A stretch of 64,000 nucleotides of DNA from Dehalococcoidia bacterium (GTDB lineage: Bacteria; Chloroflexota; Dehalococcoidia; UBA2979), in NCBI GenBank assembly GCA_965262725.1, contig OZ253555.1:704001-768000 (forward strand), in the 5' to 3' direction. The notes beneath the pieces are model-generated. The model saw nothing but the letters and a program-made list of their open reading frames with translations. It had not been told where the DNA came from and ran no database searches. Both the position numbers and the translations under genes were made by a program. Positions 1-64,000 of this stretch are shown one piece after another; position 1 is the first letter of the stretch, and every line of letters starts with the position of its first letter.

Positions 1-243
1 GCGCAGGGTGTCGCCGTCCGTCGAGGCGATCGCTCGGGCGCTGACGCGGTTGGTCGCGCGGTCCTTGACGCCGACGACGGCGGCCTTGTCGGAGAGCACG
101 CCGCGTGGGTGGATGCGATCGCGCTCGGAGGCGTGCTTGTTCTTCGCCAGCCCGCCCACGTAGGTCTCGTCGACCTCGACCGGGCCGTCGAACGGATCGC
201 CGCCGTTCTCCTCCCACGCTTGCCGGAGCCGGTGTGCGAAGTC
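1..243 (-). pseudogene. IS1595-family transposase fragment (N-terminus missing, runs off window)
   Basis: Minus strand reads FAHRLRQAW...GPVEVDETYVGGLAKNKH...VVGVKDRATNRV, the IS1595 DDE motif; paralogous to 20270-23490. Confidence 0.8.
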
Positions 244-956
244 GGTGCAGCCAGCGCCTACGCGGTTGACGCCCAAACAGAGGCGAGGGTTGCAGCATGC
301 CGGCTGCAGGACGATGCCCTCAAGCTAGTTCATCGTTACCTTGTCCGGCGTGATCCTCAGGATGACGCGTTTGTCGGCGTCGAGCTGCGTGTGGCCCCAG
401 GGGAGAACCCCTTGATTCGCTAGGCTTCCCTACGAACTCGAAATGCGAAGGGAAGCCCGATGAAGATCGTCATCGAGCAAGAGGGGTGGGGCGAGACGGG
501 GCAATACCACCTCAACGCGGCCGCTACCACCAATGGCCCCTTGTTCAGACCTTTCTTAGCGGCCGGCGGCGCCATTCTTGGTACTGGCCGGCGACGGCTC
601 TGGCGTCGGCGCCTTCGAGGAGGCTAAGACCGAGGCTTGAAGGTGTGGCACTTGTCCGCAGTTGACGGCGACTTCCGCTACAGGAGGCGGGAACGCGATG
701 GCCGCCTGTTGATGCCCGATAACGCAGAGCGGCTAGTGGGGGGCGCGCTGTTCCAGCGGCTTTGGCGCAAGGCGTTGTCGCCCCGGCAGTTCGTTTGAGC
801 ATCCCACTGGAGTCCTCGAACAGCCAGCATGTGACAAGATGCTGGCGTAGCTCGCGTCACAAGCGGGTTCCACCAAGGGGCGGACGTGACCCGGCGGAAC
901 GCAAGCGTGAAACCCACGGTGTGCTACACTTGTGGACACAATGAAGGAGCCAGTAG

Positions 957-1250
957 ATGCCAAGCGCAAGCGACCTTAAATGGATCACTCGTGGACCCAA
1001 CGATGTCCAACAGTTTCGGCAAGCAGAGTGGAACGGTATTTCCATGAGGATTACAGCTATCGGTCTGGATAGTTGTGAAGTTTTTGTCACCGATGGTGGT
1101 GAGCACAAGAAAGAGAGCGGGCTCTCTCCGTGCGACGCTGTCAAGTGGGCTGTGGAGCAGGCGGAGGTCATCCACAAGGACTATCTGGAGCGGCTTCAAA
1201 AGGACAAGCTGGAAACCATCCAGGCAGTGGATAAGTGCATTAGTGCCTGA
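957..1250 (+). CDS. hypothetical protein (lower GC)
   Basis: 97 aa ORF with AAGGAG upstream of ATG and protein-like composition. Confidence 0.5.
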   Translation: MPSASDLKWITRGPNDVQQFRQAEWNGISMRITAIGLDSCEVFVTDGGEHKKESGLSPCDAVKWAVEQAEVIHKDYLERLQKDKLETIQAVDKCISA

Positions 1251-1401
1251 GCACTACACTAGATACAGCCATCAGGCTCTCTTCACACTCTGTTAGTGGC
1301 TTGACGTGCTGATCGTAGACACGATGAAACCTCACACACAAGGGAAGACTGGGGAGGCCACCGCTCGCACGGAGTGGTAGCCTCCCCCCTGGCAGTGGAG
1401 C

Positions 1402-1680
1402 CTAGCGGTCTGCCCCGGCCGGCTCTGCCTCCCGCTCCAGCGCCCACTCGAGGAGCGAGATGGACGCGGGCTCGGGCATGCGGCTGCGGCGCTTCGGGTT
1501 GACCGGATCCTCGGCCATGAACTCCGCCCACGAGAACAGTGTCCGCTGCGCCTCGCGGGCATTGGCGCCACGGCCGCCCTCGCCGACCGTGGCGACCTCC
1601 TCCGCCATCGGCTCCGGAGCAGCCCATCCCGCGTCCACCAGTAGCGCCTCGGCTTCCGCCGCGACCGGCTGCGCTGAACA
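1402..1680 (-). pseudogene. C-terminal relic of an ICE-associated (probably SNF2/DEAD helicase-type) protein
   Basis: QRTLFSWAEFMAE...SLLEWAL tail; the same motif recurs at ~3050-3085 on the + strand; family assignment from memory. Confidence 0.45.
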
Positions 1681-1944
1681 CCTGCGCCCGACCCAATCTT
1701 GAGCACTTCCGTGGGGACCAACTCTGGCGCGTGCCTGCCATCGTCGACGGGCAGTAGCTACGGCCTCAGGTTCAACTTGCCGAGGAGCGCCTCAACCGTC
1801 ATGGCGTTCTTTGGTATGAACTTTCTCGCACCGTCGGCTGGATCCTCACGTTTGATGAAGTAACGATCGAAGGCCCGGACATCACTCGTCTTGCCTGTCC
1901 TGTATGACTCGTACAACCATCGGATTAGAGCGCGAAGCCGCCGC

Positions 1945-2939
1945 CAGTGCGCCGCGCCGTTGCGCCTGGGGCAGCTCGCCCTGCTCGCGGATGACGGCGT
2001 CCGTGAGGTTGAGGCCGGAGGCACCCACGAGCGCGGCGACGTCCTTCCCGGCCGCGCCCTGCGCGGTGGAGACGAGCAGCACGCCCCGTCGAGGATCGTG
2101 CGCCTGAGGTCGATAGTGGAGCGGGGCTGGCCGAGGATGGCGCGCGCCCGCTTCGAGGAGGCGTAGTAGGAGAGCCGCGTCTGGACGGGGGCGAGGGCGT
2201 CGGCGCGGTACTCGCGGCGCCGGCCCTTGAAGTCGCGCTCCCACCAGTCCAGCAGGAACTCGTCGCTCACCCGCTTCAGCACCAGCGTGCGGAAGCGGTC
2301 GTCGGAGAGCAGGCGCAGCCCGTCGAGGATCGTGCACTGCTCCTCGGCGGCGGTGGCGGGATGGGCGTTGTGCTCGTGCCGGGTCTTCACGACCTGCTCG
2401 AGGATCGACTGCATGCGCGGCCCCCACTGCTCCCAGATCCCCTTCGCCACGCGCACGACCGAGTCGGCGGTGCGGTCGCGGTCGCTGAAGACGCGCGTGT
2501 CGAGCAGGTTGATGCCGGGGTAGCCGCGCTCGCCCGCGAGGTCGAGGAGGCGGACCTGCCCCGCCAGCGACTCGGGGACCTGCTGGAGGATGTCGGCGAC
2601 GAGGTCGGCGTGGGGGTCGACGACGACGATCGCGTCGCCGTCGCGGCCCGCCGCCTTCTCGCGCAGCCTGTGCGCGACGAGGTGCTGCATGAGCGTGGAC
2701 TTGCCCATGCGCGTGCGCGCGACGTAGAGGTGGTGGCGGCGCAGCAGGTCGTCGGGGAAGCGGATCTCCCGCGGCGCGCCCGCCGTCGTCTGGCCGACGA
2801 GCGCCCCGCCGCTTACGTCCCTCGCCTGGGGGACGTGCACCCGCGCCCCGGACCGCGCCACGAGCGGCGTCTCGTCCTTCGCGCCGGGCGGGTGCCAGAG
2901 CGCCGCGGCCTCGCGCACGCCGAGCACGCGCAGGCCCAC
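1945..2939 (-). pseudogene. truncated VirD4/TraD-like type IV coupling protein
   Basis: ARTRMGKST Walker A, VVVDPH, NLLD, WGPRM motifs; paralog of 9852-12410; frameshifted and truncated at both ends. Confidence 0.8.
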
Positions 2940-3090
2940 CGCCTACGGGGACGAGGTCGACGACCTGATGCTGGCGCTCGCCGGGAAGATCGTCGCCGGC
3001 GGGGAGGACGCCGCCTCGGTCGAGTCGGTCTTCGCCCGGGCCCCGGGCCGGCAGCGGTCTCTGTTCTCCTGGGCGGAGTTCATGTGGGCA
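2940..3090 (+). pseudogene. second relic of the same helicase-like C-terminus
   Basis: YGDEVDDLMLALAGKIV...QRSLFSWAEFM. Confidence 0.4.
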
Positions 3091-3166
3091 TGTGGGCGTC
3101 GCCCCATGTGTCCGCAGCATGCGGAAACGCCGCCCGGACCCGCGTTGAGCCGATTCTGGCGTGTTC

Positions 3167-3246
3167 GGAACGAATCCGGAACAAATCCGGAACAAATCCG
3201 GAACGTTTGGAACTCTCGTGGAACGAATCCGGAACTTTCTGTGAAC
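3167..3246 (+). repeat. array of 8 (G/T)GAAC cores at 11-bp period (GGAACRAATCC)
   Basis: GGAAC at 3167, 3178, 3189, 3200, 3209, 3220, 3231 and TGAAC at 3242, directly upstream of the transfer operon. Confidence 0.85.
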
Positions 3247-3306
3247 GCCTGATCGCACCCTAGCCCTGCATCGCCGCACGCCGCCAATCGAGGCGAGCGC
3301 TCGCCG

Positions 3307-4494
3307 ATGCGGAAGGGGCTGGCCGTGCGGGGTCCGCTGCTCGCCGTCGCCGGAGCGCTCGTCTGCTGGCTACTGCTGGCCGTGCCCGCCCACGCGGAGC
3401 AGGCGGCGGATCCGCTCGCGGCCCTCACCCGGGCCGGCGCACCTCTCGTCGCCGCGGCGGCGCCCCCATCCGCCGGCCCCACACCAGAGGCGAGGCCGAT
3501 GGCGGCCGCCGCGACGGCCCCGGTCGCAGCACAGCCCGGCACCGCCCCCGCGATCGGCATTCCCGGGCTCCCGAGCCCCTCCGACCTGCTGAGCGGGCTC
3601 GACCCGCGCGAGTGGGCGGCCTCGATCCTCGACGGCGTCGTGAGCGCGCTCGGGCGGGAGCTGCTCGGGGCGATGCGCAGCTTCATCGACTGGGCGCTCG
3701 GCTTCGGGGGCTCCTCGCTCAACTTCGTCACGCGCACCCCCGCAGCGGGCTCCTACGAGAGCCCGACCGTGCGCTCCCTCTGGGACTTCTCGCGCGCCAT
3801 CGCCAACGCCGGCCTCGCCGTGGTGGTGATGTGGGGCGGCTTCAACGTCATCGTCCGGCGGCACATCGGCAGCCCCTACCACGGGGCGATGGAACTGCTT
3901 CCCCGCGTCATCCTCGCCGCCCTCGCCGTGAACCTCACGCTCGAGTTCGCGGGCCTCCTGATCGAGGTCAACAACGCCTTCGCCTCAGCCGTCGGCCAGG
4001 TCGGCCTGCCCGGCTACGAGCAGGCGAACGTCGCGCAGGAGGGGATCGCTCTCGTCTTCGTGGCGATCGCGTACGCCGTGATGGCGCTCCTGCTGGTCTT
4101 CCAGATGCTGATGCGGCTCGCACTCCTGGACGTATTGATCGTGCTGTCGCCGCTGATGGTGCTCTGCTGGGTGCTGCCCCAGACGCAGGGCTGGACGCGC
4201 TGGTGGGCGCACCTCTTCCCGATCGTGGTCTTCCAGCAGGCGGTCCAGCTCGTCGTGCTGCGCCTCGGCGCGGCGCTGATGGTCGAGCTGGTGCCCGGCG
4301 GCGCCGCGGACGCGCTGCTGACCCTGCTCCTCGGCATCGCCATCGCCGCCCTGACGCTCCGGGTGCCCTCGCTCCTCCACGGCCAGGTCCAGCAATCGGG
4401 CACCGGGGCGGCCGTCGCGCTCGTCGTGGCCGGCCGCGTCGCCGCCGGCGTCGCCGGGCGCGGTAGCGCCGCCGCCGGCGCGGTGGGGAGGTAG
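3307..4494 (+). CDS. VirB6/TrbL-like polytopic T4SS membrane protein
   Basis: Signal peptide, multiple TM helices, LSPLMVLCWVLPQT..W..WW motif, T4SS context. Confidence 0.75.
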   Translation: MRKGLAVRGPLLAVAGALVCWLLLAVPAHAEQAADPLAALTRAGAPLVAAAAPPSAGPTPEARPMAAAATAPVAAQPGTAPAIGIPGLPSPSDLLSGLDPREWAASILDGVVSALGRELLGAMRSFIDWALGFGGSSLNFVTRTPAAGSYESPTVRSLWDFSRAIANAGLAVVVMWGGFNVIVRRHIGSPYHGAMELLPRVILAALAVNLTLEFAGLLIEVNNAFASAVGQVGLPGYEQANVAQEGIALVFVAIAYAVMALLLVFQMLMRLALLDVLIVLSPLMVLCWVLPQTQGWTRWWAHLFPIVVFQQAVQLVVLRLGAALMVELVPGGAADALLTLLLGIAIAALTLRVPSLLHGQVQQSGTGAAVALVVAGRVAAGVAGRGSAAAGAVGR

Positions 4495-4497
4495 CCC

Positions 4498-4911
4498 GTG
4501 CTCCAGGCCGCGCTCATCGCCAGTTCGCTGCTCGGCGACCTCCCGCGCGAGGCGCTCCGCATCGCCGGCGCGCTCCTGCTGCTCGTCCTCGCCTCCGTGC
4601 TCGTGGTGGTGATCGCCGTGGCGGCGCTGGCGGCGACGCTGCTCGCGGCACTTCCCGGCGTCGGCGGTCCCGAACCGCCTCCGCCTCCGCCCGAACACGC
4701 CACCGCCATCTCCAGAGACGGCGCTGCGCACGGCGTGCCCGCGGAGCTGCCGGTAGTGGCGATCACCCCGGTGGGGCGCGGCTTCGGCGCCCGCACCAAG
4801 GCGCCAGCGGCCGCCGTGGCGCCGGCGCCCGCCCGCGAGAGCTATGCCGCCGCCGAGCTCATGACGGCACCGCCGCCCGTGCCGGCCGCGTTTGCCGGGG
4901 CAGCGTCGTGA
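4498..4911 (+). CDS. membrane-anchored Pro/Ala-rich protein
   Basis: Long hydrophobic N-terminus and Pro-rich linker; overlaps the next gene. Confidence 0.5.
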   Translation: MLQAALIASSLLGDLPREALRIAGALLLLVLASVLVVVIAVAALAATLLAALPGVGGPEPPPPPPEHATAISRDGAAHGVPAELPVVAITPVGRGFGARTKAPAAAVAPAPARESYAAAELMTAPPPVPAAFAGAAS

Positions 4912-5465
4912 CCGGGCGCGGACCGGGCTACGCGCTGCTCGCGCTCGCCGCGCTGCTCTTGGCGGTCGCCGTCGCCTCCGCCTGGAGCGGGGCCTCGCGC
5001 CTCGCCGGGCGCGGTGAGGACGGCGCCGCGCGCAGGGCGGCCGATGCCGCCTCCGTGGAGGCCGCGGCGTCCGCGTTCGTGTCCGCCTACGGCGGCTTCG
5101 ACTACCGCGACGCAGACAGCTATATGGCGCGCCTCGCCGCGCTCACCTCAGGCGAACTCCGCGCGGCGCTCGCGGGAGCGGCGGTCGATCCGGCCGCCAT
5201 CGCCGGGGGCCGCCGGAGCCGCGCGGCCGTCCAGTCGGTCTCGGTCGCCGCGCTCACCGCCGCTGTCGCGGAGGCGACGGTCCGCTCGCTGCACGAGCGG
5301 AGCTGGCTGGACCCGGCGTCCGGACGCGCCGCCCGGGAAGAGGTCACCCAGCACGTCCGCCTGCGGCTCGTCCGCGAGGGCGGCCGCTGGCTGGTGACGG
5401 AGGTGCTTGTGATGAGCGAGGAGCCGGCCGGCGCACGGGGCGCCGGCCGAGAAGGGAGCCAGTGA
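4908..5465 (+). CDS. VirB8/TcpC-like (NTF2-like) conjugation protein
   Basis: N-terminal TM, A..FV.AY..FDY motif and C-terminal LVREGGRWLV. Confidence 0.6.
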   Translation: MTGRGPGYALLALAALLLAVAVASAWSGASRLAGRGEDGAARRAADAASVEAAASAFVSAYGGFDYRDADSYMARLAALTSGELRAALAGAAVDPAAIAGGRRSRAAVQSVSVAALTAAVAEATVRSLHERSWLDPASGRAAREEVTQHVRLRLVREGGRWLVTEVLVMSEEPAGARGAGREGSQ

Positions 5466-5695
5466 TGGAAGAGATCAACGTGCTGTTCGGGAACCTGCTC
5501 GACATCGGCATCGGTGTGGCGGCGGCGGTCTCGGCGTTCTTCGTGATGTGGGGGGCATTCCTCTACATGTCGGCGTCCGGGTCGCCCCGCCAGATGGAGG
5601 CGGGCAAGACGGCGATCCTCAACGCGCTCGCGGGGTTCGCGATCGTGCTGCTCGCGCGCGCGATCGCCGGCATCGTGCAGGGGGCGATGGCGTGA
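5462..5695 (+). CDS. VirB2/TrbC-type pilin
   Basis: 77 aa, two TM helices, GAFLYMSASGSP...GKTAILNALAG pilin motif. Confidence 0.85.
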   Translation: MMEEINVLFGNLLDIGIGVAAAVSAFFVMWGAFLYMSASGSPRQMEAGKTAILNALAGFAIVLLARAIAGIVQGAMA

Positions 5696-6090
5696 TGGGG
5701 CGCCACGAGATCCCGACCCACCTCGGCGTCGCCGACAAGGCCGTCCTCGGCCTGACGATGCGCCAGCTGCTCTCGGCCGCCGCCGGCCTCTCGCTGGCCT
5801 ACGGCGCCGCGGGCGACCTGCCGCTGCCGCTGCCCGTCCGCCTCTGTGCGGCCGCGCTGGTGCTGGCCGCGGTGCTGCCGCTGGTCTTCTGGCGGCCCGC
5901 CGGACGCCCGCTCGAGGAGTGGGTATTCGTGCTGCTGCGCTACCGGGCCGTGCCCCGCACCGCCGTCTGGAGGCCGCGCGAGCGCTCCGTGCCTCCGCGC
6001 GCGGCTCGCGAGGTGGTGCTGCGCCCGCTCGCGGCGCCGCCCGTCCACCCGGTGACGAGGAGGGGAGACGTGCATGCGACCGCGTCCTGA
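5695..6090 (+). CDS. PrgI family protein (VirB3-like)
   Basis: HEIPTHLGVADKAVLGLTMRQL...GRPLEEW; ATG overlaps the pilin stop codon. Confidence 0.85.
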   Translation: MGRHEIPTHLGVADKAVLGLTMRQLLSAAAGLSLAYGAAGDLPLPLPVRLCAAALVLAAVLPLVFWRPAGRPLEEWVFVLLRYRAVPRTAVWRPRERSVPPRAAREVVLRPLAAPPVHPVTRRGDVHATAS

Positions 6091-6289
6091 CCGGAGACGG
6101 CGGTGGCGGCCGTTCGGGAAGAGCGCTCACCCGGCCGAGCAGCGGGCCGAGCAGCGGGCCCATCAGCGGGCCCGACGGGAAGCACGCAGGCAATCGCACC
6201 GGATCAGGAGACGCACGTGGCGAGCACGCATGAGGCGCTACCGCTGATGGAACGCGGAGCCCGGGTGGTGGCGAGGAAGGGAGTGGCAC

Positions 6290-6994
6290 ATGTGGTCACG
6301 CGGTAGCAGGAGGCGGCGCCTCGCGAGCGTGCAGGAAATCCTGCCGCTGGAGGAGATATCGGGCGACATCGTGCGCCTGCGCGGCGGCGACTACCGCTGC
6401 GTGCTCGAGGCCCAGGGCATCCACTTCGCGCTGAAGTCGGAGCCGGAGCAGGAGGCGATCCTCGCCGGGTACCGGCGCTTCCTGAACGGACTCACCTACC
6501 CGCTGCAGGTGCTGGTGCGCCTGGTCCCGGCCGACGTCGAGGGCTACCTCGCCGGTCTCGGGGGCGCCCGCGCGGGCACGGAGACGCTGCGGCGGCTCGC
6601 GCTCGACCACGAGGCGTTCGTGCGGCGCATCGCCCGCGAGCGGACGCTGCTCGACCGCCGCTTCTACGTGGTCGTCCCGGCGGACGTGGACGCAGCACCC
6701 GGGCGGGCCGCGCCGGGCTGGCCGTGGCGCCGCGGCCTGCAAGCGCAGGGGCAGAGCGACCTCGCCCGGGCGCGGCGCACGCTCTCCTTGCGCTCAGGCG
6801 AGGTGGCGCAAGGCCTCGGCTCATTCGGCGTGAGCACGCGGCGGCTGGGCGGCGAGGAACTGGCGGCGCTCTGGCGCGCCGCGCTCGGCGGTGTCTCAGG
6901 CGGCACCGCCAGTCGTGAGGCTCTGGTCGCCACACCGGTCGTCACATCGCCCGCCGCCTTCTCCGGGCTCCGGCAGGCGGTCTCCCGTGCGTAG
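6290..6994 (+). CDS. VirB4/TraC-associated protein
   Basis: FALKSEPEQEAILAGYRRFLNGL.YPLQ...RRFYVVVP, typical of the gene preceding VirB4 in Gram-positive/CPR-type T4SS. Confidence 0.75.
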   Translation: MWSRGSRRRRLASVQEILPLEEISGDIVRLRGGDYRCVLEAQGIHFALKSEPEQEAILAGYRRFLNGLTYPLQVLVRLVPADVEGYLAGLGGARAGTETLRRLALDHEAFVRRIARERTLLDRRFYVVVPADVDAAPGRAAPGWPWRRGLQAQGQSDLARARRTLSLRSGEVAQGLGSFGVSTRRLGGEELAALWRAALGGVSGGTASREALVATPVVTSPAAFSGLRQAVSRA

Positions 6995-8810
6995 CCCCGC
7001 GGCACTCCTGCGGCGCCGGGATCGCGGCGCGGGCTCGTCCGGTGCGCATCGCTTCGCAGCGGGCGAGCGCTCCACCGCCGACCTGATCGCGCCCACGGCG
7101 ATCGAGGAGGCGCGAGACTGCCTCGCCATCGACGGGCGGCTCACGCGCGTGCTGGCGCTCACCGGCTACCCGCGCCACGTCGCCCCGAACTGGCTCGGGC
7201 GGCTCATCGACCAGGGCGAGCCGCTCGACCTCAGCCTGCACCTCGAGCCGCTGGACTCGGGGGACGCGGTGCGCGGCCTGACCCACCGCCTGGTGGAGCT
7301 CCAGTCATCGCGCCTGCTCGACGCCAGGGGCGGGCGCATCGCCTCCGCCGAGCGCGAGGTCGCCTACGAGGATGCCGAGCGGCTGCGCGACGCGCTGGAG
7401 CGCGGCGACGAGCGCGTCTTCTCGGGAAGCCTCTACGTCCGGGTGCACGGCCGCTCGGTTCAGGAGCTCGACCGGGCCGCGGCGCGCGTCCAGGGGACGC
7501 TCGCCGGGATGATGGCGGGAGTCCGGCCGGCTCTCTACGAGATGATGCCGGGCCTGCTCTCGTGCCTCCCGGCCGGGCAGGACCACCTGGGGCGCCGCCG
7601 CAACCTCGACACGTCGAGCGTGGCGACGATGATCCCCTTCACCTCGAGCGCTCTCTCCGCCGGCCGCGGGCTGCTCTACGGCGAGAGCGTCCACAACAGC
7701 TCGCTGGTGGTCTTCGACCCCTTCGGACCCGACCAGGAGAACGCCAACAAGGTCGTCTTCGCGAAGAGCGGGGCCGGTAAGTCCTACGCCTGCAAGGTGG
7801 AGGCGCTGCGGGCGCTGCTGCTCGGCGTCGAGTACTACGTGATCGACCCCGAGGACGAGTACGGCCGCATCTGCGAGGCGGTCGGCGGGCAGATGGTCCG
7901 CCTCTCCGGCGGCTCGCCCGTCCGCATCAACCCCTTCGACCTGCCACCGTGGGCGCCGGAGCCGGACCGGGCGGATCCCGACGCGCGCGATCCGCTCGCC
8001 GAGCGCGTCCTGGCGCTTCAGGGACTGCTCGCGCTGATGCTGGCGGGGCCCGGTCAATCGCTCGGGCAGCGCGAGCAGGGCGTGCTCGACCGGGCGCTCT
8101 ACGAGAGCTACCGGCGGGCCGGCATCACCGCCGACCCGGCGACGCACGACCGCCCTGCGCCGGTGCTGCGCGACCTGGTCCGGGTGCTGGCGGGCTCAGG
8201 CGATGAGCACGGGCTCGCCGGGCGCCTGGAGCGCTACGTCTCGGGCAGCCTCGGCCGCGTCTTCTCGGAGCGCACGACGGCCTCACTCGACCGCCCCTTC
8301 GTCGTCTTCAACGTGGAGGGCCTCGAGGAGGAGCTGCGCCCGCTCGCCACCTACCTCATCGCGGATCACATCTGGGGGCGGGTGACGCGCGACCCGAGAC
8401 CCCGCGTGCTCCTGATCGACGAGGCGTGGTCCCTGATGCGCTACCCCGAGGGGGCGCGCTTCCTGGCGCAGCTCGCGCGCCGGGCGCGCAAGCGCTGGCT
8501 CGGCCTCACGACGGTCACGCAGGACGTGGGGGACTTCCTGGCCTCGCCGGAGGGTCACACCGTGCTCGCCAACAGCTCGGTGCAGCTCCTGATGCGGCAG
8601 GACAGCTCCACGGCCGGGCTCGTCGCGGAGACCTTCGGGCTCTCGGCCGCGGAGCGGGAGTTCCTGCTCGCCTGCCGCAGGGGCGAGGGCCTCTTCCTGG
8701 CCCGCGGCAACCACATCGCGCTGCGCGTCGAGGCGAGCCCGCTCGAGCACGCGCTGGCGACGACAGACCCCGCGGAACGCGCTGCCGACAGGACGGAGGT
8801 GCAGCCATGA
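6987..8810 (+). CDS. virB4: VirB4-like conjugative ATPase
   Basis: AKSGAGKS Walker A, IDPEDEY, LLIDEAW, RRARK, TQD; start estimated at GTG 6987. Confidence 0.9.
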   Translation: MRSPAALLRRRDRGAGSSGAHRFAAGERSTADLIAPTAIEEARDCLAIDGRLTRVLALTGYPRHVAPNWLGRLIDQGEPLDLSLHLEPLDSGDAVRGLTHRLVELQSSRLLDARGGRIASAEREVAYEDAERLRDALERGDERVFSGSLYVRVHGRSVQELDRAAARVQGTLAGMMAGVRPALYEMMPGLLSCLPAGQDHLGRRRNLDTSSVATMIPFTSSALSAGRGLLYGESVHNSSLVVFDPFGPDQENANKVVFAKSGAGKSYACKVEALRALLLGVEYYVIDPEDEYGRICEAVGGQMVRLSGGSPVRINPFDLPPWAPEPDRADPDARDPLAERVLALQGLLALMLAGPGQSLGQREQGVLDRALYESYRRAGITADPATHDRPAPVLRDLVRVLAGSGDEHGLAGRLERYVSGSLGRVFSERTTASLDRPFVVFNVEGLEEELRPLATYLIADHIWGRVTRDPRPRVLLIDEAWSLMRYPEGARFLAQLARRARKRWLGLTTVTQDVGDFLASPEGHTVLANSSVQLLMRQDSSTAGLVAETFGLSAAEREFLLACRRGEGLFLARGNHIALRVEASPLEHALATTDPAERAADRTEVQP

Positions 8811-9871
8811 GCCACATCGACATCGATCAGCTGAAGCGCCGCAACCCGCTCGCCGACATCGTCCGGCGCCACGGGGTCGAGCTGCGCGGGCAGGGGAGGC
8901 GACTGACGGGGCGCTGCCCGTTCCACGAGGACCGGACCCCGAGCCTCTGCGTCTATCCCGAGACGGAGTCCTTCCACTGCTTCGGCTGCGGCGCCTCGGG
9001 CGACGTGATCGACTTCATACGCCGCACAGAGGGCCTGAGCTTCCGCGAGGCCGTCGTGCGGCTCGGAGGCGGAGCCGTGGGCGCCGCCGCCGGCAGGGCA
9101 CCCGCGCCCCCGGGGCAGGCCCGTCCGTCGCACGAGAGCGAGCAGGTCCCGGTGCTCTCGCTCGACGACCGGCTGATCCTCACGGCGGCCTGCGAGCTCT
9201 ACCACGAGACGCTGCTTGAGACGCCCGCGGCGCTGCGCTACCTGGATGAGCGGGGAGTGCAGCCCTGGGTCGCGAAGCGCTGCCGGCTCGGCACGAGCGA
9301 CGGCCGGAGGCTCGTGCCCTACCTGAAGCGGCGCCGGCTCAGCCTGAAGCGCGCCGGGGAGCTCGGCCTCCTCTTCGCTTCCGGCGACGAGGCGATGGCC
9401 GGCCGCCTCGTGATCCCGGAGCTGCGAGGCGCGCACTGCGGCTGGATGGTCGGGCGCGCCCCGGACGGCGCCGGAGGGCCGAAGTACCGCGGGCTCTCGC
9501 TCCCGAAGCCGTTGCTCGGTTACGAGCGCGGCAGGCGGCGCCTCTTCCTCACCGAGGGGCCGTTCGACTGGCTGACGCTCACGGGATGGGGGCTGCCGGC
9601 GTGCGCGCTGCTCGGGACGCAGCCCGGCCGGGGCGTGCTGCGGCTGCTCGAACGCGCTCGCTCGGTCGTGCTCGTGATGGACTCAGACGAGGCAGGCAGA
9701 GGCGCCGCGCAGCGGCTCTCCGCCGAGCTCGAAGGGCGCGCGCGGGTGCTCGAGCTGCCCGCGGGCGTCAAGGACGTGAGCGAGCTCGGCGCGCGTCCCG
9801 GCGGCCGCGACACCTTCTTCCGGCTGCTGGGCGCGGAGAGGAGGGACGCGGATGTCGCGATCACGCACTGA
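8807..9871 (+). CDS. DNA primase-like protein (CHC2 zinc finger + TOPRIM)
   Basis: CPFHEDRTPS...HCFGCG, EGPFD and DSDEAG TOPRIM motifs. Confidence 0.9.
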   Translation: MSHIDIDQLKRRNPLADIVRRHGVELRGQGRRLTGRCPFHEDRTPSLCVYPETESFHCFGCGASGDVIDFIRRTEGLSFREAVVRLGGGAVGAAAGRAPAPPGQARPSHESEQVPVLSLDDRLILTAACELYHETLLETPAALRYLDERGVQPWVAKRCRLGTSDGRRLVPYLKRRRLSLKRAGELGLLFASGDEAMAGRLVIPELRGAHCGWMVGRAPDGAGGPKYRGLSLPKPLLGYERGRRRLFLTEGPFDWLTLTGWGLPACALLGTQPGRGVLRLLERARSVVLVMDSDEAGRGAAQRLSAELEGRARVLELPAGVKDVSELGARPGGRDTFFRLLGAERRDADVAITH

Positions 9872-12410
9872 ACTCTCGTACCTGGCAGAGGTCGTCGCGC
9901 CCCGCGATCTGGAGGCGAGCGTCGCCTCGGCGCGGGGGATGTTCGGCGCGCTGGCCGGCGAGTCGATCTCGCTCGAGATCGCGACGGGCGCGGCCGGCCC
10001 GCGCTGGTACGTGCGCTCCGGCACGGAATCGGGCCTCGATCGCGCGCTCGCGCAGCTGCGCGCGGCCTACCCGCAGGCCCGGGCCGAGCGCATCGCGCCG
10101 GACCGCGCCGACCTCGATCCGGTCCGCGTGCTGGGGGCGGAGCAGGCCGCAGTGGTCGAGCTGAGGCCCTCCGCCGGGAACATCCTCTCGCTCCGCAGCG
10201 ACTGGCGGAACGAGCCCTCACCGCTGACCGGGGTGCTGGCGCGGGCGGCGCCGCGGGGAGACGAGCGGGTCGTCTGCCGGCTGACACTCGGCCCGGCGCC
10301 GGCCGGAGCCGCGGGCCGCATCCACCGCCGGGCGGCGCCCGCCGGCGCGCCGCGGCGCGAACCTGCCGGAGACACGGGGCCGAGCCCGGTCCCGCTCGTC
10401 GGGGCGCTCGCGATCGCCGCGGCGGGCCTGCTGGGACGACAGTGGTACCTCGATGGGGAGTGGCCGCTGCTGCTCGCGGGCGGCATCGGCGCCTTCGTCG
10501 GGCTGCCGCTCGCGGGAGCGCTCGCCATGCGCATGCTGCGCTCCCCCGAACCGCTCCCGCCGAGGGTGGTGGAGCAGAAGCTCGGCTCGCCCCTGGTGAG
10601 CGCGAGCCTCGAGGTCCACGCGATCGGCTGGCATGACTCGGGCCCCGAGCGCCTGCGCCTGCTCGCTCGTGAGACCGCGGCGGCCTACGGCGCCTACGAC
10701 TCGGCGGGCGGGGGACTGCGCCCCGCGGCTCCGCACGCGCCGCGCCGCAGGCCGGACCGGAAGCTGCCGCTCCTTCTGAACACCGCCGAGCTCGCCGGCC
10801 TCTGGCACCTGCCCGACCAGGCGGGCGCCCCGGCCGGGATCCGCCGTACCACCGCGCAGCGGCTCCCGCCGGCGCCCGGCCACGCGGCGCGCGGCGCGCG
10901 CGTCGGCACCTCAGATGCGGACGGCGGCGACGCTCCCGTCCACCTCCCCGCGCCGCTCCTGCACCGCAACCAGCTGATCGTGGCGAAGACGCGGCGCGGC
11001 AAGTCGACGCTGCTCAGGCACCTCGCGGCCCGCGTGATGGAGGGGGCAGGCGGGGGATCGGACGGGACGGCGCTGGTGGTGGTCGACCCCCACCAGGACC
11101 TCGCCGAGGCGGTGCTGGACGCCGTGCCGCCGGAACTCGCGGACCGCACGACTTACCTCGACTTCGCAAACCTGGAGCGTCCGGTCGGCCTCAACCTGCT
11201 CGACGTCTCGCTCTTCCCGGACCGCGACCGGACGACCGAGCACATCGTCACGATGATGAACCGCCTCTGGCCGGCCAACTGGGGGCCGCGCATGGAGGGA
11301 GCGCTGCGGGCCTCGCTGCTCGCGCTGCTCGACGCGAACCGCCACTACGAGCGGGAGGCGCAGTTCACGCTGCTCGACGTCGCGCCGATGCTCACCGACC
11401 GGGAGCTGCGCGAGCGCGTGCTCGACCAGGTGCAGGATCCGGCGGTGCGCGCCTGGTGGCGGGACAACTACGACCGCGCGGGGCGCGTGCTGCAGCAGCA
11501 GACCGCGAACCCCGTCACCTCGAAGATCGGCCGCTTCACGGTCACGGAGGCATCGCGCCTGGTCTTCGGGCAGGCGCGCTCCACCTTCGATCCGCGCGCG
11601 ATCGTGCGCGACGGCGGCGTGCTCGTCGTCAACACCGCCGTCGGCGCGCTCGGCGAGGGCGCCGCCTCGCTCGTGGGGGCGACGCTGCTCAACCTGCTCG
11701 GTCTCCTGATCGAGGAGCAGGTGGCGCTGCCGCCTCAGCACCGGCGGAAGGTGATCGGGCTCATCGACGAGTCGAGCACGCTCGGCGCCGTCGACTACAC
11801 GCGCATGCTCTCCGAGCTCGGCAAGTACGGCGCGAGCTTCGTGCTGGTGACGCAGTCGCTCGCCAAGCTCGACGCCATCGACCGCAACCTCGCCCCGACG
11901 ATCTTCGCCAACTCCGACGGCCTCACCGTCTTCGGGGTCAGCGCCGAGGACGCCCGCCGGCTCACGCCGGAGCTGGGAGGCGGGATCGAGGTCCCCGACC
12001 TGGTCTCGCTCGACGACTTCACCTGCTACGCGCGCTGGTGGGACGGCCGCGCCCGCCCGCCCGCGTTCTCGTTCCGGGTCGACCCGCCGCCGCCGACCGT
12101 CCCGGGTCGGGCCCGGGCGATCGCGGCGCGCTCCGCCGAGCGCGTCGGCAGGCCGCGCGAGCAGGTGGTCGAGGAGATCACGCAGGCGCTCTCGGAGCAC
12201 TCGCCGTCGAGGTCGTCGGACCGCCGCGGGCGGAAGTCCCAGGAGGAAGTGGCGGAGGCAGGGCAGGGGAGTGCCGCGGGAGCGGGTGACGACCTCGGAA
12301 CCCCGACGGGCAGGGCGGAGCGGCGCGAGAGTCCGGGGACCGCAGGACGGTCGTCCCGCGGCAACGACCACCGCGGCCGCGGCCCCCACCCCCGGGGGCG
12401 CCATGCGTGA
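9852..12410 (+). CDS. VirD4/TraD-like type IV coupling protein
   Basis: Two TM helices, AKTRRGKST, VVVDPH, LIDE, ELGKYG, TQSL. Confidence 0.85.
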   Translation: MSRSRTELSYLAEVVAPRDLEASVASARGMFGALAGESISLEIATGAAGPRWYVRSGTESGLDRALAQLRAAYPQARAERIAPDRADLDPVRVLGAEQAAVVELRPSAGNILSLRSDWRNEPSPLTGVLARAAPRGDERVVCRLTLGPAPAGAAGRIHRRAAPAGAPRREPAGDTGPSPVPLVGALAIAAAGLLGRQWYLDGEWPLLLAGGIGAFVGLPLAGALAMRMLRSPEPLPPRVVEQKLGSPLVSASLEVHAIGWHDSGPERLRLLARETAAAYGAYDSAGGGLRPAAPHAPRRRPDRKLPLLLNTAELAGLWHLPDQAGAPAGIRRTTAQRLPPAPGHAARGARVGTSDADGGDAPVHLPAPLLHRNQLIVAKTRRGKSTLLRHLAARVMEGAGGGSDGTALVVVDPHQDLAEAVLDAVPPELADRTTYLDFANLERPVGLNLLDVSLFPDRDRTTEHIVTMMNRLWPANWGPRMEGALRASLLALLDANRHYEREAQFTLLDVAPMLTDRELRERVLDQVQDPAVRAWWRDNYDRAGRVLQQQTANPVTSKIGRFTVTEASRLVFGQARSTFDPRAIVRDGGVLVVNTAVGALGEGAASLVGATLLNLLGLLIEEQVALPPQHRRKVIGLIDESSTLGAVDYTRMLSELGKYGASFVLVTQSLAKLDAIDRNLAPTIFANSDGLTVFGVSAEDARRLTPELGGGIEVPDLVSLDDFTCYARWWDGRARPPAFSFRVDPPPPTVPGRARAIAARSAERVGRPREQVVEEITQALSEHSPSRSSDRRGRKSQEEVAEAGQGSAAGAGDDLGTPTGRAERRESPGTAGRSSRGNDHRGRGPHPRGRHA

Positions 12411-14325
12411 CGAACCGGCGCGTCTCGCACGGGCCCTGGAGTGGATCGCCCGGCTCCCGCTCTGCGGCGAGCCGGAGCTGGCCCGGCTGCTCGGCGTGGA
12501 TGAGCACGACGCCCGCCGGCTCATCCACCTGCTTTCCGCGCAGGGATGGGTCGAGACCGTCGCGGCAGCCTCGCCGGAGCTGGAACCGCGGCGACTCGCC
12601 GTCCTGCGGGACGAGGCGGTGCCGGCCCTGGCGACCGCGTGCGGACGGGATCTCGCCTCGCTCGCGGGCGCCGTCCCGGTCCGCCCGCGCGATCTCTCAA
12701 GCCGGGTGGCCCGCCTCGAGATCACCGCCTGCGTGAATCGCTTCCTGGCCGACCTCGCCGACGATCTGGAGAGCTCCGGTATCGCCGAGCTCGCCGACGC
12801 GCGGTCGCTCCCGCTCGCCCTGCCTCCGGCCGAGCGCTGGTGGCTCCCGGACATCGAGGGCTACGGCTGCCTGCGCTCGGGTCCGATCCACGCGCCCTTC
12901 CTCGTGGCGTGGGACCGCGCGGCGGCGCCGGACGTCCATCGCCGCAGGCGGCTGGCCGGGTGGTTCGCGGCGAGCGCCCGTGTCGACAGGCGGTGGGGCA
13001 CCGAAGGGCTCCCGCCCGTGCTCGTGATCTGCCCGTCGCCCCGGGAGCGGCGGGTGTGGGAGGACGCACTCGCGAAGCGGGACGGGGCAGGCTCCGGGTG
13101 TCTCGACCTGCTCCTCACCACCCGCGAGGAGCTGCACGCAGCCGGCGCGGGCGATGCGCGGTGGTCGCGGCCCGGCCGCGCGCCGGCGCCGCTCGTCGAG
13201 CAGGTCGGATGGGGGGAGGCACCGGTCCTGGGCGCCGTCCCGATCGAACGGCCGCTCGACGACTGCCGGCCGCCGGCCCGCCGCGACGGAACATCGCTTG
13301 GCAGGCGTGCGTTCGATCAGGCGACGAGCGGGCAGGTGGGGCCGGACCGGCAACGTCTTGCCCGCCTCGCGCGCGCGACCAGCCCGGCTGAGAAGACCCT
13401 CATCGAGTGGGTGGCGCGGCATCCGCTCCTCACCGCCGCCGATCTCGCGGCGCTCACGAGCGAACCGGCGGGACTGATCAGGCGCCGACTGGAGCGGCTC
13501 ACGAGCTGCGGCGCGATCGGTGCGGACGCGGAATCCGTGGAGACGGGGAGGAACTCCCGTATGAACAGAGCCGACGACCTCGAGTCGCGGTACCTGCTGA
13601 CCGAGCTGGGAATGCGTTGGCTCGCCGCTCGGGCCGGCGTGCCTCCGGCCATCTTCGCCAACCACGGGGGAGTCACGTTCGCCTCCGGGGAGCGGACATC
13701 CTCCCGGCGAGTGGTCCGGCACCGCGAGCACACGCTCGGCGTGAACCGGTTCGCCGCTCGTCTGGCCCTAGATGCCAGGGCCGCCGGCTGGCGCCTCGCG
13801 GAGTGGCGAAACGAGGCGGAGTCGACGCACCGCTTCGTGGCGGAGGACGGGCGGATCGCCTGGGTCCGCCCAGACGCTTCGGGTGTGCTCGTGCGCGGCG
13901 CGGAGGCGCGACCGTTCCTCCTTGAGTACGACCGCGGAACGCTCGACTCGGGCGATTACCGCGCGAAGTTCGAGGGGTACCGGCGCTATTACGCCGCCGG
14001 GGAGTGGGGGGACCACTTCCCCCGCGAGCCCGCCTTGCTCTTCGTGTGCAGCGATCGCCGCGCGGAGCACCGCGTCGGGCGAGCGGTGAACGAGTGGACG
14101 GGCCAGGCGCGCGTGCTCGTGGCCGCTGAATGGGGGATCGAGCCGCGGGGCGGTACCAGCGTGGCCCGCTTGCTCGCGTCTGGCGGCCGATCAGGCGAAG
14201 GAGGGAACGACCTGGAAGACCAGCGAGGCTCGCTGAAGACGGGCCGGCTCCGGCCGCGGTCCGGCGACACACAACTGCATGGCTTGGCGCCGCGCGCGAG
14301 GCCGCTCACCGGGGGTGACAGGTGA
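12403..14325 (+). CDS. Replic_Relax (replication-relaxation) family protein with two tandem domains
   Basis: HTLGVNRF...W..E...RPDASG...FLLEYDRGT in the C-half; degenerate copy VNRFLADL...PDIEG...FLVAWDR in the N-half. Confidence 0.8.
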   Translation: MRDEPARLARALEWIARLPLCGEPELARLLGVDEHDARRLIHLLSAQGWVETVAAASPELEPRRLAVLRDEAVPALATACGRDLASLAGAVPVRPRDLSSRVARLEITACVNRFLADLADDLESSGIAELADARSLPLALPPAERWWLPDIEGYGCLRSGPIHAPFLVAWDRAAAPDVHRRRRLAGWFAASARVDRRWGTEGLPPVLVICPSPRERRVWEDALAKRDGAGSGCLDLLLTTREELHAAGAGDARWSRPGRAPAPLVEQVGWGEAPVLGAVPIERPLDDCRPPARRDGTSLGRRAFDQATSGQVGPDRQRLARLARATSPAEKTLIEWVARHPLLTAADLAALTSEPAGLIRRRLERLTSCGAIGADAESVETGRNSRMNRADDLESRYLLTELGMRWLAARAGVPPAIFANHGGVTFASGERTSSRRVVRHREHTLGVNRFAARLALDARAAGWRLAEWRNEAESTHRFVAEDGRIAWVRPDASGVLVRGAEARPFLLEYDRGTLDSGDYRAKFEGYRRYYAAGEWGDHFPREPALLFVCSDRRAEHRVGRAVNEWTGQARVLVAAEWGIEPRGGTSVARLLASGGRSGEGGNDLEDQRGSLKTGRLRPRSGDTQLHGLAPRARPLTGGDR

Positions 14326-14504
14326 ACGACGACTCACTGCTGCTGACAGTCCCCGAGACCGCGAAGCTGCTTCGGATCTCGCGCAACCTCGCCTATGAAC
14401 TGGTGGCGCGGGGAGAGCTGCCGGCCGTTCGGTTGGGAAGGGTGATCCGGATACCCCGGGACGAGCTTAGAGCCCGGATCAAGGCGAAGGCCAGCGACGA
14501 CTGA
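14322..14504 (+). CDS. xis: excisionase (HTH_17)
   Basis: LLTVPETAKLLRISRNLAYELVARGELPAVRLGRVIRIP. Confidence 0.9.
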   Translation: MNDDSLLLTVPETAKLLRISRNLAYELVARGELPAVRLGRVIRIPRDELRARIKAKASDD

Positions 14505-14610
14505 ACAAGGCCGGGTAACAGCACTAACGTTCGGATAGAATGGATGTTCTGACCGGGGGACTCGTGGTTGGAGCGGACACGACCGGCCGGTCGCGCCGAG
14601 GAAGCGGGAG

Positions 14611-15753
14611 ATGATGACTGGTCACATAGAGCGCCGCGGGAAGGGCAGTTGGCGGATCACCGTGGAACTGGCACCTGATCCCGTCATTCACCGGCGCCGC
14701 AAGCGCACGTTCACGATTCGCGGGACGAAGAAGGAGGCGGGGCGTGCGCTGACCGAGGCGCTGAGGCTGCGGGACCAGGGGATCGACATTGCGCCGAGCC
14801 GCATCACCGTCGCGGAGTACCTCGAACGCTGGCTGAGCGACTACGCCGAGCCGAACGTCGCACCATCGACGCTCCAGCGCTACCAGCAGATATGCAGGCG
14901 GCTCGCTGAACACCTCGGCGCGCTGAGACTACAGGCCCTGCGGCCGGCACACATCCAGACGACGTACTCGCGGCTCCGGGAGCACGCCCTGGCTCCCCGC
15001 ACCATCCTCCACCACCATCGCGTCCTGAAGGAGGCCCTGCGCCACGCGGTCGGCTGGCAGCTTCTTGAACGTAGTCCGGCGGATGCCGTGTCGGCGCCTC
15101 GTCCCGAGCGGACGGAGATGCGGGCGCTCGACGCGGATGAGGTCGAGCGGCTGGTGAATGCCTGCGAAGACGACGACCTGCGCCGTCTGGTCTTTGTTGC
15201 GGTGTCGACGGGTCTCCGGCTCGGTGAGCTGCTCGGTCTGCGGTGGGCAGACCTCGATCTGGAGGCGGGAACGGCAGCCGTTCGGCGGACTTCCCAGTAC
15301 CTGGGACCGGACGGGGTGAAGCTGCGGACACCCAAGACGGCGCGGAGCCGGCGCACGATCTCGCTGTCGCCGTCGACGGTTGTCGTGCTCCGTGAGCACA
15401 GGGTTGCGCAGAACGAGCGACGGCTGCGCATGGGACCTTCATACGGGGACCATGGGGTCGTCTTTGCTGCGGACGATGGCCGGCTAGTGGCGCCCTACTC
15501 CGCGTCCGCCGAGTTCCGGAAGGTCGTGCGGAGGCTCGGACTCACCGGCTTCCGCTTCCACGATCTGCGACACACGTCGGCAACGCTGGCGCTGCAGGCC
15601 GGCGTGCCCGCGAAGGTCGTCTCAGAACGCCTCGGGCATGCGAGCGTTGCGTTCACGCTCGATACGTACGCGCACGTCCTTCCCGATCAGCAGCGCCAGG
15701 CTGCGGATCTGATGGACTCGCTGCTGCCCGTACCTCGCAGAAGCGCCCGTTAG
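14611..15753 (+). CDS. int: tyrosine recombinase/integrase
   Basis: TGLRLGE, FHDLRH, LGH, Y catalytic residues; N-terminal arm-binding domain. Confidence 0.95.
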   Translation: MMTGHIERRGKGSWRITVELAPDPVIHRRRKRTFTIRGTKKEAGRALTEALRLRDQGIDIAPSRITVAEYLERWLSDYAEPNVAPSTLQRYQQICRRLAEHLGALRLQALRPAHIQTTYSRLREHALAPRTILHHHRVLKEALRHAVGWQLLERSPADAVSAPRPERTEMRALDADEVERLVNACEDDDLRRLVFVAVSTGLRLGELLGLRWADLDLEAGTAAVRRTSQYLGPDGVKLRTPKTARSRRTISLSPSTVVVLREHRVAQNERRLRMGPSYGDHGVVFAADDGRLVAPYSASAEFRKVVRRLGLTGFRFHDLRHTSATLALQAGVPAKVVSERLGHASVAFTLDTYAHVLPDQQRQAADLMDSLLPVPRRSAR

Positions 15754-16084
15754 CGCACTCACCGACCATGGCCTAGGCTGCGCGATCGGCGGTGTCGAGG
15801 CCGGCGCCGTGAGCCACGCGCCTTGGTAGCGATCGGCATCTTTTGGGCGGAACTCGGGGGGTGGCCGCTCTGGGAATGGGCGTCTGTCGTGCCCGTCTGT
15901 CCTGCCTCATTTCGTTCCGTGGTGACCGGTTTGACGCCAAAGATCCTCCGGTGCTCAAGCGCTACCTTGCGCGCGAGGTCCATCGCTGGCGTCGGCGCCA
16001 TCGTCGATCCGCCTGGGCGATGCGGACGCACGCCCGAGTCGATCGCGGCGATGAGGTTTCGGCGTAGCAGGACATACTTTTATG

Positions 16085-16124
16085 GGACCATTGTGGTCCA
16101 TGTGCTGACGCGATGTGCTATTAT
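16085..16124 (+). promoter_or_regulatory. inverted-repeat operator GGACCA-N3-TGGTCC plus extended -10 (TGcTATTAT)
   Basis: Palindrome at 16085-16099 overlaps the expected -35; -10 at 16119-16124 lies 6 nt before ATG 16131 (leaderless geometry). Confidence 0.55.
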
Positions 16125-16130
16125 GGTCTC

Positions 16131-19100
16131 ATGGAAGAGTCGCTGCGGCGTCTAGCACCTGAAGAAATCCGCGCGATCCGAGATCGTCTCGGACTCACGC
16201 AGGTGGAGGCTGGCGAACTGATCGGTGGAGGCCCGCGCGCGTTCACCAAGTACGAGGCTGGGACGATCACCCCCGCAGCCTCCGTGGATACGTTACTGCG
16301 GCTCTTGGACGCGAATCCCGCGACGATCCGGTTGCTGAGCCCTGGCAGAGCTCTTCCGCAAGCAGCTGGCATGCGTTTCCCGTTCGAGGCGGGAGCTTCA
16401 GATGTCGCCACACTGAACGAGCGGGAATTGCCCGCTCTCTTGAGGCGCCTCCTCCGGGCAGAGGCAGTAGCTCACAGCGTCTCGCCCGCCGGGATCCACG
16501 TGGCCGAGAACATTCATGCCCCGGATGGGGGCGAGGACGGCCGCATTGAGTGGCAGGGAGCGCCGGAGCGAACCAGGTTCCTTCCCGGCCGACTCGTCCA
16601 GTTCCAGGCGAAGGCCGGACCGATGCCACCGAGTGCCGCGATTCGGGACGTCTTGGCGGCCAATGGCGAGGTAAAGGCCGCACTGCGGACCGGACTCGCT
16701 GGGGGTGGGTATTACATCATGCTGTGCGCGCACCCCTACACCCGAAAGCAGATCCGGGAGCGAGAAGCTGGGCTTCGGGCCGCAGTGCGGGACGCCGGCG
16801 TGGCAATCGCCGCCGAGCAGATCCAATTCTGGGATGCGGGCCAGATCGCTGAGTGGGCCAACTCCTACCCGTCGATTGTCATCTGGATCAAGGAGCGCAC
16901 GTCTCCCGGTACCATCGGTCCCTTCCGGTCGTGGAGCCACTGGGCCGCACGGAGCGAGCACGACCAGTCACTCTGGCTTGACGACGGCCGCCTGCCTGCT
17001 CTTAGAGCCCGACTACTTGAGCGCGTGGCCGAGCAGCGTAGCGCCTTCCGCGTGGTGGGGCTTCCTGGTGTCGGCAAGTCACGTCTCGTGCTCGAGGCTC
17101 TCGGTCGAGAGACCGAGGCGAGTGACCACTCGCTCAGCGACTTTGTGCTCTACGCCGTCCAGTCCGAGGTCGGTTGGGAGTCCATCGGCAGGACCGTCCA
17201 GACCCTGGTTGACGATGGGCAGCGTGCGATCCTGGTCGTCGACGATTGCGGACCCCAGTCGCATGGGGCCCTCGTTCGTATGATCTTGCGAAGGGGCAGC
17301 CGCCTCTCTCTGGTCACGATCGACAATGAGATTCCCGCCGGAACGCTGGATCGGAGCACCTTCCTGGTGCCCGAGGCGCCGCCCGCAGTCACCGAGGGCA
17401 TCATTGGTCAGCTCCTGCCCGGGCTGCCCTACGAGGACGGGCAACGGCTGGCTCGCTTCTCTAGGGGCTTTCCGGGAATCGCGATCCGCGTCGGGCACGT
17501 GTGGCTGGAATCTCGCCCCCTTGCCGATGCCGCCGATGAAGCTCTTGTCGGCGCTTTCGTATTGGGTCGCAACAGGAGAGACAGCGAGTCGCTACTGAAG
17601 TCTGCACAGCTGCTGGCCTCCTTCGGCCTGGTCGGAGTGAGGGATCAGGGGGAGCTGCGCGAACTCGCGGCGCTAGTGGGTAGCCTCAGCGCCGACAACT
17701 TCCACGCGGACTGCGCCACGCTCGCAGACCGCGGCGTTGCGAAGTATCGGGGGGCAAAGGTCGCTCTGCAGTCAGGACCAATCGCCTTCAAGTTGGCAGA
17801 GAGCCAGTGGCGAGAGTGGCCGCGGGACACGTGGGACCTGGTTCTGGCCGGCAGAATCGGTCCTGACCTGAAGAGGCAGGCTGCACGACGACTTGCGGAA
17901 CTCAATACCACCGATATCGCTGTGACGGTCGCGGAGCATGTCTGCAGGGTAGGCGGCCCCCTTGATGGATTCCAGAAGGCGAGTGCGGAGGGCCTCGGGG
18001 ATGTCCTGTCGAGCCTCGCCGAGATCAGCCCGGAGATGGTCGGAGAGAGAATCGAGAGCGCCCTGGATGATGCCGCAGACCTGAGCAGGGTCGACGGCGA
18101 CCTGCGCCGAGGCCTTGTCATGGCGCTCGAGAGGGTCGCCTTCCACGCCAGGACCTTCGAGACCGGAGCCTTGCTCCTGTTACGGCTGGCAGTAGCCGAG
18201 AAGGAGCCTTGGAGCAACAACGCGGCGGGTCGATTCACCGAGCTCTTCCCCGTCCTAGAGGGCGGCACCGAGGCCGACGGCAGCGCCAGGATCGCAGTTC
18301 TGGATGGATTGGCGGCCACCAACGATCCCACTCAACGTGCCATCGTCGTCGCGGCTCTCGCTGCCGGTTCAGAGACCGCCACCTTCCAGCGCACGCTGGG
18401 GGCCGAGTCCCACGGGACCCGGCCTGCCTTGGCGCCATGGTTTCCGCCCACGCGGAAGGATGCCACGGACTACATTCGGGATTGTGTGACGCGCCTCGGG
18501 TATCTCGCTGAGTCGGATGACGCGGCGGGCAAGGCTGCGAGAGCTGCGTTCAGCAACGGCCTCGGGGAATGGGTGCAGGAGGGCTTGCTCGATGTCGTGG
18601 AGGGTGCCGTTCGGCGAATAGCTCCCGCGGTGGGCTATTGGCCTGAGGCAGCCGCGACCTTGGGAGACTTGCTCGCGGATGGCGTGGACGGCCTCGACCC
18701 AGACGCGCTCAAGCGTATCGAGGCGCTTATCGGGTCTCTCCAGCCGAGAACCATGGACGCGCTCATCCGTGCTCGAATCTCCACTGTTGCCTGGAACCCC
18801 GGGAAGGGCGAGGACATCGAGGCACAACACCAGCGCGCAGCTGGCGACGTTCGGGATCTGGTTAAGGAATTGATCGAACAGCCGGCTCTGCTTGAGTCCT
18901 ACCTTCCTCGACTGAGCTGCGGCCACCACCAGATGGCGCGTGTATTCGGAGAGGCTGTCGCCGATCTCACTCACGGATCCCCCGACTGGCTCCAGAGGTT
19001 CGAGGCGGCGGTCGCGGGGGTGCCCGCGGGCGAGCGCAGCTTCGATCTCCTGTCGGGGTACGTCGGATGGCTGCGCACAAACCGTCCGGCCGCAGCCGAG

Positions 19101-20132
19101 GCGTTCCAGCGGCGTGTGGCGGAGTCGCGGGAGCTGGCGATCGCCCTCCCGGAATTGTGCGTTTCTCCGGGGATCGCCACGTCCGACATCCCGGTGGTGA
19201 TCGCTGCTCTGGAATCCGGGCTGGTCCCGCCTTCGGGGTTGCGCTGTTGGGGCTTCGGCGGCGTGCTGCAGAAACTGCCACCGTCCGCTGTCGTGCCCCT
19301 GTTCGACGCACTGCTCGACCAAGATGCCGAGGGGCTCGCCGTAACCGCGGACCTCATGGGGATGTACGCGTTCGGTCAGGTCGACCGACTCGACGCACTG
19401 CGGCCTCAGGTTGTGAGGCTCGCCTCGAACGTCGGCAGCTGGCGCCGAGAGTCAAGTGAGCGGTCCGACTCTTACCATCTGGAGCAGGTCATGGAATGGA
19501 TTCTCGCCAAGGGGAGGGCGGATCCGGATGCCACCGCCTCGGCCCTCGCCCTCGCACGGGGACTGGTCACGGGGACATTCGATGGCGCCCAGAGGGTTCG
19601 GCCCCTGATTCGAACGCTGTTGTCGGGATTCCCAGAGGTCGTGTGGCCACTCATCGGTCAGGCGATCGTGTCCAATCCGCGAGCAGCGCGGCGCGCGGAG
19701 CTGCTCCTCGGGGACTCGCCGTCATTACGTCGAGGGCAACCCCCGATCCTCGATCTGCCCGAGGACAGCCTGTTCGCGTGGTGTCACGCCCACCCGGACA
19801 CTGCTCCGGCGTGCGCGGCCAGGATCATCCCGGTGCTGGACCCAGTGGACGCCGTCCCCAACGAGCGCTCGTTGCATCCCATCATGGCACGGTTGCTCGA
19901 CGAGTTCGGACACCGGGATGACGTGCTACGAGCGATTGAACTGAACGTCTGCAACTTCGGTTGGTGGGGGTCGGTGGCAGCCTACTACCGACAGTACGAT
20001 ATGCCGCTAGACGGGTTGTCGAAGCACCCGCGGCCTGAGGTGCGACGGTGGGCGAGGTCAATGCTCAGGAAGCTCCATGCCTCCATCGAGCAGGCCCGTG
20101 AAGAGGAAGAGGAGACGCGATGGGACGTCTAG
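16131..20132 (+). CDS. XRE/MqsA-like HTH + PD-(D/E)xK-like domain + STAND-like P-loop NTPase + helical repeats; candidate defence protein
   Basis: IRDRLGLTQVEAGELIGGGPRAFTKYE HTH; DGGEDG...QAK; GLPGVGKS Walker A; ILVVDD Walker B; ~1333 aa. Confidence 0.7.
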   Translation: MEESLRRLAPEEIRAIRDRLGLTQVEAGELIGGGPRAFTKYEAGTITPAASVDTLLRLLDANPATIRLLSPGRALPQAAGMRFPFEAGASDVATLNERELPALLRRLLRAEAVAHSVSPAGIHVAENIHAPDGGEDGRIEWQGAPERTRFLPGRLVQFQAKAGPMPPSAAIRDVLAANGEVKAALRTGLAGGGYYIMLCAHPYTRKQIREREAGLRAAVRDAGVAIAAEQIQFWDAGQIAEWANSYPSIVIWIKERTSPGTIGPFRSWSHWAARSEHDQSLWLDDGRLPALRARLLERVAEQRSAFRVVGLPGVGKSRLVLEALGRETEASDHSLSDFVLYAVQSEVGWESIGRTVQTLVDDGQRAILVVDDCGPQSHGALVRMILRRGSRLSLVTIDNEIPAGTLDRSTFLVPEAPPAVTEGIIGQLLPGLPYEDGQRLARFSRGFPGIAIRVGHVWLESRPLADAADEALVGAFVLGRNRRDSESLLKSAQLLASFGLVGVRDQGELRELAALVGSLSADNFHADCATLADRGVAKYRGAKVALQSGPIAFKLAESQWREWPRDTWDLVLAGRIGPDLKRQAARRLAELNTTDIAVTVAEHVCRVGGPLDGFQKASAEGLGDVLSSLAEISPEMVGERIESALDDAADLSRVDGDLRRGLVMALERVAFHARTFETGALLLLRLAVAEKEPWSNNAAGRFTELFPVLEGGTEADGSARIAVLDGLAATNDPTQRAIVVAALAAGSETATFQRTLGAESHGTRPALAPWFPPTRKDATDYIRDCVTRLGYLAESDDAAGKAARAAFSNGLGEWVQEGLLDVVEGAVRRIAPAVGYWPEAAATLGDLLADGVDGLDPDALKRIEALIGSLQPRTMDALIRARISTVAWNPGKGEDIEAQHQRAAGDVRDLVKELIEQPALLESYLPRLSCGHHQMARVFGEAVADLTHGSPDWLQRFEAAVAGVPAGERSFDLLSGYVGWLRTNRPAAAEAFQRRVAESRELAIALPELCVSPGIATSDIPVVIAALESGLVPPSGLRCWGFGGVLQKLPPSAVVPLFDALLDQDAEGLAVTADLMGMYAFGQVDRLDALRPQVVRLASNVGSWRRESSERSDSYHLEQVMEWILAKGRADPDATASALALARGLVTGTFDGAQRVRPLIRTLLSGFPEVVWPLIGQAIVSNPRAARRAELLLGDSPSLRRGQPPILDLPEDSLFAWCHAHPDTAPACAARIIPVLDPVDAVPNERSLHPIMARLLDEFGHRDDVLRAIELNVCNFGWWGSVAAYYRQYDMPLDGLSKHPRPEVRRWARSMLRKLHASIEQAREEEEETRWDV

Positions 20133-20196
20133 TTGGACCGGCGACGGGTCAGGGCCTTGTGGCGGACGTTTCCCGTAGCGCACTCTGGCCTACTCG

Positions 20197-20270
20197 ATGA
20201 GCAGGGTCATGGTGTTCATTGATGGCAGCAACCTCTACTACAGCCTACGAGAGCATCACGGTCGCACCGA
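20197..20270 (+). pseudogene. NYN/LabA-domain nuclease N-terminal relic
   Basis: MSRVMVFIDGSNLY motif, then fused to IS1595 sequence. Confidence 0.7.
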
Positions 20271-20429
20271 TGGCACACCGCATCCGCGAGGCGTGGGGCG
20301 AGCACGGACCGCAGGCTCCGTTCTTCGGCCCGGTGGAGGTAGACGAGACCTACGTCGGCGGGTGGGAATGATGCTTACATCTGGCCCCACTTTGATCCTC
20401 TGATCTGGCCCCACCCCCGGGGACCGGGA

Positions 20430-21212
20430 TCAGGTCGTTGGGGCACCTCCTCTCGGGGAGGTCGAGGCCCGGAGCCGGTAGGACTCGGTGCCGGTCTCGA
20501 TGATATGGGCACGGTAGGTGAGGCGGTCAACGACGGCCGCGGCGAGACGAGGGTCGGTGAAGATGCGGCCCCACTCGGAGAACGGGGAGTTGGAGGCGAC
20601 GGCGACCGATGCCCGTTCCTCGCGCTCGGTCAGGATCTGGAACAGCATTTCGGCACCGCGCGGGTCGAGGTGGACGTACCCGAACTCATCCAGGCAGAGC
20701 AGGTCGAGGCGGCCGTAGCGGGCGACGAGGCGTGAGAGCGCGCGATCATCCGACGCTTCGGCCAGTTCATTCACCAGGGCGGCCGTGGTCATGTACCGCA
20801 CGCGCAGCCCCAGGTGGCAGGCGGCCATGCCGAGGCCGATGAGCAGGTGTGACTTCCCGGTGCCGCTGTCACCGAGCAGGACGACGGGCTCGCCCCTTTC
20901 GACCCAGTCGCAGCGCTCCAGCGTGGCGAGCGCCGGCGCGTCGACTGTCGGCGCCGCCTCGAGGTCGAAGTCGGCGAGGTACTTGAAACGCGGGAACCGC
21001 GCCTCGACGATACGGCGCTGACGGCGCCGCTCCTCACGGTCATCGCGTTCGGCTCCCAGCACTTCGGCGAGATAGCCCAGATGGGTGATCCGGTCTCGGA
21101 CCGCGGCTTCGGCGAGCGGGAGCGCCTGCTTCCTGACGGTGGGGAGACGGAGCTCGCGGCAGATCGCCTCGATTGTCAGCTCCGCGGCCTGGTCGGTGAG
21201 GGGTGCTGTCAT
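20430..21212 (-). CDS. istB: IS21 helper ATPase IstB
   Basis: GDSGTGKSH, LDEFGY, VDRL. Confidence 0.95.
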   Translation of the reverse strand: MTAPLTDQAAELTIEAICRELRLPTVRKQALPLAEAAVRDRITHLGYLAEVLGAERDDREERRRQRRIVEARFPRFKYLADFDLEAAPTVDAPALATLERCDWVERGEPVVLLGDSGTGKSHLLIGLGMAACHLGLRVRYMTTAALVNELAEASDDRALSRLVARYGRLDLLCLDEFGYVHLDPRGAEMLFQILTEREERASVAVASNSPFSEWGRIFTDPRLAAAVVDRLTYRAHIIETGTESYRLRASTSPRGGAPTT

Positions 21213-21228
21213 CGGGTGCCTCCTGTGG

Positions 21229-22863
21229 TCAGCGTGCCGTCGACACCGCAGCGGTGACGGCGGTTGTGGTGGTGTGCGACGCGTTCTCGGCAGACCGCGG
21301 AGCGCGGGAGCGCCCGCCCGGCGACGTGCCGGGCCATCGGGAATCACCCGAGAGCAGCGCATCGTAGCCATCGAGGAGCGGGGCAGGTCGGTCGTAGCGC
21401 TCCAGGTGCGGTCTCTCGACGGCGGCGTCTGGTGGCCTGCGGTCGGCGAGACGGCGCGCCTCGATGGCGACCAGTTCGGGGTTCACCGACTGGATCCTGT
21501 TGACCGTCCCGAGCGCGGCGTGCACCGCCGTGAAGGGAAGATGGCGATGCAGGAGCAGGACCTCGATGTACGCCTGCGTGCCCGCGCGGTCGCCGAGCTT
21601 GCGGCGGGCGCGGTCCCAGAAGCGCTGATGCTCGGCTGTGACGTGTCCCTTCGCACGCGCCTGCTGGAGCGCCACCGAGCCCGGGACCGCCCCGGGCTTG
21701 CGCGCGAGCACCTCCAGATAGTGGTCGAGCAGCAGGACCTCTGCTCCGGTGCGGGCGCTGCGCTCGTGGTGGGCGACTTCACGCCCCTCGGCCCACACGG
21801 TCAGGCTGTTCCCGGACAGCCGCACGTCCAGCTTCCGGCCTGCATAGGCCGCCGGGACCGAGTAGCGGGAGCTACGCACGGCGATGCGCGCCTTGCGGTC
21901 GACCTTCGCGCGCAGCGGGATTGACGGGTCGAAGCGCTCCGCCGGAAGCGGACGCAGCGAGGCCTTCTCGTTCTCTCCCATCTCGCCGACGGTGGCGAGG
22001 CGGCTCTCGATGTGCCGGGCGTCGTCGGTGCGGTCCGCCTCCCGCACTCGTTCGTTCAGCTCGCCGAGGGTCGCCACCTTCGGGACCGGCACGAAGTGCC
22101 GCCGGCGGAAGCGGCCGACCTCGCCCTCCACACCGCCCTTCTCGTGCGCGCCCTCGATGCCGGGCTCACAGAAGAAGCTGTCGAAGCCGTAATGCGAGCG
22201 GAGCGCGATGAAGCGCTCGGTCTGCAGGCGCTCGCGTCCCTGCAGCACGGTGGTGACGGCCGCCGTCAGATTGTCGTAGCGGATGCGCCGCGGCACTCCG
22301 CCGAGCCGCTCGAAGGCGACCACGTGCCCCTCGAGCAGAGACTCCTGGCCCTCGCCGACGAAGCAGACGTGCGCCGCCCGCCCCGAATGCGAGAGCCGCA
22401 TCACGAACATCGCCAGCCGGGTCTCGACGCCCTCCAGCCACACCGTCACCGTGCCGAAGTCGACCTCCGCCTCCTCGCCGGGAGGATGGACCTGCGGGAT
22501 CGTCACAACCGCGCGCCCGCCCTGGATCTCGCGACGCAGGCGCGCGACGCAGGCGCGGACCGTGGGCTCGGCCACCGTCGCCCCGTGTTCGTCGACGAGG
22601 CGCTCCCAGATGCGCCGGGCCGTGTGCCGCTGCTTGCGCGGCGCGCTGAGGTCGTCCACGAGCCAGCCCCGGATGACCGAGACGTACGGCCCGAGCTTCG
22701 GGGCCACGCGGGTCGCCTGCTTGCGTTCCGGGGGTATCGCCGACCCAAGAGCCTGCCGCACCGTGCGCCGGTGCACGCCATGCCGGCGTCCCAGCTCATG
22801 GATCGACAGCTCCTCCTCCCTCGCCATCCGTCGGATAGACTCGAACAGCTCCACTCTCGACAC
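21229..22863 (-). CDS. istA: IS21 transposase IstA
   Basis: HTH, EVDFG, YDNL, EKGGVEG. Confidence 0.95.
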   Translation of the reverse strand: MSRVELFESIRRMAREEELSIHELGRRHGVHRRTVRQALGSAIPPERKQATRVAPKLGPYVSVIRGWLVDDLSAPRKQRHTARRIWERLVDEHGATVAEPTVRACVARLRREIQGGRAVVTIPQVHPPGEEAEVDFGTVTVWLEGVETRLAMFVMRLSHSGRAAHVCFVGEGQESLLEGHVVAFERLGGVPRRIRYDNLTAAVTTVLQGRERLQTERFIALRSHYGFDSFFCEPGIEGAHEKGGVEGEVGRFRRRHFVPVPKVATLGELNERVREADRTDDARHIESRLATVGEMGENEKASLRPLPAERFDPSIPLRAKVDRKARIAVRSSRYSVPAAYAGRKLDVRLSGNSLTVWAEGREVAHHERSARTGAEVLLLDHYLEVLARKPGAVPGSVALQQARAKGHVTAEHQRFWDRARRKLGDRAGTQAYIEVLLLHRHLPFTAVHAALGTVNRIQSVNPELVAIEARRLADRRPPDAAVERPHLERYDRPAPLLDGYDALLSGDSRWPGTSPGGRSRAPRSAENASHTTTTAVTAAVSTAR

Positions 22864-23633
22864 ACTCCTCTTCCCTCGCTCCGGGAGTCATGCAGTCACC
22901 CGAGCGTAGGTCCTGGATGGGTCGGGGGTGGGGCCAATTCAAAGGATCAAAACGGCTCCAGGTGGGGCCAATTCAGAGCATCATTCCCAGGCGGGCTCGC
23001 GAAGAACAAGCACGCCTCGGAGCGCGACCGCATCGGCAAGTGTGGCGGGCTCTCGACCAAGGCGGCCGTGATCGGCGTGAAGGACCGCGAGACCGGACAG
23101 GTGCGCGCGCAGGCGATCGCAGACACCGTTGGCGACACGCTGCGCGAGTTCTTGCGCGACAACACCCGCCCCGGCGCGCAGGTGTACTCAGACGGCCACG
23201 GCGCATACCTCGGCCTCGCTGGCGAGTACAAGCACGCTGCCGTGCAGCACAGCGCGGGGACGTACGTCATCGCGCAGGTGCACACCAACGGCCTCGAGAG
23301 CTTTTGGTCGATGCTGAAGCGCGGCTACATCGGCACGTTCCACCAGATGAGCGAGAAGCACCTGGGTCGCTACGTTTCTGAGTTCGCTGGCCGCCACAAC
23401 GCTCGCCCGATAGACACTATCGACCAGATGCGCGTCGCCGTGCGCGGGATGGTCGGGCGCAGGCTGCGCTACTCGGACCTCATCAACTAGAGTGTGGTTG
23501 GGTACTCACGGGACCGCCGGGGCGCGCCTTGTCACCGGTGGCACGCGCCAGTACGCTGCGGCAGTCTGGCCGGTGGCCACTCCCTGACTTCTCGAATCGA
23601 GTACTATGTATAGTTGGACAAAGGGAGATGCGA

Positions 23634-24086
23634 ATGCAAGATGCACGTGCTGTGGCCAACTGGCTAATCGATAAGGCCATTAAGGACGGCAGGCCGCTCA
23701 CTCCACTGCAAGTCATCAAGTTGGTCTACTTCGCGCACGGCTGGACGCTGGCCTATTGCAGTCGTGCGCTGTTCCGGCAGCCTGTCGAGGCGTGGCCCCT
23801 CGGTCCGGTCATTGCTGATGTCTATCACGCTCTCAAGCAGTACCGGGCCAATCCCATCGACCACGTTATCCCGGGTGTCGCGCCGGCGGCGCTTTCCGAC
23901 GAAGAATCCAGTGTGCTGGAGGGCGTATACGCATCCTACGGCAGCATCGACGGCGTCCGGCTCTCGACCCTCACTCACCATGATGGCTCGCCGTGGCAGA
24001 AGACCATCAAGAAGCGTGGGCGTGGCACTACCATCGCCAACGCTCTCATCGAGGAGCACTTCCAGGAGCTGAAGCCGGTTGGCTAA
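23634..24086 (+). CDS. Panacea (DUF4065/SocA-like) antitoxin
   Basis: TPLQVIKLVYFAHGW...VEAWPLGPV...LTH..GSPW; RBS AGGGAG. Confidence 0.9.
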   Translation: MQDARAVANWLIDKAIKDGRPLTPLQVIKLVYFAHGWTLAYCSRALFRQPVEAWPLGPVIADVYHALKQYRANPIDHVIPGVAPAALSDEESSVLEGVYASYGSIDGVRLSTLTHHDGSPWQKTIKKRGRGTTIANALIEEHFQELKPVG

Positions 24087-24426
24087 TATTTGGATTCCGC
24101 CGCCTGCCGATAGGGAGCCAACTCGGCAGGCTGCACGCGAGGCTGAACGGTTCGGCGATGAGCGGGCACTCGGCCGCGCGACTAGGGAAGATGACAGGCG
24201 GGAACGCCTTCAGGCTATCCTTTACTGGCTGGCGGCCTTTGGAGTGGCCGTACTAGGTGCCGCGATTCTCTTTGGCATTGTCGCTCTGTCGTTGCACTAC
24301 CTTGCTCCAGCGCGCATGCACTGGCTGGCCGACCAGCAACTACGTGACTTGCAAACGATAGCAACCACCGGAGTGGGGGCAACCCTGCTGGGCGAGATTG
24401 CGCGTCGGTACCCTTTACGTAAGTAA
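24079..24426 (+). CDS. two-TM membrane protein, candidate Panacea-paired toxin
   Basis: Overlaps the Panacea stop by 8 nt; hydrophobic helices. Confidence 0.6.
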   Translation: MANIWIPPPADREPTRQAAREAERFGDERALGRATREDDRRERLQAILYWLAAFGVAVLGAAILFGIVALSLHYLAPARMHWLADQQLRDLQTIATTGVGATLLGEIARRYPLRK

Positions 24427-24559
24427 CTTGCCTCTCCGAGTTTTCAGCGCCACCGCCTAGTCGGGATGGCGTAGGTATGTAATCCCCAACGTGACCGGAC
24501 TGACCGGACCCCGTTCGCGAGACCACCGCTTATGAGAGTCCAACCAGTTGTTCCGCCCT

Positions 24560-24669
24560 GCGTTGCTCGGCCACGAGTAGGGCGACGAAGGGTCGAGAAA
24601 GACGGGTGCCCATGCCCTTCTTGCCACGTGATAGAGATTCTGGATGTCAATCAGGACGAGAGTGCGCAT
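24560..24669 (-). pseudogene. second NYN-domain N-terminal relic
   Basis: MRTLVLIDIQNLYH...PYSWPS; similarity lost after ~35 codons. Confidence 0.6.
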
Positions 24670-24737
24670 AAGAGAACACCCGCCCGGGGACGGGACCTAA
24701 GGTCGCCGCCCAGCGGGCGGGGATGAGATACGAGCAC

Positions 24738-24765
24738 ATTGTCTCTCCAAGAAGCCGCCTGTCAA
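24738..24765 (-). promoter_or_regulatory. sigma70-type promoter for the NYN gene
   Basis: TTGACA-N16-GACAAT on the minus strand. Confidence 0.6.
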
Positions 24766-24992
24766 AGCAACGGGGACTACCAAGTTGGGTGGCTGGACGG
24801 GGATCCTACTCGTCCGGGCCGGGGGGTCGGCAGAGCCTGCAGGAAGTCCTCGACGCGGCGGGGCGGCGGTTCGCCCCTCGCCTGCGCCAGCAGGTTTGTC
24901 GATCGCCAGGGTCATTGAGCCACGCGTCGCCACGGTCATTGGACCACCCGGGACGCCGGTAGGCGGCTTGATATCAGCGAGCGTCTAGCTCG

Positions 24993-25766
24993 TCAATCAC
25001 CTCCCGTCTGCGCCTCGAGCAGGGCGCGGTGCGGCGAGAGCCGCTGGCGGTAGCTATCGCCCTCGATCACGATCTGGTAGCTGGCGTTGGCGAGGCGGTC
25101 GAGGGCGCTGTTGCCGAGGATCGGGTCGTCGAAGAGACCCAGCCATTCCTCCACGGCGCGGTTCGAGGTGATGACGAAGCTCGAGCTGCGGTGGCGCCCG
25201 ATGACCAGCTCGTAGAGGTCGATGGACTGCTGCGCGCTGAGGCGATGGAGCCCGAGGTCGTCGAGGATGAGCAGGTCGGGGGCGAGGAAGCTTCGGAAGA
25301 CCTTCTCGGCCGAGTGGTCGACGCGGGCCTGCGCCATCTCGCGGAAGTAGTGGTCGGCCGGGGCGAAGCGCACGCTGCGTCCGGAGCGGACGGCTGAGTA
25401 GCCGAGCGCCTGGGCTAAGAAGCTCTTGCCGACGCCGACGGGGCCGACGAGCAGGACGTGTTCGCGGCGATCGAGGAAGTGCAGCGAGAAGGCGGCGTCG
25501 AACAGGCGGCGGTCGAGCCGGATGGCGGCCGCCCAGTCGAAGTCCTCGAGGCGGCAGAGCTGCTCGAAGCCGGCCTGGCGCAACCGCAGCTCCAACCGCC
25601 CGTGGTCGCGGCGGCTCACCTCGTCGACGAGCAGGATCTGCAGGAAGTCCGCGTAGTCGAGGTGGTCGCGCCGCGCGAGGGCGATGCGCTCGGGCAACGT
25701 GTCGAGCATGCGGCCGAGCTTGAGGCGCTTGAGCAGCGGACGGAGGTCTGAGGTGGTGGCGGTCAT
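24993..25766 (-). CDS. istB: IS21 helper ATPase IstB
   Basis: GPVGVGKSF, LDDLG, LDRL. Confidence 0.95.
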   Translation of the reverse strand: MTATTSDLRPLLKRLKLGRMLDTLPERIALARRDHLDYADFLQILLVDEVSRRDHGRLELRLRQAGFEQLCRLEDFDWAAAIRLDRRLFDAAFSLHFLDRREHVLLVGPVGVGKSFLAQALGYSAVRSGRSVRFAPADHYFREMAQARVDHSAEKVFRSFLAPDLLILDDLGLHRLSAQQSIDLYELVIGRHRSSSFVITSNRAVEEWLGLFDDPILGNSALDRLANASYQIVIEGDSYRQRLSPHRALLEAQTGGD

Positions 25767-27343
25767 CGTGGTGCTCCTGTCGGGGTCTGCGTGCGGGACT
25801 GTGCGAAGACGGAGCCCGAGTGGGCGAAGCGCCCCGGAGGCGGCGGCAGCTCGGGCTGGTCTGGGGTGCTCTCCTGGTCGAGGGCCTCGACGAGGATGCG
25901 CTCGAGGCGGCGCACGTCGATGAGGTCGACCTCGAGCGCGCGGCGGCAGGCGGCGTCGAGGCGGGCGGGGGAGTAGCGCTCGGCGAGGCGGAGCAGCTTG
26001 TGGCCCTGCCGGAGCTTCGCCCAGGGCAGGGAGCCCTCGAAGAGACGCTCGGCGTAGGCGCCCACGGCCTCCCCCAGCTCGGCGGCGCGGCGCTGTATCC
26101 AGTCGGGCGCCCGCCTGGTGTAGGGGGTGAGCTCGGCCGGGTAGTCGTTCGGGTCGGTGGCGCGGCCGCCCCGGCGCTGGCGCGGGTGGACCTTGATGAG
26201 CTGACCGCGGTGGTAGATGCGCACCAGCTTCGAGCCGAGCTGCACCTCGACCTTCTGGCGGGGCGGGCAGGCCGTGGACGGCACCGAGTACAGCGCGTAC
26301 TGGCAGGCGATGTGGTGGTCGGGATGGACCGTGGCGGTCCGCCAGTCGGGGACCTCGTAGGGCTCGCCGTCCCAGGGAGCGAGGAGAGGGAGCTCCTCCT
26401 CCCGGAAGACCTCGAGCGGCCGGCGGCGGGTCGTGCCGTGGATGCGCTGTCCCGCCACCTCCAGGCACCAGCTGCGGGCGGCGGAGCGCAGGTCGACGAC
26501 GTCCCGGAAGTCGCCGCCCTTGAAGAGGCGCTCGCGCACGTAGGGGATGCTGCGCTCGACGCGCGGCTTGTCGCGGGGATGACGCACGCGCGCGGGGTCG
26601 GTGATGAAGCCGCGGTGGCGGGCGTACTCGAGGAAGCCCCGCGTGAAGCGCGGGTGCAGCGCGTCGGCCCCGGCGACGGCGGCCGGGAAGTTATCGATGA
26701 CGAGGTAGCGGGGCACTCCCCCGAAGAAGGCCCAGGCCTCCTCCAGGCCCTCGATCACAGCGTCCAGCTTCTGGCTGGTGGTGGGCCACACAAAGCAGTG
26801 GCGGGAGTAGCGCCAGACGACGACCAGCGCCCACACCGCGCGCCGACGGCCGCTCTCGGGGTCCCGGATGAAGCCGAGGCGGCCGAAGTCCATCTCCGCC
26901 ACCTCGCCCGGCGGCCCGTCGTCCATGCGCACGGTCGACGGCAGCCGGTGGCGCCAGCCGCGGCGCCGGATGAAACGCCGCAGCGTGGTGTAGGAGACCT
27001 CGCAGCCTCGTCCGGCGAGGAGCTCCTGGATGCGCGTCAGTTGCAGGCGGTCGGTCTCAAGCCAGCGCTCGATCTGCTCCGCCCAGGGCGAGAGCAGCTC
27101 TTCGCTCGGCGCCTCGACCTGCCGCGGGCCGGAGAGGCTCAGCGTCGCCAGCGCGGCGAGCTGCTCCTCACTCGGCTCGGGACCGTCAGGTGTGAGGCCG
27201 GCCGCTTCGGCCGCGTCGATGTAGCGGCGGACCGTCTGACGCGACAACCCCATCCCGCTGGCGATGCGGCGCTGGCTGAGCCCCGCCTGCCAGCGACGAA
27301 TGATCTCCTGGATCTCCACCCCGTGTACCTCCCGGTAGGCCAT
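25763..27343 (-). CDS. istA: IS21 transposase IstA
   Basis: EMDFG, IDN, DKPRVER. Confidence 0.95.
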   Translation of the reverse strand: MAYREVHGVEIQEIIRRWQAGLSQRRIASGMGLSRQTVRRYIDAAEAAGLTPDGPEPSEEQLAALATLSLSGPRQVEAPSEELLSPWAEQIERWLETDRLQLTRIQELLAGRGCEVSYTTLRRFIRRRGWRHRLPSTVRMDDGPPGEVAEMDFGRLGFIRDPESGRRRAVWALVVVWRYSRHCFVWPTTSQKLDAVIEGLEEAWAFFGGVPRYLVIDNFPAAVAGADALHPRFTRGFLEYARHRGFITDPARVRHPRDKPRVERSIPYVRERLFKGGDFRDVVDLRSAARSWCLEVAGQRIHGTTRRRPLEVFREEELPLLAPWDGEPYEVPDWRTATVHPDHHIACQYALYSVPSTACPPRQKVEVQLGSKLVRIYHRGQLIKVHPRQRRGGRATDPNDYPAELTPYTRRAPDWIQRRAAELGEAVGAYAERLFEGSLPWAKLRQGHKLLRLAERYSPARLDAACRRALEVDLIDVRRLERILVEALDQESTPDQPELPPPPGRFAHSGSVFAQSRTQTPTGAPR

Positions 27344-27835
27344 CGCTGCTCCCTCCGCTGGGGATGCAGGCGATGGTGGCCGTACCGGCGGCCCGAGTGG
27401 TCAGACCCCCCGGAGGGGTGGCTCAATGACCTTGGCGAAGTGGCACATAGACCCTGGCGATCTCGCCGTTTGCTGGTCTATAGATCCTGGCGATTCACAC
27501 CCCCGGATCGCGGGAGCCACGCTCTACTCCCACGCGCCGCACGCACGCTTCACTTCCCACGTGTCACACGAGCACGTATCCGATGTGTTCGGAAATCCTG
27601 CTCCACGTTGAGCGTTGCCGAGAGGTCGACGGACGTGTCGATCGCGATGTGGTGGCGCTCGACCTCTCCGGCACGCTCGAGGAGGTGCTGGGGCGCGTCG
27701 GCTACGTCGCCGAGAGGGTGCGGGCCCTGTGGAATGAGGCGATTCGCTCGAGCCGCGTCGCGTAGCGCGGCGGGTTGGGGGCAGGCACCCGCTTGCGTGG
27801 AGGCAGTCGTCACACCGGAGAGCTTATGGTGACCC

Positions 27836-28564
27836 CTACCGCGACCGTCGGAGAGAGAGATCGGCAACGACGCCGAAGTGATCTGAGAGCTCCCGCTCCT
27901 CGAGCATATTACTGATCACGTACACGTGCTCGACCGTCAGATCCTCGCTGAGCGCGATGTGGTCGATGCTCTTGCGGTCATTGTGGGTAACCGGACCGGT
28001 CGCGATCGTGATATCCGAGGAGAAGCACTCGCGGAGCGCCGACCTGGTCCTGGCCGGCGCTCGGCCGCCCGGACCGACGACCTGATTGAAGTCGCCCATC
28101 ACGATGAGGCGCTCTGAAGTCCCCCGCCTCAGGATCGCCGTGAGACCGGCCACGTACCGCTCGTGGTCCTCCCACCGCCGCTTGCGCCCCGGCCCGCGGC
28201 GCTCCTCGGTCCGCGACCCGAACCAGGGGATGCAGACCCCGATCACGGTGACGGGTCCCAGTGATGTCCGGGTGATGCCGGACACGTACCGCCCGGGCGG
28301 CATCGAGGTGAGGCCCGCGTCGTCGACGTGCTCCCACGGCTCCCGGGACCAGAGCATGACTTTCCGGCGGTGCTCCCGGATCGGGTAGCCGTAGTCGGGC
28401 CCTGAGCGGGCGACGCATCCGTCTGGAGCAAGCAGCTCGTCATGGGTCTCGGTGAGGCAGAGCACCTCGGGATCCCAGCCGGCAATGCGGCGCAGGATCT
28501 CCGGCGTTCGCCGCGATCTGGGAGTCGCCCACCTGACATTCCACGTCGCCACCCTCAGCTGCAC
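27836..28564 (-). CDS. endonuclease/exonuclease/phosphatase (EEP) family protein
   Basis: VATWNV, LCLTE, MGDFNQ, IDHI, SDHFGV; RBS GAAGGAG before GTG. Confidence 0.9.
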   Translation of the reverse strand: MQLRVATWNVRWATPRSRRTPEILRRIAGWDPEVLCLTETHDELLAPDGCVARSGPDYGYPIREHRRKVMLWSREPWEHVDDAGLTSMPPGRYVSGITRTSLGPVTVIGVCIPWFGSRTEERRGPGRKRRWEDHERYVAGLTAILRRGTSERLIVMGDFNQVVGPGGRAPARTRSALRECFSSDITIATGPVTHNDRKSIDHIALSEDLTVEHVYVISNMLEERELSDHFGVVADLSLRRSR

Positions 28565-29159
28565 GCTCGACTCCTTCGGGTGTGCGCCTTGAAGTTGAAG
28601 GACGGTGCAGGATGACCTGACCAGTCTGGAGACGTGCTCGTTGTCGCCAACCGGTGCAAGTCCGGTCCGGGTAACTATCAGGAGGCTCGGTAGCAGGTCG
28701 GCGGCTTGGTCTGGAAACGGACCGGGTCGGAGCCCGACGTCGAAAGCCCTTTCAGGGGAAGCAAACACACGGTCCGCAGCATAAAGCGAAGCCTGCCGCG
28801 TCGTAAGAGTCCCCGCCATTGGCGGGAAAGAGGAAGAGCCGAGCCCCGACCCTCAGGGCGAAGGCCATGGAAGAGATGAAGACCTGGAATCGCAATCTCG
28901 AAGAACTTCCCGGCGTAAGGGGCGTGGAACGTGTGGAAGGTGACAACGGGAACAAGGGAGGCCCTCCCCGGCCCGGTACCTGCGGAATGGTGTCGGAGTG
29001 AGGCGTCCTATAACCGGTGATGAGCCGGGAAGTGGGCGACCTGCCGGGAGGGAGTCGGAGGCGGCCATATTACCGACTGAGCCGAGCGGACAACAGAACC
29101 GCCGGTGAGGGAAGGGCCGCTACTTCGCCTGTGCGTGTTGCTTGGGGAAGGATCGGTGA

Positions 29160-32100
29160 GTGCCCGTGGAGGCTAGACCCGCCAAGGAAACGGTCCGAGA
29201 ACTACAGCGCACGCTCTACCGGGCGGCCAAGGCCGAGCCCGGACGACGTTTTCATGCGCTCTACGACAAGGTCCACCGCAGGGACGTTCTGGAGCGCGGG
29301 TGGGGGCAAGTGCGTCGCAATCGCGGCGCAGCCGGCATCGACGGCATCACCCTTGCCGAGGTCGAACGCTACGGCGTGGACCGACTGCTTGACGAACTGT
29401 CCGTGGAACTGAAGGCGGAGAGCTATCGCGTGCAGCCGAGCCGCCGGGTCTGGATTCCCAAGCCCGGACGGTCGGAGCGACGACCGCTCTCTATCCCGAC
29501 GGTCCACGACCGCATCGTACAGGCAGCGCTGAAGCTGGTGGCGGAGCCGGTCTTTGAGGCCGACTTTCTGCCGTGTAGCTTTGGCTTTCGCCCGAAGCGT
29601 GCGGCGCATGATGCCCTGCAAGTGCTCATTGATGAGACGTGGCGGGGTCGGCGATGGGTGGTGGAGACGGATATCGCCTCGTGTTTCGAGTCGATACCGC
29701 GTGCGTCCGGAAGTCGAAGGGGTGGTGACGTGATGACGTGACCGGTCCGGAGACATGCTCGTTGCTGCCAGCCGGTGAGAGTCCGGCACGGGTAACTGTC
29801 AGGAGGCCCGTTAGCAGGTCGGCGGCGTGGACGGGAAACGGTCTGCGTCGAAGCCCGACGTCAAGAGCCCTATGAGGGGGAGCAAACGTGCGGTCCGCAG
29901 CATGACGCGAAGTCTGCCGCGCCGTGAGACTCGCCTGTCTATTGACAGGACCAAGGAGGAGCCGAGCCCGGGTGGTCAGGGCGAAGGCCATGGACGAGGT
30001 GAAGATCCTGGAATGCAGCCTCAAGAAACCTCCCGGCGTATGGGACGTGGAACGTACGGAAGGTAGCGACGGGAACCGGAGAAGCCCTCCCCGGCCCGGC
30101 ACCCTGTGAGAGGGCGTCGGAGCGAGGCGTCCTATAACCGGTCAGAGCCGGGAAGTGGACAGCCAGCCGGAAGGGTGGCGGAGGGGGTCGTAGTACCGCT
30201 GGAGCCGGACGGACAACATAACCGCCGGTGATGGGAAGGACCCCTACTTTGTCCGTGCATGTTGCTGGGGGTGTGGACTGGTGAGTGCCCCTCGGGGCTA
30301 GCAACCACTTGGTAGGGTTCGAGGCTCTCCGCACATGCTGTACCGGCTGGCCAAGGCACGACCCACGTTGTGGGGAGCGCTGCATGCCATCTGGTGAAGG
30401 GCATCGGTGAGCCGGATGAGGGGTGCGCCAAGCTAACTGGTGTTTGGACAGGGGGTGAAAGTCCGCCGCGGTGAAGGGGCTAGCCACCCTACACCGCTCC
30501 CCGAGCCGTGCGTGGGTCGCTGCGAGGCGGCACGCGAAGCGTCGGTAGGGGTACATGTGGGCAAGGCTATAGAGCGCCGAAAGTGGCATCGTTCGGAGTG
30601 CCGAGGCTTTCTCGCAGGTCGAAGGCAACAGCGGCGGCGGCGTTTTTTTTTGGCGAGCCGTCGCCGTCTCCGCGGCGTCTAAGAACCATTGCACGCATGC
30701 ACGTCCATCACCGGGACTTGGGAGAGCTGCGCGCCGCCCCGGCGAGTCGTACGTCGGGGCCGCGTCGGGAAGGGAGGCAACCGTAGCCGATGATGAACGA
30801 CGCGCAGCAGTCTGATGGGGCCGTACGAGCGATGAAGGCGGCGAACAAAGGGGCGCGAGCCCTGGCGGAGTCGCTGGAGCAAAGGGCCCCAGCCGAGAGG
30901 AATCGGCGACGCTCCGGCACAGTCCGGTCTCAGAATCGGGGAGCTGTGTCACCCGGAGCGGAGCGGATACGGCAGCTCGCAGAGAAGAAGCCGGGAGAGA
31001 AACTCATCGCGCTCCTGCACCACATCACGCCGGAAACACTCAAGGAGGCGTACCACGCTTTGAAGCGGGACGCGGCTCCGGGCGTGGACGGGGTGACGTG
31101 GCGGGAGTACGGGGACGGGCTGGAAGAGCGACTGCTCGACCTGCACGGCCGCGTGCACCGGGGAGCGTATCGGGCGAAGCCCGTGCGGCGGGTAGAGATA
31201 CCAAAGCCGGACGGGGGCATACGACTGCTCGGTATCGTCACGCTGGAGGACAAGATCGTTCAGCGGGCAGTGGTGGACAATCTCTTGAATCCGATATTCG
31301 AGTCGGAGTTCTGCGGCTTCTCGTATGGCTTCAGGCCGGGGCGCTCGGCGCATGACGCGCTGGACGCCCTGGCCTACGCGGTCGAACGGCGCAAGGTCAG
31401 TTGGGTTGTCGAGGTGGACATCCGGCAGTTCTTCGACAGCATCGACCGGGAGCGGCTGATGTCGTTTCTGGAGATGCGCATCGGGGACCGGCGGGTGCTG
31501 CGCCTGATACGAAAGTGGCTGAACGCCGGCGTCATGGACGCGGAGACGGAAGTCGACTTTGTGCGGGGGACGCCGCAGGGAGCGCCGATATCGCCGCTGC
31601 TTGCGAACGTGTACCTGCATAACGTGCTCGACGACTGGTTCGCGCGTGTGTGGCGACCGCAGGAGGCCCAGGGCGAGGCGTACATCGTGCGGTATGCCGA
31701 TGACTTCATCCTGGGGTTTCAGCATCGCAGCGATGCGATGCGGTTCATGGAGGCACTCCGGGAGCGGTTCGCGGCCTACGGGCTAGAACTGCACCCGGAG
31801 AAAACCCGCCTGCTGTCGTTCGGTAGGTTCGCAGCGGCGAACAGGCGGCAGCATGGGGAGGGGCGACCGGAGACGTTCGACTTCCTCGGCATGACGCACT
31901 ACTGCCGGACGATGCAGAACGGGCGATTCGGGTTGGGGCGTAAGCCCTCAGCGAAGCGTATGCACCGCACGCTCAAGGCCATTAGGGCCGAGTTGCGGCG
32001 GCGCATGCACCACAACCCGGTGAGCGTGGCGCAGTGGCTAGCGCGGGTACTGCGTGGGTGGCTTGGCTACTACGCGGTGCCGACGAGTTATCGGTTCCTC

Positions 32101-33279
32101 CACCGCTTTGTGCAGACCTTGCTTCGCATGTGGTGGCAGGTCTTGCGGCGGCGGTCGCAACGGGACCGTTTCTCGTGGGAGCGCCTCGATGCCCTGTGCC
32201 GGGACTACTGGCCCCGAGTCTCCATCCTCCACCCGTGGCCAACGCAGCGATTTACCGTCAGGACTCAAGGCAGGAGCCGGATGCACTAGCGTGCATGTCC
32301 GGATCCGTGCGGGGGGTGCCGGGTAACCGGCATCCCTACCGCGAAAGAACCTCACGTCCGGTTCGATGTGGCAGGGGCTGGAGACGGACGCTGCTATGGC
32401 CGTGGAGTTGGGCACCACCGGGAAACCGGCTTGGAACTGATGCGCCACCGCCTACGGCTCGCACCGCGCCAGCCCCTGACCCTACACGACCGGTTGATGG
32501 AGGCGGTGGAGGAGCGGATATATGACCGGAAGCTCCTGAAGCTGGTGCGGGCGATGCTCCGTGCCGGGGTGATGGAGTCCGGGGCCGTGCGGCACAGCGT
32601 GACGGGTACGCCACAGGGCGGGGTAGTATCCCCGCTTCTGGCCAACGTCTATCTGCACCGGGTTGACCGGGAATGGGAGACGAGGGGCCGGGGAGTGCTG
32701 GTGCGATATGCCGACGACCTTGTGGTGCTCTGCGGAACGCAGCGGGAAGCGGATGCGGCGCTGGCGCTGCTCCGTGAGCTGGTCGCCGAGCTCGGACTGG
32801 AGCTGAAGGCGGAGAAGACCCGCATCGTGCACCTGGCGGAAGGAGGCGAGGGGCTGGAGTTCCTCGGCTTTGAACACCGGTGGGTACGGGCTAGGCGGGG
32901 TTCGAATCTCCGATTCCTTGCACGCTTTCCCTCGCGACGAGCGATGCAGCATGCACGTGACCGCATCCGTGAGATGACGGTGCGGTCACGGTTGGTGTTG
33001 AGCGTGGAGCGCATCGTGCAGGAGGTGAACCGCCTCCTGCGCGGCTGGGCGGGCTATTTTCGTTACGGGAACGTGGCGAAGTCGTTCCGCAAGCTCAGTG
33101 CGTACGCCGCGTTGCGGCTGGTGGTGTGGTGGGGTAAGCGTCGGCGCAGTCGGCAACGTCTGCGGTACGGCGTGTCATACCGCCATGCGACCCGCCTCGG
33201 TCTGCTCTCGCTCAGTGGATGGGTTGTCGCACCGCGGCCGAACCGGTCGTGGCGGGTGAAACCGAATGCCGTCCGGTGA
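29160..33279 (+). CDS. ltrA: outer intron RT/maturase, split: 29160-29700 joined to 32486-33279 (444 aa)
   Basis: Removing 29701-32485 restores FESIP|HDRLM in frame; GTPQGG, RYADD and X domain; no En domain. Confidence 0.85.
30423..32345 (+). mobile_element. group II intron 3 (inner, with intact ORF)
   Basis: 5' GTGCGC; DV GAGCCGGATGCACTAGCGTGCATGTCCGGATC; DVI ends CCCTACCGCGAA. Confidence 0.9.
30790..32289 (+). CDS. ltrA: group II intron reverse transcriptase/maturase
   Basis: APGVDG, IPKPDG, SYGFRPGR, GTPQG, RYADD; 499 aa. Confidence 0.95.
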   Translation: MMNDAQQSDGAVRAMKAANKGARALAESLEQRAPAERNRRRSGTVRSQNRGAVSPGAERIRQLAEKKPGEKLIALLHHITPETLKEAYHALKRDAAPGVDGVTWREYGDGLEERLLDLHGRVHRGAYRAKPVRRVEIPKPDGGIRLLGIVTLEDKIVQRAVVDNLLNPIFESEFCGFSYGFRPGRSAHDALDALAYAVERRKVSWVVEVDIRQFFDSIDRERLMSFLEMRIGDRRVLRLIRKWLNAGVMDAETEVDFVRGTPQGAPISPLLANVYLHNVLDDWFARVWRPQEAQGEAYIVRYADDFILGFQHRSDAMRFMEALRERFAAYGLELHPEKTRLLSFGRFAAANRRQHGEGRPETFDFLGMTHYCRTMQNGRFGLGRKPSAKRMHRTLKAIRAELRRRMHHNPVSVAQWLARVLRGWLGYYAVPTSYRFLHRFVQTLLRMWWQVLRRRSQRDRFSWERLDALCRDYWPRVSILHPWPTQRFTVRTQGRSRMH

Positions 33280-33751
33280 AGGGCGTCGGTAAGCCGGATG
33301 CGGGAGAACCGCCTGTCCGGTTTGACGGGGAGGAGCTGGAAACGGGCGATATGCCATGGCCGTGGGATTGGGCACCGCGGGGAAACCTGCTCGGAACAAG
33401 AGCGCCACCGGCCTACAGCGCGTACCGCGCCAGCTCCTCACCCTACTCGTCCGGAAGTCCGAAACGCGAGTCATGCCCTCGGCTCCCGGATACCGTCCCG
33501 AGTTCTCACGACAACGACCGACGCGCGGCGGGGCCGATCCCGACGGTTGGGGAAAGCCCCGCTTCCCCGGCATCGTCGCATCCTGCGCCACCGGCTGGCG
33601 GAGCCAGCGTTCGCTCGGCTCCTCGTCCCTGAGGGCATCTCTGCTTCGGCGTGTACGGCCGTGCGCGCCGCCCTCTGCGCTCAGGTGCCGGGAGCGCCGG
33701 GGTGCCGGCCGCCGGACAGCCGTGGGGGTGAGGCATGACAGAATGCGCGCC

Positions 33752-34102
33752 ATGGTCGCCACGCTCCCCATCACGACGCTGATTGCTCGTGCCCCGTGGC
33801 GCGAGGCGGTGACGTACCGCGAGACATGGCCCCACGAGTACGTCGTGGTCCGCCGCGACGGGCAGCAGGCGTTGCTCGCCGCCTTCTGTGCCCGCATCGC
33901 GCGCGGGGAGGGTGTCGAGTGCCGCTTCTTCGGGGAGACGCGGCGCTATCTCTTCCTCGGCGATCACAAGTACTGGACGATGACCGACTGCGCCGACATC
34001 GACGTCGACGCCGACGACTACGTCCTCAACCGCGCGCGGCTCTACCGCGACCGCCGCGACTTCGACTTTCGGCCGGGCGACCACGGCACGCGGGACGGGT
34101 AG
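33752..34102 (+). CDS. conserved hypothetical protein
   Basis: WREAVTYRETWPHEY...KYWTM...VLNRA; high GC3. Confidence 0.65.
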   Translation: MVATLPITTLIARAPWREAVTYRETWPHEYVVVRRDGQQALLAAFCARIARGEGVECRFFGETRRYLFLGDHKYWTMTDCADIDVDADDYVLNRARLYRDRRDFDFRPGDHGTRDG

Positions 34103-34109
34103 CCTTCCC

Positions 34110-35096
34110 GTGCCCGACGCCCACGACGCCGCCGCCGAACGGTTGGCCGTTCACTCGCTGTGGCACCACGAGGCACTCGACTTCACGCGATGGCTGGCCG
34201 CGAACCTCGGCGTGCTCGGCGACGCGATCGGGCTGCGGCTCGAGCTCCTGGAGCGCGAGCACGCGGTCGGCCAGCTCTGGCTCGACATCCTCGCGTGCGA
34301 CGCCGACGCAGACGTGAAGGTGGCGATCGAGAACCAGCTCGCGGCGGCCGACCTCTCGCACCTCGGCCAGCTCATCACCTATGCGACGGGGAGCGACGCC
34401 CCCACCGCCGTCTGGGTCGCGACGGCGTTCCGGCGCGAGCTCGCCGACGCGCTGGACCTCCTGAACGCCTGGACCCGCGACGACGTCCGCTTCTACGCCG
34501 TCCAGGTGGAGGTCGTGAGGCGCACCGGGGACGGCGATCCGGTGCCCCGGTTCCGCAGGGTCGTCTGGCCCGGCGGACGGGACGAGTCGCTCGTGCTGGC
34601 CGCCGCGGAGCCGTCGCCCGAGGCCCGGCGCTACCAGGAGTTCTTCGAGCCGTTGATCGCGGAACTGCTGCGGACGGGCTTCGCCGGGCGCGCCGTGCAG
34701 CACTTTGACCACACGGGGCGGTTCTTCCGCTCGCGCCTCGATCCCGGCATCGGCTACGCGGCGTCGTTCTGGAGGGGTGCCGCGTTTGTCGGGCTCCACA
34801 TCCGCATGGACGACACTGCCCACACCAAGCGCGTCTTCGACGCGCTGCACGCCGACCGGGCAGGCATCGAGGCCGACCTTCCCGCGCCAGGCGGGTCGGA
34901 GTGGTCGTGGCTGCGGCACGACGCCTACACGTTCTCCAGCATCAACCTCCGCCGCGACGGCGCGATCCACGACCCTCCGGACCGCCTCGCCGAGACGCGG
35001 GAGTGGATGCTCGACACGCTGCCGCGGCTTCGCGCCATCTTCGACCCGCGCCTCGCGGTGATCCTCGAAGGCGTCCGCGCGCCGAACGGTGAGTAG
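34110..35096 (+). CDS. NucS-like PD-(D/E)xK endonuclease with DUF4268 C-terminal domain
   Basis: E..DFTRWLAANL, DILA...VAIENQL, HLGQLITYA. Confidence 0.8.
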   Translation: MPDAHDAAAERLAVHSLWHHEALDFTRWLAANLGVLGDAIGLRLELLEREHAVGQLWLDILACDADADVKVAIENQLAAADLSHLGQLITYATGSDAPTAVWVATAFRRELADALDLLNAWTRDDVRFYAVQVEVVRRTGDGDPVPRFRRVVWPGGRDESLVLAAAEPSPEARRYQEFFEPLIAELLRTGFAGRAVQHFDHTGRFFRSRLDPGIGYAASFWRGAAFVGLHIRMDDTAHTKRVFDALHADRAGIEADLPAPGGSEWSWLRHDAYTFSSINLRRDGAIHDPPDRLAETREWMLDTLPRLRAIFDPRLAVILEGVRAPNGE

Positions 35097-35329
35097 CGCC
35101 GCGGGCGAGACGGCCGCCCGTGGCGGCAACGTCTCGTGGCTCTGCCACGCGACCAGGAGCGCACGCCCGCACCGCCTGAGTCGCTGCCGCGCCGGACCGC
35201 TCCGCCCGTTCGGGCTCCGCCCTCGCACGGCCCACACCCCGTCACCGATAGGCGGATTACGGTCACCGGCACGACCTGGGAGGTCCGTCCGCTGGTCGGT
35301 CGACTCATCCTCACCATTGAGGACGCGTG

Positions 35330-35634
35330 GCGTTCGCGCTCGATACCTCCCGAACGTCCTTTCTGCTCCGGCCAAACCGGAGACCGTGGACGCGCCGCGG
35401 CGACCCTCGACGCCGCGCGTAGCGGGGATCGTCCCGCCGGAGACGTGGAACCGATTCGGTCGGACGATTCTCCCGAAGCTCCAGGCGGGTGAGAATCTGC
35501 GTGTCGACATTCAGATGTTGGTGGATGCCGACGGTCAATCGATGGGAAGCCTGGAGGCGGACATCACGCGGGCGATCAGCGAATTGGCACTGAGCGATCG
35601 GCTTCGCGTTGAGCGCGAGGATCCCCGGACGTAG
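35330..35634 (+). pseudogene. C-terminal relic, probably of a DUF499 AAA+ ATPase
   Basis: GIVPPETWNRFGRTILPKL...LALSDRLRVE resembles the DUF499 protein tail (from memory). Confidence 0.5.
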
Positions 35635-35831
35635 AGGGGCGGGAACGACCCACCCGAGACACAGCTCCAGTGAGCGACGGCTGCCCGCGGTGATCGAGGC
35701 CCGCTCGCGCTACCCGGGCGGGTAGCCGGCGGCCACCGCAGCGACCGCTCGTCCGCCGCCGCTATCAGATGGTCGCGAGCCGGCCGGACACGGACCGTGC
35801 ATCGACGGCATCACTCGCGCCACCCGAAGTG

Positions 35832-36817
35832 TTACAGCCAGCGGTCGTGCTGCTGGGACAGTTGATCGCTCATTCCGATGTAGCCGAGGCGGAGCATGTC
35901 GTCGATCACGTCGAGCACGCGCCTTCGGAGACCGGGATCTCTGGTCTCCTCGTGCAACCGCACGACGAGCGGTACGAGATCGTAGGCTGGTGCGGCGTCT
36001 CGTGATGTGACGCCCCCGGCCCTCGACCCGTAGGCGTCGACCGCACGTTCAGCCAACTCACAAACCTCGAGGGGGAGCGGTTCATGGGACCGCTGCAAGG
36101 CGTGGGCAAGGCCCGCCACATCGGCGTCGAGACCGATCGATCGCACGTACGCACCGAGCAGCGATCCGCGCTTCGCCACGTCGTCCGGCTCCAGTACGTC
36201 CCAGCACTGAGCCGCGGCGTGGCGCACAGGCCGGCTCTCATCCCCAAAGAGAGCCTTCAGGCGCTCCTCGCACTCCGCGCCGGTCGTCGGGTCCGCAACG
36301 TTCTCGGCATAGACAATGGCAGCGCCGACTCGGGCGTTCTCACCGAGGCCGAGTACGAGATCGGCGTCCTCGCGTGCCTCCTCTACCCTGAGGCTCGCGA
36401 GCGTCATCTGTCTCGCGCCCGCCTCGAGAGTCGTCGGCTCTGAGCATGCAAGCGTCCTCAAGAGCGTCGGTCGGATTGCTAGGTAGTCGCGGTACATCGC
36501 GAAGTGGACGAACCTCTGCACGAGCCCGCTCCCAAGGATCGGTTCCGCTCCGTCGATCAACCGCTCGAAGCCAAGAAGAGCTTCCTCGCGATGGGTGTCC
36601 AGGATGGCGAGGAGGCACTCCACCGCCACCGACCGCACGGCGAGCACTGAATCGACAGTGAGCTTCTCGACCGTGGGCTTGAGGGCCGACCAGCGATTCC
36701 TGTCCGCAAAGAGCAGCGTGGCCAGCGACTGCGCGGCCCTTCCTCGGGCTGAGTTGATGGCCTGAGTGATCGGGGCCACCTCGCGATCACCGTTCTCATC
36801 GGCCAGCCAATCATCCT
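35832..36817 (-). pseudogene. C-terminal part of IS-disrupted Avs-like STAND gene
   Basis: EDDWL...AINSARGRAA...HEAT-like helices; continues 39208-42759 across the two IS. Confidence 0.8.
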
Positions 36818-36820
36818 CTA

Positions 36821-37994
36821 GTGTCCTGATTCGTAATAGCGACAGATAACGGGTATGGTGGCACAGCGGGGTTTTGCCCCATGGGGCAGACTCTGGAGTG
36901 TCATGAGCACCCGAATCGGACGGCCGACGGTCGCGATCGTCCTGAGCGACGAGGAGCGTGAGACGCTGGAGCGGTGGGCGCGCCGGCCGACATCGGCCCA
37001 GGCGCTGGCGCTGCGCTGTCGCATCGTCCTGGCAGCGGCCGAGGGGACATCGAATAAAGCGATCGCCGCGGCGCTCGATTGCCATCCGGTCACCGTCGGC
37101 AAGTGGCGCCGGCGCTTTGCGCAGGGGCGGCTCGATGGGCTACAGGATGAGCCGCGCCCCGGGGCGCCGCGCACGATCGCCGATGCACAGGTGGAAGCGG
37201 TGATCGTCACGACGCTGGAGGAGCAGCCTCCCAACGCGACGCACTGGTCGACCCGATCGATGGCAGCCGCGGTCGGGATGTCGCAGTCGGCGATCTTCAG
37301 GATCTGGCGCGCCTTCGGCCTGAAGCCGCACCTCGTGGAGAGCTTCAAGCTGTCGCCCGACCCGCAGTTCATCGACAAGGTGCGCGACGTGGCCGGGCTC
37401 TATCTCAACCCGCCCGACGCGGCGGTTGTGCTGTGCGTGGACGAGAAGACCCAGATCCAGGCACTCGACCGCACCGCGCCGACGGTGCCGATGATGCCCG
37501 GCGTCCCCGCCCGCCAGACGCACGACTACATCCGTCACGGCACGACGAACCTCTACGCGGCGCTCGATGTCGCCTCGGGATGCGTGATCACGGAGATGAC
37601 CCCCCGGCACCGGGCTCGGGAGTTCCAGCAGTTCCTCGCCCTCATCGACCAAAGCGTTCCCCGTGAGCTGGCGGTGCATGTCGTGCTCGACAACGTCTCC
37701 ACGCACCGCACGCCCGCCATCCAGCGCTGGCTCCAGCGCCATCCCCGCTTCACCTTCCATTTCACGCCGACCTACAGCTCCTGGATGAACCTCGTGGAGC
37801 GCTGGTTTGCAGAGCTCACCAGCAAGTGGCTCCGGCGCGGCACGCACCATAGCGTCCCTGATCTGATCCGCTCAGTGGAGATGTGGGTCGCCAGCTGGAA
37901 CGAGAATCCGAGGCCCTTCATCTGGCACAAGTCCGCGGACCAGATCCTTGACAACCTCGCCGGATATCTAGAGCGCATCCCTGAATCGGGACAC
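36821..37994 (+). mobile_element. IS630-family element
   Basis: IRs GTGTCCTGATTC / GAATCGGGACAC flanked by TA in CTAG. Confidence 0.92.
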
Positions 37995-37997
37995 TAG
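36903..37997 (+). CDS. IS630 transposase
   Basis: VDEKT, VLDN, SSWMNLVERWF. Confidence 0.95.
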   Translation: MSTRIGRPTVAIVLSDEERETLERWARRPTSAQALALRCRIVLAAAEGTSNKAIAAALDCHPVTVGKWRRRFAQGRLDGLQDEPRPGAPRTIADAQVEAVIVTTLEEQPPNATHWSTRSMAAAVGMSQSAIFRIWRAFGLKPHLVESFKLSPDPQFIDKVRDVAGLYLNPPDAAVVLCVDEKTQIQALDRTAPTVPMMPGVPARQTHDYIRHGTTNLYAALDVASGCVITEMTPRHRAREFQQFLALIDQSVPRELAVHVVLDNVSTHRTPAIQRWLQRHPRFTFHFTPTYSSWMNLVERWFAELTSKWLRRGTHHSVPDLIRSVEMWVASWNENPRPFIWHKSADQILDNLAGYLERIPESGH

Positions 37998-39205
37998 GGG
38001 TTCTCTGAACAGGTCGCCGCGTCGTTACTGGAGCACATGCACACTCCGATGACTATATGCGATCATGGCACTCCTCCGGGAAAGGGGAGCGCTGCCATGC
38101 ATCAGCCGACATTCGCGAGAGTCGAGTTCGAGCGGGATGGCTACAAGACGCGCCGCCAGAAGTTCCTCGAACGGCTGGATGGCCTCGTCCCGTGGCAGAG
38201 GTTCGAAGCAGCCATCGAGCCCCACTACCCGAAACCGGGCCGCGGGCGGAGGCCCTACCCGCTCTCCGTGATGCTGCGCATCCATACCGTGCAACTCTGC
38301 TACAACCTCAGCGACCCCGGCATGGAGGATCTGCTCCACGAGGCCGAGTCGGTGCGAGCCTTTTGCTTCCTCACGCTCTCCGAGCCCATCCCCGACGAGA
38401 CGACGATCCTCAACTTCCGGCACCTGCTCGAGCGCCACTCCCTGGGTAGCAGGATCCTCCAACTCATCAACGAGCACCTCACGAGCAAGGGATTGAAGCT
38501 GAGCGAGGGCAGCATCGTGGATGCGACCATCATCTCGGCGCCATCGTCGACGAAGAATCGCGGGCGGGCGCGGGACCCGGAGATGCATCAGACCAAGAAG
38601 GGGAAACAGTGGTTCTTCGGGATGAAGCTGCACATCGGCGCCGACAGGGATACTGGACTGGTCCACAACTTCACGACCACGCCTGCGAACGTGTCGGACG
38701 TGTCTGAGACGCACCGCCTGCTGCACGGCGAGGAAGCCGAGGTCTACGGCGACGCCGGGTACCGGGGCGTGCAGAAGAGACCCGAGAACGCGGACTCCAG
38801 GGTCAAGGACTGGAACGTGGCGATGCGCCCGGGCCTCCGGCGTGCGCTCGACCCGGAGAGTCCTGAGGCCGTCGAGGAGAAGCGGAAGGCATCGGTGCGA
38901 GCGCTGGTGGAGCACCCGTTCTACAGCGTGAAGCGGCGCTTCGGCTACGCCAAGGTGCGGTACCGGGGTCTCTTCAAGAACCACGAGCGGTGTGCGGTCT
39001 TGCTGGGGTTCCACAACCTGCTCACCGCGAAGCCGCACCGTGCCTGACCGTGGGTGGAGTGCGCCCTCCCCGCCCCACACGGGGCGAGGAGGGGAGCCAC
39101 AGGGGCCCGCGAGGGGGCGGATATGACCACTGTCATCGGGAATCCGCCTGAGAGCGCCTGACCGCGGCGAAACTGGGTCGCTAGACCCACCTGATCAGAC
39201 TTGCC
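37998..39205 (+). mobile_element. IS5-family element
   Basis: Imperfect IRs (TCTGA-CAGGT core); CTAG duplicated at 37994-97 and 39206-09. Confidence 0.88.
38097..39047 (+). CDS. IS5 transposase
   Basis: IPDETTILNFRH, VDATII, FGMKLH, GDAGY, RALVEHPF. Confidence 0.95.
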   Translation: MHQPTFARVEFERDGYKTRRQKFLERLDGLVPWQRFEAAIEPHYPKPGRGRRPYPLSVMLRIHTVQLCYNLSDPGMEDLLHEAESVRAFCFLTLSEPIPDETTILNFRHLLERHSLGSRILQLINEHLTSKGLKLSEGSIVDATIISAPSSTKNRGRARDPEMHQTKKGKQWFFGMKLHIGADRDTGLVHNFTTTPANVSDVSETHRLLHGEEAEVYGDAGYRGVQKRPENADSRVKDWNVAMRPGLRRALDPESPEAVEEKRKASVRALVEHPFYSVKRRFGYAKVRYRGLFKNHERCAVLLGFHNLLTAKPHRA

Positions 39206-39207
39206 CT

Positions 39208-42200
39208 AGGATGAGGCGCCGTCTCCGCGATCTCGCAGAGCATCTGGACGATATCCTCGGGCACCTCCTCGTCCGCCAGAGTTCCAATCGCATCTGCGAG
39301 TGTGTCCTCTATCCCCGTAACCCCGATGGCGGCGATGCGCCGCAGGATGCTGCATACCTGATCGCGTGTCCCGGGCCGCTCCGCCCCTGGCGGCCCGGTG
39401 AGTCCGCGCAGAATCGCTGCGAAGTAGGCGGAGTGATACGAACCATCCATCTGCTCAGGAAGACGCGCGAAGCGGCCCGGATCCTCGCGGACGAGTTCCT
39501 CAAGCCCGCGAGACAGCTCATGAGCGCCGCCGACGATCCGCCCGCCGCGAGCCGCACCCTCTCGGTCATGACGGTAACGTGCCATCGCCGCAAGCCACTG
39601 CGCATCCGTCATGAGTCGCTGACTCGCCGGCGAGATCGGCGGGCCCACCCACTGCGGCTTGAAGTCCTCGTGCGATGGTGGTCGCGGGGCTCCGCGCTCA
39701 GCAGCGTCCGTGTAGCGTCGTTCGAGCTCCTCGATCCGGCGGCGCGCGATCTCGCTGAGCCGCTTCTCGTCCATGGCGCAGAGGAGAGCCAACGCCGTGC
39801 GGCCAACGAACCGGTGCTGCCGTTCCCAATTGGGAGTGAACTCCAAGATGGCGGACTCTAGGTCGGCAAACGACTTGTCGGAGCACTGAGGCGAGGCCGC
39901 GGCAATCGCCGTGCGGCTAATCGCCGCGAGCATGTCTGTCCCGCCGGCGGCACTGCTGTACCCGATGTCGAGCCGGCGGTCTGGTGAGTCCAGGAGGAAC
40001 CGTACCACTCGTTCGGCATACCGCTCCGGGTTGGCACTCCAAGCTCGGAGCAGAAGCGCCGACATCCACTTGCTATTCCCCAGTCGCTCCGCCTCGACGA
40101 GGGCATCGAGTGCCTCAGGATCCTCGCGGGCGACCCGGCCCATCGCATCCACGAGGGCGTCTCGGAGTTGCTGGTCTGGACCGCCCCACCGGCTCGGTGC
40201 CGCGATCCGCTCCTTCGGGACGGCTAGGTCGAAGCGCGCTAGCCGCGGGAAGAGCTCCCTGGCGAATTGCACTGGGGCCGCTTCGGCGCACGTGCGGATC
40301 AGGTCGCCGCTGTACTGGCTATGTGGTACCAGTTTGAGGCCGTACTGGAATGGGTCACCCTCACCGAGCCCCGCGGCGCGTGCGATCTGCCGGTCAAACC
40401 ACGTACCGAGCACCCTGATGGCGAACTCCGCTTGTTCGGTACCCAGTCCGCGCCACATCAACCACCAGTCGTCGTTGCCAGCGATTCCCGGACGGGCATC
40501 GTCGAGCGTGCCATCCCGGATGAGCGCGACAGCGAGCTCTTGCATTTCCGCGCTGGTGCGGCCGTGCCGACCCTCAATGAGCCACCGGAGCCGCCCGCTC
40601 CACTCCTTGGAGGTGCCTCGGAATCCTCGGACCAGCGCCGCGACCTCCGCGGACCTCTCGTCCAGCACATGGGGCATGCGGAGCAGCCACAGGGCGCGGT
40701 TGACCTGCAGTTCGTCGGATTTGAGCCATTCCTCCCAGCGTCCCATCGCCTGCAGGATGTCGAACCAGGGCACGGAGTTCCGCGCGACTGTCCACGCGTG
40801 ATCGCCGAGCGTCTCGGCGAGCCCCTCAACCACTCGCCACTCATCCGACGTGGGATCGGGAAGCCCGCCGAGCCAATCGAGCACGAGCTGCTTGATGTGG
40901 AAGCGGGTGTCACTGTGGCTCAGCAATCCCCTGAGTGCTGTCAGATAGGAACGTCGATCGGACTCACGATCACGCAGAAACGCCAGCACCTGCCGGACTT
41001 GCGACCGTTTGAAGAGGTGCTGCTCGTCCTCAAGTAGCCACTGGACGATATTCTTGTTCGAGCGCACGAAGGCCCTCGAGAACGCGTAGTCGAAGAACGA
41101 CTCGTGGAAGAAGCCGACATAGTCGTTCTGGACGTAGACGACGCTCTCGGACGCCAACACGCTGAGTGCCTCGCCGTACTCGTCCAGGACGAACGCGGGC
41201 GCGACGAGCGATTCGCGCCGGCTGAGTTCATCAGACAGGCGCCCAAGTGCATGAGACCAGATCCTCATGTCGCCATGGAGCCGTTGGGAGACGGCGGCTG
41301 ACTTGTGCTCCCAGAACGCATCGTAGAGGTCTGCAGCGCTTGCGAATTCGATGTGGTGGGAGTCGGTCGACTCCAGCAGAAGGCGCAGGTGCAGAGGGGT
41401 CGAGAGGATCGCGATCTGCTTCTGGCTCAACCCCGCTGGGTCGAGCCCCGCAGCCGCGATCGCCGACCGGATGACCTCTTCCTTGAGCGGCCCGACAGCA
41501 ATGCGTGCGACACGCTCCCGATCTTCGGCGAGCCCGCGCAGTCGGGGGTCGCGGTCGAAGTCGAAGGAGCGGCACGCAAAAAGGATGCGCATGTTCGGGT
41601 ACGTTGTCCGGGCCTCTTCGAGCGTTTCGTTGAAGGCACCCCAGACAGCCTGGTTGCGAGCGGACACGACGCTCATCGCGTCGAGTTGGTCGACGACCAG
41701 AACAGATGGCCGGCCGCCCGCGAACTCCCCCAAAGTGATCGCTGGGGACGCCGGCAGCCCGAGCCGTGTGCCGATTGCCTGAGCGTGTTGATCGCCGCTC
41801 TCAAGCGTGTCCAGCCGAACGACGAGATACGGAACGTTCTCCGCCTCAAGTTGCTCCATCAGCTGCACCAGCACACAGCTCTTCCCGCTACCGGCCGCTC
41901 CTTCCAGCACGACCGACTTCCGCTGCTCGAGCAGAGCATCTAGTGCGGTCGCCGCCTCGTCCCGAATGATCTGGTCGCGATTGATGAGGCGAGACCGCAC
42001 GTCCTCCAAGTGGGAGCGGTTGCGCCGCTGGATTTGCCCACGTACGTCCGCGTCACCCACGAGTCGCGACCTCAAGAGTCCGTGCGCTGCAAGATCGTCG
42101 AGGACCGCCTCGCCAGTGAGACGCCTGCCGAGGTTGTCAGTCAGGAAGTCGCCGATCAGGAGCTTCGCGGCCCGAGGATCGACGGGCCGTCCATCCGCAG

Positions 42201-42759
42201 CCCTGAGCAGGGCGCGGACACGCGTCTCCACGGTCGCCCGGAGCATTGCCTCATTGACTGTCCGCACGCTCAGCCGGCGAAGTGCGGACCAAGCTCGGTG
42301 CTCGCTACCGCAGATCGGGACGACGTGCTTGACGAACTGCCCGGAAAGCACGGCGTTTTGCTCGATGCGCGCACCGAAATCGTCGAACGACTCAGTCGCG
42401 CTAGACTGGTCAATCAGCCTCTCGACTTCGCTTGCGCTAGTGCCGGAGCTGAAAACTCCCTCGGCCCCACTGTCGACCTTCGCGATGAGGTCGCCGAGGA
42501 TGCTCCTCCCCGTGCGCCCCTCCTCGGTGAGACGACTGAGTGTCCAGTTGCCCTTCCCCTGCTGTCGCTTGATGGAGTGGTACTCGAGGGCACCGGAGCG
42601 TTTCGTCCGAACGAACTCGACCCCGGCGGCTTCGTCACCGATCGCTTCGATTGTCAGGTCGACGTATTGGCCGTCGATGAGGTCCAGTGCAGCATGAACC
42701 GCCCACAGGCCCTCGTATCGGTTCCCCAGCTTGTCAGCCTCGCCGCCGGATCTAGGCAT
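39208..42759 (-). pseudogene. Avs/AVAST-like nuclease-STAND NTPase-helical repeat protein, N-terminal part
   Basis: GGEADKLGNRYE...VEF...EYHSIKRQ nuclease-like N-terminus; GAAGSGKS; VVDQLD; FFHESFFDY. Confidence 0.8.
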
Positions 42760-42799
42760 TGTCTCCGCGGTCCACACGCATGGAGGTGATCGCAGGCTC

Positions 42800-42950
42800 C
42801 GGTCAAGATGGGGCTATCCTCGCCGACGCTGTCTGCAGGGAGGAAGCGGCTGCCGATGCCGCCGTGCGGCCGCCACGCATTGTAGCGACGGAGCCAGCGC
42901 GGGAGCTCGTGGCGGCGCGTCTCGCGCAGCCGCTCCCGCACCGGCGAGTC
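42800..42950 (-). pseudogene. IS481/IS3-type transposase C-terminal relic
   Basis: LPRWLRRYNAWRPHGGIG. Confidence 0.6.
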
Positions 42951-43044
42951 GTGGAAGCCCCCGTGAGACGCACTCAACTTGAAACACGACGCCGATCTGC
43001 AAGGCGCGGACATAATGCCGATCACGCTCCGCACCCGCAGATTC

Positions 43045-43066
43045 CCGTCCCCAATCCGTCCCCAAT
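43045..43066 (+). repeat. tandem 11-bp repeat CCGTCCCCAAT x2, putative integrase arm site
   Basis: Exact tandem copy 70 nt from the tRNA-Sec 3' end. Confidence 0.55.
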
Positions 43067-43135
43067 TGCTTATGTACTCAGCAGTTGGCCATCGGGTCGA
43101 CACCCGATGCTGAGGCGGATCTGAACCTGAGGTGG

Positions 43136-43232
43136 TGGCGGGAGTGCGTGGGAGTCGAACCCACCCAGGACTGCGACGCAGCCCCACGACGGTTTTGAAG
43201 ACCGCGGGCACCACCGGACACCATCCACTCCC
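43136..43232 (-). tRNA. selC: tRNA-Sec (anticodon UCA)
   Basis: 97 nt; CTTCAAA anticodon loop; long variable arm; GTTCGACTC T-arm; 8-bp acceptor stem; GCCA end. Confidence 0.95.
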
Positions 43233-43405
43233 ACGGCCATTCTCGCGATCGGACCGGCTGCTGTCACCGTTCGTGTGCATTCGCCGAGCGGGCGTGCCAC
43301 GATCGGCCTCACCGGCACCCGTCTCGCCCGGCACACTCGCGTGAGGCCGCGCGGGAAGAGCCTCGGGAGCTCGTCGCGGAGTGGCGCGATCCGAGGGGAG
43401 CGCCC

Positions 43406-44644
43406 GTGACGATCGAAGGACGGGATCCGGCCTCACCCGCGGCCCGTCCCGGGCTCCTCGCGTCGTTCGAGGAGCCCGTCTTCCGGACGACCTGGCTCGG
43501 CGCCGTTCTCTTCGGCCTCGGCGTGTCGATGGAGCGGCTCGCGATCGGGTGGTTCGTACTCGACGAGACCGGCTCGATCCTCCTCGCCGCACTCTCCTTC
43601 GCGATCCGCACCGTGCCCAATCTCGTCATCGGTCCGATCGCCGGGGCCGTCTCCGACCGGTGGTCGCGCGCTCGCGTTCTGGCCGTGGCCGCCGCCGTGC
43701 GCATGGTCGCGGCGACCTTGATGGCGGTCACCGTCGCGGTCGATGTTACCGTGGTGCCGCTTCTCATCGCGCTCGCCGCCGTCTCGGGGTCGACGAACGC
43801 CTTCCAGATTACAGCGCTCCAGCCCCTGCAGGCCGACATCGTCGGTCGGGAGCGGCTCGGGAACGCCATCAGCCTGACCTCACTCGGTCAGAGGTCGATC
43901 GGCGTCGCCGGTGCCCTGAGCGGTGGCGTGCTCATCGGCTGGCTCGGCCCGGCGCCGGCCCTGCTCGTAAGTGTCGTGCCGCTCGCGCTGGCTGCACTGC
44001 TGTTCGCGCGCGCTCACCGCAAGGCGGCCCGCCCGAGGCCGGACGCGCGCTTCGCCGCGGAGGTCGTCGAGGGGTTGCGCCTGCTCGTGACCACGCCGAT
44101 GGTGCGGCTGCTGCTCGGGATGATGATCGTCATCGAGATTTTCGGGTTCGCCTACATGGGCCTGCTCCCCGCCGTCGCCGATCTCGTTCTGAGCGTCGGG
44201 CCCGAGGGCCTCGGCGTGCTGACGGCGGGCGCAGCCGTGGGCTCGATGCTGGGGATGCTGTTCCTGGTCGCTGTGGCAGATCGCCTGCGCCGTGGTCCGA
44301 TGCTGATCGGCGTGTTCGCGCTGTTCGGCGCGCTCCTTCTCGTGCTGGGGAACTCGACGCTCTTCTGGCTCTCCCTGGGGGCCGCCGCCGGGATCGGGGC
44401 CGCGGCGGCGATGGTCGACACGCTCGAGTGGATCATGCTGCAGCACGCCGTGCCCGCGTCGCTGCGCGGTCGGGCGGTCGGGGGCTGGAACTTCGCCATC
44501 GGCTGGGGATGGATCGGACCGATCACGCTGGGCGCCGTCGCCGAGGCGACCAACGTCTCGACCGCACTCACCGTCGGCGGGACGGTCCTTCTCGTCTCGG
44601 CGGTGGCGGTGTGGTTCGCCGCGGGGAGCATCCGGGCGCGGTGA
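43406..44644 (+). CDS. MFS transporter
   Basis: 12 TM pattern, GAVSDRWSR motif A. Confidence 0.9.
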   Translation: MTIEGRDPASPAARPGLLASFEEPVFRTTWLGAVLFGLGVSMERLAIGWFVLDETGSILLAALSFAIRTVPNLVIGPIAGAVSDRWSRARVLAVAAAVRMVAATLMAVTVAVDVTVVPLLIALAAVSGSTNAFQITALQPLQADIVGRERLGNAISLTSLGQRSIGVAGALSGGVLIGWLGPAPALLVSVVPLALAALLFARAHRKAARPRPDARFAAEVVEGLRLLVTTPMVRLLLGMMIVIEIFGFAYMGLLPAVADLVLSVGPEGLGVLTAGAAVGSMLGMLFLVAVADRLRRGPMLIGVFALFGALLLVLGNSTLFWLSLGAAAGIGAAAAMVDTLEWIMLQHAVPASLRGRAVGGWNFAIGWGWIGPITLGAVAEATNVSTALTVGGTVLLVSAVAVWFAAGSIRAR

Positions 44645-44731
44645 GCCGAGGCCGCCGCCGGCGCTCTCGGCGAGGGCCTGTGTTTCAATGGCGAGCGCGC
44701 AGGGGGCGGGTCGGATGACGGTGAGGCGCCG

Positions 44732-45568
44732 ATGACGGAACCGAGCTCCGTGCGCGTCGGCGCCATCGAGGTCGTCGCGCTCTACGACACGCCGCTCCGG
44801 CGCGCGTTCGGCTGGACCTTCCCCGACGTTCCGGCCGAGGCGTGGTCGTCGTACCGTGAGCTCTACCCGGCCGCGGGCTCGGGCGAGAACTTCACCTTCA
44901 ATACGCAGGGGTTTCTGCTGAGGACGCCGGAGCGGACGATCGTCGTCGACACAGGGTTGGGGCCCGGACCGCACGAGCGCCTCGGAGGCGTGCGCGGTCG
45001 CCTGCTCGATGAGCTGAGAGCGGCCGGCGTCACGCCGGGTGAGGTCGATATCGTGCTCTTCACGCACCTCCACGGCGACCACGTCGGCTGGAACGTGGTC
45101 GCCGGCGAGCCGTCCTTCTCCCGCGCGCGCCATCTCGTGCCCGAGCAGGACTGGCGCTACTTCGGGGATCCGGACCGCTCCGAGCGCTACCCCCATATCG
45201 CGCAGCAGGTAACGCCGCTTCAGGAGCGGGGCATGCTCGAGATGACGAGCGGCGAGGAGCAGCTCGCGCCGGGGGTGCGGCTACTTCCAACGCCCGGCCA
45301 CACGCCCGGCCACCAGAGCCTGCTGCTTGAGTCCGGCGGCGAGCGGGCGGTCTTGATCGGAGACGTCGCGCACCACCCGGCGCAGGTGCAGGAGACGTCG
45401 TGGGGCCCGCGCTTCGACGAGGACTCGCAGGCGGCCGCCCGGACGCGGCGCCGGGTCATGGAGCAGCTCGAGTCGGAGTCCCCCCTCGTCATCGCCGGTC
45501 ATTTCCCCGCTCCGGGCTTCGGGCGCGTCGTACGCCTCGAGGGCCGGCGCATCTTCCGGGCCCTCTAA
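44732..45568 (+). CDS. MBL-fold metallo-hydrolase
   Basis: THLHGDHVG, GHTPGH, GD, GHF. Confidence 0.95.
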   Translation: MTEPSSVRVGAIEVVALYDTPLRRAFGWTFPDVPAEAWSSYRELYPAAGSGENFTFNTQGFLLRTPERTIVVDTGLGPGPHERLGGVRGRLLDELRAAGVTPGEVDIVLFTHLHGDHVGWNVVAGEPSFSRARHLVPEQDWRYFGDPDRSERYPHIAQQVTPLQERGMLEMTSGEEQLAPGVRLLPTPGHTPGHQSLLLESGGERAVLIGDVAHHPAQVQETSWGPRFDEDSQAAARTRRRVMEQLESESPLVIAGHFPAPGFGRVVRLEGRRIFRAL

Positions 45569-45600
45569 CGCCCGGGTCCGGATCGCCGCGGGGCGAGGAG

Positions 45601-46908
45601 GTGCGCTTCCGGGACGTCCCAGGCGGCCCCGGTCGGCCCTCGGGCGGGCGCGGCGCAAGGCCTCGCATCTTCTTCGGCTGGTACATCGTCGCCGCCGGTC
45701 TCGTCACCAATCTCGTGATGGGCGCCGGACTCGTCGGCTACGTCCCGGGCGTCTTCCTGGAGCCGATGACCGAGGAGCTGGGCTGGACACGCACGGAGTT
45801 CATCGTCGCCTTCATCGGAGGCCAGGTCGTCATGGCGTTCTCCGGCCTCGCCGTGGGCGGGCTGATCGACCGGCACGGCGGCCGTCCCCTGGTGCTCGCC
45901 GGCAGTGCCATCACCATCGTGACCCTGCTCCTGACCGCCGAGGTGCGTGAGCTGTGGCAGTGGTGGCTGTTGCGCGGACTGCTGCAGTCCACGGGGATCG
46001 CCATTGCGGGATCTCTGGTCGTCAGCGTCACGCTCTCGAAGTGGTTCGTGGCGCGCCGGGGCCGTGCGATCGCGATCGCGGCGATGGGTCTCTCGCTCGC
46101 GGGAGTGGTGGTGCCGAACGCGCTCACGCCGGTCGTCGACGAGTTCGGCTGGCGCGCCGGCTGGCGCGTGCTCGCGCTCGCGACGGCGGTGCTCGTGATA
46201 CCGGCGGCGCTCGCGATGAGGCGTCAGCCGGAGGATCAGGGGCTTCTGCCCGATGGCCGCCGGCAGGACGACTCAGACAGCGCGTCGGCTGCGATCGCCC
46301 GTCGGGACTTCGCGCGCTCGCTGACGCGGTCGCAGGCGCTGCGGACGTCGGCGTTCTGGCTGCTGATCGTCGCGTTCGGTCTCGTCGGCCTGAACGTGCT
46401 CTCGCTGGCGACGCAGGGGATCCCCTTCCTGACAGACGTCGGCTTCTCGCGCGGGACGGCGGCGCTCATGCTGTCGCTCCTGGCACTGCCGGGCCTGCTC
46501 ACGCGCCCGCTGTGGGGGCTGGCGGCCGAACGGATCTCCGTGCGACTGCTCGCGACGGCGGCGTTCGTCGCGGTCGCTGTGGGGATGCTCGCCGTCGTGG
46601 CGACCGCGCGGGCGGGGAGCACCCCCCTGGTCGCGGCCAGCTTCCTCACCGTCGGTCTCGGGATGGCCGGCTTCGCCCCCCTGAACGAGCTGCTCTGGGC
46701 CACGCTGTTCGGGCGCCGCTACCTGGGCGCCGTGCGCGGCGTCGTGATGCCCTTTTCGGTGGTCTTCGGCGCGGCGGGTCCGCTCGGTCTCGCGCTCTAC
46801 CACGACATCGTGGGGAACTACGACGGCATCCTCGTCGTCATGGGAGGGCTCGCCGTGCTCGCAGCCGTCCTGATGCAGTTCGTGCGCGATCCGTCCGCTC
46901 CCGGGTGA
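45601..46908 (+). CDS. MFS transporter
   Basis: FFGWYIV, GGLIDRHGGR, KWF..RRG.A. Confidence 0.9.
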   Translation: MRFRDVPGGPGRPSGGRGARPRIFFGWYIVAAGLVTNLVMGAGLVGYVPGVFLEPMTEELGWTRTEFIVAFIGGQVVMAFSGLAVGGLIDRHGGRPLVLAGSAITIVTLLLTAEVRELWQWWLLRGLLQSTGIAIAGSLVVSVTLSKWFVARRGRAIAIAAMGLSLAGVVVPNALTPVVDEFGWRAGWRVLALATAVLVIPAALAMRRQPEDQGLLPDGRRQDDSDSASAAIARRDFARSLTRSQALRTSAFWLLIVAFGLVGLNVLSLATQGIPFLTDVGFSRGTAALMLSLLALPGLLTRPLWGLAAERISVRLLATAAFVAVAVGMLAVVATARAGSTPLVAASFLTVGLGMAGFAPLNELLWATLFGRRYLGAVRGVVMPFSVVFGAAGPLGLALYHDIVGNYDGILVVMGGLAVLAAVLMQFVRDPSAPG

Positions 46909-46920
46909 CCGGCCGCCCCG

Positions 46921-48189
46921 CTAGCCGCCGCCCCGCGGCGGCGGGTCGGGGTAGCGATCGCCGATCACGTCTCCCTGCGCGAGTGCGTCGATCTCGGGGT
47001 CGCTGTAGCCGACTTCGCGGAGAACCTCGCGGTTGTGCTCGCCGAGGAGGCCGCAGCGGCGATCCCAGCTCGGCGCATCGGGCGAGAGCCGCCACAGGAA
47101 GCCGCCCAGCAACCGGTTCGGCAGATAGGGGTGGTCGACGCTCTGGAACCACTCTCGCTCGTGTAGCTGGGGGGAGTAGAGCGGACCCTCCGGAGGATTC
47201 GCGGGAGCGCCGATCGCCCCGGCCGCCTGCACGCGGTCCGCGATCTCGTAGGGATCGCCGCTTCGCGCGAACTCGCCGACCGCCCGATCGACGGCCGCGC
47301 GCTCGCGAAGGCGCCCCGTGAGCGTCGCCCACGGGTGTCCGTCGGCGGCCCACTCCGGGTGGCCCATCGTGCGGGCGAGCGCCTCCCATTGCGCATCGTT
47401 CTCCGCCGCGATCACCACCCACCCGTCCTCCGTCGCGGCCCGGTAGCACCCGTGCGGCACCACGTGGGCTTCGGCGTTGCCCAGGCGCGGTGGCACGCGG
47501 CCGTTGAGCGTCCACTCCCCGAGCACGCCGGGGATCTGCGTCGCGAGCTCCTCGATCTGGGCGAGGTCGATGTAGCTCCCCGTGCCGGTCTCCTCGCGGC
47601 GTATAGACGCCGTGACGACGGCGAAGATGAGCGCGAGCGGCACGGTGGAGTCCGAGTGCAGCGTCGGGATCATCTCCTCGACGGGCGCGTCGGGATAACC
47701 GCGGACGGAGGCGAGCCCGGACATCGCCTCGAAGCCGACGCCGTACATCACGTAGCCCTGGTACGGCCCCTCCTGTCCCCAGCCGGCGAGGGAGATCATC
47801 GTGAGCCGGGGGTTCAGCGCGTGCACCGCCTGCCAGCCGAATCCGAGCCGCGTGATGGTGCCCGCCGAGAAGCTCTCCACCAGCACGTCTCCCCACCGCA
47901 CGAGCCGGCGGAGCACCTCCGCGCCCTCGGGCGTGCGGACGTCGACGGCGATGTTGCGCTTGTTGCGGTTGCCGTGGTGGTGCGTGTTGGCACGCTCGTA
48001 GACGGGTCCGGGACCGTCGGCGACCCGGGCGTCCGGGACGGTGAGCGGTCGTGTCGTGGAGGTCCGCGGGTAGCTCTCGAGCTTGATGACCTCGGCGCCG
48101 AGATCCCCCAGTAGCGAGCAGCCGAACGGTCCCGCCCAGACCTCGGCGAGCTCGATGACGCGCAGGCCCCGCAGCGCCTCGCTGCTCAT
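46921..48189 (-). CDS. class III CoA-transferase (CaiB/BaiF)
   Basis: LGDLGAEVIKLE, NRNKR, conserved Asp (HSD), LGEHN. Confidence 0.92.
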   Translation of the reverse strand: MSSEALRGLRVIELAEVWAGPFGCSLLGDLGAEVIKLESYPRTSTTRPLTVPDARVADGPGPVYERANTHHHGNRNKRNIAVDVRTPEGAEVLRRLVRWGDVLVESFSAGTITRLGFGWQAVHALNPRLTMISLAGWGQEGPYQGYVMYGVGFEAMSGLASVRGYPDAPVEEMIPTLHSDSTVPLALIFAVVTASIRREETGTGSYIDLAQIEELATQIPGVLGEWTLNGRVPPRLGNAEAHVVPHGCYRAATEDGWVVIAAENDAQWEALARTMGHPEWAADGHPWATLTGRLRERAAVDRAVGEFARSGDPYEIADRVQAAGAIGAPANPPEGPLYSPQLHEREWFQSVDHPYLPNRLLGGFLWRLSPDAPSWDRRCGLLGEHNREVLREVGYSDPEIDALAQGDVIGDRYPDPPPRGGG

Positions 48190-48211
48190 CAGGGCTCCTT
48201 CCGCCCGCGCA

Positions 48212-49420
48212 TCATCCGGTCACGCCCGCCCGGAAGAGGGCTATCTGCTCGTCGGCGGAATAGCCGTGCTCGCCGAGAATCTCCGCGCCGTGCTCGCCGA
48301 GCGTCGGCGAGGGCCGCGCCCGCCAGGCGTCGCCGGTCACGCCGTCGAGGCGGAAGGGCGCACCGGCTATGGTCACGGTACCGACGCCGGGCTGCTCCAC
48401 CTCCACGTAGGAGCGTCTGGCCACCATCTGCGGATCCGCCATCACCTCGGAGGCGTCGAGCAGCGGCACGGCCATCGCCTGGTAACGCTGCATGTGCTCG
48501 AAGACCTCGTACTTCGTCCGCGAGGCGAGCCACTCGCGCAGGTGGGGCGCGAATTCATCGAAGTGCAGCGGCTTCTGTGAGAGGTCGGCGAAGCGCGGGT
48601 CGGCCGCGATCTCCGGCTTGCCGATCGCCTCGCAGACGCGGCTGAAGAAGGGCTCCCGACCCGCGGAGAAGAGCATGTGGCCATCGCGGCAGGGCCAGGC
48701 TCCCGCCGGGTACATCGCCCGCGACTGGCCCCCGGCCCGCGGCTGCACGGCGCCGTTGACCGCCCACAGGAAGAACGAGGTGTCGACGTTGCCCGTGATC
48801 GCCTCCACCGCCGAGATCTCGGCATCGCGTCGCCGCCCGTCCTGACGCCGGCCCCACAGGGCCGCGATCCCCACCGCCGCAGCTGTGGAGCCGACCTGGG
48901 CCATCCCCAGGAACGGCGCGTAGCGCAGGGGCTCGCGGCCCTGGATGGAGTGGCGGTGCGCCCGCGTCGACCAGGCGAAGAGCGAGAGGTCGTTCTCGAT
49001 CCGTCCCTCGTAGGGGCCGTCCATGCCGTGCGGGGTGATGACGACGGTGCATGGCCCCTCGTCGGGGTCGACCAGGGCGAGGATCCTGCGTGCGTCGGCG
49101 GGGGGCAGGTCGAGGATGAGCAGCTCGCACGCGGTCGCGAGGCGGCCGACGACCTCCCGACCCGAGGGCGTGCGGTGATCCAGGACCAGTGAGCGCTTTC
49201 CCGTGTTGAAGGCGAGGTGGAACGCGCCCGCATCGATGTGCGGGCGATCCCCCGGGAACGGCGGGACGCGCCGCGCCTCGCCCCCGCCCGGTGGCTCGAC
49301 CAGGATCACGGATCCGCCGAAATCGGAGAATCGCTTGGTGGCGGCGGCCGCCGCCACCGTGCCGCCCACCTCGACGACGCGCAGACCCTCAAGCGGCTGT
49401 CCCACGCACTCTCCCGTCAC
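48212..49420 (-). CDS. class III CoA-transferase subunit
   Basis: DFGGSVILVEPPGG, NTGKRS, PTLGEH. Confidence 0.9.
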   Translation of the reverse strand: MTGECVGQPLEGLRVVEVGGTVAAAAATKRFSDFGGSVILVEPPGGGEARRVPPFPGDRPHIDAGAFHLAFNTGKRSLVLDHRTPSGREVVGRLATACELLILDLPPADARRILALVDPDEGPCTVVITPHGMDGPYEGRIENDLSLFAWSTRAHRHSIQGREPLRYAPFLGMAQVGSTAAAVGIAALWGRRQDGRRRDAEISAVEAITGNVDTSFFLWAVNGAVQPRAGGQSRAMYPAGAWPCRDGHMLFSAGREPFFSRVCEAIGKPEIAADPRFADLSQKPLHFDEFAPHLREWLASRTKYEVFEHMQRYQAMAVPLLDASEVMADPQMVARRSYVEVEQPGVGTVTIAGAPFRLDGVTGDAWRARPSPTLGEHGAEILGEHGYSADEQIALFRAGVTG

Positions 49421-49588
49421 GCACCTGTCGCTCGCCCGTGCTCCCCGCTCGCGCTCGCCGGATCATACGGCAGCGCACTCGGAGCCGGGCCCCGCACCGC
49501 GCCCGCCCGCCGCGACGGCTGGCCGCGCCCCCGGAGGCAGTCGGCCTGCCCGCGCCGTCGTCTCGGTCGCCCCGGCGGCGCGTCGCCC

Positions 49589-52500
49589 TCACGCCCCTCC
49601 CCGGCCGCCGTCGGCAGGGGAGGGGCAGAGCGCCTGCGCGAGGAGCTCCGCGCTGTGGAGCGGGGATCGCGTCGTGAAGTGGGTGATCTGCTGGCGGCAC
49701 GAGACACCCGTCACGGCGATGGCAGTGCCCTCCGGCGCGCTCTCGACGGCCGGAAAGAGCCGACGTTCCCCCATCTCGCGGGAGATCGCGTAGTGCTCGG
49801 CCTCGAAGCCGAAGGAGCCGGCCATGCCGCAGCAGGCGGAATCGATCAGCTCGGGCGCGTAGCCTGAGGCGGCGAGAGCGTCGAGGGTGGCGTCCATGCC
49901 GACCAGCGCCTTCTGGTGGCAGTGTCCGTGCACGAGGACGCGCCCCGGCGCGCCTTCGGCCTCGCGGCCGGCGCGCAGGGCAGCCATCGCCTCGGGGTCC
50001 TCTGCGGACACGCGCGCGACGAGCTCGTCGAGCAGCACGGCCTCGCGCGCCACGGTGGCCGCCGCTTCGTCGCGGAGGATGTCGGGGTACTCGTCGCGTA
50101 GCGCCAGCAGGCACGAGGGCTCGGTGCCGACGATCGGGACCCCACGCCGCGCGTATGGCGCGAGCGCGTCGACGTTGCGCCGCGCCCAGCGCCGCGCTGT
50201 GGGGAGCAGACCCTTGGAGATGGCGGGTCGGCCGCAGCAGCCCAGCCGCCTTACCAGGGTCACGCGGTACCCGAGCGCCTCGAGTACGCGCGTGGCGGCG
50301 GCCCCGACCTCCGGGTGGTGGAAGCGAGTGAAGGTGTCGTCGAAGAGCACGGCGTCGCCGCGCGCCGCCAGCCGCGTCGGATCCACGTCGCGGGTGTGCT
50401 CGGCGAACCAGCGGCGGAACCCTCGCCGCGCCAGCCGGGGAAACGGCCGCTCGCGGTGGACGCCGAGGAAGCGATGGGCGGCGTGCCGCGCCGGCCACGT
50501 CGCCGCGAGGGCGTTCGCGAGCGGGGCGACGCGGCTCCCCCACGCCGCGAGCCGGTGGACGTGCGCGAAGAGTCGGTCACGGTGCGGGATGCCGTGCTCT
50601 TCGTGGTAGAGCGCCAGCACCTCGCCCTTGAGCTTCGCCATATCGACGCCGGAGGGGCACTCGCTCTTGCACGCCTTGCACTCGACGCAGAGATCGAGCG
50701 CCTCGTGCACCCGCTCGCCGCGGAGCGCGGTGCGCGGGAGATCCCCCGCGAGGATGGCGCGCAGGAGGTTGGCGCGGCCGCGCGTGGAGTGCTCCTCGTC
50801 GCGCGTCACCATGTAGGAGGGGCACATCGCGCCGTCCTCCTTGCGGCAGGTTCCCTGCCCGTTGCACAGCTCGACGGCGCGCGCGAGGCCCCCCTGCGCC
50901 GAGAAGTCGAACACGGTCTGCGGCTCGCGGTTCTGCGTGGTCGGCGAGAGACGCAGGTTGGACGCGAAGGGAGGCGTGTCCACGATCTTGCCGGGGTTGA
51001 GCAGCCCATGCGGATCGAAGGTGCGCTTGACGGCGCGGAACGCCTCGGTGAGCTCTGCGCCGAACATCCGCTCCACGAAGGCGCCGCGCAGGATGCCGTC
51101 TCCGTGCTCCCCGGAGAGCGAGCCGCCGAACTCCAGCACGAGATCGGCGATCGCCGAGGCGAGCGACTCCATCGTCTCAAGGCCCGCGGCCCGCTTCACG
51201 TTCACCAGCGGGCGGATGTGGAGGCAGCCGACGGAGGCGTGACCGTAGTAGCCGGCGGTCGTGCCGTGGCGTGCCACCACCTCCTGGAAGCGCCGCACGA
51301 AGGCCGGGAGGCGCTCGGGCGCGACCGCCGCGTCCTCGACGAAGGCGAGCGGCTTGGCGTCGCCGGTCACGCTCATGAGGAGGCCCAGCCCCGCCTCGCG
51401 CACCCCCCACATGCGGCGCTGCCTCGCCGGATCGAGCTCCGTGACGGTGGCGTAGCCCAGGCCGCGCGCCGAGAAGTCCTCCGTGAGCGCGGCGAGCCGC
51501 GACGACAGCTCCTCCTCCGTGTCCCCGAAGAACTCGATCAGGAGCAGCGCTCCGGGATCACCCTGGATGTAGTCGGCGAGCGCGCGGTAGCCGGAGCTCT
51601 CCCGGCAGCGTTGCACGATCGTGTCGTCGATGAGCTCGACCGCGGCGGGTCGGTGTGCGAGGGAGGCGACGGTCGCCTCCGTCGCCTCGATCACGCTGTC
51701 GAAGTGCACGGCGGCGAGCGCGCGACGCGCCGGGAGCGGCGCCAGCCTCACGCGGGCCTCGGTGACGACCGCGAGCGTTCCCTCCGATCCGACCACGAGT
51801 CGCGAGAGGTCGACCTCTTCTCCGAGCAGCTCGTCGAGGTTGTAGCCGGAGACGCGGCGCTGGATACGCGGGAATCGCTCCGCGATCGCTCCGGCGTGCC
51901 GGCGCGCGATGGCCGGGATCTCGCGGTAGATCTCCCCCTCGAGGCCCGCGGTCCGGCGTCTCGCCTCGAGCGCATCGCCGGAGAGCGGCTGGAGCGTCGC
52001 CCGGCTGCCGTCTGACAGCACGACCTCGAGGGAGAGCACCTGGTCGATCGTCTTGCCGTAGAGCGGTGAGTGCGCGCCGCAGGAGTTGTTACCGATGCCG
52101 CCCCCGATCGTCGCGCGGTTCCGCGTCGAGGGATCGATGGGGTAGTGGAGGCCGTGGGGCGCTGCGGCGCGGTTGAGAGCGTCGAGGACCAGTCCCGGCT
52201 GCACGCGGGCCCAGCCCTCCGTGGCGTTGATCTCCAGTACCTCCCCCATGTGCGGCGTGAAGTCGAGCACGATGGCGTGGTTGACGCCCTGGCCGGCCAG
52301 GCTGGTCCCGCCGCCGCGGGGAAGCACGGGCACGCCGTAGAGCGCGGCGACGCCCAGGACGTACTCCACGTCCTCGGTCGTGCGCGGGAAGACCACGCAC
52401 ACCGGCTCCATCTGGTAGATCGAGGCATCGGTCGCGTAGATCCGTCGGGAGGCGCGGTCGGCGCGCACGTCCGATGCGCCGCCGCTGAGCCCATCGGCGA

Positions 52501-52597
52501 GGTCGCCACCGAGGGCGAGGATCCCCTCCTCGCCGAGGGCGAGGGCGGTGGCAACGCTCGCGTGATGCACCCCCGGGGGTGGGATGCTCGCGGTCAC
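49589..52597 (-). CDS. FAD-binding and Fe-S oxidoreductase (GlcD-GlcF fusion, YdiJ-like)
   Basis: RGGGTSLAGQ, GSEGTL, SGEHGDG, CxxCxxCxxxCP, CCG domains. Confidence 0.92.
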   Translation of the reverse strand: MTASIPPPGVHHASVATALALGEEGILALGGDLADGLSGGASDVRADRASRRIYATDASIYQMEPVCVVFPRTTEDVEYVLGVAALYGVPVLPRGGGTSLAGQGVNHAIVLDFTPHMGEVLEINATEGWARVQPGLVLDALNRAAAPHGLHYPIDPSTRNRATIGGGIGNNSCGAHSPLYGKTIDQVLSLEVVLSDGSRATLQPLSGDALEARRRTAGLEGEIYREIPAIARRHAGAIAERFPRIQRRVSGYNLDELLGEEVDLSRLVVGSEGTLAVVTEARVRLAPLPARRALAAVHFDSVIEATEATVASLAHRPAAVELIDDTIVQRCRESSGYRALADYIQGDPGALLLIEFFGDTEEELSSRLAALTEDFSARGLGYATVTELDPARQRRMWGVREAGLGLLMSVTGDAKPLAFVEDAAVAPERLPAFVRRFQEVVARHGTTAGYYGHASVGCLHIRPLVNVKRAAGLETMESLASAIADLVLEFGGSLSGEHGDGILRGAFVERMFGAELTEAFRAVKRTFDPHGLLNPGKIVDTPPFASNLRLSPTTQNREPQTVFDFSAQGGLARAVELCNGQGTCRKEDGAMCPSYMVTRDEEHSTRGRANLLRAILAGDLPRTALRGERVHEALDLCVECKACKSECPSGVDMAKLKGEVLALYHEEHGIPHRDRLFAHVHRLAAWGSRVAPLANALAATWPARHAAHRFLGVHRERPFPRLARRGFRRWFAEHTRDVDPTRLAARGDAVLFDDTFTRFHHPEVGAAATRVLEALGYRVTLVRRLGCCGRPAISKGLLPTARRWARRNVDALAPYARRGVPIVGTEPSCLLALRDEYPDILRDEAAATVAREAVLLDELVARVSAEDPEAMAALRAGREAEGAPGRVLVHGHCHQKALVGMDATLDALAASGYAPELIDSACCGMAGSFGFEAEHYAISREMGERRLFPAVESAPEGTAIAVTGVSCRQQITHFTTRSPLHSAELLAQALCPSPADGGRGGA

Positions 52598-52689
52598 GCC
52601 CGGCCTCCCGCTTCCTTGAGCCCTGCTCGGGCGCCGAGCGTAGCATGAGAGCCGCGGCAGCCCGCGAGCTGGAACGGAGGGGCGGCGCG

Positions 52690-54636
52690 ATGGCAGCAGC
52701 AGGCGACCCCTGTGCGAGCTACGACGCGGTGCTCGTGAGCAACGCCGGGATGCGGGCGCGGGACGGCACCTGGCTCGCGACCGACGTGTGGCGTCCCGCG
52801 CGAGACGGCGAGCCGCTCCCCGGCCCGTTTCCCGCGATTGTCACCCGCACGCCCTACAGCCGCCGGGCCGGGCCCGGGCGCTCGCCCCACGGCACGGGGA
52901 TGGCGTGGAACAGCGGCGAGTTCTGGGCGCGCCACGGCTACCTCGGCGTCGTGCAGGACGTGCGCGGTCGCTTCGACTCCGAGGGCGAGTTCGTGCTGAT
53001 CGCCAACGAGGGTCCGGACGGCTACGACGCCGTGGAATGGACGGCGGCGCTCCCCTACTGCGACGGCAACGTCGGGACGATGGGCACCTCCTACATGGGC
53101 TGGACGCAGTCGGCTGCGGCCGTCGAGCGTCCTCCCCACCTGCGCGCGATGTGGGTGAACCAGGGGGGGAGCGACGGCCGCGTGAGCGCCATCCGCCACA
53201 ACGGCGCGATGGAGCTGCGGTGGCTCGCGTGGGCGGTGTGCTTCGGCTCCGTCTCGCGCGAGGCGCTGGCCGACCCCTCTCTCGGTGCGGAGCTCGCCGA
53301 GCACGGGCGGGCGATGGGCGAGTGGCTCAGGCGCCTGCCGTGGCCGGCCGAGGGTGGCCCGCTCGCGCGCCTGCCGTCCTATGATCGCTGGGCGCGCGCC
53401 CTCTACGAGGGGGTCGACGACGAGGCGCTCTGGGCCGGCTCGGGCCTCGCTCCGGCCCGCCACTACGACCGGACCGCGGATGTGCCCACGGTCTATTCGG
53501 GTGGCTGGTACGACTCCTACACGCGCGCGACCACCGACTCCTACGCGGCGCTCGCCCCCCGGCTCGCCGGGCAGCGGCTGCTGATGGGGCCGTGGAACCA
53601 CGGCGCGCGCACAATGGACCTCGAGAGCGCCGGCGACGTCGACTTCGGGCCTGGGGCGACGATCGCGGGCTCGGGACTGCTGCCGCCCGGAGAGGGGCCC
53701 GTCGAGGGACAGCTTCACCTGCACCGGCGCTGGTTCGACCGCTGGCTGCGCGGCGTCGACAACGGCGTCGACCGCGAACCGCCGGTGCGTCTCTTCGTGA
53801 TGGGGGGCGGGGACGGCGGCCGCACGCCCGAGGGGCGGCTGCGTCACGGCGGCTCCTGGCGCGACGAGGCACAGTGGCCGCCGGAGCGCGCCGTGCCGAC
53901 GCGCTTCTACCTGCAGCCCGGTGGTCAGCTCGCGCAGGGGCGGCCGCCCACGGGTGGCGGCGCCTCCGAGCTGCGCTTCGATCCGCTCGACCCGCTGCCG
54001 ACGGTCTCGGCGAACACCTCCTCGCTCTATGAGCTGCTCGCACCGCCTGAGCGGGTGACTCTCGACTCGCCTCTCGTGCTGCTCCGCTCGCTCGTGACGA
54101 TGGGCGGCTCCGACCAGAGGACCCGCCCCGGCGTCTTCGGAGCGCGCGCGCCGTACGGCCCGCTCTCCGATCGCGCCGACGTGCTCTCCTTCGCGAGCCC
54201 ACCGCTTGAGCGCGATGTCGAGGTGGTCGGTCCCGTCGAGGCGGAGCTATATGTCTCGACCGATGTCCCGGACACGGACATCTTCGTGATGCTGCTCGAC
54301 CTCTACCCGCCCTCTCCGGAGTGGCCGGAGGGCTACCGGCTCAACGTCGCCGATGGGCTGCTCAGGCTCCGCTACCGCGAGGGCTTCGATCCGCGGCCTC
54401 TCCGGGCAGGCGAGCGCTACCGGGTCGCCGTGCCCCTCTACCCGACGGCGAACCGCTTCCGGGCCGGGCATCGCATCGGCCTCTGGGTCTCGTCGTCGTC
54501 GTTCCCCCGCTTCGACGTGAATCCGAACACGGGCGAGCCGCCGGGCCGGCACACGCAGACGCGCGTCGCGCACACGCGCATCCACCACGCCGCCGAGGCG
54601 CCGTCGATGGTGCGGCTCCCCGTCGTGCCGGCGTAG
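52690..54636 (+). CDS. CocE/NonD family hydrolase
   Basis: RTPY, QDVRGR, GTSY, GWYD, GPWNH, SSSFPRFD. Confidence 0.95.
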   Translation: MAAAGDPCASYDAVLVSNAGMRARDGTWLATDVWRPARDGEPLPGPFPAIVTRTPYSRRAGPGRSPHGTGMAWNSGEFWARHGYLGVVQDVRGRFDSEGEFVLIANEGPDGYDAVEWTAALPYCDGNVGTMGTSYMGWTQSAAAVERPPHLRAMWVNQGGSDGRVSAIRHNGAMELRWLAWAVCFGSVSREALADPSLGAELAEHGRAMGEWLRRLPWPAEGGPLARLPSYDRWARALYEGVDDEALWAGSGLAPARHYDRTADVPTVYSGGWYDSYTRATTDSYAALAPRLAGQRLLMGPWNHGARTMDLESAGDVDFGPGATIAGSGLLPPGEGPVEGQLHLHRRWFDRWLRGVDNGVDREPPVRLFVMGGGDGGRTPEGRLRHGGSWRDEAQWPPERAVPTRFYLQPGGQLAQGRPPTGGGASELRFDPLDPLPTVSANTSSLYELLAPPERVTLDSPLVLLRSLVTMGGSDQRTRPGVFGARAPYGPLSDRADVLSFASPPLERDVEVVGPVEAELYVSTDVPDTDIFVMLLDLYPPSPEWPEGYRLNVADGLLRLRYREGFDPRPLRAGERYRVAVPLYPTANRFRAGHRIGLWVSSSSFPRFDVNPNTGEPPGRHTQTRVAHTRIHHAAEAPSMVRLPVVPA

Positions 54637-54649
54637 TGGGTCTGGGGCC

Positions 54650-55138
54650 GTGGAGCTCGCACCGGCGCTCGTCGCCTTCCTCGAGGAACAGCGCGTCGCC
54701 CGCTTCGCGACCATCGATGGCGACGGGCTCCCGCACGTGCTCCCGGTCTGCTACGCGCTCCTGCGAGGCCCTGACGAAGACTCCCTCTACTCGGTCGTCG
54801 ACGAGAAGCCGAAGCGGGGCGAGCCCCGCCGGCTGGCACGGCTGCGTCACCTGCTCCTCCATCCCCGTGCGGCGCTCCTGGTCGACGTCTGGGACGAGGA
54901 GTGGAGCCGCCTCGGCTGGGTGATGGTGCAGGGCGAGGTCGCCGTCTTCCACGGGGAGGAGGGCCTCGTCCCCGCGCCCGGCGAGGAGGAGCGCGCCCTC
55001 CAGGCATTGCGCCGCCGCTACCCGCAGTACCGCGCGATGGCCCTGGAGGGGCGGCCCCTCATCCGGTTGCGTCCCGGGCGCGTGCTGCACTGGGGCGGGG
55101 AGGAGAGCGCGCTCGCCCGCACCCGCGAGCCCCGCTGA
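54650..55138 (+). CDS. PPOX-class probable F420-dependent oxidoreductase
   Basis: ARFAT...PHVLPVCY...DEKPK...EEWSRLGWV...YPQY. Confidence 0.85.
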   Translation: MELAPALVAFLEEQRVARFATIDGDGLPHVLPVCYALLRGPDEDSLYSVVDEKPKRGEPRRLARLRHLLLHPRAALLVDVWDEEWSRLGWVMVQGEVAVFHGEEGLVPAPGEEERALQALRRRYPQYRAMALEGRPLIRLRPGRVLHWGGEESALARTREPR

Positions 55139-55141
55139 GTC

Positions 55142-55546
55142 CTACTCGACGACCGCCGTCGCCTCCACCTCGCAGAGGAAATCGGTCGAGGCGAGCCGTT
55201 CCACGCCGAGGAGCGTCGATGCCGGGCGCTTCGCGGTCGGGAGGAACTCGTCGCGGACGGCACGGCCGGCGGTGCGCGCCTCGTCGGAGAGCGAGACGAC
55301 GTACACGGTGACGCGCAGCACGTCCTCCCAGCCCGCCCCGGCCGCTTCGAGCGCGAGCTGCACGTTGCGGTAGCACTGCCGCATCTGTGCGAGCAGGTCG
55401 CCGGCGCCCACGACCTGCCCGCTCGCGTCCAGCGGCACCTGGCCTGCGGTCATGACCAGGCGCCCAGGTCCGGAGGAGACGACCTGGCTGAATTGTCCTC
55501 CGGGCGGCGGCGCGAGCCCTGGCGGATCGACGTGCTGCTTCGGCAT
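55142..55546 (-). CDS. RidA/YjgF family protein
   Basis: AGQVP, PASTLLGV..L...EVEATA. Confidence 0.92.
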   Translation of the reverse strand: MPKQHVDPPGLAPPPGGQFSQVVSSGPGRLVMTAGQVPLDASGQVVGAGDLLAQMRQCYRNVQLALEAAGAGWEDVLRVTVYVVSLSDEARTAGRAVRDEFLPTAKRPASTLLGVERLASTDFLCEVEATAVVE

Positions 55547-55662
55547 CCGTCCTCATCCCTGGTGCCGGCGTCGGCGTGGACGCATCCGGCGCGTTCGCGC
55601 AGTATACGCCCGCCTCGGTGGCGGTCCCTGTCCGCCGGGGCGCTGCGAGGCGGGGGGATCTG

Positions 55663-56454
55663 ATGGCCGTGCTCTCGGGCAAGGTGGCGCTGGTCACGGG
55701 GGGCGGCCGCGGCATCGGTCGCTGCGTCGCGCTCCGCTTCGCACGCGAGGGGGCCGAGGTCGCGGTCACGGGGCGCACGGCCGACGAGGTGGAGGAGACG
55801 GCCGCTCAGGCGCGCACCCTCGGCGTGCGCGCCGTAGCGATCGTCGGCGACCAGTCGCACGAGGACGATGCCCGCCGCATGGTGGAGCAGGCGGAGCACC
55901 AGCTGGGGCCGCTCGATGTCCTCGTCAACAACGCCGCTGTCGGGATCCGCTATGTGCCCGATCCGGAGATGCGCTGGGCGCACACGCTGAGCGTCGAGGA
56001 CTGGGACGCGGTCATCGCGATCAACCTGCGGGGCGTCTTCCTGGTGACGCGCTTCGCGTTGCCGGGGATGCGCTCGCGCGGGCGGGGGTCGATCGTCATG
56101 GTCTCCTCCGGTCTCGGCCGCCGCGGCGGACGCCAGTACGGGCCCTACAGCGTGTCGAAGTTCGGCGTCGAGGGGCTGATGCAGGTGATCGCCGTCGAGA
56201 ACGACGGGAGCGGCGTCCGCTGCAACTCGCTCGCCACCGGGGGCCTCACCAACAGCTCGGAAAAGTTCCTCGGGAAGCTCCCGTCCGAGCGACTCGCCGA
56301 GATCCTCCCGGCGAACATCTGCGAGGACTCGGTGCTCTACCTCGCGAGCGACGAGTCGGCGGGCGTGAGCGGGCAGGCACTCACCGCCGCGCTCTGGAAC
56401 GCCGAGCACGGGATCACGGTCGAGGCGCTGCGCGAGCGCCTGGCGCGCGAGTAG
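55663..56454 (+). CDS. short-chain dehydrogenase/reductase
   Basis: TGGGRGIG, NNA, YSVSK. Confidence 0.95.
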   Translation: MAVLSGKVALVTGGGRGIGRCVALRFAREGAEVAVTGRTADEVEETAAQARTLGVRAVAIVGDQSHEDDARRMVEQAEHQLGPLDVLVNNAAVGIRYVPDPEMRWAHTLSVEDWDAVIAINLRGVFLVTRFALPGMRSRGRGSIVMVSSGLGRRGGRQYGPYSVSKFGVEGLMQVIAVENDGSGVRCNSLATGGLTNSSEKFLGKLPSERLAEILPANICEDSVLYLASDESAGVSGQALTAALWNAEHGITVEALRERLARE

Positions 56455-56488
56455 CGCCCCCGGCGGGGCGAAGGCGGCGGGCGGCCCT

Positions 56489-57769
56489 GTGAGCGAGCAC
56501 TCGGATCGGGAGGTGGTCCGCGCGCACTACGAGGAGCTCCCGTACCCCGCGCGCGACCCGGAGGACGAGCGTCGGCGGCTGGTCCAGGACCCTCTCTCGC
56601 AGCTCGCGCTCGTCGATCACCTCTTCTGGGGTGGTCGGTGGCACGAGGGCGGCGGTCTCCGCGTGCTCGACGCGGGGTGTGGGACCGGCGACTCCGTGAT
56701 CTGCCTTGCTGAGCAGCTCCGGGGGAGCGCCGGCCAGATCGTCGCGCTCGATGTCTCGGAGGCCTCGCTTGCCGTGGCGGCGGCACGGGCCCGCGTGCGC
56801 GGACTCGAGGGGATCGAGTTCGTCCACGGCAGCATCGAGGATCTCCCCTCGCTCGGACTCGGGGAGTTCGACTACATCGTGGCACCGGGGGTGCTGCACC
56901 ACCTCGCCTCGCCCGAGGAGGGTCTGAGCCGGCTCGCGGAGACCCTGGCGCCGGACGGCGGGCTCGGAGTCAGGGTGTACGGGCGCTACGGGCGCACCGG
57001 CGTCTCCCAGGTGCGGGAGCTGCTCCGGATCCTCGCGCCGCCGGGTGAACCCACCAGTGCGCGCCTGCACACGGCTAGGCGTCTCCTCGCGCGGCTGCGC
57101 CGGGAGCATCCGGCCAGGGTGTACGCCGATGAGTGGGAGCGCGAACTCAGAGAGAACGGAGGCACCGACGGAGATGCGGCCCTCGGCGATCTCTTCCTGC
57201 ACCCACGGGAGCGCGCGTACACGGTCCCGGAGCTCTACGACTGGCTCGTAGGCTCCGGGCTGCGCCTCACTGCGTTCGACCCGCCCGGAGCCTACGAGCC
57301 GGGTTCCGAGCTCGACGCCACGCGCCTCTCCGTGCCGGAGCGGCATGCCCTCGCCGAGCTCCTGAACGGGCGCATGGGGCACCACCGCTTCTTCGCGCAA
57401 CGCGCGACGGCACCTGCGCCGCCCCGGGCGCGCTGGGACGACGAATCGGCCGTCCCGACGTGGGGTCGATTCGACCCGGAGGGGGAGCGTGACCGCCTCC
57501 TGGAGGAGGGAGTCGCGGTGACGGGGTATTCCGGCGAGACCCGAACACGGGTGCCGCTGACCCCCGTCGGCGTCGAGATCCTGCGGCGAGTCGACGGACA
57601 GCGTCCCCTTCGCGACATTCTCGATCGTATCGGTGCCGTCTCGGGAACGGCCGCTCGGAGCCGAGCCCGCCGGGAGTGGGAGCGTCTCCATCGGGAGCTC
57701 GGCGCCGTGAGCTATCTCGTGCTGAACCCGCCCCCGGATGCCGCGCGGTCCACGACGTTGTCGGCGTGA
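56489..57769 (+). CDS. class I SAM-dependent methyltransferase
   Basis: YEELPYP, VLDAGCGTG, GVLHHL, DLFLHPRE. Confidence 0.9.
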   Translation: MSEHSDREVVRAHYEELPYPARDPEDERRRLVQDPLSQLALVDHLFWGGRWHEGGGLRVLDAGCGTGDSVICLAEQLRGSAGQIVALDVSEASLAVAAARARVRGLEGIEFVHGSIEDLPSLGLGEFDYIVAPGVLHHLASPEEGLSRLAETLAPDGGLGVRVYGRYGRTGVSQVRELLRILAPPGEPTSARLHTARRLLARLRREHPARVYADEWERELRENGGTDGDAALGDLFLHPRERAYTVPELYDWLVGSGLRLTAFDPPGAYEPGSELDATRLSVPERHALAELLNGRMGHHRFFAQRATAPAPPRARWDDESAVPTWGRFDPEGERDRLLEEGVAVTGYSGETRTRVPLTPVGVEILRRVDGQRPLRDILDRIGAVSGTAARSRARREWERLHRELGAVSYLVLNPPPDAARSTTLSA

Positions 57770-57933
57770 GCAAGGTCCGGCGGCCGGGACCTCCTGGCTC
57801 GCCCGACCCCACGTAGCGCCCTCGGGGTCGGCCTGCGACGGGGAGTGGTGAGTCCCCGAGCACGACCGCCCGCCGATGTTGGGTTGTGTGTCGTGCCGCC
57901 GCCGCGGCAAGTCACGCCTACAGTGCCTGTGCG

Positions 57934-58866
57934 ATGCAGCAGAATCACTGGGCCCCGCCCGACTTCAGCGACATCGGCCTTCTCGCCACGGCGCGCGACA
58001 GCGTCTGCACGTCCGCCGCTCCGGTCGGGCGGTTGCGCGTCGTCGGTGAGGGCTTCTTCAGCGTCGCATTCGCCTCCGAGTCCGGCCACATCTTCCGTCT
58101 CGGCACGAGCCCCGACGTCGTCGCGCGCTACCGGAAGGAGTGGGACGTCCTGCCATGGCTGGCCGCCACGGGGCTCCCGGCCGCGAGCCCCGCGCCGTCG
58201 TGCCTCCTCGAGCCCGGGGAGAGCTTTCCGTTCGGTGGCATGAGCTACCCGATGCTCTCCGGCCGCGAGCTTCTCCCCGACGTCCTCGCCCGCTCGGATC
58301 GCGGCGCGCTGGCGCGGCAGATCGCCGCCTTCAACATCGCGATGCACCGGCTCCCGGTCGACGAGGGGTTCGGCGCCGGTCTCCCGGACGGGCGCGAGGT
58401 CGACCGAGCGTGGCTGAAGGCCTACCAGGGCTCTTCGGTCGATGCGCTCCGCGGCGTCCTCGATCCGGTCGAGCACGCGAAGCTCGTCCGCTGGTGGGAC
58501 GACATGCTCACCGACCGGCGCCTGAGCGACTACGAGCCGGTGGTCGTCCACGGCGACGTCGGGGACGAGAACCTGCTCGTGGACGACGACGGTCACCTCA
58601 TCGGCGTCCTCGACTTCGAGCACGCCGCGGTCGGCGATCCGATCCACGACTTCCGCCAGCTCCGTTACATCGACGAGAGCTTCATGGAGGAGGTCATCGC
58701 CGCGTACGTGACGCTCGGCGGGCAGATCGACGATGGGTTTCGCTACCGGATGGAGTGTGAGCGCCAGCTCGGCCCGTTCGGCGACATCCGGCGCGCGTGG
58801 GGCCGGGACGAGCATGCGCCGATCGAGCGCGCCCCGGCTCAGCTTCGGGCTGTGGGGGTGATTTAG
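57934..58866 (+). CDS. APH-family phosphotransferase
   Basis: GEGFFS, HGDVGDENLL, GVLDFE. Confidence 0.88.
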   Translation: MQQNHWAPPDFSDIGLLATARDSVCTSAAPVGRLRVVGEGFFSVAFASESGHIFRLGTSPDVVARYRKEWDVLPWLAATGLPAASPAPSCLLEPGESFPFGGMSYPMLSGRELLPDVLARSDRGALARQIAAFNIAMHRLPVDEGFGAGLPDGREVDRAWLKAYQGSSVDALRGVLDPVEHAKLVRWWDDMLTDRRLSDYEPVVVHGDVGDENLLVDDDGHLIGVLDFEHAAVGDPIHDFRQLRYIDESFMEEVIAAYVTLGGQIDDGFRYRMECERQLGPFGDIRRAWGRDEHAPIERAPAQLRAVGVI

Positions 58867-59324
58867 CGGCGGCGGCGGCCCCCGAAGAAGGAGCGCACCG
58901 AGTTCCAGGCGCCGCCGCCGCCGACTCCGTCGAGGAAGTCTTTCCAGGCCTCCTCGGCGGATGCCGCGCGCCTGAGGCCGCGCACGCGCTCGTCGATGAT
59001 GTCGCGGACCCGCCCGTCCTCGCCGGCATCGAGCCAGAAGCCATGCTCCTCTTCGCAGACGTCGAGCTCGAGGTCGTATCCGCGGTAGTTGAAGGCGCTC
59101 ATCTGCCGCTGGCACACCGGGCAAAGCAGATCGGACTGGCGGTCGGCGTAGCGGATCGTGGCGCGGCGCACCCCCTCATCTGAGACGCGGGTCGCCTCCA
59201 GGTCGTCGAGCTCGTGGTGGTCGAGCCAGCGTCCGTTGCAGGTCGAGCAGTGGTCGACCTCGATGCCGTGGATTTGCGTCTCGACGAGCGCCGAGTTGTC
59301 CCGCGGGCAGCGAAGATCGGTCAT
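58863..59324 (-). CDS. tandem zf-TFIIB domain protein
   Basis: CPRD...DHCSTCNGRWLD and CPVC...DVC..HGFWLDAGE. Confidence 0.85.
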   Translation of the reverse strand: MTDLRCPRDNSALVETQIHGIEVDHCSTCNGRWLDHHELDDLEATRVSDEGVRRATIRYADRQSDLLCPVCQRQMSAFNYRGYDLELDVCEEEHGFWLDAGEDGRVRDIIDERVRGLRRAASAEEAWKDFLDGVGGGGAWNSVRSFFGGRRRR

Positions 59325-59471
59325 GGGCGGGTCTCCTCTTCGGCGTCTCGTCGACCGGCCCCGGGTGGAGGCCGGTTTCCCACCGTCGATTCTATCGGAG
59401 CTTCGCCTGTTTCCTGAGCCCACCTGCGATCGCCGGGCCGTTGGGGGAGCTCGACCTGCTACGATGCGGCC

Positions 59472-59972
59472 ATGACGAGTCCCGTCGACGCGCGGCTCTA
59501 TCGCGACGCGATCGGGCGCTTCGCCACGGGTGTCACGGTCGTCACCGTCGACGACGGGCAGGAGCCCCGTGGGATGACGGCGAATGCCATCACGTCGGTG
59601 TCGCTGGATCCCGTCCTGCTGTTGGTCTGCGTCGCCAAGAGCGCCCGATCGCACGAGGCGCTCGCGATCCCACGCTCCTTCGGGGTCAACGTGCTCGCCG
59701 CGGATCAGCGCGAGCTCTCCGACTTCTTCGCGCGCTCGTCGACCGATGCGGAGACGCCGATGGGGGGCTGGCCCTATCGGACCGGATCGACGGGCGCGCC
59801 GATACTCGAGGGCGCCCTCGCGTGGTTCGAGTGCCGCGTCGCGGACTGGTTCCCCGGCGGCGACCACTCGATTGTGGTGGGCGAAGTCGTCGACCTCGCG
59901 CTCGAGCGCCCCGACGCCGAGCCGCTGCTCTTCCACGCCGGCGCCTACCGCCGACTCGGCGACCCCCTGTAG
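59472..59972 (+). CDS. flavin reductase family protein
   Basis: FATGVTVVT, GMTANA, SVSLDP, GDH; TACGAT 6 nt upstream (leaderless). Confidence 0.95.
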   Translation: MTSPVDARLYRDAIGRFATGVTVVTVDDGQEPRGMTANAITSVSLDPVLLLVCVAKSARSHEALAIPRSFGVNVLAADQRELSDFFARSSTDAETPMGGWPYRTGSTGAPILEGALAWFECRVADWFPGGDHSIVVGEVVDLALERPDAEPLLFHAGAYRRLGDPL

Positions 59973-60068
59973 CGCCGTCCCGGGGCCGCCACCTGTCCGC
60001 CGTCGCCGCCCACGGGAAGCCCGTGTAGACTCGGTGATGTCTGCGCGCACTGTGTCGCAGTCGTTCGC

Positions 60069-60145
60069 GGTGGGTGTCGCCTAGCGGTTAAGGCGCCAGG
60101 TTGTGGCCCTGGAGACCGGGGGTTCGAATCCCCTCACCCACCCCA
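60069..60145 (+). tRNA. tRNA-His (GUG)
   Basis: Cloverleaf with TTGTGGC anticodon loop, G-1/C73, encoded CCA. Confidence 0.95.
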
Positions 60146-60224
60146 AAACAGGTCCGGTGCGCGGGGCGTCGTGGGCGCATGCTACGATCGATCGGCGCCC
60201 CCTTTCGCCGAGATCGGAGGCCCG

Positions 60225-61154
60225 ATGCGTGCGGCCCCGCTCGCGTTGACTCTCCTGGCAGCCGCGCTGCTCCTCCCCGTGCTGCTCGCCGCCTGCGGCG
60301 GCGGCGAGGACTCGGTTCAGGGCGACCTCCTCTCCGAGCGCTTCCTGCGCCTCGGCGAGGATCTGGAGACCGAGGTCGAGGTTTACGACGGCGCCCTCCC
60401 GCCGGCTCTCTCGGACGCGCTCAACCCCGGCAGGACGGAGGAGACCCCCGACGAGGATCTGGTGGCGCTGCCAGTGCACCCGAACGGCGTGCTGCTGGGG
60501 TCGTACCGGCTGAGGCGGGACGACGGGATCAACACCTTCATCCTCTTCTACGACGTGGACGGCGACGATCGAACGGTCGAGACGGCGCTCCGCGAGCAGC
60601 TCGACCAGTCGCCGTGGCAGGTGATCGGCGGGCAGTCGACCGAGTCCCTCTCCTGGGTGAGCTTCCAGAGCACCATCTCCGGTGACGTCGACGGCCAGGC
60701 CGCCATCACGCCGCTCCCGCCGGTCGAGAGCGAGGACGGCGGCACCCTCACGCTCTCCAACATCGTCTACTTCCTCAACGTCCAGCCAGCCATCCCGCCC
60801 GACCCGCGCCCCTTTGTGCTCCCGCCCTCGCGCGAGCCGCCCGCCGACTTCCCGTTGCCGTTCCTGCTCGAGGGGATGGACGTCCTGAGCATGGCGTGGC
60901 TCACGCAGCCAGGCTCGACGCTCTACCAGGCGACGTTGCTCTCTCGGGAGTCGTCGTTCGACGTGGCGGAGCGCTACCGGCAGGCCTTCACGTCTGCCGG
61001 CTGGGAGGTGCAGGAGGACCGCGCTGTCGGCTTCGCGACCGTGGTCTCCTTCGCCTCCGAGGACGGAACGGCGGTGGCGCAGCTCACCATCGACTCCTTC
61101 GAGGAGGATGACTCCTACACGGCGGTGCGGCTCCAGCTCCAGGAGGGAAGCTAG
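60225..61154 (+). CDS. acidic lipoprotein, hypothetical
   Basis: Signal peptide with lipobox LAAC. Confidence 0.8.
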   Translation: MRAAPLALTLLAAALLLPVLLAACGGGEDSVQGDLLSERFLRLGEDLETEVEVYDGALPPALSDALNPGRTEETPDEDLVALPVHPNGVLLGSYRLRRDDGINTFILFYDVDGDDRTVETALREQLDQSPWQVIGGQSTESLSWVSFQSTISGDVDGQAAITPLPPVESEDGGTLTLSNIVYFLNVQPAIPPDPRPFVLPPSREPPADFPLPFLLEGMDVLSMAWLTQPGSTLYQATLLSRESSFDVAERYRQAFTSAGWEVQEDRAVGFATVVSFASEDGTAVAQLTIDSFEEDDSYTAVRLQLQEGS

Positions 61155-61236
61155 CCCCGCTTCCGAGGAGCGGTGCCGTCGTCCGGCGCCTGCCGTGCGA
61201 GCGTCGACGCCGCTCGCCGCGTGCGACAATCGCGCC

Positions 61237-61653
61237 GTGGTCGTGCCGATCGACGAACAGTGCGCCCATCGCCTCGGGCTCTTTCGCCCGGGTTGCGGTC
61301 GCGACGCCGTGGCCGCCTGCGTCTACTGCGGTGCTCCCTTCTGCGAGGAGCACGGCGAGAGGCACGAGGACTACGCCGACGTCTGCCTCAGGAAGCGCTG
61401 CCGGACGAAGTACGGTGACGTGCACGAGCACCGGGAGTTCGTCCGCCGCCACTCCAACTCCAACCGCATGTCGGTCTGCGCGCATCAGGACTGCCGCGAG
61501 CGGATGCAGCACCGCTGCGCGCGCTGCCTCCTCCAGTTCTGCGACGAGCACGTCGGGGAGCGCGACACCATCGACACGAACAATCCGAAGCGCGCCGAGG
61601 TGCGGGCGCTCGTCTGCGATCACTGCCACGATCGGCGCAAGCTCTGGCGCTAG
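61237..61653 (+). CDS. Cys/His-rich zinc-finger protein (B-box/AN1-like repeats)
   Basis: CVYC...FCEEH and CARC...FCDEH repeats. Confidence 0.7.
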   Translation: MVVPIDEQCAHRLGLFRPGCGRDAVAACVYCGAPFCEEHGERHEDYADVCLRKRCRTKYGDVHEHREFVRRHSNSNRMSVCAHQDCRERMQHRCARCLLQFCDEHVGERDTIDTNNPKRAEVRALVCDHCHDRRKLWR

Positions 61654-61686
61654 TCCTGCGGGCGCGGCGGCCCTGGTCGCCCGGGT

Positions 61687-62469
61687 CTAGCCGGCGACGA
61701 CGGGGTTGCTGAGGACGCCGACGCCCTCGACCTCCACCTCCACCACGTCGCCGGGGTGCAGTTCGACCGTCGTTCCGGGCGTCCCGGTGAAGAGCAGGTC
61801 ACCGCGCTCGAGCGTCATGTACTGCGAGATGAAGGAGATCGATCGCCGGATCGAGTGGACGAGATCCGCCGTGTGCGCCTCCTGCACGAGCTCCCCGTTG
61901 ACCCGGCCCACGAAGCCGATGTCGGATCCGTGTTGGATCTCCGTCTCCACCCACGGACCGATCGGGGAGAAGGAGTTCGCCGACTTCGCGCGCCACCACT
62001 GCGTGTCGTCGCGTTGCCAGTGGCGCGCCGAGACGTCGTTGCCGGCGGTGTAGCCGAAGATGTGGTGGTCGACCTCCGCCTCCGAGATGCGGTGCGCGCG
62101 CCGTCCGATGACGACCACCACTTCCGCCTCCTCGTCGACGCGACCGGCATCCGGCGGCAGCACGATCGGTTCGCCCGGGCCGATGATCGACGACGGCGTC
62201 TTGAGGAAGGGCTGCGGGGTCGGCGAGAGGGAGGCCTGCCCGCGGGCTCCCTGCGCGTGGCTGACGTAGTTCACGGCCATCGCGATGATCTTGCCCGGCT
62301 GCACGGGCGCGAGCAGCCGGATCTCGGAGAGGGGATGGCTCTCGCCGGTCGGCTCCAGCGATCCGAAGAGGCCGCCGCGGACGAGGTGCACCATGGACTC
62401 GGAGACGCGGGCGTAGCTGGTCTTGCGCCCCACACGGACTCGGGCGATGCGCACGTTGTACTCCCTCAC
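61687..62469 (-). CDS. fumarylacetoacetate hydrolase family protein
   Basis: KII...NY..H, EAE, NDVSAR, GD..FTGTP. Confidence 0.95.
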   Translation of the reverse strand: MREYNVRIARVRVGRKTSYARVSESMVHLVRGGLFGSLEPTGESHPLSEIRLLAPVQPGKIIAMAVNYVSHAQGARGQASLSPTPQPFLKTPSSIIGPGEPIVLPPDAGRVDEEAEVVVVIGRRAHRISEAEVDHHIFGYTAGNDVSARHWQRDDTQWWRAKSANSFSPIGPWVETEIQHGSDIGFVGRVNGELVQEAHTADLVHSIRRSISFISQYMTLERGDLLFTGTPGTTVELHPGDVVEVEVEGVGVLSNPVVAG

Positions 62470-62622
62470 TGAACGTCGGCCTCATGCCCCGGGCGGTCAT
62501 CGCGGAGCGCGCGGGAGCGTACCATCGGCGGTGCGCGGCGGCGAGGCTGCGGTCGGCCCGTGCCCGGGTGCGTGCTAGGATGGCCTGCCTCGTCCGCCCG
62601 CTGAGAGAGTCGGAGCCCGGCG

Positions 62623-63834
62623 CTGCTGCGCATCTACAACACGCTCACCGGACGCGCCGAGACCTTCCGGCCGCTGGAGCGCGGCATCGCGCGCATGTAC
62701 GTCTGCGGCGTCACTCCCTACGACGTCGGGCACCTCGGTCACGCGCTCACCTTCGCCGTCTTCGACACGGTGAGGCGCTACCTCGAGTTCCAGGCCTTTG
62801 AGGTCGAGCACATCCAGAACATCACCGACGTCGACGACGACATGGTCCGCGTCTCACGCGAGCGCGGTCTCTCAATAGCCCGTCTCACCGAGGACAACCA
62901 CCAGGTACACCTGCGCGAGATGGACGCGCTCCACGTCCTGAGGCCGGCGGGGTTTCCGCGCGCCTCCGAGCACGTCGGGTCGATCGTGGAGATGGTCCAG
63001 GAACTCCTAGCGCGCGGCCACGCCTACGAGTCCGGGGGCCACGTCTTCTTCTCGGCGGCGAGCGCAGAGCACTTCGGGGAGCTGGCGGGACGAACCCATG
63101 CCGAGCTCCGAGCGGCCCCGCGGACGGACTCGATGCCGGAGGAGCCCGAGCACCTCAAGCGCGACCCGCTCGACTTCCTGCTGTGGCAGCCGGGAACAGA
63201 TCCGGGGGCGAGCTTCGACTCGCCGTGGGGCGCTGGGCGTCCCGGATGGCACGTCGAATGCTCCGCGATGGTGCGCGTCACGCTGGGTGATCAGATAGAC
63301 ATCCACGGCGGAGGCGCGGATCTCGTCTACCCGCATCACGAGAGCGAGATCGCGCAGTCGGAGGGCGCGACGGGACGCCGCCCCTTCGCCGGCACCTGGA
63401 TGCACGTCGGCACGATGCGGCTCGACGGCGTCAAGATGTCGAAGTCGCTCGGGAACCTGGTGAAGGTGAGCGAGCTGATCGAGCGGGGCCACGACCCGAA
63501 CGCGCTCCGCCTCACCCTGCTCTCGCGCCACTACCGCGACGACCACGACTTTACCGAGGGGGCGCTCGTGGCCCACGGGGAGCAGATCGCGACGTGGCGA
63601 CGCGCGCTGGCGTGTGCGGGCGGACCGCCGGATGCGCTGAGCGTGCAGCCGTGGCGCAATGGCTTCATGGATGCGCTGGACGACGATTTCGACACGCCGG
63701 GGGCCATCGCGGCGCTCGATGGCATCGCCGAGGGGCTTCTCGGCGGGCGGCTGGAGGCTGCGACTGCGCAGCCGACGCTTCGCGAGCTCTCGGCCGTGCT
63801 CGGTATCGAGTTCAACGAGGACTGCGCGGGCTAG
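62623..63834 (+). CDS. short cysteine ligase (CysRS catalytic core, MshC-like)
   Basis: YVCGVTPYD..HLGH, GRPGWHVEC, KMSKS; no anticodon-binding domain; probable CTG start. Confidence 0.8.
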   Translation: MLRIYNTLTGRAETFRPLERGIARMYVCGVTPYDVGHLGHALTFAVFDTVRRYLEFQAFEVEHIQNITDVDDDMVRVSRERGLSIARLTEDNHQVHLREMDALHVLRPAGFPRASEHVGSIVEMVQELLARGHAYESGGHVFFSAASAEHFGELAGRTHAELRAAPRTDSMPEEPEHLKRDPLDFLLWQPGTDPGASFDSPWGAGRPGWHVECSAMVRVTLGDQIDIHGGGADLVYPHHESEIAQSEGATGRRPFAGTWMHVGTMRLDGVKMSKSLGNLVKVSELIERGHDPNALRLTLLSRHYRDDHDFTEGALVAHGEQIATWRRALACAGGPPDALSVQPWRNGFMDALDDDFDTPGAIAALDGIAEGLLGGRLEAATAQPTLRELSAVLGIEFNEDCAG

Positions 63835-63894
63835 CCGCCGTCCGGCGCTGTAGTACGCTCGCCCGGGCCGGCGCGAGCGCGCAGGGGGGGCTTG

Positions 63895-64000
63895 GTGCTG
63901 GAGACCAGCGGCGGGTTGGTCGCCCTGCTGCTCCTCGTGCTCCTCAATGGCTTCTTCGTCGCGTCCGAGTTCGCGCTGGTGACACTGCGGCGGACGCGCG
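63895..64000 (+). CDS. CNNM/HlyC-CorC family membrane protein (partial)
   Basis: LLNGFFVASEFALVTLRRTR. Confidence 0.85.
   Translation, partial: MLETSGGLVALLLLVLLNGFFVASEFALVTLRRTR

Follow-up and report, generated by a model that had tools for sequence, protein, structure and literature searches.

A three-level nest of group II introns in a Dehalococcoidia genome, probably the product of repeated retrohoming

Whether three group II introns found one inside another in a 64,000-nucleotide stretch of a Dehalococcoidia genome (the window) form a true nest, how they came to do so and whether they have to leave the transcript in a fixed order are the questions raised by this locus. All three lie on the + strand: an outer intron A (28582-33446) contains a middle intron M (29701-32485), which contains an inner intron I (30423-32345). 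Quite probably, the three-deep nesting is genuine and arose as one intron after another retrohomed, in a genome that is densely populated by introns and IS elements. An earlier note on this DNA had proposed the coordinates of the three introns, and all six boundaries are borne out to the base. The covariance-model check that it suggested yielded a match above the gathering score (49 for the Rfam D1-D4 models RF02003 and RF02005) for each intron: RF02003 matches A at 28648-28784 (91.8 bits) and M at 29769-29905 (102.8 bits), and RF02005 matches I at 30458-30687 (152.6 bits). Matches to the DV/DVI model RF00029 all stay below its gathering score of 40 (A, 36.5 bits; I, 30.3 bits; an uninterrupted M copy, 37.5 bits; E values 1.5e-4 to 5e-3), the score of A, of M and of the sister family B being lowered by their long domain VI; in sequence and fold, an AGC triad and a bulge can be made out, together with a bulged A that lies 7-8 nt before the end. 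Each intron begins with GTGCG (at 28582, 29701 and 30423). With respect to the GUGYG...AY end rule, A and M finish with ...CCCTAC (at 33446 and 32485), whereas the last base of I, which finishes with ...CCGCGAA (at 32345), is atypical; the ...CGCGAA end is common to all I and I' relatives and is set by empty sites. A chance origin of the nest is ruled out because its pieces are 100% identical to repeated elements. A, M and I are nested introns in the sense that in silico removal of the inner one restores a functional element of its host intron.

The element restored in A is its RT gene. Intron A, which encodes an RT/maturase, measures 4865 nt as found and 2080 nt net, and two further copies in the genome (three in total) are 100% identical to it. 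Its RT ORF is split by M directly after ...FESIP: the first piece (29160..29700, +) comprises 180 codons and one nucleotide and ends ...CFESIP plus C, and the second (32486..33279, +) opens with the AC that completes a His codon, followed by 263 codons and a stop, and carries YADD and the maturase domain. Joined, the pieces amount to 1335 nt encoding 444 aa with one terminal stop. The profiles continue across the junction, with RVT_1 positions 1-83 in piece 1 and 90-204 plus GIIM in piece 2 (Pfam), and TIGR04416 positions 2-137 (165.1 bits) and 140-352 (210.5 bits), respectively; the RT and the maturase (X) domain are complete only in the joined form, which aligns with the uninterrupted RT of a same-genus genome with no gap at the junction (...SCFESIPHDRLM...). 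The proposal that excision of M rebuilds the A RT frame is thereby upheld for this copy. In silico removal of M regains the frame in one of the three A copies, namely the one in this nest; the other two carry IS21-type insertions. Within the RT domain, M sits at about profile position 83-90 of 205, and within A it occupies the ORF loop of domain IV, so that the A ribozyme itself is not interrupted. Domains V-VI of A (33289..33446, +) score 36.5 bits with RF00029 (E 1.5e-4, below gathering), and the DV loop site of A, GCGGG/AGAAC, is unoccupied according to a motif count. Exon-binding sites of A and M were assigned from an alignment of A, B and M together with the flanks of all copies. On the basis of pairing and covariation, EBS2 of A is probably GAGTCC (28807..28812, +), pairing with GGACTC or cGACTC in the 5' exon, and covariation with B and M points to ACCC (28849..28852, +) as EBS1, pairing with GGGT at exon positions -4 to -1. 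Both EBS1/IBS1 (CAATT/GGTTG in B, GTGGT/ACCGC in M) and EBS2/IBS2 covary among A, B and M.

The middle intron M (29701..32485, +; 2785 nt as found, 862 nt net) has no ORF, its longest open frame being 83 codons. Start and end remnants of a former ORF are visible in the alignment, by which M derives from a B-like intron through deletion; a same-genus genome carries a B-like intron uninterrupted, with a 472-codon frame. The genome holds 28 copies of M, of which 24 are 100% identical and free of insertions; DV is intact in 27. The copy in the nest has the 5' strand of domain V, GAGCCGGATGAGGG including the AGC triad, at 30409..30422 and resumes at 32346..32485 with the remaining AGAA of the DV loop, followed by CCTCACGTCCGGTTC as the DV 3' strand and by its long domain VI, this 3' part matching the final 140 nt of every M copy at 100% identity and folding with a bulged A that lies 7 nt before the 3' end. 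When 30423-32345 is removed, an 862-nt element results that is 100% identical to the 24 uninterrupted copies, in which the DV hairpin folds as GAGCCGGAUGAGG-GAGAA-CCUCACGUCCGGUUC and RF00029 finds DV/DVI (37.5 bits, E 2.7e-4, below gathering 40). Within the window, RF00029 gives no match for M, as expected if its DV is split. That excision of I rebuilds the domain V of M, also claimed previously, agrees with this reconstruction.

The target of M is well defined. Its EBS2, GACTCG (29928..29933, +), pairs with CGAGTC of the target TTCGAGTCGATACCGC, and its EBS1, GTGGT (29972..29976, +), with ACCGC at exon positions -5 to -1. M is found at the same codon in 15 of 15 A/B-family RT genes, which corresponds to 16 insertions, one of them a tandem pair; all 12 B copies, located at 12 different sites, and all three A copies contain it. 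At the sites outside RT genes, IBS1 positions -4 to -1 are pairable (Watson-Crick or G-U) in 12 of 12 cases and position -5 in 8 of 12. With up to 2 mismatches allowed, no empty M site was found in the genome, in comparison with 4 empty home sites for A and 11 for B.

The inner intron I, 1923 nt long and found only once in the genome, is inserted into the terminal loop of domain V of M. Its 5' ribozyme is compact, with 367 nt ahead of an ORF that begins at intron nt 368 and encodes an intact RT and maturase of 499 aa (30790..32289, +). This protein matches RVT_1 (1-204) and GIIM and scores 360.7 bits with TIGR04416 (cut-off 300), and its best solved relatives are IIC RTs (6ar1, 7uim). These relatives, the short 5' ribozyme and an RT with only RVT_1 and GIIM speak for class C (IIC), the introns of which lack EBS2 and insert directly after a stem-loop, for instance a terminator; I is not filed as IIC because the sites of its relative I', ahead of which no conserved hairpin was found, fall within the end of a 1.66-kb element that is repeated. 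Domains V-VI of I (32272..32345, +) score 30.3 bits with RF00029 (E 0.0048, below gathering). EBS1 is assigned to CTCGC (30611..30615, +) from an alignment that includes I', where ATCCA is the partner of TGGAT, and the I-like copies of genome G008; it matches GCGGG perfectly and the GAGGG of M at 4 of 5 positions, leaving one internal mismatch in the cognate register because of which I may splice poorly in M. An alternative register, TTCTC (30609-30613), pairs at 5 of 5 positions, two of them G-U. In a genome from a different genus, introns 92-93% identical to I interrupt B-like introns at the homologous place in the DV loop, three with complete junctions and one with the 3' junction only; the EBS1 loop is identical in two of the three copies examined and differs by one base in the third (L017). 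In the present genome I occupies 1 of 43 DV sites of this intron family and is therefore not visibly active.

Partly filled alleles, which the earlier note had named as a test of the nesting, exist in both forms: there are M copies lacking I, and there is A lacking M. A lacking M is represented by a 1440-nt public contig with 0 differences (run X5), and its joints are also present in the public runs X8 and X12. The run listing for this sequence contains none of RNA; the runs with A lacking M are of unrecorded kind (X8, 'DNA?'), and the joint could originate from spliced RNA. An exact empty allele of the A site was not found, the only candidates being a paralogue that differs by a 10-nt indel and, in X8, a variant contig of low depth (2.6). 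By sequence comparison, the inner junctions (M/I and A/M) are fixed by uninterrupted forms, those of I by the 27 M copies with intact DV. Both insertions are precise and without target duplication, as judged from these 27 copies for I and from A without M and uninterrupted relatives for M.

The nest arises, as far as its sequence tells, from two site-specific homing habits, of M and of I-type introns. The usual home of A would be, in antisense orientation, the site that encodes TNPIES in a transposase gene of Mutator/IS256 type, and the other two A copies lie antisense within a Transposase_mut gene. Here, A would have entered a similar site directly upstream of a gene for an endonuclease/exonuclease/phosphatase (27836..28564, - strand; whole Exo_endo_phos profile 1-225, Pfam), to which it is antisense, 17 nt upstream of the probable GTG start at 28564 (with AAGGAG upstream as the putative SD). 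M, as an ORF-less derivative of B, has probably had its EBSs retargeted to TTCGAGTCGATACCGC/AC, the F-E-S-I-P-H stretch of A/B RT genes. The I lineage, in turn, probably aims its EBS1 (CUCGC) at the domain V terminal loop of this intron family, and I would have entered the DV of M through a one-mismatch version of its cognate site.

Once I is present, the DV strands of M would be 1.9 kb apart and the loop destroyed. The exon-binding site of I must hold GAGGG, which is also part of the upper DV stem of M, so that M should be inactive until I is out. I, with its own intact maturase, would splice first; M would follow with the help of an RT made elsewhere and acting in trans, since it encodes none, and the 444-aa RT frame of A would be restored. 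Such an order agrees with the twintron logic set out in reviews (PMC4424553). The strict dependency chain proposed for this locus stands in part: it is logically required for this copy's own RT and is not strict genome-wide. In silico removal of M regains a 461-codon frame in 9 of 12 B copies, which could provide an RT 77% identical to that of A after splicing of M alone. The order I, M, A RT is thus presumably obligatory for the RT of A itself and not for excision of A as such, because the A ribozyme, with M in the ORF loop of domain IV, is uninterrupted.

A possible, if rather unlikely, alternative is that the insertions took place as described and that the locus is now silent debris, a dead-end 'zombie' nest with an untranscribed + strand and no cascade. 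It draws on the setting: A is antisense to the adjacent gene, the left-hand neighbours are all on the opposite strand, the surroundings are rich in IS elements (IS21, IS1595-like, IS630-like and IS4/5-like), and no sigma-70-like promoter was found in 27800-34200, although the scan covers one promoter type only. The single copy of I, its low occupancy of DV sites and its mismatched EBS1/IBS1 pairing fit silence as well, and plant mitochondria have documented cases of internal introns that do not splice (PMC7049729). Yet the parts are undamaged, with both RT frames open (that of A when joined) and the pieces of M and A 100% identical to the 24 intact and two other copies, respectively, and the burst of identical copies speaks for A, B and M having been active here recently. 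An assembly chimera, in which the repeats (28 copies of M, three of A) were mis-joined, is very improbable. Public short-read contigs do stop at every repeat boundary, and among the listed ones none spans the M/I or A/flank junctions by at least 31 nt, so that the assembly is backed indirectly; the genome, however, is a single 3.67-Mb contig that resolves the 28 M copies and more than 40 IS copies, and the depths in run X1 are 12.8 for the I-specific contig, in keeping with the 14.4-15.5 of the unique flanks, and ~53 for A, which fits about three copies. I has no other place in the genome and must therefore sit in the DV of some M copy, and I in DV recurs in an independently assembled genome, as A with M does three times here.

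It is also conceivable, at a low probability, that the order is not obligatory and that M with I, or A with both, is excised as a unit, in which case composites could also move. Domain V can act in trans in vitro, and other A, B or M transcripts could supply it; alternatively, the DV of M might re-form around I as a giant loop. The presence of M in all 12 B and three A copies fits composite mobility as well as re-invasion, and the A ribozyme is undisturbed by M in the domain IV loop. Against activity of M ahead of the departure of I speak the split in the DV terminal loop and the overlap of the IBS1 of I with the upper DV stem, and a second copy of M with I, or of A with M and I, is absent from the genome. 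Composite mobility has been discussed for the twintrons of Thermosynechococcus elongatus, for which the evidence favoured separate mobility (PMC2882425).

The preferred reading, a nest built by successive retrohoming, makes the locus a new bacterial example of a known phenomenon, with two unusual details. Copertino and Hallick reportedly described in 1991 an internal intron in domain V of the external psbF intron of the Euglena chloroplast. Internal introns must leave first in these twintrons, as is predicted here for the RT of A, and the Euglena maturase mat2 is similarly reassembled after internal intron splicing (PMC3534033); the Euglena introns, however, are degenerate, organellar, located in essential genes and not mobile, without homing specificity, in contrast to the full-size bacterial retroelements with intact RTs in the present nest. 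A triple nest is less unusual than the earlier note held, since up to five nested group II introns are known from the archaeon Methanosarcina acetivorans (Dai & Zimmerly 2003, via PMC4424553). According to that account, these nests, like the three-level bacterial one here, lie on the same strand and result from repeated site-specific homing into group II introns, ORF-less introns home into related RT ORFs, and cellular genes do not rely on their splicing (PMC4424553). The available part of the account does not mention insertion into the DV loop (PMC4424553), where I sits in M, and here, as opposed to M. acetivorans, one ORF-less intron saturates every RT gene of two families. The two-level TeI3/TeI4 twintrons of T. 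elongatus and their ORF-less derivatives (Mohr et al. 2010, PMC2882425) resemble the three-level case in that a single ORF deletion yielded an ORF-less intron outnumbering its parents, EBS divergence created new target specificities, and introns home into introns and IS elements, with IS insertions disabling some copies. There, the inner intron lies between two start codons, the RT can be made without splicing and two ORFs are uninterrupted (PMC2882425); here, M lies in the middle of the RT domain and none of the 15 RT genes is uninterrupted. The T.e.I7/I8 twintron of Trichodesmium erythraeum is likewise bacterial; both of its introns encode an RT, the inner one interrupts a ribozyme domain of the outer, and in vivo the two were found to splice one after the other (Pfreundt & Hess 2015, PMC4649490). 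This pair differs in having two levels, with the inner intron in domain I, in lying in sense orientation in a protein-coding host gene, and in that its splicing was demonstrated by experiment (PMC4649490), the order in the present nest being a prediction.

A sits in an IS-rich island and runs antisense to the adjacent gene, so that splicing is not needed for any host gene, and the cascade would touch only the introns' own expression and mobility. A more far-reaching and doubtful proposition is that parasites sit on parasites at four levels (IS256-type transposon, A, M and I), with this locus at the top of the chain and a self-sustaining RT loop. M, lacking a maturase of its own, splits every A/B RT gene inside the RT domain, and RT synthesis would need the very splicing that the RT provides. 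Mobility would then be a heritable, autocatalytic on/off state, with no restart after loss of the protein unless M self-splices; I would add a further lock to the one A-type RT gene that is left, and its lineage would be one that homes to the catalytic DV loop of other introns.

A three-deep nest of group II introns occupies the forward strand of the window at 28582-33446, as the earlier note had placed it. The outer intron, A (28582-33446, +; 2080 nt net), and the middle intron, M (29701-32485, +; 862 nt net), both start with GTGCG and end with CCCTAC, and the inner intron, I (30423-32345, +; 1923 nt), starts with GTGCG and ends with CCGCGAA. A and I encode reverse transcriptases (RTs), that of I being a 499-aa RT/maturase with an intact frame; the longest open frame of M has 83 codons. 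The Rfam models of domains I-IV match all three above their gathering scores: RF02003 in A (28648-28784, 91.8 bits) and M (29769-29905, 102.8 bits), RF02005 in I (30458-30687, 152.6 bits). Matches to the domain V/VI (DV/DVI) model, RF00029, fall below the gathering score and are confined in the window to A (33289-33446, 36.5 bits) and I (32272-32345, 30.3 bits); the lack of one for M is expected if I splits its DV.

That excision of each guest rebuilds its host, as also claimed, is borne out at both levels. When 29160-29700 and 32486-33279 are joined, the RT frame of A has 444 codons with a single stop at its end. The two pieces are complementary on the profiles RVT_1 (Pfam; 1-83 for the first, 90-204 plus GIIM for the second) and TIGR04416 (2-137 and 140-352), and the joined protein aligns gap-free across the junction (...SCFESIPHDRLM...) with the RT that a sister intron in a same-genus genome encodes without interruption. 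Removal of I yields an M sequence that is found uninterrupted and 100% identical 24 times in the same genome. On such an uninterrupted copy RF00029 scores 37.5 bits (E 2.7e-4), and the fold (z = -4.64) comprises the expected DV hairpin GAGCCGGAUGAGG-GAGAA-CCUCACGUCCGGUUC and then a long DVI whose bulged A lies 7 nt from the end; I is inserted directly after loop nucleotide 1 of this DV. The nest is real and was correctly read, and it records three successive, precise, pairing-guided insertions that have left every part intact.

Read depths in one public sequencing run (X1) are consistent with the assembly (14.4-15.5 for the flanks, ~53 for A-specific and 12.8 for I-specific sequence). Among the contigs listed for four public runs (X1, X5, X8 and X12), none spans an M/I or flank/A junction with at least 31 nt on it, and the parts of the window left uncovered count as no evidence. 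No RNA run turned up among the public runs listed for the sequence. The search for empty and partly filled alleles, suggested with the initial observation, did yield partly filled ones: besides the M copies devoid of I, A without M (29699/29700 joined to 32485/32486) is present in a 1440-nt contig of X5 with 0 differences, in X8 at a depth of 79.4 and in two contigs of X12, all runs whose kind is unrecorded (X8 being labelled 'DNA?'), and is absent among the X1 contigs. The joint of 30422 to 32346 in X1, X5 and X8 is expected from the other M copies. One low-depth contig of X8 represents a variant of the A-less site, with 28 other letters between 28564 and 33447, and a paralogue of the insertion region of A is continuous there apart from a 10-nt indel.

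In the genome, a single contig of 3.67 Mb, A is present in 3 full copies that are mutually 100% identical. Both copies outside the window have acquired an IS21-type insertion, with a short duplication, and their RT frame is not regained; the window copy is the sole one with a restorable RT. The sister family, B, has 12 copies and shares ~80% identity with A at the DNA level and 77% in the RT protein. Spread of B as part of a larger repeat was ruled out, since its flanks are similar over tens of bases only. The 28 copies of M have B as their nearest relative (86-92%) and keep remnants of the start and end of an ORF, which makes M a deletion derivative. A hosts three of these copies and B 13 (including one tandem pair); the other 12 are located elsewhere. 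All 15 A/B RT genes of the genome carry M at the identical codon, and no empty M site was found in the genome with up to 2 mismatches allowed, versus 4 empty A and 11 empty B home sites. With M removed, a 461-codon frame with the RT motif YADD is regained in 9 of the 12 B copies.

The inner intron has one copy in the genome. A related lineage, I' (~85% identical, GAGCG 5' end), has about nine full copies (G000:C1:289127, 2444929, 2384238 and others), whose home site is in a repeated element of 1.66 kb, ~10 nt inward from its end (...CCCTGATCCA/CCGAAGAAGAGTGCGCGAGC...). This element is present with occupied and with empty sites; one I' copy (G000:C1:2027306) sits within a long perfect palindrome. 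Homing of I' after hairpins, as in IIC introns, was dropped as an explanation because the 14 upstream flanks folded have no conserved hairpin.

Other composite arrangements occur in the genome. At G000:C1:549500-551223, two M copies lie head to tail in one B intron, one placed precisely on the 5' junction of the other; whichever was inserted first, both would need splicing to restore that B RT frame. M also interrupts an I'-type intron (G000:C1:1521916-1526026) within its RT ORF, at a look-alike site, TTACGAGTCGGGCTAC/TAC, where ~1.36 kb of extra inserted DNA adjoins it, forming another nest of different composition. At G000:C1:1874882-1878478, a 5' fragment of A, 338 nt long, directly precedes an I'-type intron, which itself holds a 1.3-kb insertion; the remainder of A is absent. 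Some copies of A, B and M are disabled by insertions of two IS21-type elements, one of 2627 nt (14 near-full copies) and the other of 2603 nt (15 near-full copies), with duplications of 5-8 bp (among the genome's insertions, G000:C1:344132-346758, 406315-408951, 410130-412732 and 291405-294032).

Target recognition by the introns involves exon- and intron-binding sites (EBS, IBS): two domain I loops covary with the 5' exons across A, B and M. EBS2 and IBS2 are GAGTCC and GGACTC in A, CGGATA and TATCCG in B, and GACTCG and CGAGTC in M; EBS1 and IBS1 are ACCC and GGGT in A, CAATT and GGTTG in B, and GTGGT and ACCGC in M. An alternative EBS1, CAGCCTCA (nt 309-316 of B), was discarded, being common to M despite the different target of M, and the covarying loop at nt 271-276 agrees with all three families. 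At the M sites outside RT genes, IBS1 positions -4 to -1 are pairable in 12 of 12 (G-U counted) and position -5 pairs in 8 of 12. The I' pairing is TGGAT with ATCCA. For the aligned loop of I, CTCGC, pairing is perfect with GCGGG and covers 4 of the 5 positions of the GAGGG of M; in an alternative register, TTCTC, all 5 positions pair, two as G-U. A's own DV loop, GCGGG/AGAAC (window 33300-33309), is a perfect match to the EBS1 of I; this site is empty in 3 of 3 A copies, and I occupies the one-mismatch site in M instead. An apparent second DV insertion from a pattern match (AGCCGGATGAGGGGCGAGA at 3632586) proved to be an unrelated chance match.

The DV loop is occupied in a second genus as well. 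Genome G008, from a different genus of this family, holds five I-like introns, 92-93% identical to I; the EBS1 loop is that of I in 2 of the 3 copies examined and one base off in the third (L017). Three lie in the DV loop of B-like introns with both junctions visible (gagccgtgtgcggg/GTGCGCC...CGCGAA/agaaccgca), and for a fourth the 3' junction alone is visible; M is absent from the B-like introns of this genome. A further set of loci proved to be these same copies and adds no independent case. In the same-genus genome (G003), the one B-like intron has a 472-codon frame, no M and the site TTCGAGTCGATTCCGC/ACGACC. A pattern search for the 5' junction of I in DV hit 2 of the 401 genomes that sampled the class (the window's, G000, and G008; reversed control 0), and metagenome contigs, a set that may leave out records near the window's genome, contained neither the 5' nor the 3' pattern.

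A lies antisense to an endonuclease/exonuclease/phosphatase gene on the minus strand, 17 nt upstream of its probable GTG start (28564, preceded by AAGGAG). A usually homes, in antisense orientation, into the TNPIES-coding stretch of a Mutator-family (IS256-type) transposase gene (G000:C1:340941-342008), where the other two copies (G000:C1:342010-347585 and 405353-413539) lie and disrupt the transposase; four such home sites in the genome remain empty, and the window site is like the transposase target at 11 of the paired positions. Around the nest are copies of both of the disabling IS21-type elements (20363-22989 and 24898-27499), IS1595-like, IS630-like and IS4/5-like elements and, beyond this cluster, an ORF of 1198 aa encoding a STAND NTPase domain (nSTAND1, AAA_22; 39181-42777, -). 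A selenocysteine tRNA gene (43140-43232, -; RF01852, 71.6 bits) lies ~10 kb from the nest. At ~37967 (G000:C1:741967, -), an empty B home site is ~30 nt from the end of a 1208-nt IS4/5-type element, to which the home of B may be tied. A scan of 27800-34200 for sigma-70-like promoters gave 0 sites versus 0.6 expected, an uninformative outcome.

The ordered cascade proposed in the earlier note is a reasonable interpretation of this arrangement. I could in principle free itself via its own RT/maturase. Until it leaves, the DV strands of M would be 1.9 kb apart and its loop destroyed, and the upper DV stem of M (GAGG) would have to be bound by I as its IBS1; M should thus be inactive before I has left. 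Since M encodes no protein, an A/B-type RT would be needed in trans, and the RT frame of A would be whole only once M is gone. The order I, then M, then the RT of A probably holds for this copy's own protein. To call the dependency strict was an overstatement: the chain is not strict for the cell, because the ribozyme of A is not interrupted by M and nine B copies, which need M splicing alone, could supply an RT 77% identical to that of A. No A/B RT gene is open as DNA in the genome, all 15 being split by M, so that the RT for removal of M would exist only after removal of M. Candidates for starting this loop are self-splicing, protein carry-over or the help of another maturase.

The nest joins the described nested group II introns as what appears to be a new bacterial case. 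It is less unusual than had been supposed: in published accounts, homing of group II introns into one another has built nests up to five deep in Methanosarcina acetivorans (PMC4424553), ORF-less derivatives in T. elongatus outnumber their parents and home into other introns and IS elements (PMC2882425), a Euglena maturase is reassembled once internal introns are spliced (PMC3534033), and Trichodesmium has a bacterial twintron with sequential splicing (PMC4649490). In the literature searched, with its limited coverage of subscription journals and older papers, there was no description of bacterial DV-loop homing, nor of an ORF-less derivative that fills every RT gene of its own family at a position that makes splicing indispensable. 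The Euglena psbF intron reportedly holds an internal intron in domain V.

No bearing of the nest on host physiology is evident; the DV-loop home site and the RT-gene saturation merit specialist attention. The window offers a clean, undamaged bacterial three-deep nest, each level of which can be checked against natural empty alleles, and two intron-into-intron homing specificities are visible together: an ORF-less intron whose target is a conserved RT-coding motif, which it has saturated, and an RT-encoding lineage that targets the terminal loop of DV in another intron, a specificity conserved in two genera. If the organism or cloned elements can be tested, they would provide a natural system for studying splicing order, the service of one maturase to several introns in trans, and whether a retroelement family can regulate or cripple itself via its own parasites.

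Follow-up and report, generated by a model that had tools for sequence, protein, structure and literature searches.

Within the window, the 64,000-nucleotide stretch of a Dehalococcoidia contig analyzed here (genome G000), three group II introns form a three-level nest on the forward strand: intron C lies inside domain V (DV) of intron B, and intron B lies inside the reverse transcriptase (RT) gene of intron A. The outer intron A (28582-33446) encodes an RT whose gene is split by B. Its 5' segment (28582..29700) comprises domains I-IV of the RF02003 type (match at 28648-28784, 91.8 bits) and the N-terminal part of the RT ORF (from 29160), with RVT_1 found on the ORF at 29160-29741, and its 5' end was placed by the GTGCG motif and by comparison with two further A copies. 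The 3' segment (32486..33446) holds the remaining RT/maturase ORF (to 33279), with RVT_1 and GIIM on the ORF at 32368-33279, followed by DV (from 33291) and DVI (RF00029, 36.5 bits at 33289-33446); the three A copies lose similarity past 33450.

The middle intron B (29701-32485) belongs to an ORF-less family, termed Y, and C splits the terminal loop of its DV. The 5' segment of B (29701..30422; RF02003 at 29769-29905, 102.8 bits) ends with the 5' half of this DV, while the 3' segment (32346..32485), made up of the 3' half of DV (32346-32364), DVI, and a 3' tail, is 100% identical to other Y copies. The 3' end of B follows from the joint 29699->32485, which corresponds to an A-type ORF without B and was present in contigs from two sequencing runs. 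Likewise, the joint 30422->32346, in which C is absent, was present in contigs from all four sequencing runs; such joints in run contigs say nothing on expression or splicing.

The inner intron C (30423..32345) is a mobile, RT-encoding intron without an endonuclease domain. It begins with GTGCG at 30423, matches the RF02005 model over its full length (1-225, 152.6 bits, E 7.7e-44), and ends with its own DV (~32274-32305) and DVI (together 32274..32345), the bulged A32338 lying seven bases before the 3' end. Against RF00029 this DV/DVI scored 30.3 bits at 32272-32345, under the gathering score of 40, and by eye the DV reads GAGCCGGAUGCAC-UAGC-GUGCAUGUCCGGAUC. Since it has UGCACU where the target would be, the DV of C should be a poor target for C itself. 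The RT/maturase ORF (30790..32289, 499 aa), whose stop codon falls within the DV loop of C itself, contains a YADD motif and matches RVT_1 (1.2e-40) and GIIM (5.7e-05, 23.5 bits against a cut-off of 23), and besides these two no endonuclease or other family was found on it at E<=0.001. An intact ORF (499 aa) is present in C as well as in two of the three full-length copies of a second genome (G010), and a dN/dS of 0.23-0.31 between C and the G010 copies indicates that the RT is under purifying selection.

Domain V of host introns as the insertion site

Intron C sits in the terminal loop of the host DV, between G30422 and A32346. The 5' half of this DV, the target of C (30409..30422, GAGCCGGATGAGGG), includes IBS2 (GCCG, 30411-30414) and IBS1 (TGAGGG, 30417-30422), and the 3' half reads AGAACCTCACGTCCGGTTC. 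When joined, the two halves give exactly the DV of 27 intact Y sister copies, and B without C (862 nt of intron and 5 nt of exon) is 100% identical to ~25 intact copies in the genome. The boundaries of C are set by this exact restoration of a Y-family DV together with the joint 30422->32346; precise removal of C gives back an intact outer intron, as in a twintron. The insertion into the host DV loop, which the earlier note on this DNA had proposed, is thus confirmed to the base. In addition, one run of a different study yielded a contig that spans the junction between host DV and C (30372-30794) with nine differences and a 5-base gap, which points to a variant copy at the same junction; the X1 contig (30393-30795), with 30 bases left of the junction, was not counted as bridging.

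Only 1 of the 43 DVs of host type in G000 is occupied, the empty ones belonging to 27 Y, 12 X, and 3 A introns, and the three empty A-type DVs have a fully matching UGCGGG. C is single-copy in G000, and no donor copy is visible in this genome.

The closest RT homologs of C (89-91% amino acid identity) were found in G010, a genome of the same GTDB family but of a different genus. G010 carries three full-length C-type copies that share 92.5-92.7% nucleotide identity with C, start with GTGCGCC, and possess the same EBS hairpin. Each is flanked by ...GAGCCGTGTGCGGG and AGAACCGCA..., that is, by the same DV position. A C-type 3' end, supplied in the fourth case by a C'/C recombinant, directly precedes all four host-type DV 3' halves of G010, and no empty DV of the host pattern was found in this genome. 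All junctions between C and DV (the window copy, the three full-length G010 copies, and one G010 3' junction) read GGG|AGAA of DV. A fifth G010 copy lies at GGTGAGCGGCGGCGCGGG|AGCG, outside any intron recognized by an Rfam scan that covered the 3' side only; the sequence at this ectopic site is similar to the DV strand, which is what sequence-guided retrotransposition would produce.

Among 99 genomes of the family, the C lineage was found in only two, and a set of 401 from the class likewise gave two; G005 has one empty A-type DV and no C. A metagenome scan with the RT of C returned 18 loci, one of them close (78%, partial) and the other 17, inspected by Rfam and by eye, at 36-43%. In the 12 5' flanks and nine 3' flanks of these 36-43% relatives that were displayed, DV halves were absent, several of the 5' ends being inexact. 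The junction pattern AGCCGNNTGNGGGGTGCG gave five matches outside G000 in 401 phylum genomes without G010, against four for the reversed control, and none of the five was intron-like; no C-type EBS1 hairpin turned up in a scan of viral contigs. The suggestion of an intron-on-intron hyperparasite that targets DV is upheld by the closest RT homologs, which occupy the same DV position. Inspection of homolog flanks for DV sequence, likewise suggested beforehand, supports this idea: host DV 3' halves are occupied in four of four cases in G010. The RT relatives at 36-43% had none in the flanks inspected.

Pairing of C with the DV strand and competing readings

The EBS1 hairpin of C (30605..30620; stem GGCU/GGUC, 8-nt loop UUCUCGCA) corresponds to the variable hairpin loop of the RF02005 model, and the CCGAG-loop-CGAAGGC hairpin singled out in the earlier note was correctly identified. 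In three sister families with other targets, EBS1 occupies positions 3-8 of the eight-base loop, and in this register 10 of 10 C' copies pair with at least 5/6 bases and 3 of 3 Z copies pair 6/6. Because the register is homologous in the three sister families, EBS1 of C was assigned to CUCGCA at 30611-30616. CUCGCA pairs 6/6 with the UGCGGG of two G010 sites, with one wobble and -7.0 kcal/mol, whereas its pairing with the window UGAGGG is 5/6, with an A-G mismatch at position -4 and -1.3 kcal/mol for the isolated oligos. One G010 copy has EBS1 CUCUCA, which mismatches its own site and gives -5.7 kcal/mol with UGAGGG; an EBS1 variant that would match this putative escape allele (discussed below) is already present in G010. 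CUCGCA is also the exact Watson-Crick complement of UGCGAG, the DV consensus printed by Rfam; on the arms-race reading considered below, this hints at a potentially broad host range.

Two further pairings are proposed. The putative EBS2 (30584..30590; UGGC, with UC after a bulged A) would pair with (GA)GCCG on the host DV strand that carries the catalytic triad, with RNAduplex energies of -6.5 kcal/mol in G000 and -6.3 kcal/mol in G010, and it aligns with the C' EBS2 AGGGC, whose partner is GCCCU. The proposed EBS3 is U30670 (30670..30670), an unpaired column in the RF02005 consensus, and its partner is A32346, the first base past the insertion. Position 30670 covaries with the first 3'-exon base (U:A in four C copies with a known 3' exon, G:C in nine C' copies), and an EBS3 pairing is possible in four of five distinct cases among wider relatives. 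On these comparisons, exon recognition appears subgroup IIB-like, with EBS3 in an internal loop and not as a delta base beside EBS1. A third, bulged pairing between loop and exon at the window site, obtained by free RNAduplex folding (-4.2 kcal/mol), ignores the ribozyme context and was set aside.

The earlier note had placed EBS1 at UUCUCG (30609-30614), with the preceding T30608 pairing with the first 3'-exon A, as a delta base would, and with a U-rich, wobble-tolerant loop accommodating DV variants. At the window site this register does pair 6/6 (three Watson-Crick pairs and three wobbles), and as isolated oligos it is the more stable one (-3.3 versus -1.3 kcal/mol for the homologous register), so that a pairing of this loop with TGAGGG is possible as described. 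At the G010 sites, however, it has a mismatch and three wobbles (+1.2 versus -7.0 kcal/mol), it fails in 10 of 10 C' copies, it does not fit Z, and it is off by two bases from the register of the sister families. T30608 lies in the hairpin stem, where the Rfam alignment pairs U30608 with G30617, and covariation with the 3' exon is found at T30670; both speak against the delta assignment. Wobble tolerance falls with the register on which it rests, the cognate pairing being mostly Watson-Crick with a single wobble. As a mechanism, this version of target recognition is decidedly unlikely.

The presence of C in DV might also be explained without any preference for DV. In one scenario, C entered a DV once, long ago, and has since spread as a passive passenger at the DNA level only, by duplication, recombination, or gene conversion. 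Two occupied G010 sites would suit it, being identical over 166 nt upstream and 99.3% identical over 146 nt downstream, with C copies that are 99.9% identical; the C'/C recombinant demonstrates that these elements recombine, and the single-copy C of G000 is not spreading into the 42 empty DVs. Passive spread would nevertheless leave the complementarity of EBS1, EBS2, and EBS3 to the DV strand unaccounted for, as well as the sister families, in which the same scaffold carries EBS sequences that match their own targets, and the copy at a DV-like site outside introns. Moreover, two G010 hosts share 98.2% identity over 1298 nt, but the C copies inside them share only 94.7% and differ in their EBS1 loops, an inequality that argues for separate insertions, and the hosts in the two genomes are of different subfamilies with different DV sequences. 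The G010 host copies also lie in differing downstream contexts, a host with a split DV would presumably not retrohome as a composite, and selection on the RT speaks against a passenger as well. We regard this scenario as unlikely. A one-off ectopic hit, in which C retrotransposed by chance, has its true homing site elsewhere, and occupies DV without meaning, appears highly improbable. It would fit the mismatched IBS1 of the window in the family register, the single occupied site among 43, and the rate of 0.020 at which random G000 sites pair with CUCGCA at 5/6 or better, but in G010 the same DV position is filled and two of the sites pair 6/6. All three pairings as at the G010 sites are expected at a random site at a rate of 2.5e-5. 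No other conserved target was found for the C-type EBS, all five such EBS1 hairpins in the 99 family genomes being located in DVs (four) or at the DV-like site (one).

A lineage that probably homes into domain V

We consider it probable that C represents a small RT-encoding, endonuclease-less lineage whose cognate homing site is the DNA for DV of RF02003-type A/X/Y introns. As judged from the sequences, it seems to be a DV-homing hyperparasitic lineage, a variant of the known twintron and intron-in-intron homing, found so far in two genomes. The C ribonucleoprotein would recognize the 5' strand of DV through three pairings: EBS2 (UGGC..) with the GCCG of the catalytic-triad strand, EBS1 CUCGCA with UG(C/A)GGG of the DV upper helix, and EBS3 U30670 with the A that follows. 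C would then reverse-splice into the terminal loop of DV, right after its first base, and by analogy with other endonuclease-less introns its mobility may be primed at replication forks. Since the host DV can form in the RNA only once C is out, we infer an obligatory splicing order of C, then B, then A, and a host copy that carries C would presumably be unable to move together with it. The copy in the window is, by its pairing, a near-cognate insertion, and the host that received it comes from an ORF-less family that has recently expanded.

It is conceivable, although we find it doubtful, that C is an obligate hyperparasite engaged in an arms race with its host introns, the matching G010 hosts being filled and decaying and the X and Y hosts of G000 escaping via UGAGGG. 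Among the G010 hosts, IS21 interrupts one, a second has a frameshift and a truncated 5' end, and the domain I of a third is weak. In G000, the X and Y families, which thrive, have a DV with a compensated change of C-G to A-U. The resulting UGAGGG mismatches EBS1, and all but one of their 40 copies are uninvaded.

Nested introns of several kinds have been described, and the comparisons below go by the passages cited. In Methanosarcina acetivorans, group II introns are nested several levels deep and other introns serve as a "perpetual homing site" (PMC4424553); going by the title of the original study, the targets there are intron ORFs, whereas the target of C is DV itself, so that the host ribozyme would be disabled until C is removed. 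In Thermosynechococcus elongatus, the ORF-less TeI3 resides inside TeI4, and identical inner copies in diverged outer introns were read as independent insertions (PMC2882425), which resembles the arrangement of B (Y family) in A/X introns of G000. TeI3, however, lies between the first two ATGs of the domain IV ORF, where the outer ribozyme stays intact and composite mobility was considered possible (PMC2882425), in contrast to the DV loop occupied by C. The psbF twintron of the Euglena gracilis chloroplast, the first twintron described (PMC8393795), is a single organellar case of degenerate introns, whereas the lineage of C is mobile, encodes an RT, and recurs at one DV position across several host copies and genomes. 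For the bacterial Trichodesmium twintron, sequential splicing was demonstrated (PMC4649490); its inner intron is located in domain I of the host, at a single locus in a host gene, and not in the DV loop. In the main texts covered by our literature search, no bacterial or archaeal intron lineage homing into DV was reported.

Described bacterial and archaeal intron-in-intron homing hits ORFs or domain IV and spares the host ribozyme, whereas the probable cognate site of C is the catalytic hairpin. Because the host could presumably neither splice nor move before C has spliced, C would be a true parasite of the host ribozyme. The four sister families, with four EBS sets on one scaffold, point to retargeting within that scaffold and help to fix the EBS positions in the little-studied RF02005-type structure. 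The nest may offer a natural system for competition among mobile ribozymes and for the origin of obligatory ordered splicing, and possibly for parasite pressure as a driver of sequence change in the best-conserved element of group II RNA. If the arms race were true, selfish ribozymes would shape each other's catalytic-core sequence.

Nested introns in the window and the insertion of C

Three group II introns lie one within another on the + strand of the window: an outer intron A (28582-33446), a middle intron B (29701-32485; 29699 is joined to 32485 in contigs of two runs) and an inner intron C (30423-32345), with boundaries set by sequence reading and copy comparison. Rfam matches on the same strand comprise RF02003-type domains I-IV at 28648-28784 and 29769-29905, an RF02005-type match at 30458-30687 (152.6 bits) and, at relaxed thresholds, domain V (DV)/DVI matches at 32272-32345 (30.3 bits) and 33289-33446 (36.5 bits), both below the gathering score of 40. 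B, which has no ORF, splits the reverse transcriptase (RT) ORF of A into a part with RVT_1 (29160-29741) and a part with RVT_1 and GIIM (32368-33279), and C encodes 499 aa with RVT_1 and GIIM and with no endonuclease family.

C is flanked by G30422 and A32346, and its flanks GAGCCGGATGAGGG and AGAACCTCACGTCCGGTTC join to form exactly the DV of the ORF-less family of B (Y), as found in 27 copies. Removal of C restores this DV, and B without C is identical (100% over 862-867 nt) to about 25 copies in the genome; it is thus certain that C entered the terminal loop of DV between its first and second bases. Two explanations fit this identity: a recent insertion, or very recent amplification of the family to which B belongs. 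A run contig from another study spans the junction of host DV and C, with nine substitutions and a T run five bases shorter, as in G010, a second genome (OZ252250.1) of the same GTDB family and another genus.

Several further features of the region were observed. The C ORF ends with a stop codon (32287-32289) in the loop that caps the DV of C itself (GCAC-UAGC-GUGC), so that the ORF extends into the catalytic hairpin. The RF00029-type DVI match of B stops at a first CCTAC (about 32455), and the true 3' end lies some 30 nt on, at a second CCTAC (32485); the DVI match of A reaches its end only with a long insertion (region 33400-33446). RF02003-type introns such as A and B may therefore have an extended or duplicated 3' region. 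An Exo_endo_phos family ORF (27836-28819, - strand) overlaps the 5' end of A, so that A is oriented antisense to this gene and sits at its start or close to it. A selenocysteine tRNA gene is present at 43140-43232 (- strand; RF01852, 71.6 bits).

Intron families of the two genomes

The genome of the window (G000) is rich in introns, with 60 RF00029 matches, which differ enough in DV sequence to be sorted into five or more families. The Y family numbers about 28 mutually 100% identical copies (29701-32485 and genome-wide, e.g. G000:C1:13752-14618), and a Y DV is located about 830 nt upstream of the DV in 10 of the 12 copies of X, another RF02003-type host family, and in one other A copy. Together, these two observations point to a very recent burst and to Y homing that targets the RT ORF in related introns; the placement of B in A is an ordinary arrangement of this known kind (ORF homing). 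C itself is single-copy in G000, where no second copy, and hence no visible donor, was found.

G000 also harbors sister families of C. The C' family has eight full-length members 85% identical to C (e.g. G000:C1:1849781-1851697; L002-L009) that start with GAGCG, as against GUGYG, and occupy another conserved target, AGCCCTGATCCA/CCGA (slashes mark insertion points). Their insertion site is the 3' base of a hairpin, TGGATCAGGGataaGCCCTGATCCA/, which in several copies lies within a longer palindrome (CGCACTCTTCTTCGG ... CCGAAGAAGAGTGCG). The Z family, with a C-like domain I, comprises three copies (G000:C1:2020542, 1951737 and 1921199; L022-L024) with the EBS1 loop UUCCCAUU and the target CATCGAATGGG/; opposite-strand C' copies lie about 94 nt past two of the Z 3' ends. 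Insertions 1.3-2.2 kb long break up several C' copies (G000:C1:1521918-1526026 and 3504461-3507929; L010-L020), and a Y copy (1524130-1524991) lies within at least one of these insertions, so that more nests exist elsewhere in G000.

An RT scan of species-representative genomes returned 11 loci, five of them in the Dehalococcoidia MAG OZ252250.1 (G010). Three full-length C-type copies in G010 (92.5-92.7% nucleotide identity to C, start GTGCGCC) each lie between ...GGTGAGCCGTGTGCGGG and AGAACCGCA(C/T)G...GGTTCGAGGT, the same DV position in an A-type host. G010 contains exactly four DV 3' halves of the host type, each directly preceded by a C-type 3' end, the fourth being that of the C-like part of a C'/C recombinant; no empty DV of the host pattern was found in G010, versus 42 in G000. 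The DV position of these close RT homologs backs the central proposal of the earlier note, that the lineage of C homes into DV. The recombinant (L034; G010:C1:2448996-2450811) has a C'-like 5' part with the C' target as its 5' flank and a C-like 3' part followed by the DV 3' half, a structure that shows that intron families occupying different sites undergo homologous recombination. The fifth, insertion-interrupted C-type copy is at GGTGAGCGGCGGCGCGGG/AGCG, a DV-strand-like site outside recognised introns.

DV halves were absent from the twelve 5' flanks and nine 3' flanks examined among distant RT relatives (36-43% amino acid identity) in genomes and metagenomes. Of 99 family genomes, two have the C-type EBS1 hairpin (one copy in G000, four in G010), and C-type domain I turned up in two genomes of a class-wide sample of 401; many of the scanned genomes are fragmented, so that repeats may be missing there.

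Predicted target recognition by C

The hairpin that the earlier note had named as carrying EBS1 corresponds to the hairpin loop that is variable in RF02005, with the stem GGCU/GGUC and the loop UUCUCGCA. In the C' loop, CUUGGAUU, bases 3-8 pair with GAUCCA or AAUCCA at five or more of six positions in 10/10 copies and at all six in 9/10, and bases 3-8 of the Z loop pair 6/6 with AAUGGG in all three copies. Because these families, built on the same scaffold, fix the register, EBS1 of C is predicted by homology to be CUCGCA (30611-30616); the register proposed earlier, loop bases 1-6 (TTCTCG, 30609-30614), fails in all ten C' copies. CUCGCA pairs with UGCGGG at two G010 sites 6/6, with one wobble (-7.0 kcal/mol), and with UGAGGG in the window 5/6, the A at -4 lying opposite G (-1.3 kcal/mol). 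As isolated oligos, the pairing of bases 1-6 is the more stable at the window site (-3.3 kcal/mol) and unfavourable at the G010 sites (+1.2 kcal/mol). Bases 3-8 are therefore taken as the cognate register, and the local event may have used bases 1-6.

T30608, previously assigned to pair with the first A of the 3' exon, lies in the hairpin stem. It is the unpaired T30670 that covaries with the first 3'-exon base: U:A in the four C copies with a known 3' exon, G opposite C in nine C' copies, and pairing possible in 4/5 distinct wider relatives. Less certain is the candidate EBS2, UGGC (30584-30587), which aligns with the C' EBS2 and whose partner would be GCCG of the catalytic-triad strand; it is extendable to GAGCCG via a bulge (-6.5 kcal/mol at the window site, -6.3 at the G010 site). 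All three pairings together, as at the G010 sites, occur at random sites of this genome at a rate of 2.5e-5.

EBS1 is moreover the exact Watson-Crick complement of UGCGAG in the RF00029 consensus DV as printed by Rfam (duplex -8.2 kcal/mol). C's own DV has UGCACU at the target position and would be a poor target. One G010 copy (L032/L104; G010:C1:2661347-2661368) carries an EBS1 loop variant, UUCUCUCA, mismatched to its own site UGCGGG, whose predicted pairing with UGAGGG, the Y/X-type DV sequence of G000, is 6/6 (-5.7 kcal/mol).

Possible separate insertions, and known nested introns

The shared DV position could reflect separate insertions of C or one old event. Over 1298 nt upstream, two of the G010 hosts share 98.2% identity, while their C copies, one with the loop variant, share only 94.7%. 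The downstream contexts differ among the G010 copies, and so do the host states: in one host an IS21 element has inserted 166 nt upstream of C, the second has a frameshifted RT and no host-like sequence upstream of locus position 846, and the third has its full length and matches RF02003 weakly. The window host belongs to another subfamily, the ORF-less Y, whose DV is distinguished by one compensated pair (GAGG/CCUC vs GCGG/CCGC). Given the role of DV, a host with a split DV should be unable to excise and retrohome carrying C, and new host copies should thus start empty and be invaded later. Taken together, these points are evidence for separate insertion events. C and 2/3 full-length G010 copies retain an intact RT ORF, with dN/dS of 0.23-0.31 between the genomes, the pattern expected of a lineage kept by repeated transposition. 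(The IS21-type element, at L031:1-1907, comprises an IstA-like transposase fragment and an IstB ATPase.)

Several observations count against separate insertions or are left unexplained by them: the empty DVs of G000 (27 Y, 12 X and 3 A), including the three A-type ones that carry a perfect IBS1; the missing donor of C in G000; the G010 loop variant mismatched to its own site; and the identical near flanks at two G010 sites. Recombination among these elements, clear from the C'/C recombinant, belongs on the same side.

Both twintrons and introns that home into other introns are already known. According to a review, nested arrays in M. acetivorans arise from repeated site-specific homing into other introns (PMC4424553); ORF-less introns of T. 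elongatus occupy the start of the ORF in other introns (PMC2882425), and in Trichodesmium the inner intron lies in domain I of its host and the two are spliced sequentially (PMC4649490). Insertions in domains IV and I occur in lycophyte mitochondria. The first twintron, Euglena psbF, is described in the review PMC8393795 as a group II intron inside DV of another, and in this it resembles C in B. Our literature searches found no mobile bacterial or archaeal lineage with DV as its cognate homing site.

In the best-supported reading, which we consider quite probable, C represents a lineage of group II introns that home into DV and lack an endonuclease, with members known to date from two related genomes; the window copy would be a near-cognate insertion. 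For specialists, the interest of such a lineage is moderate to high, and it would grow if mobility into DV targets were shown and variants of the host DV and of EBS1 proved to interact.
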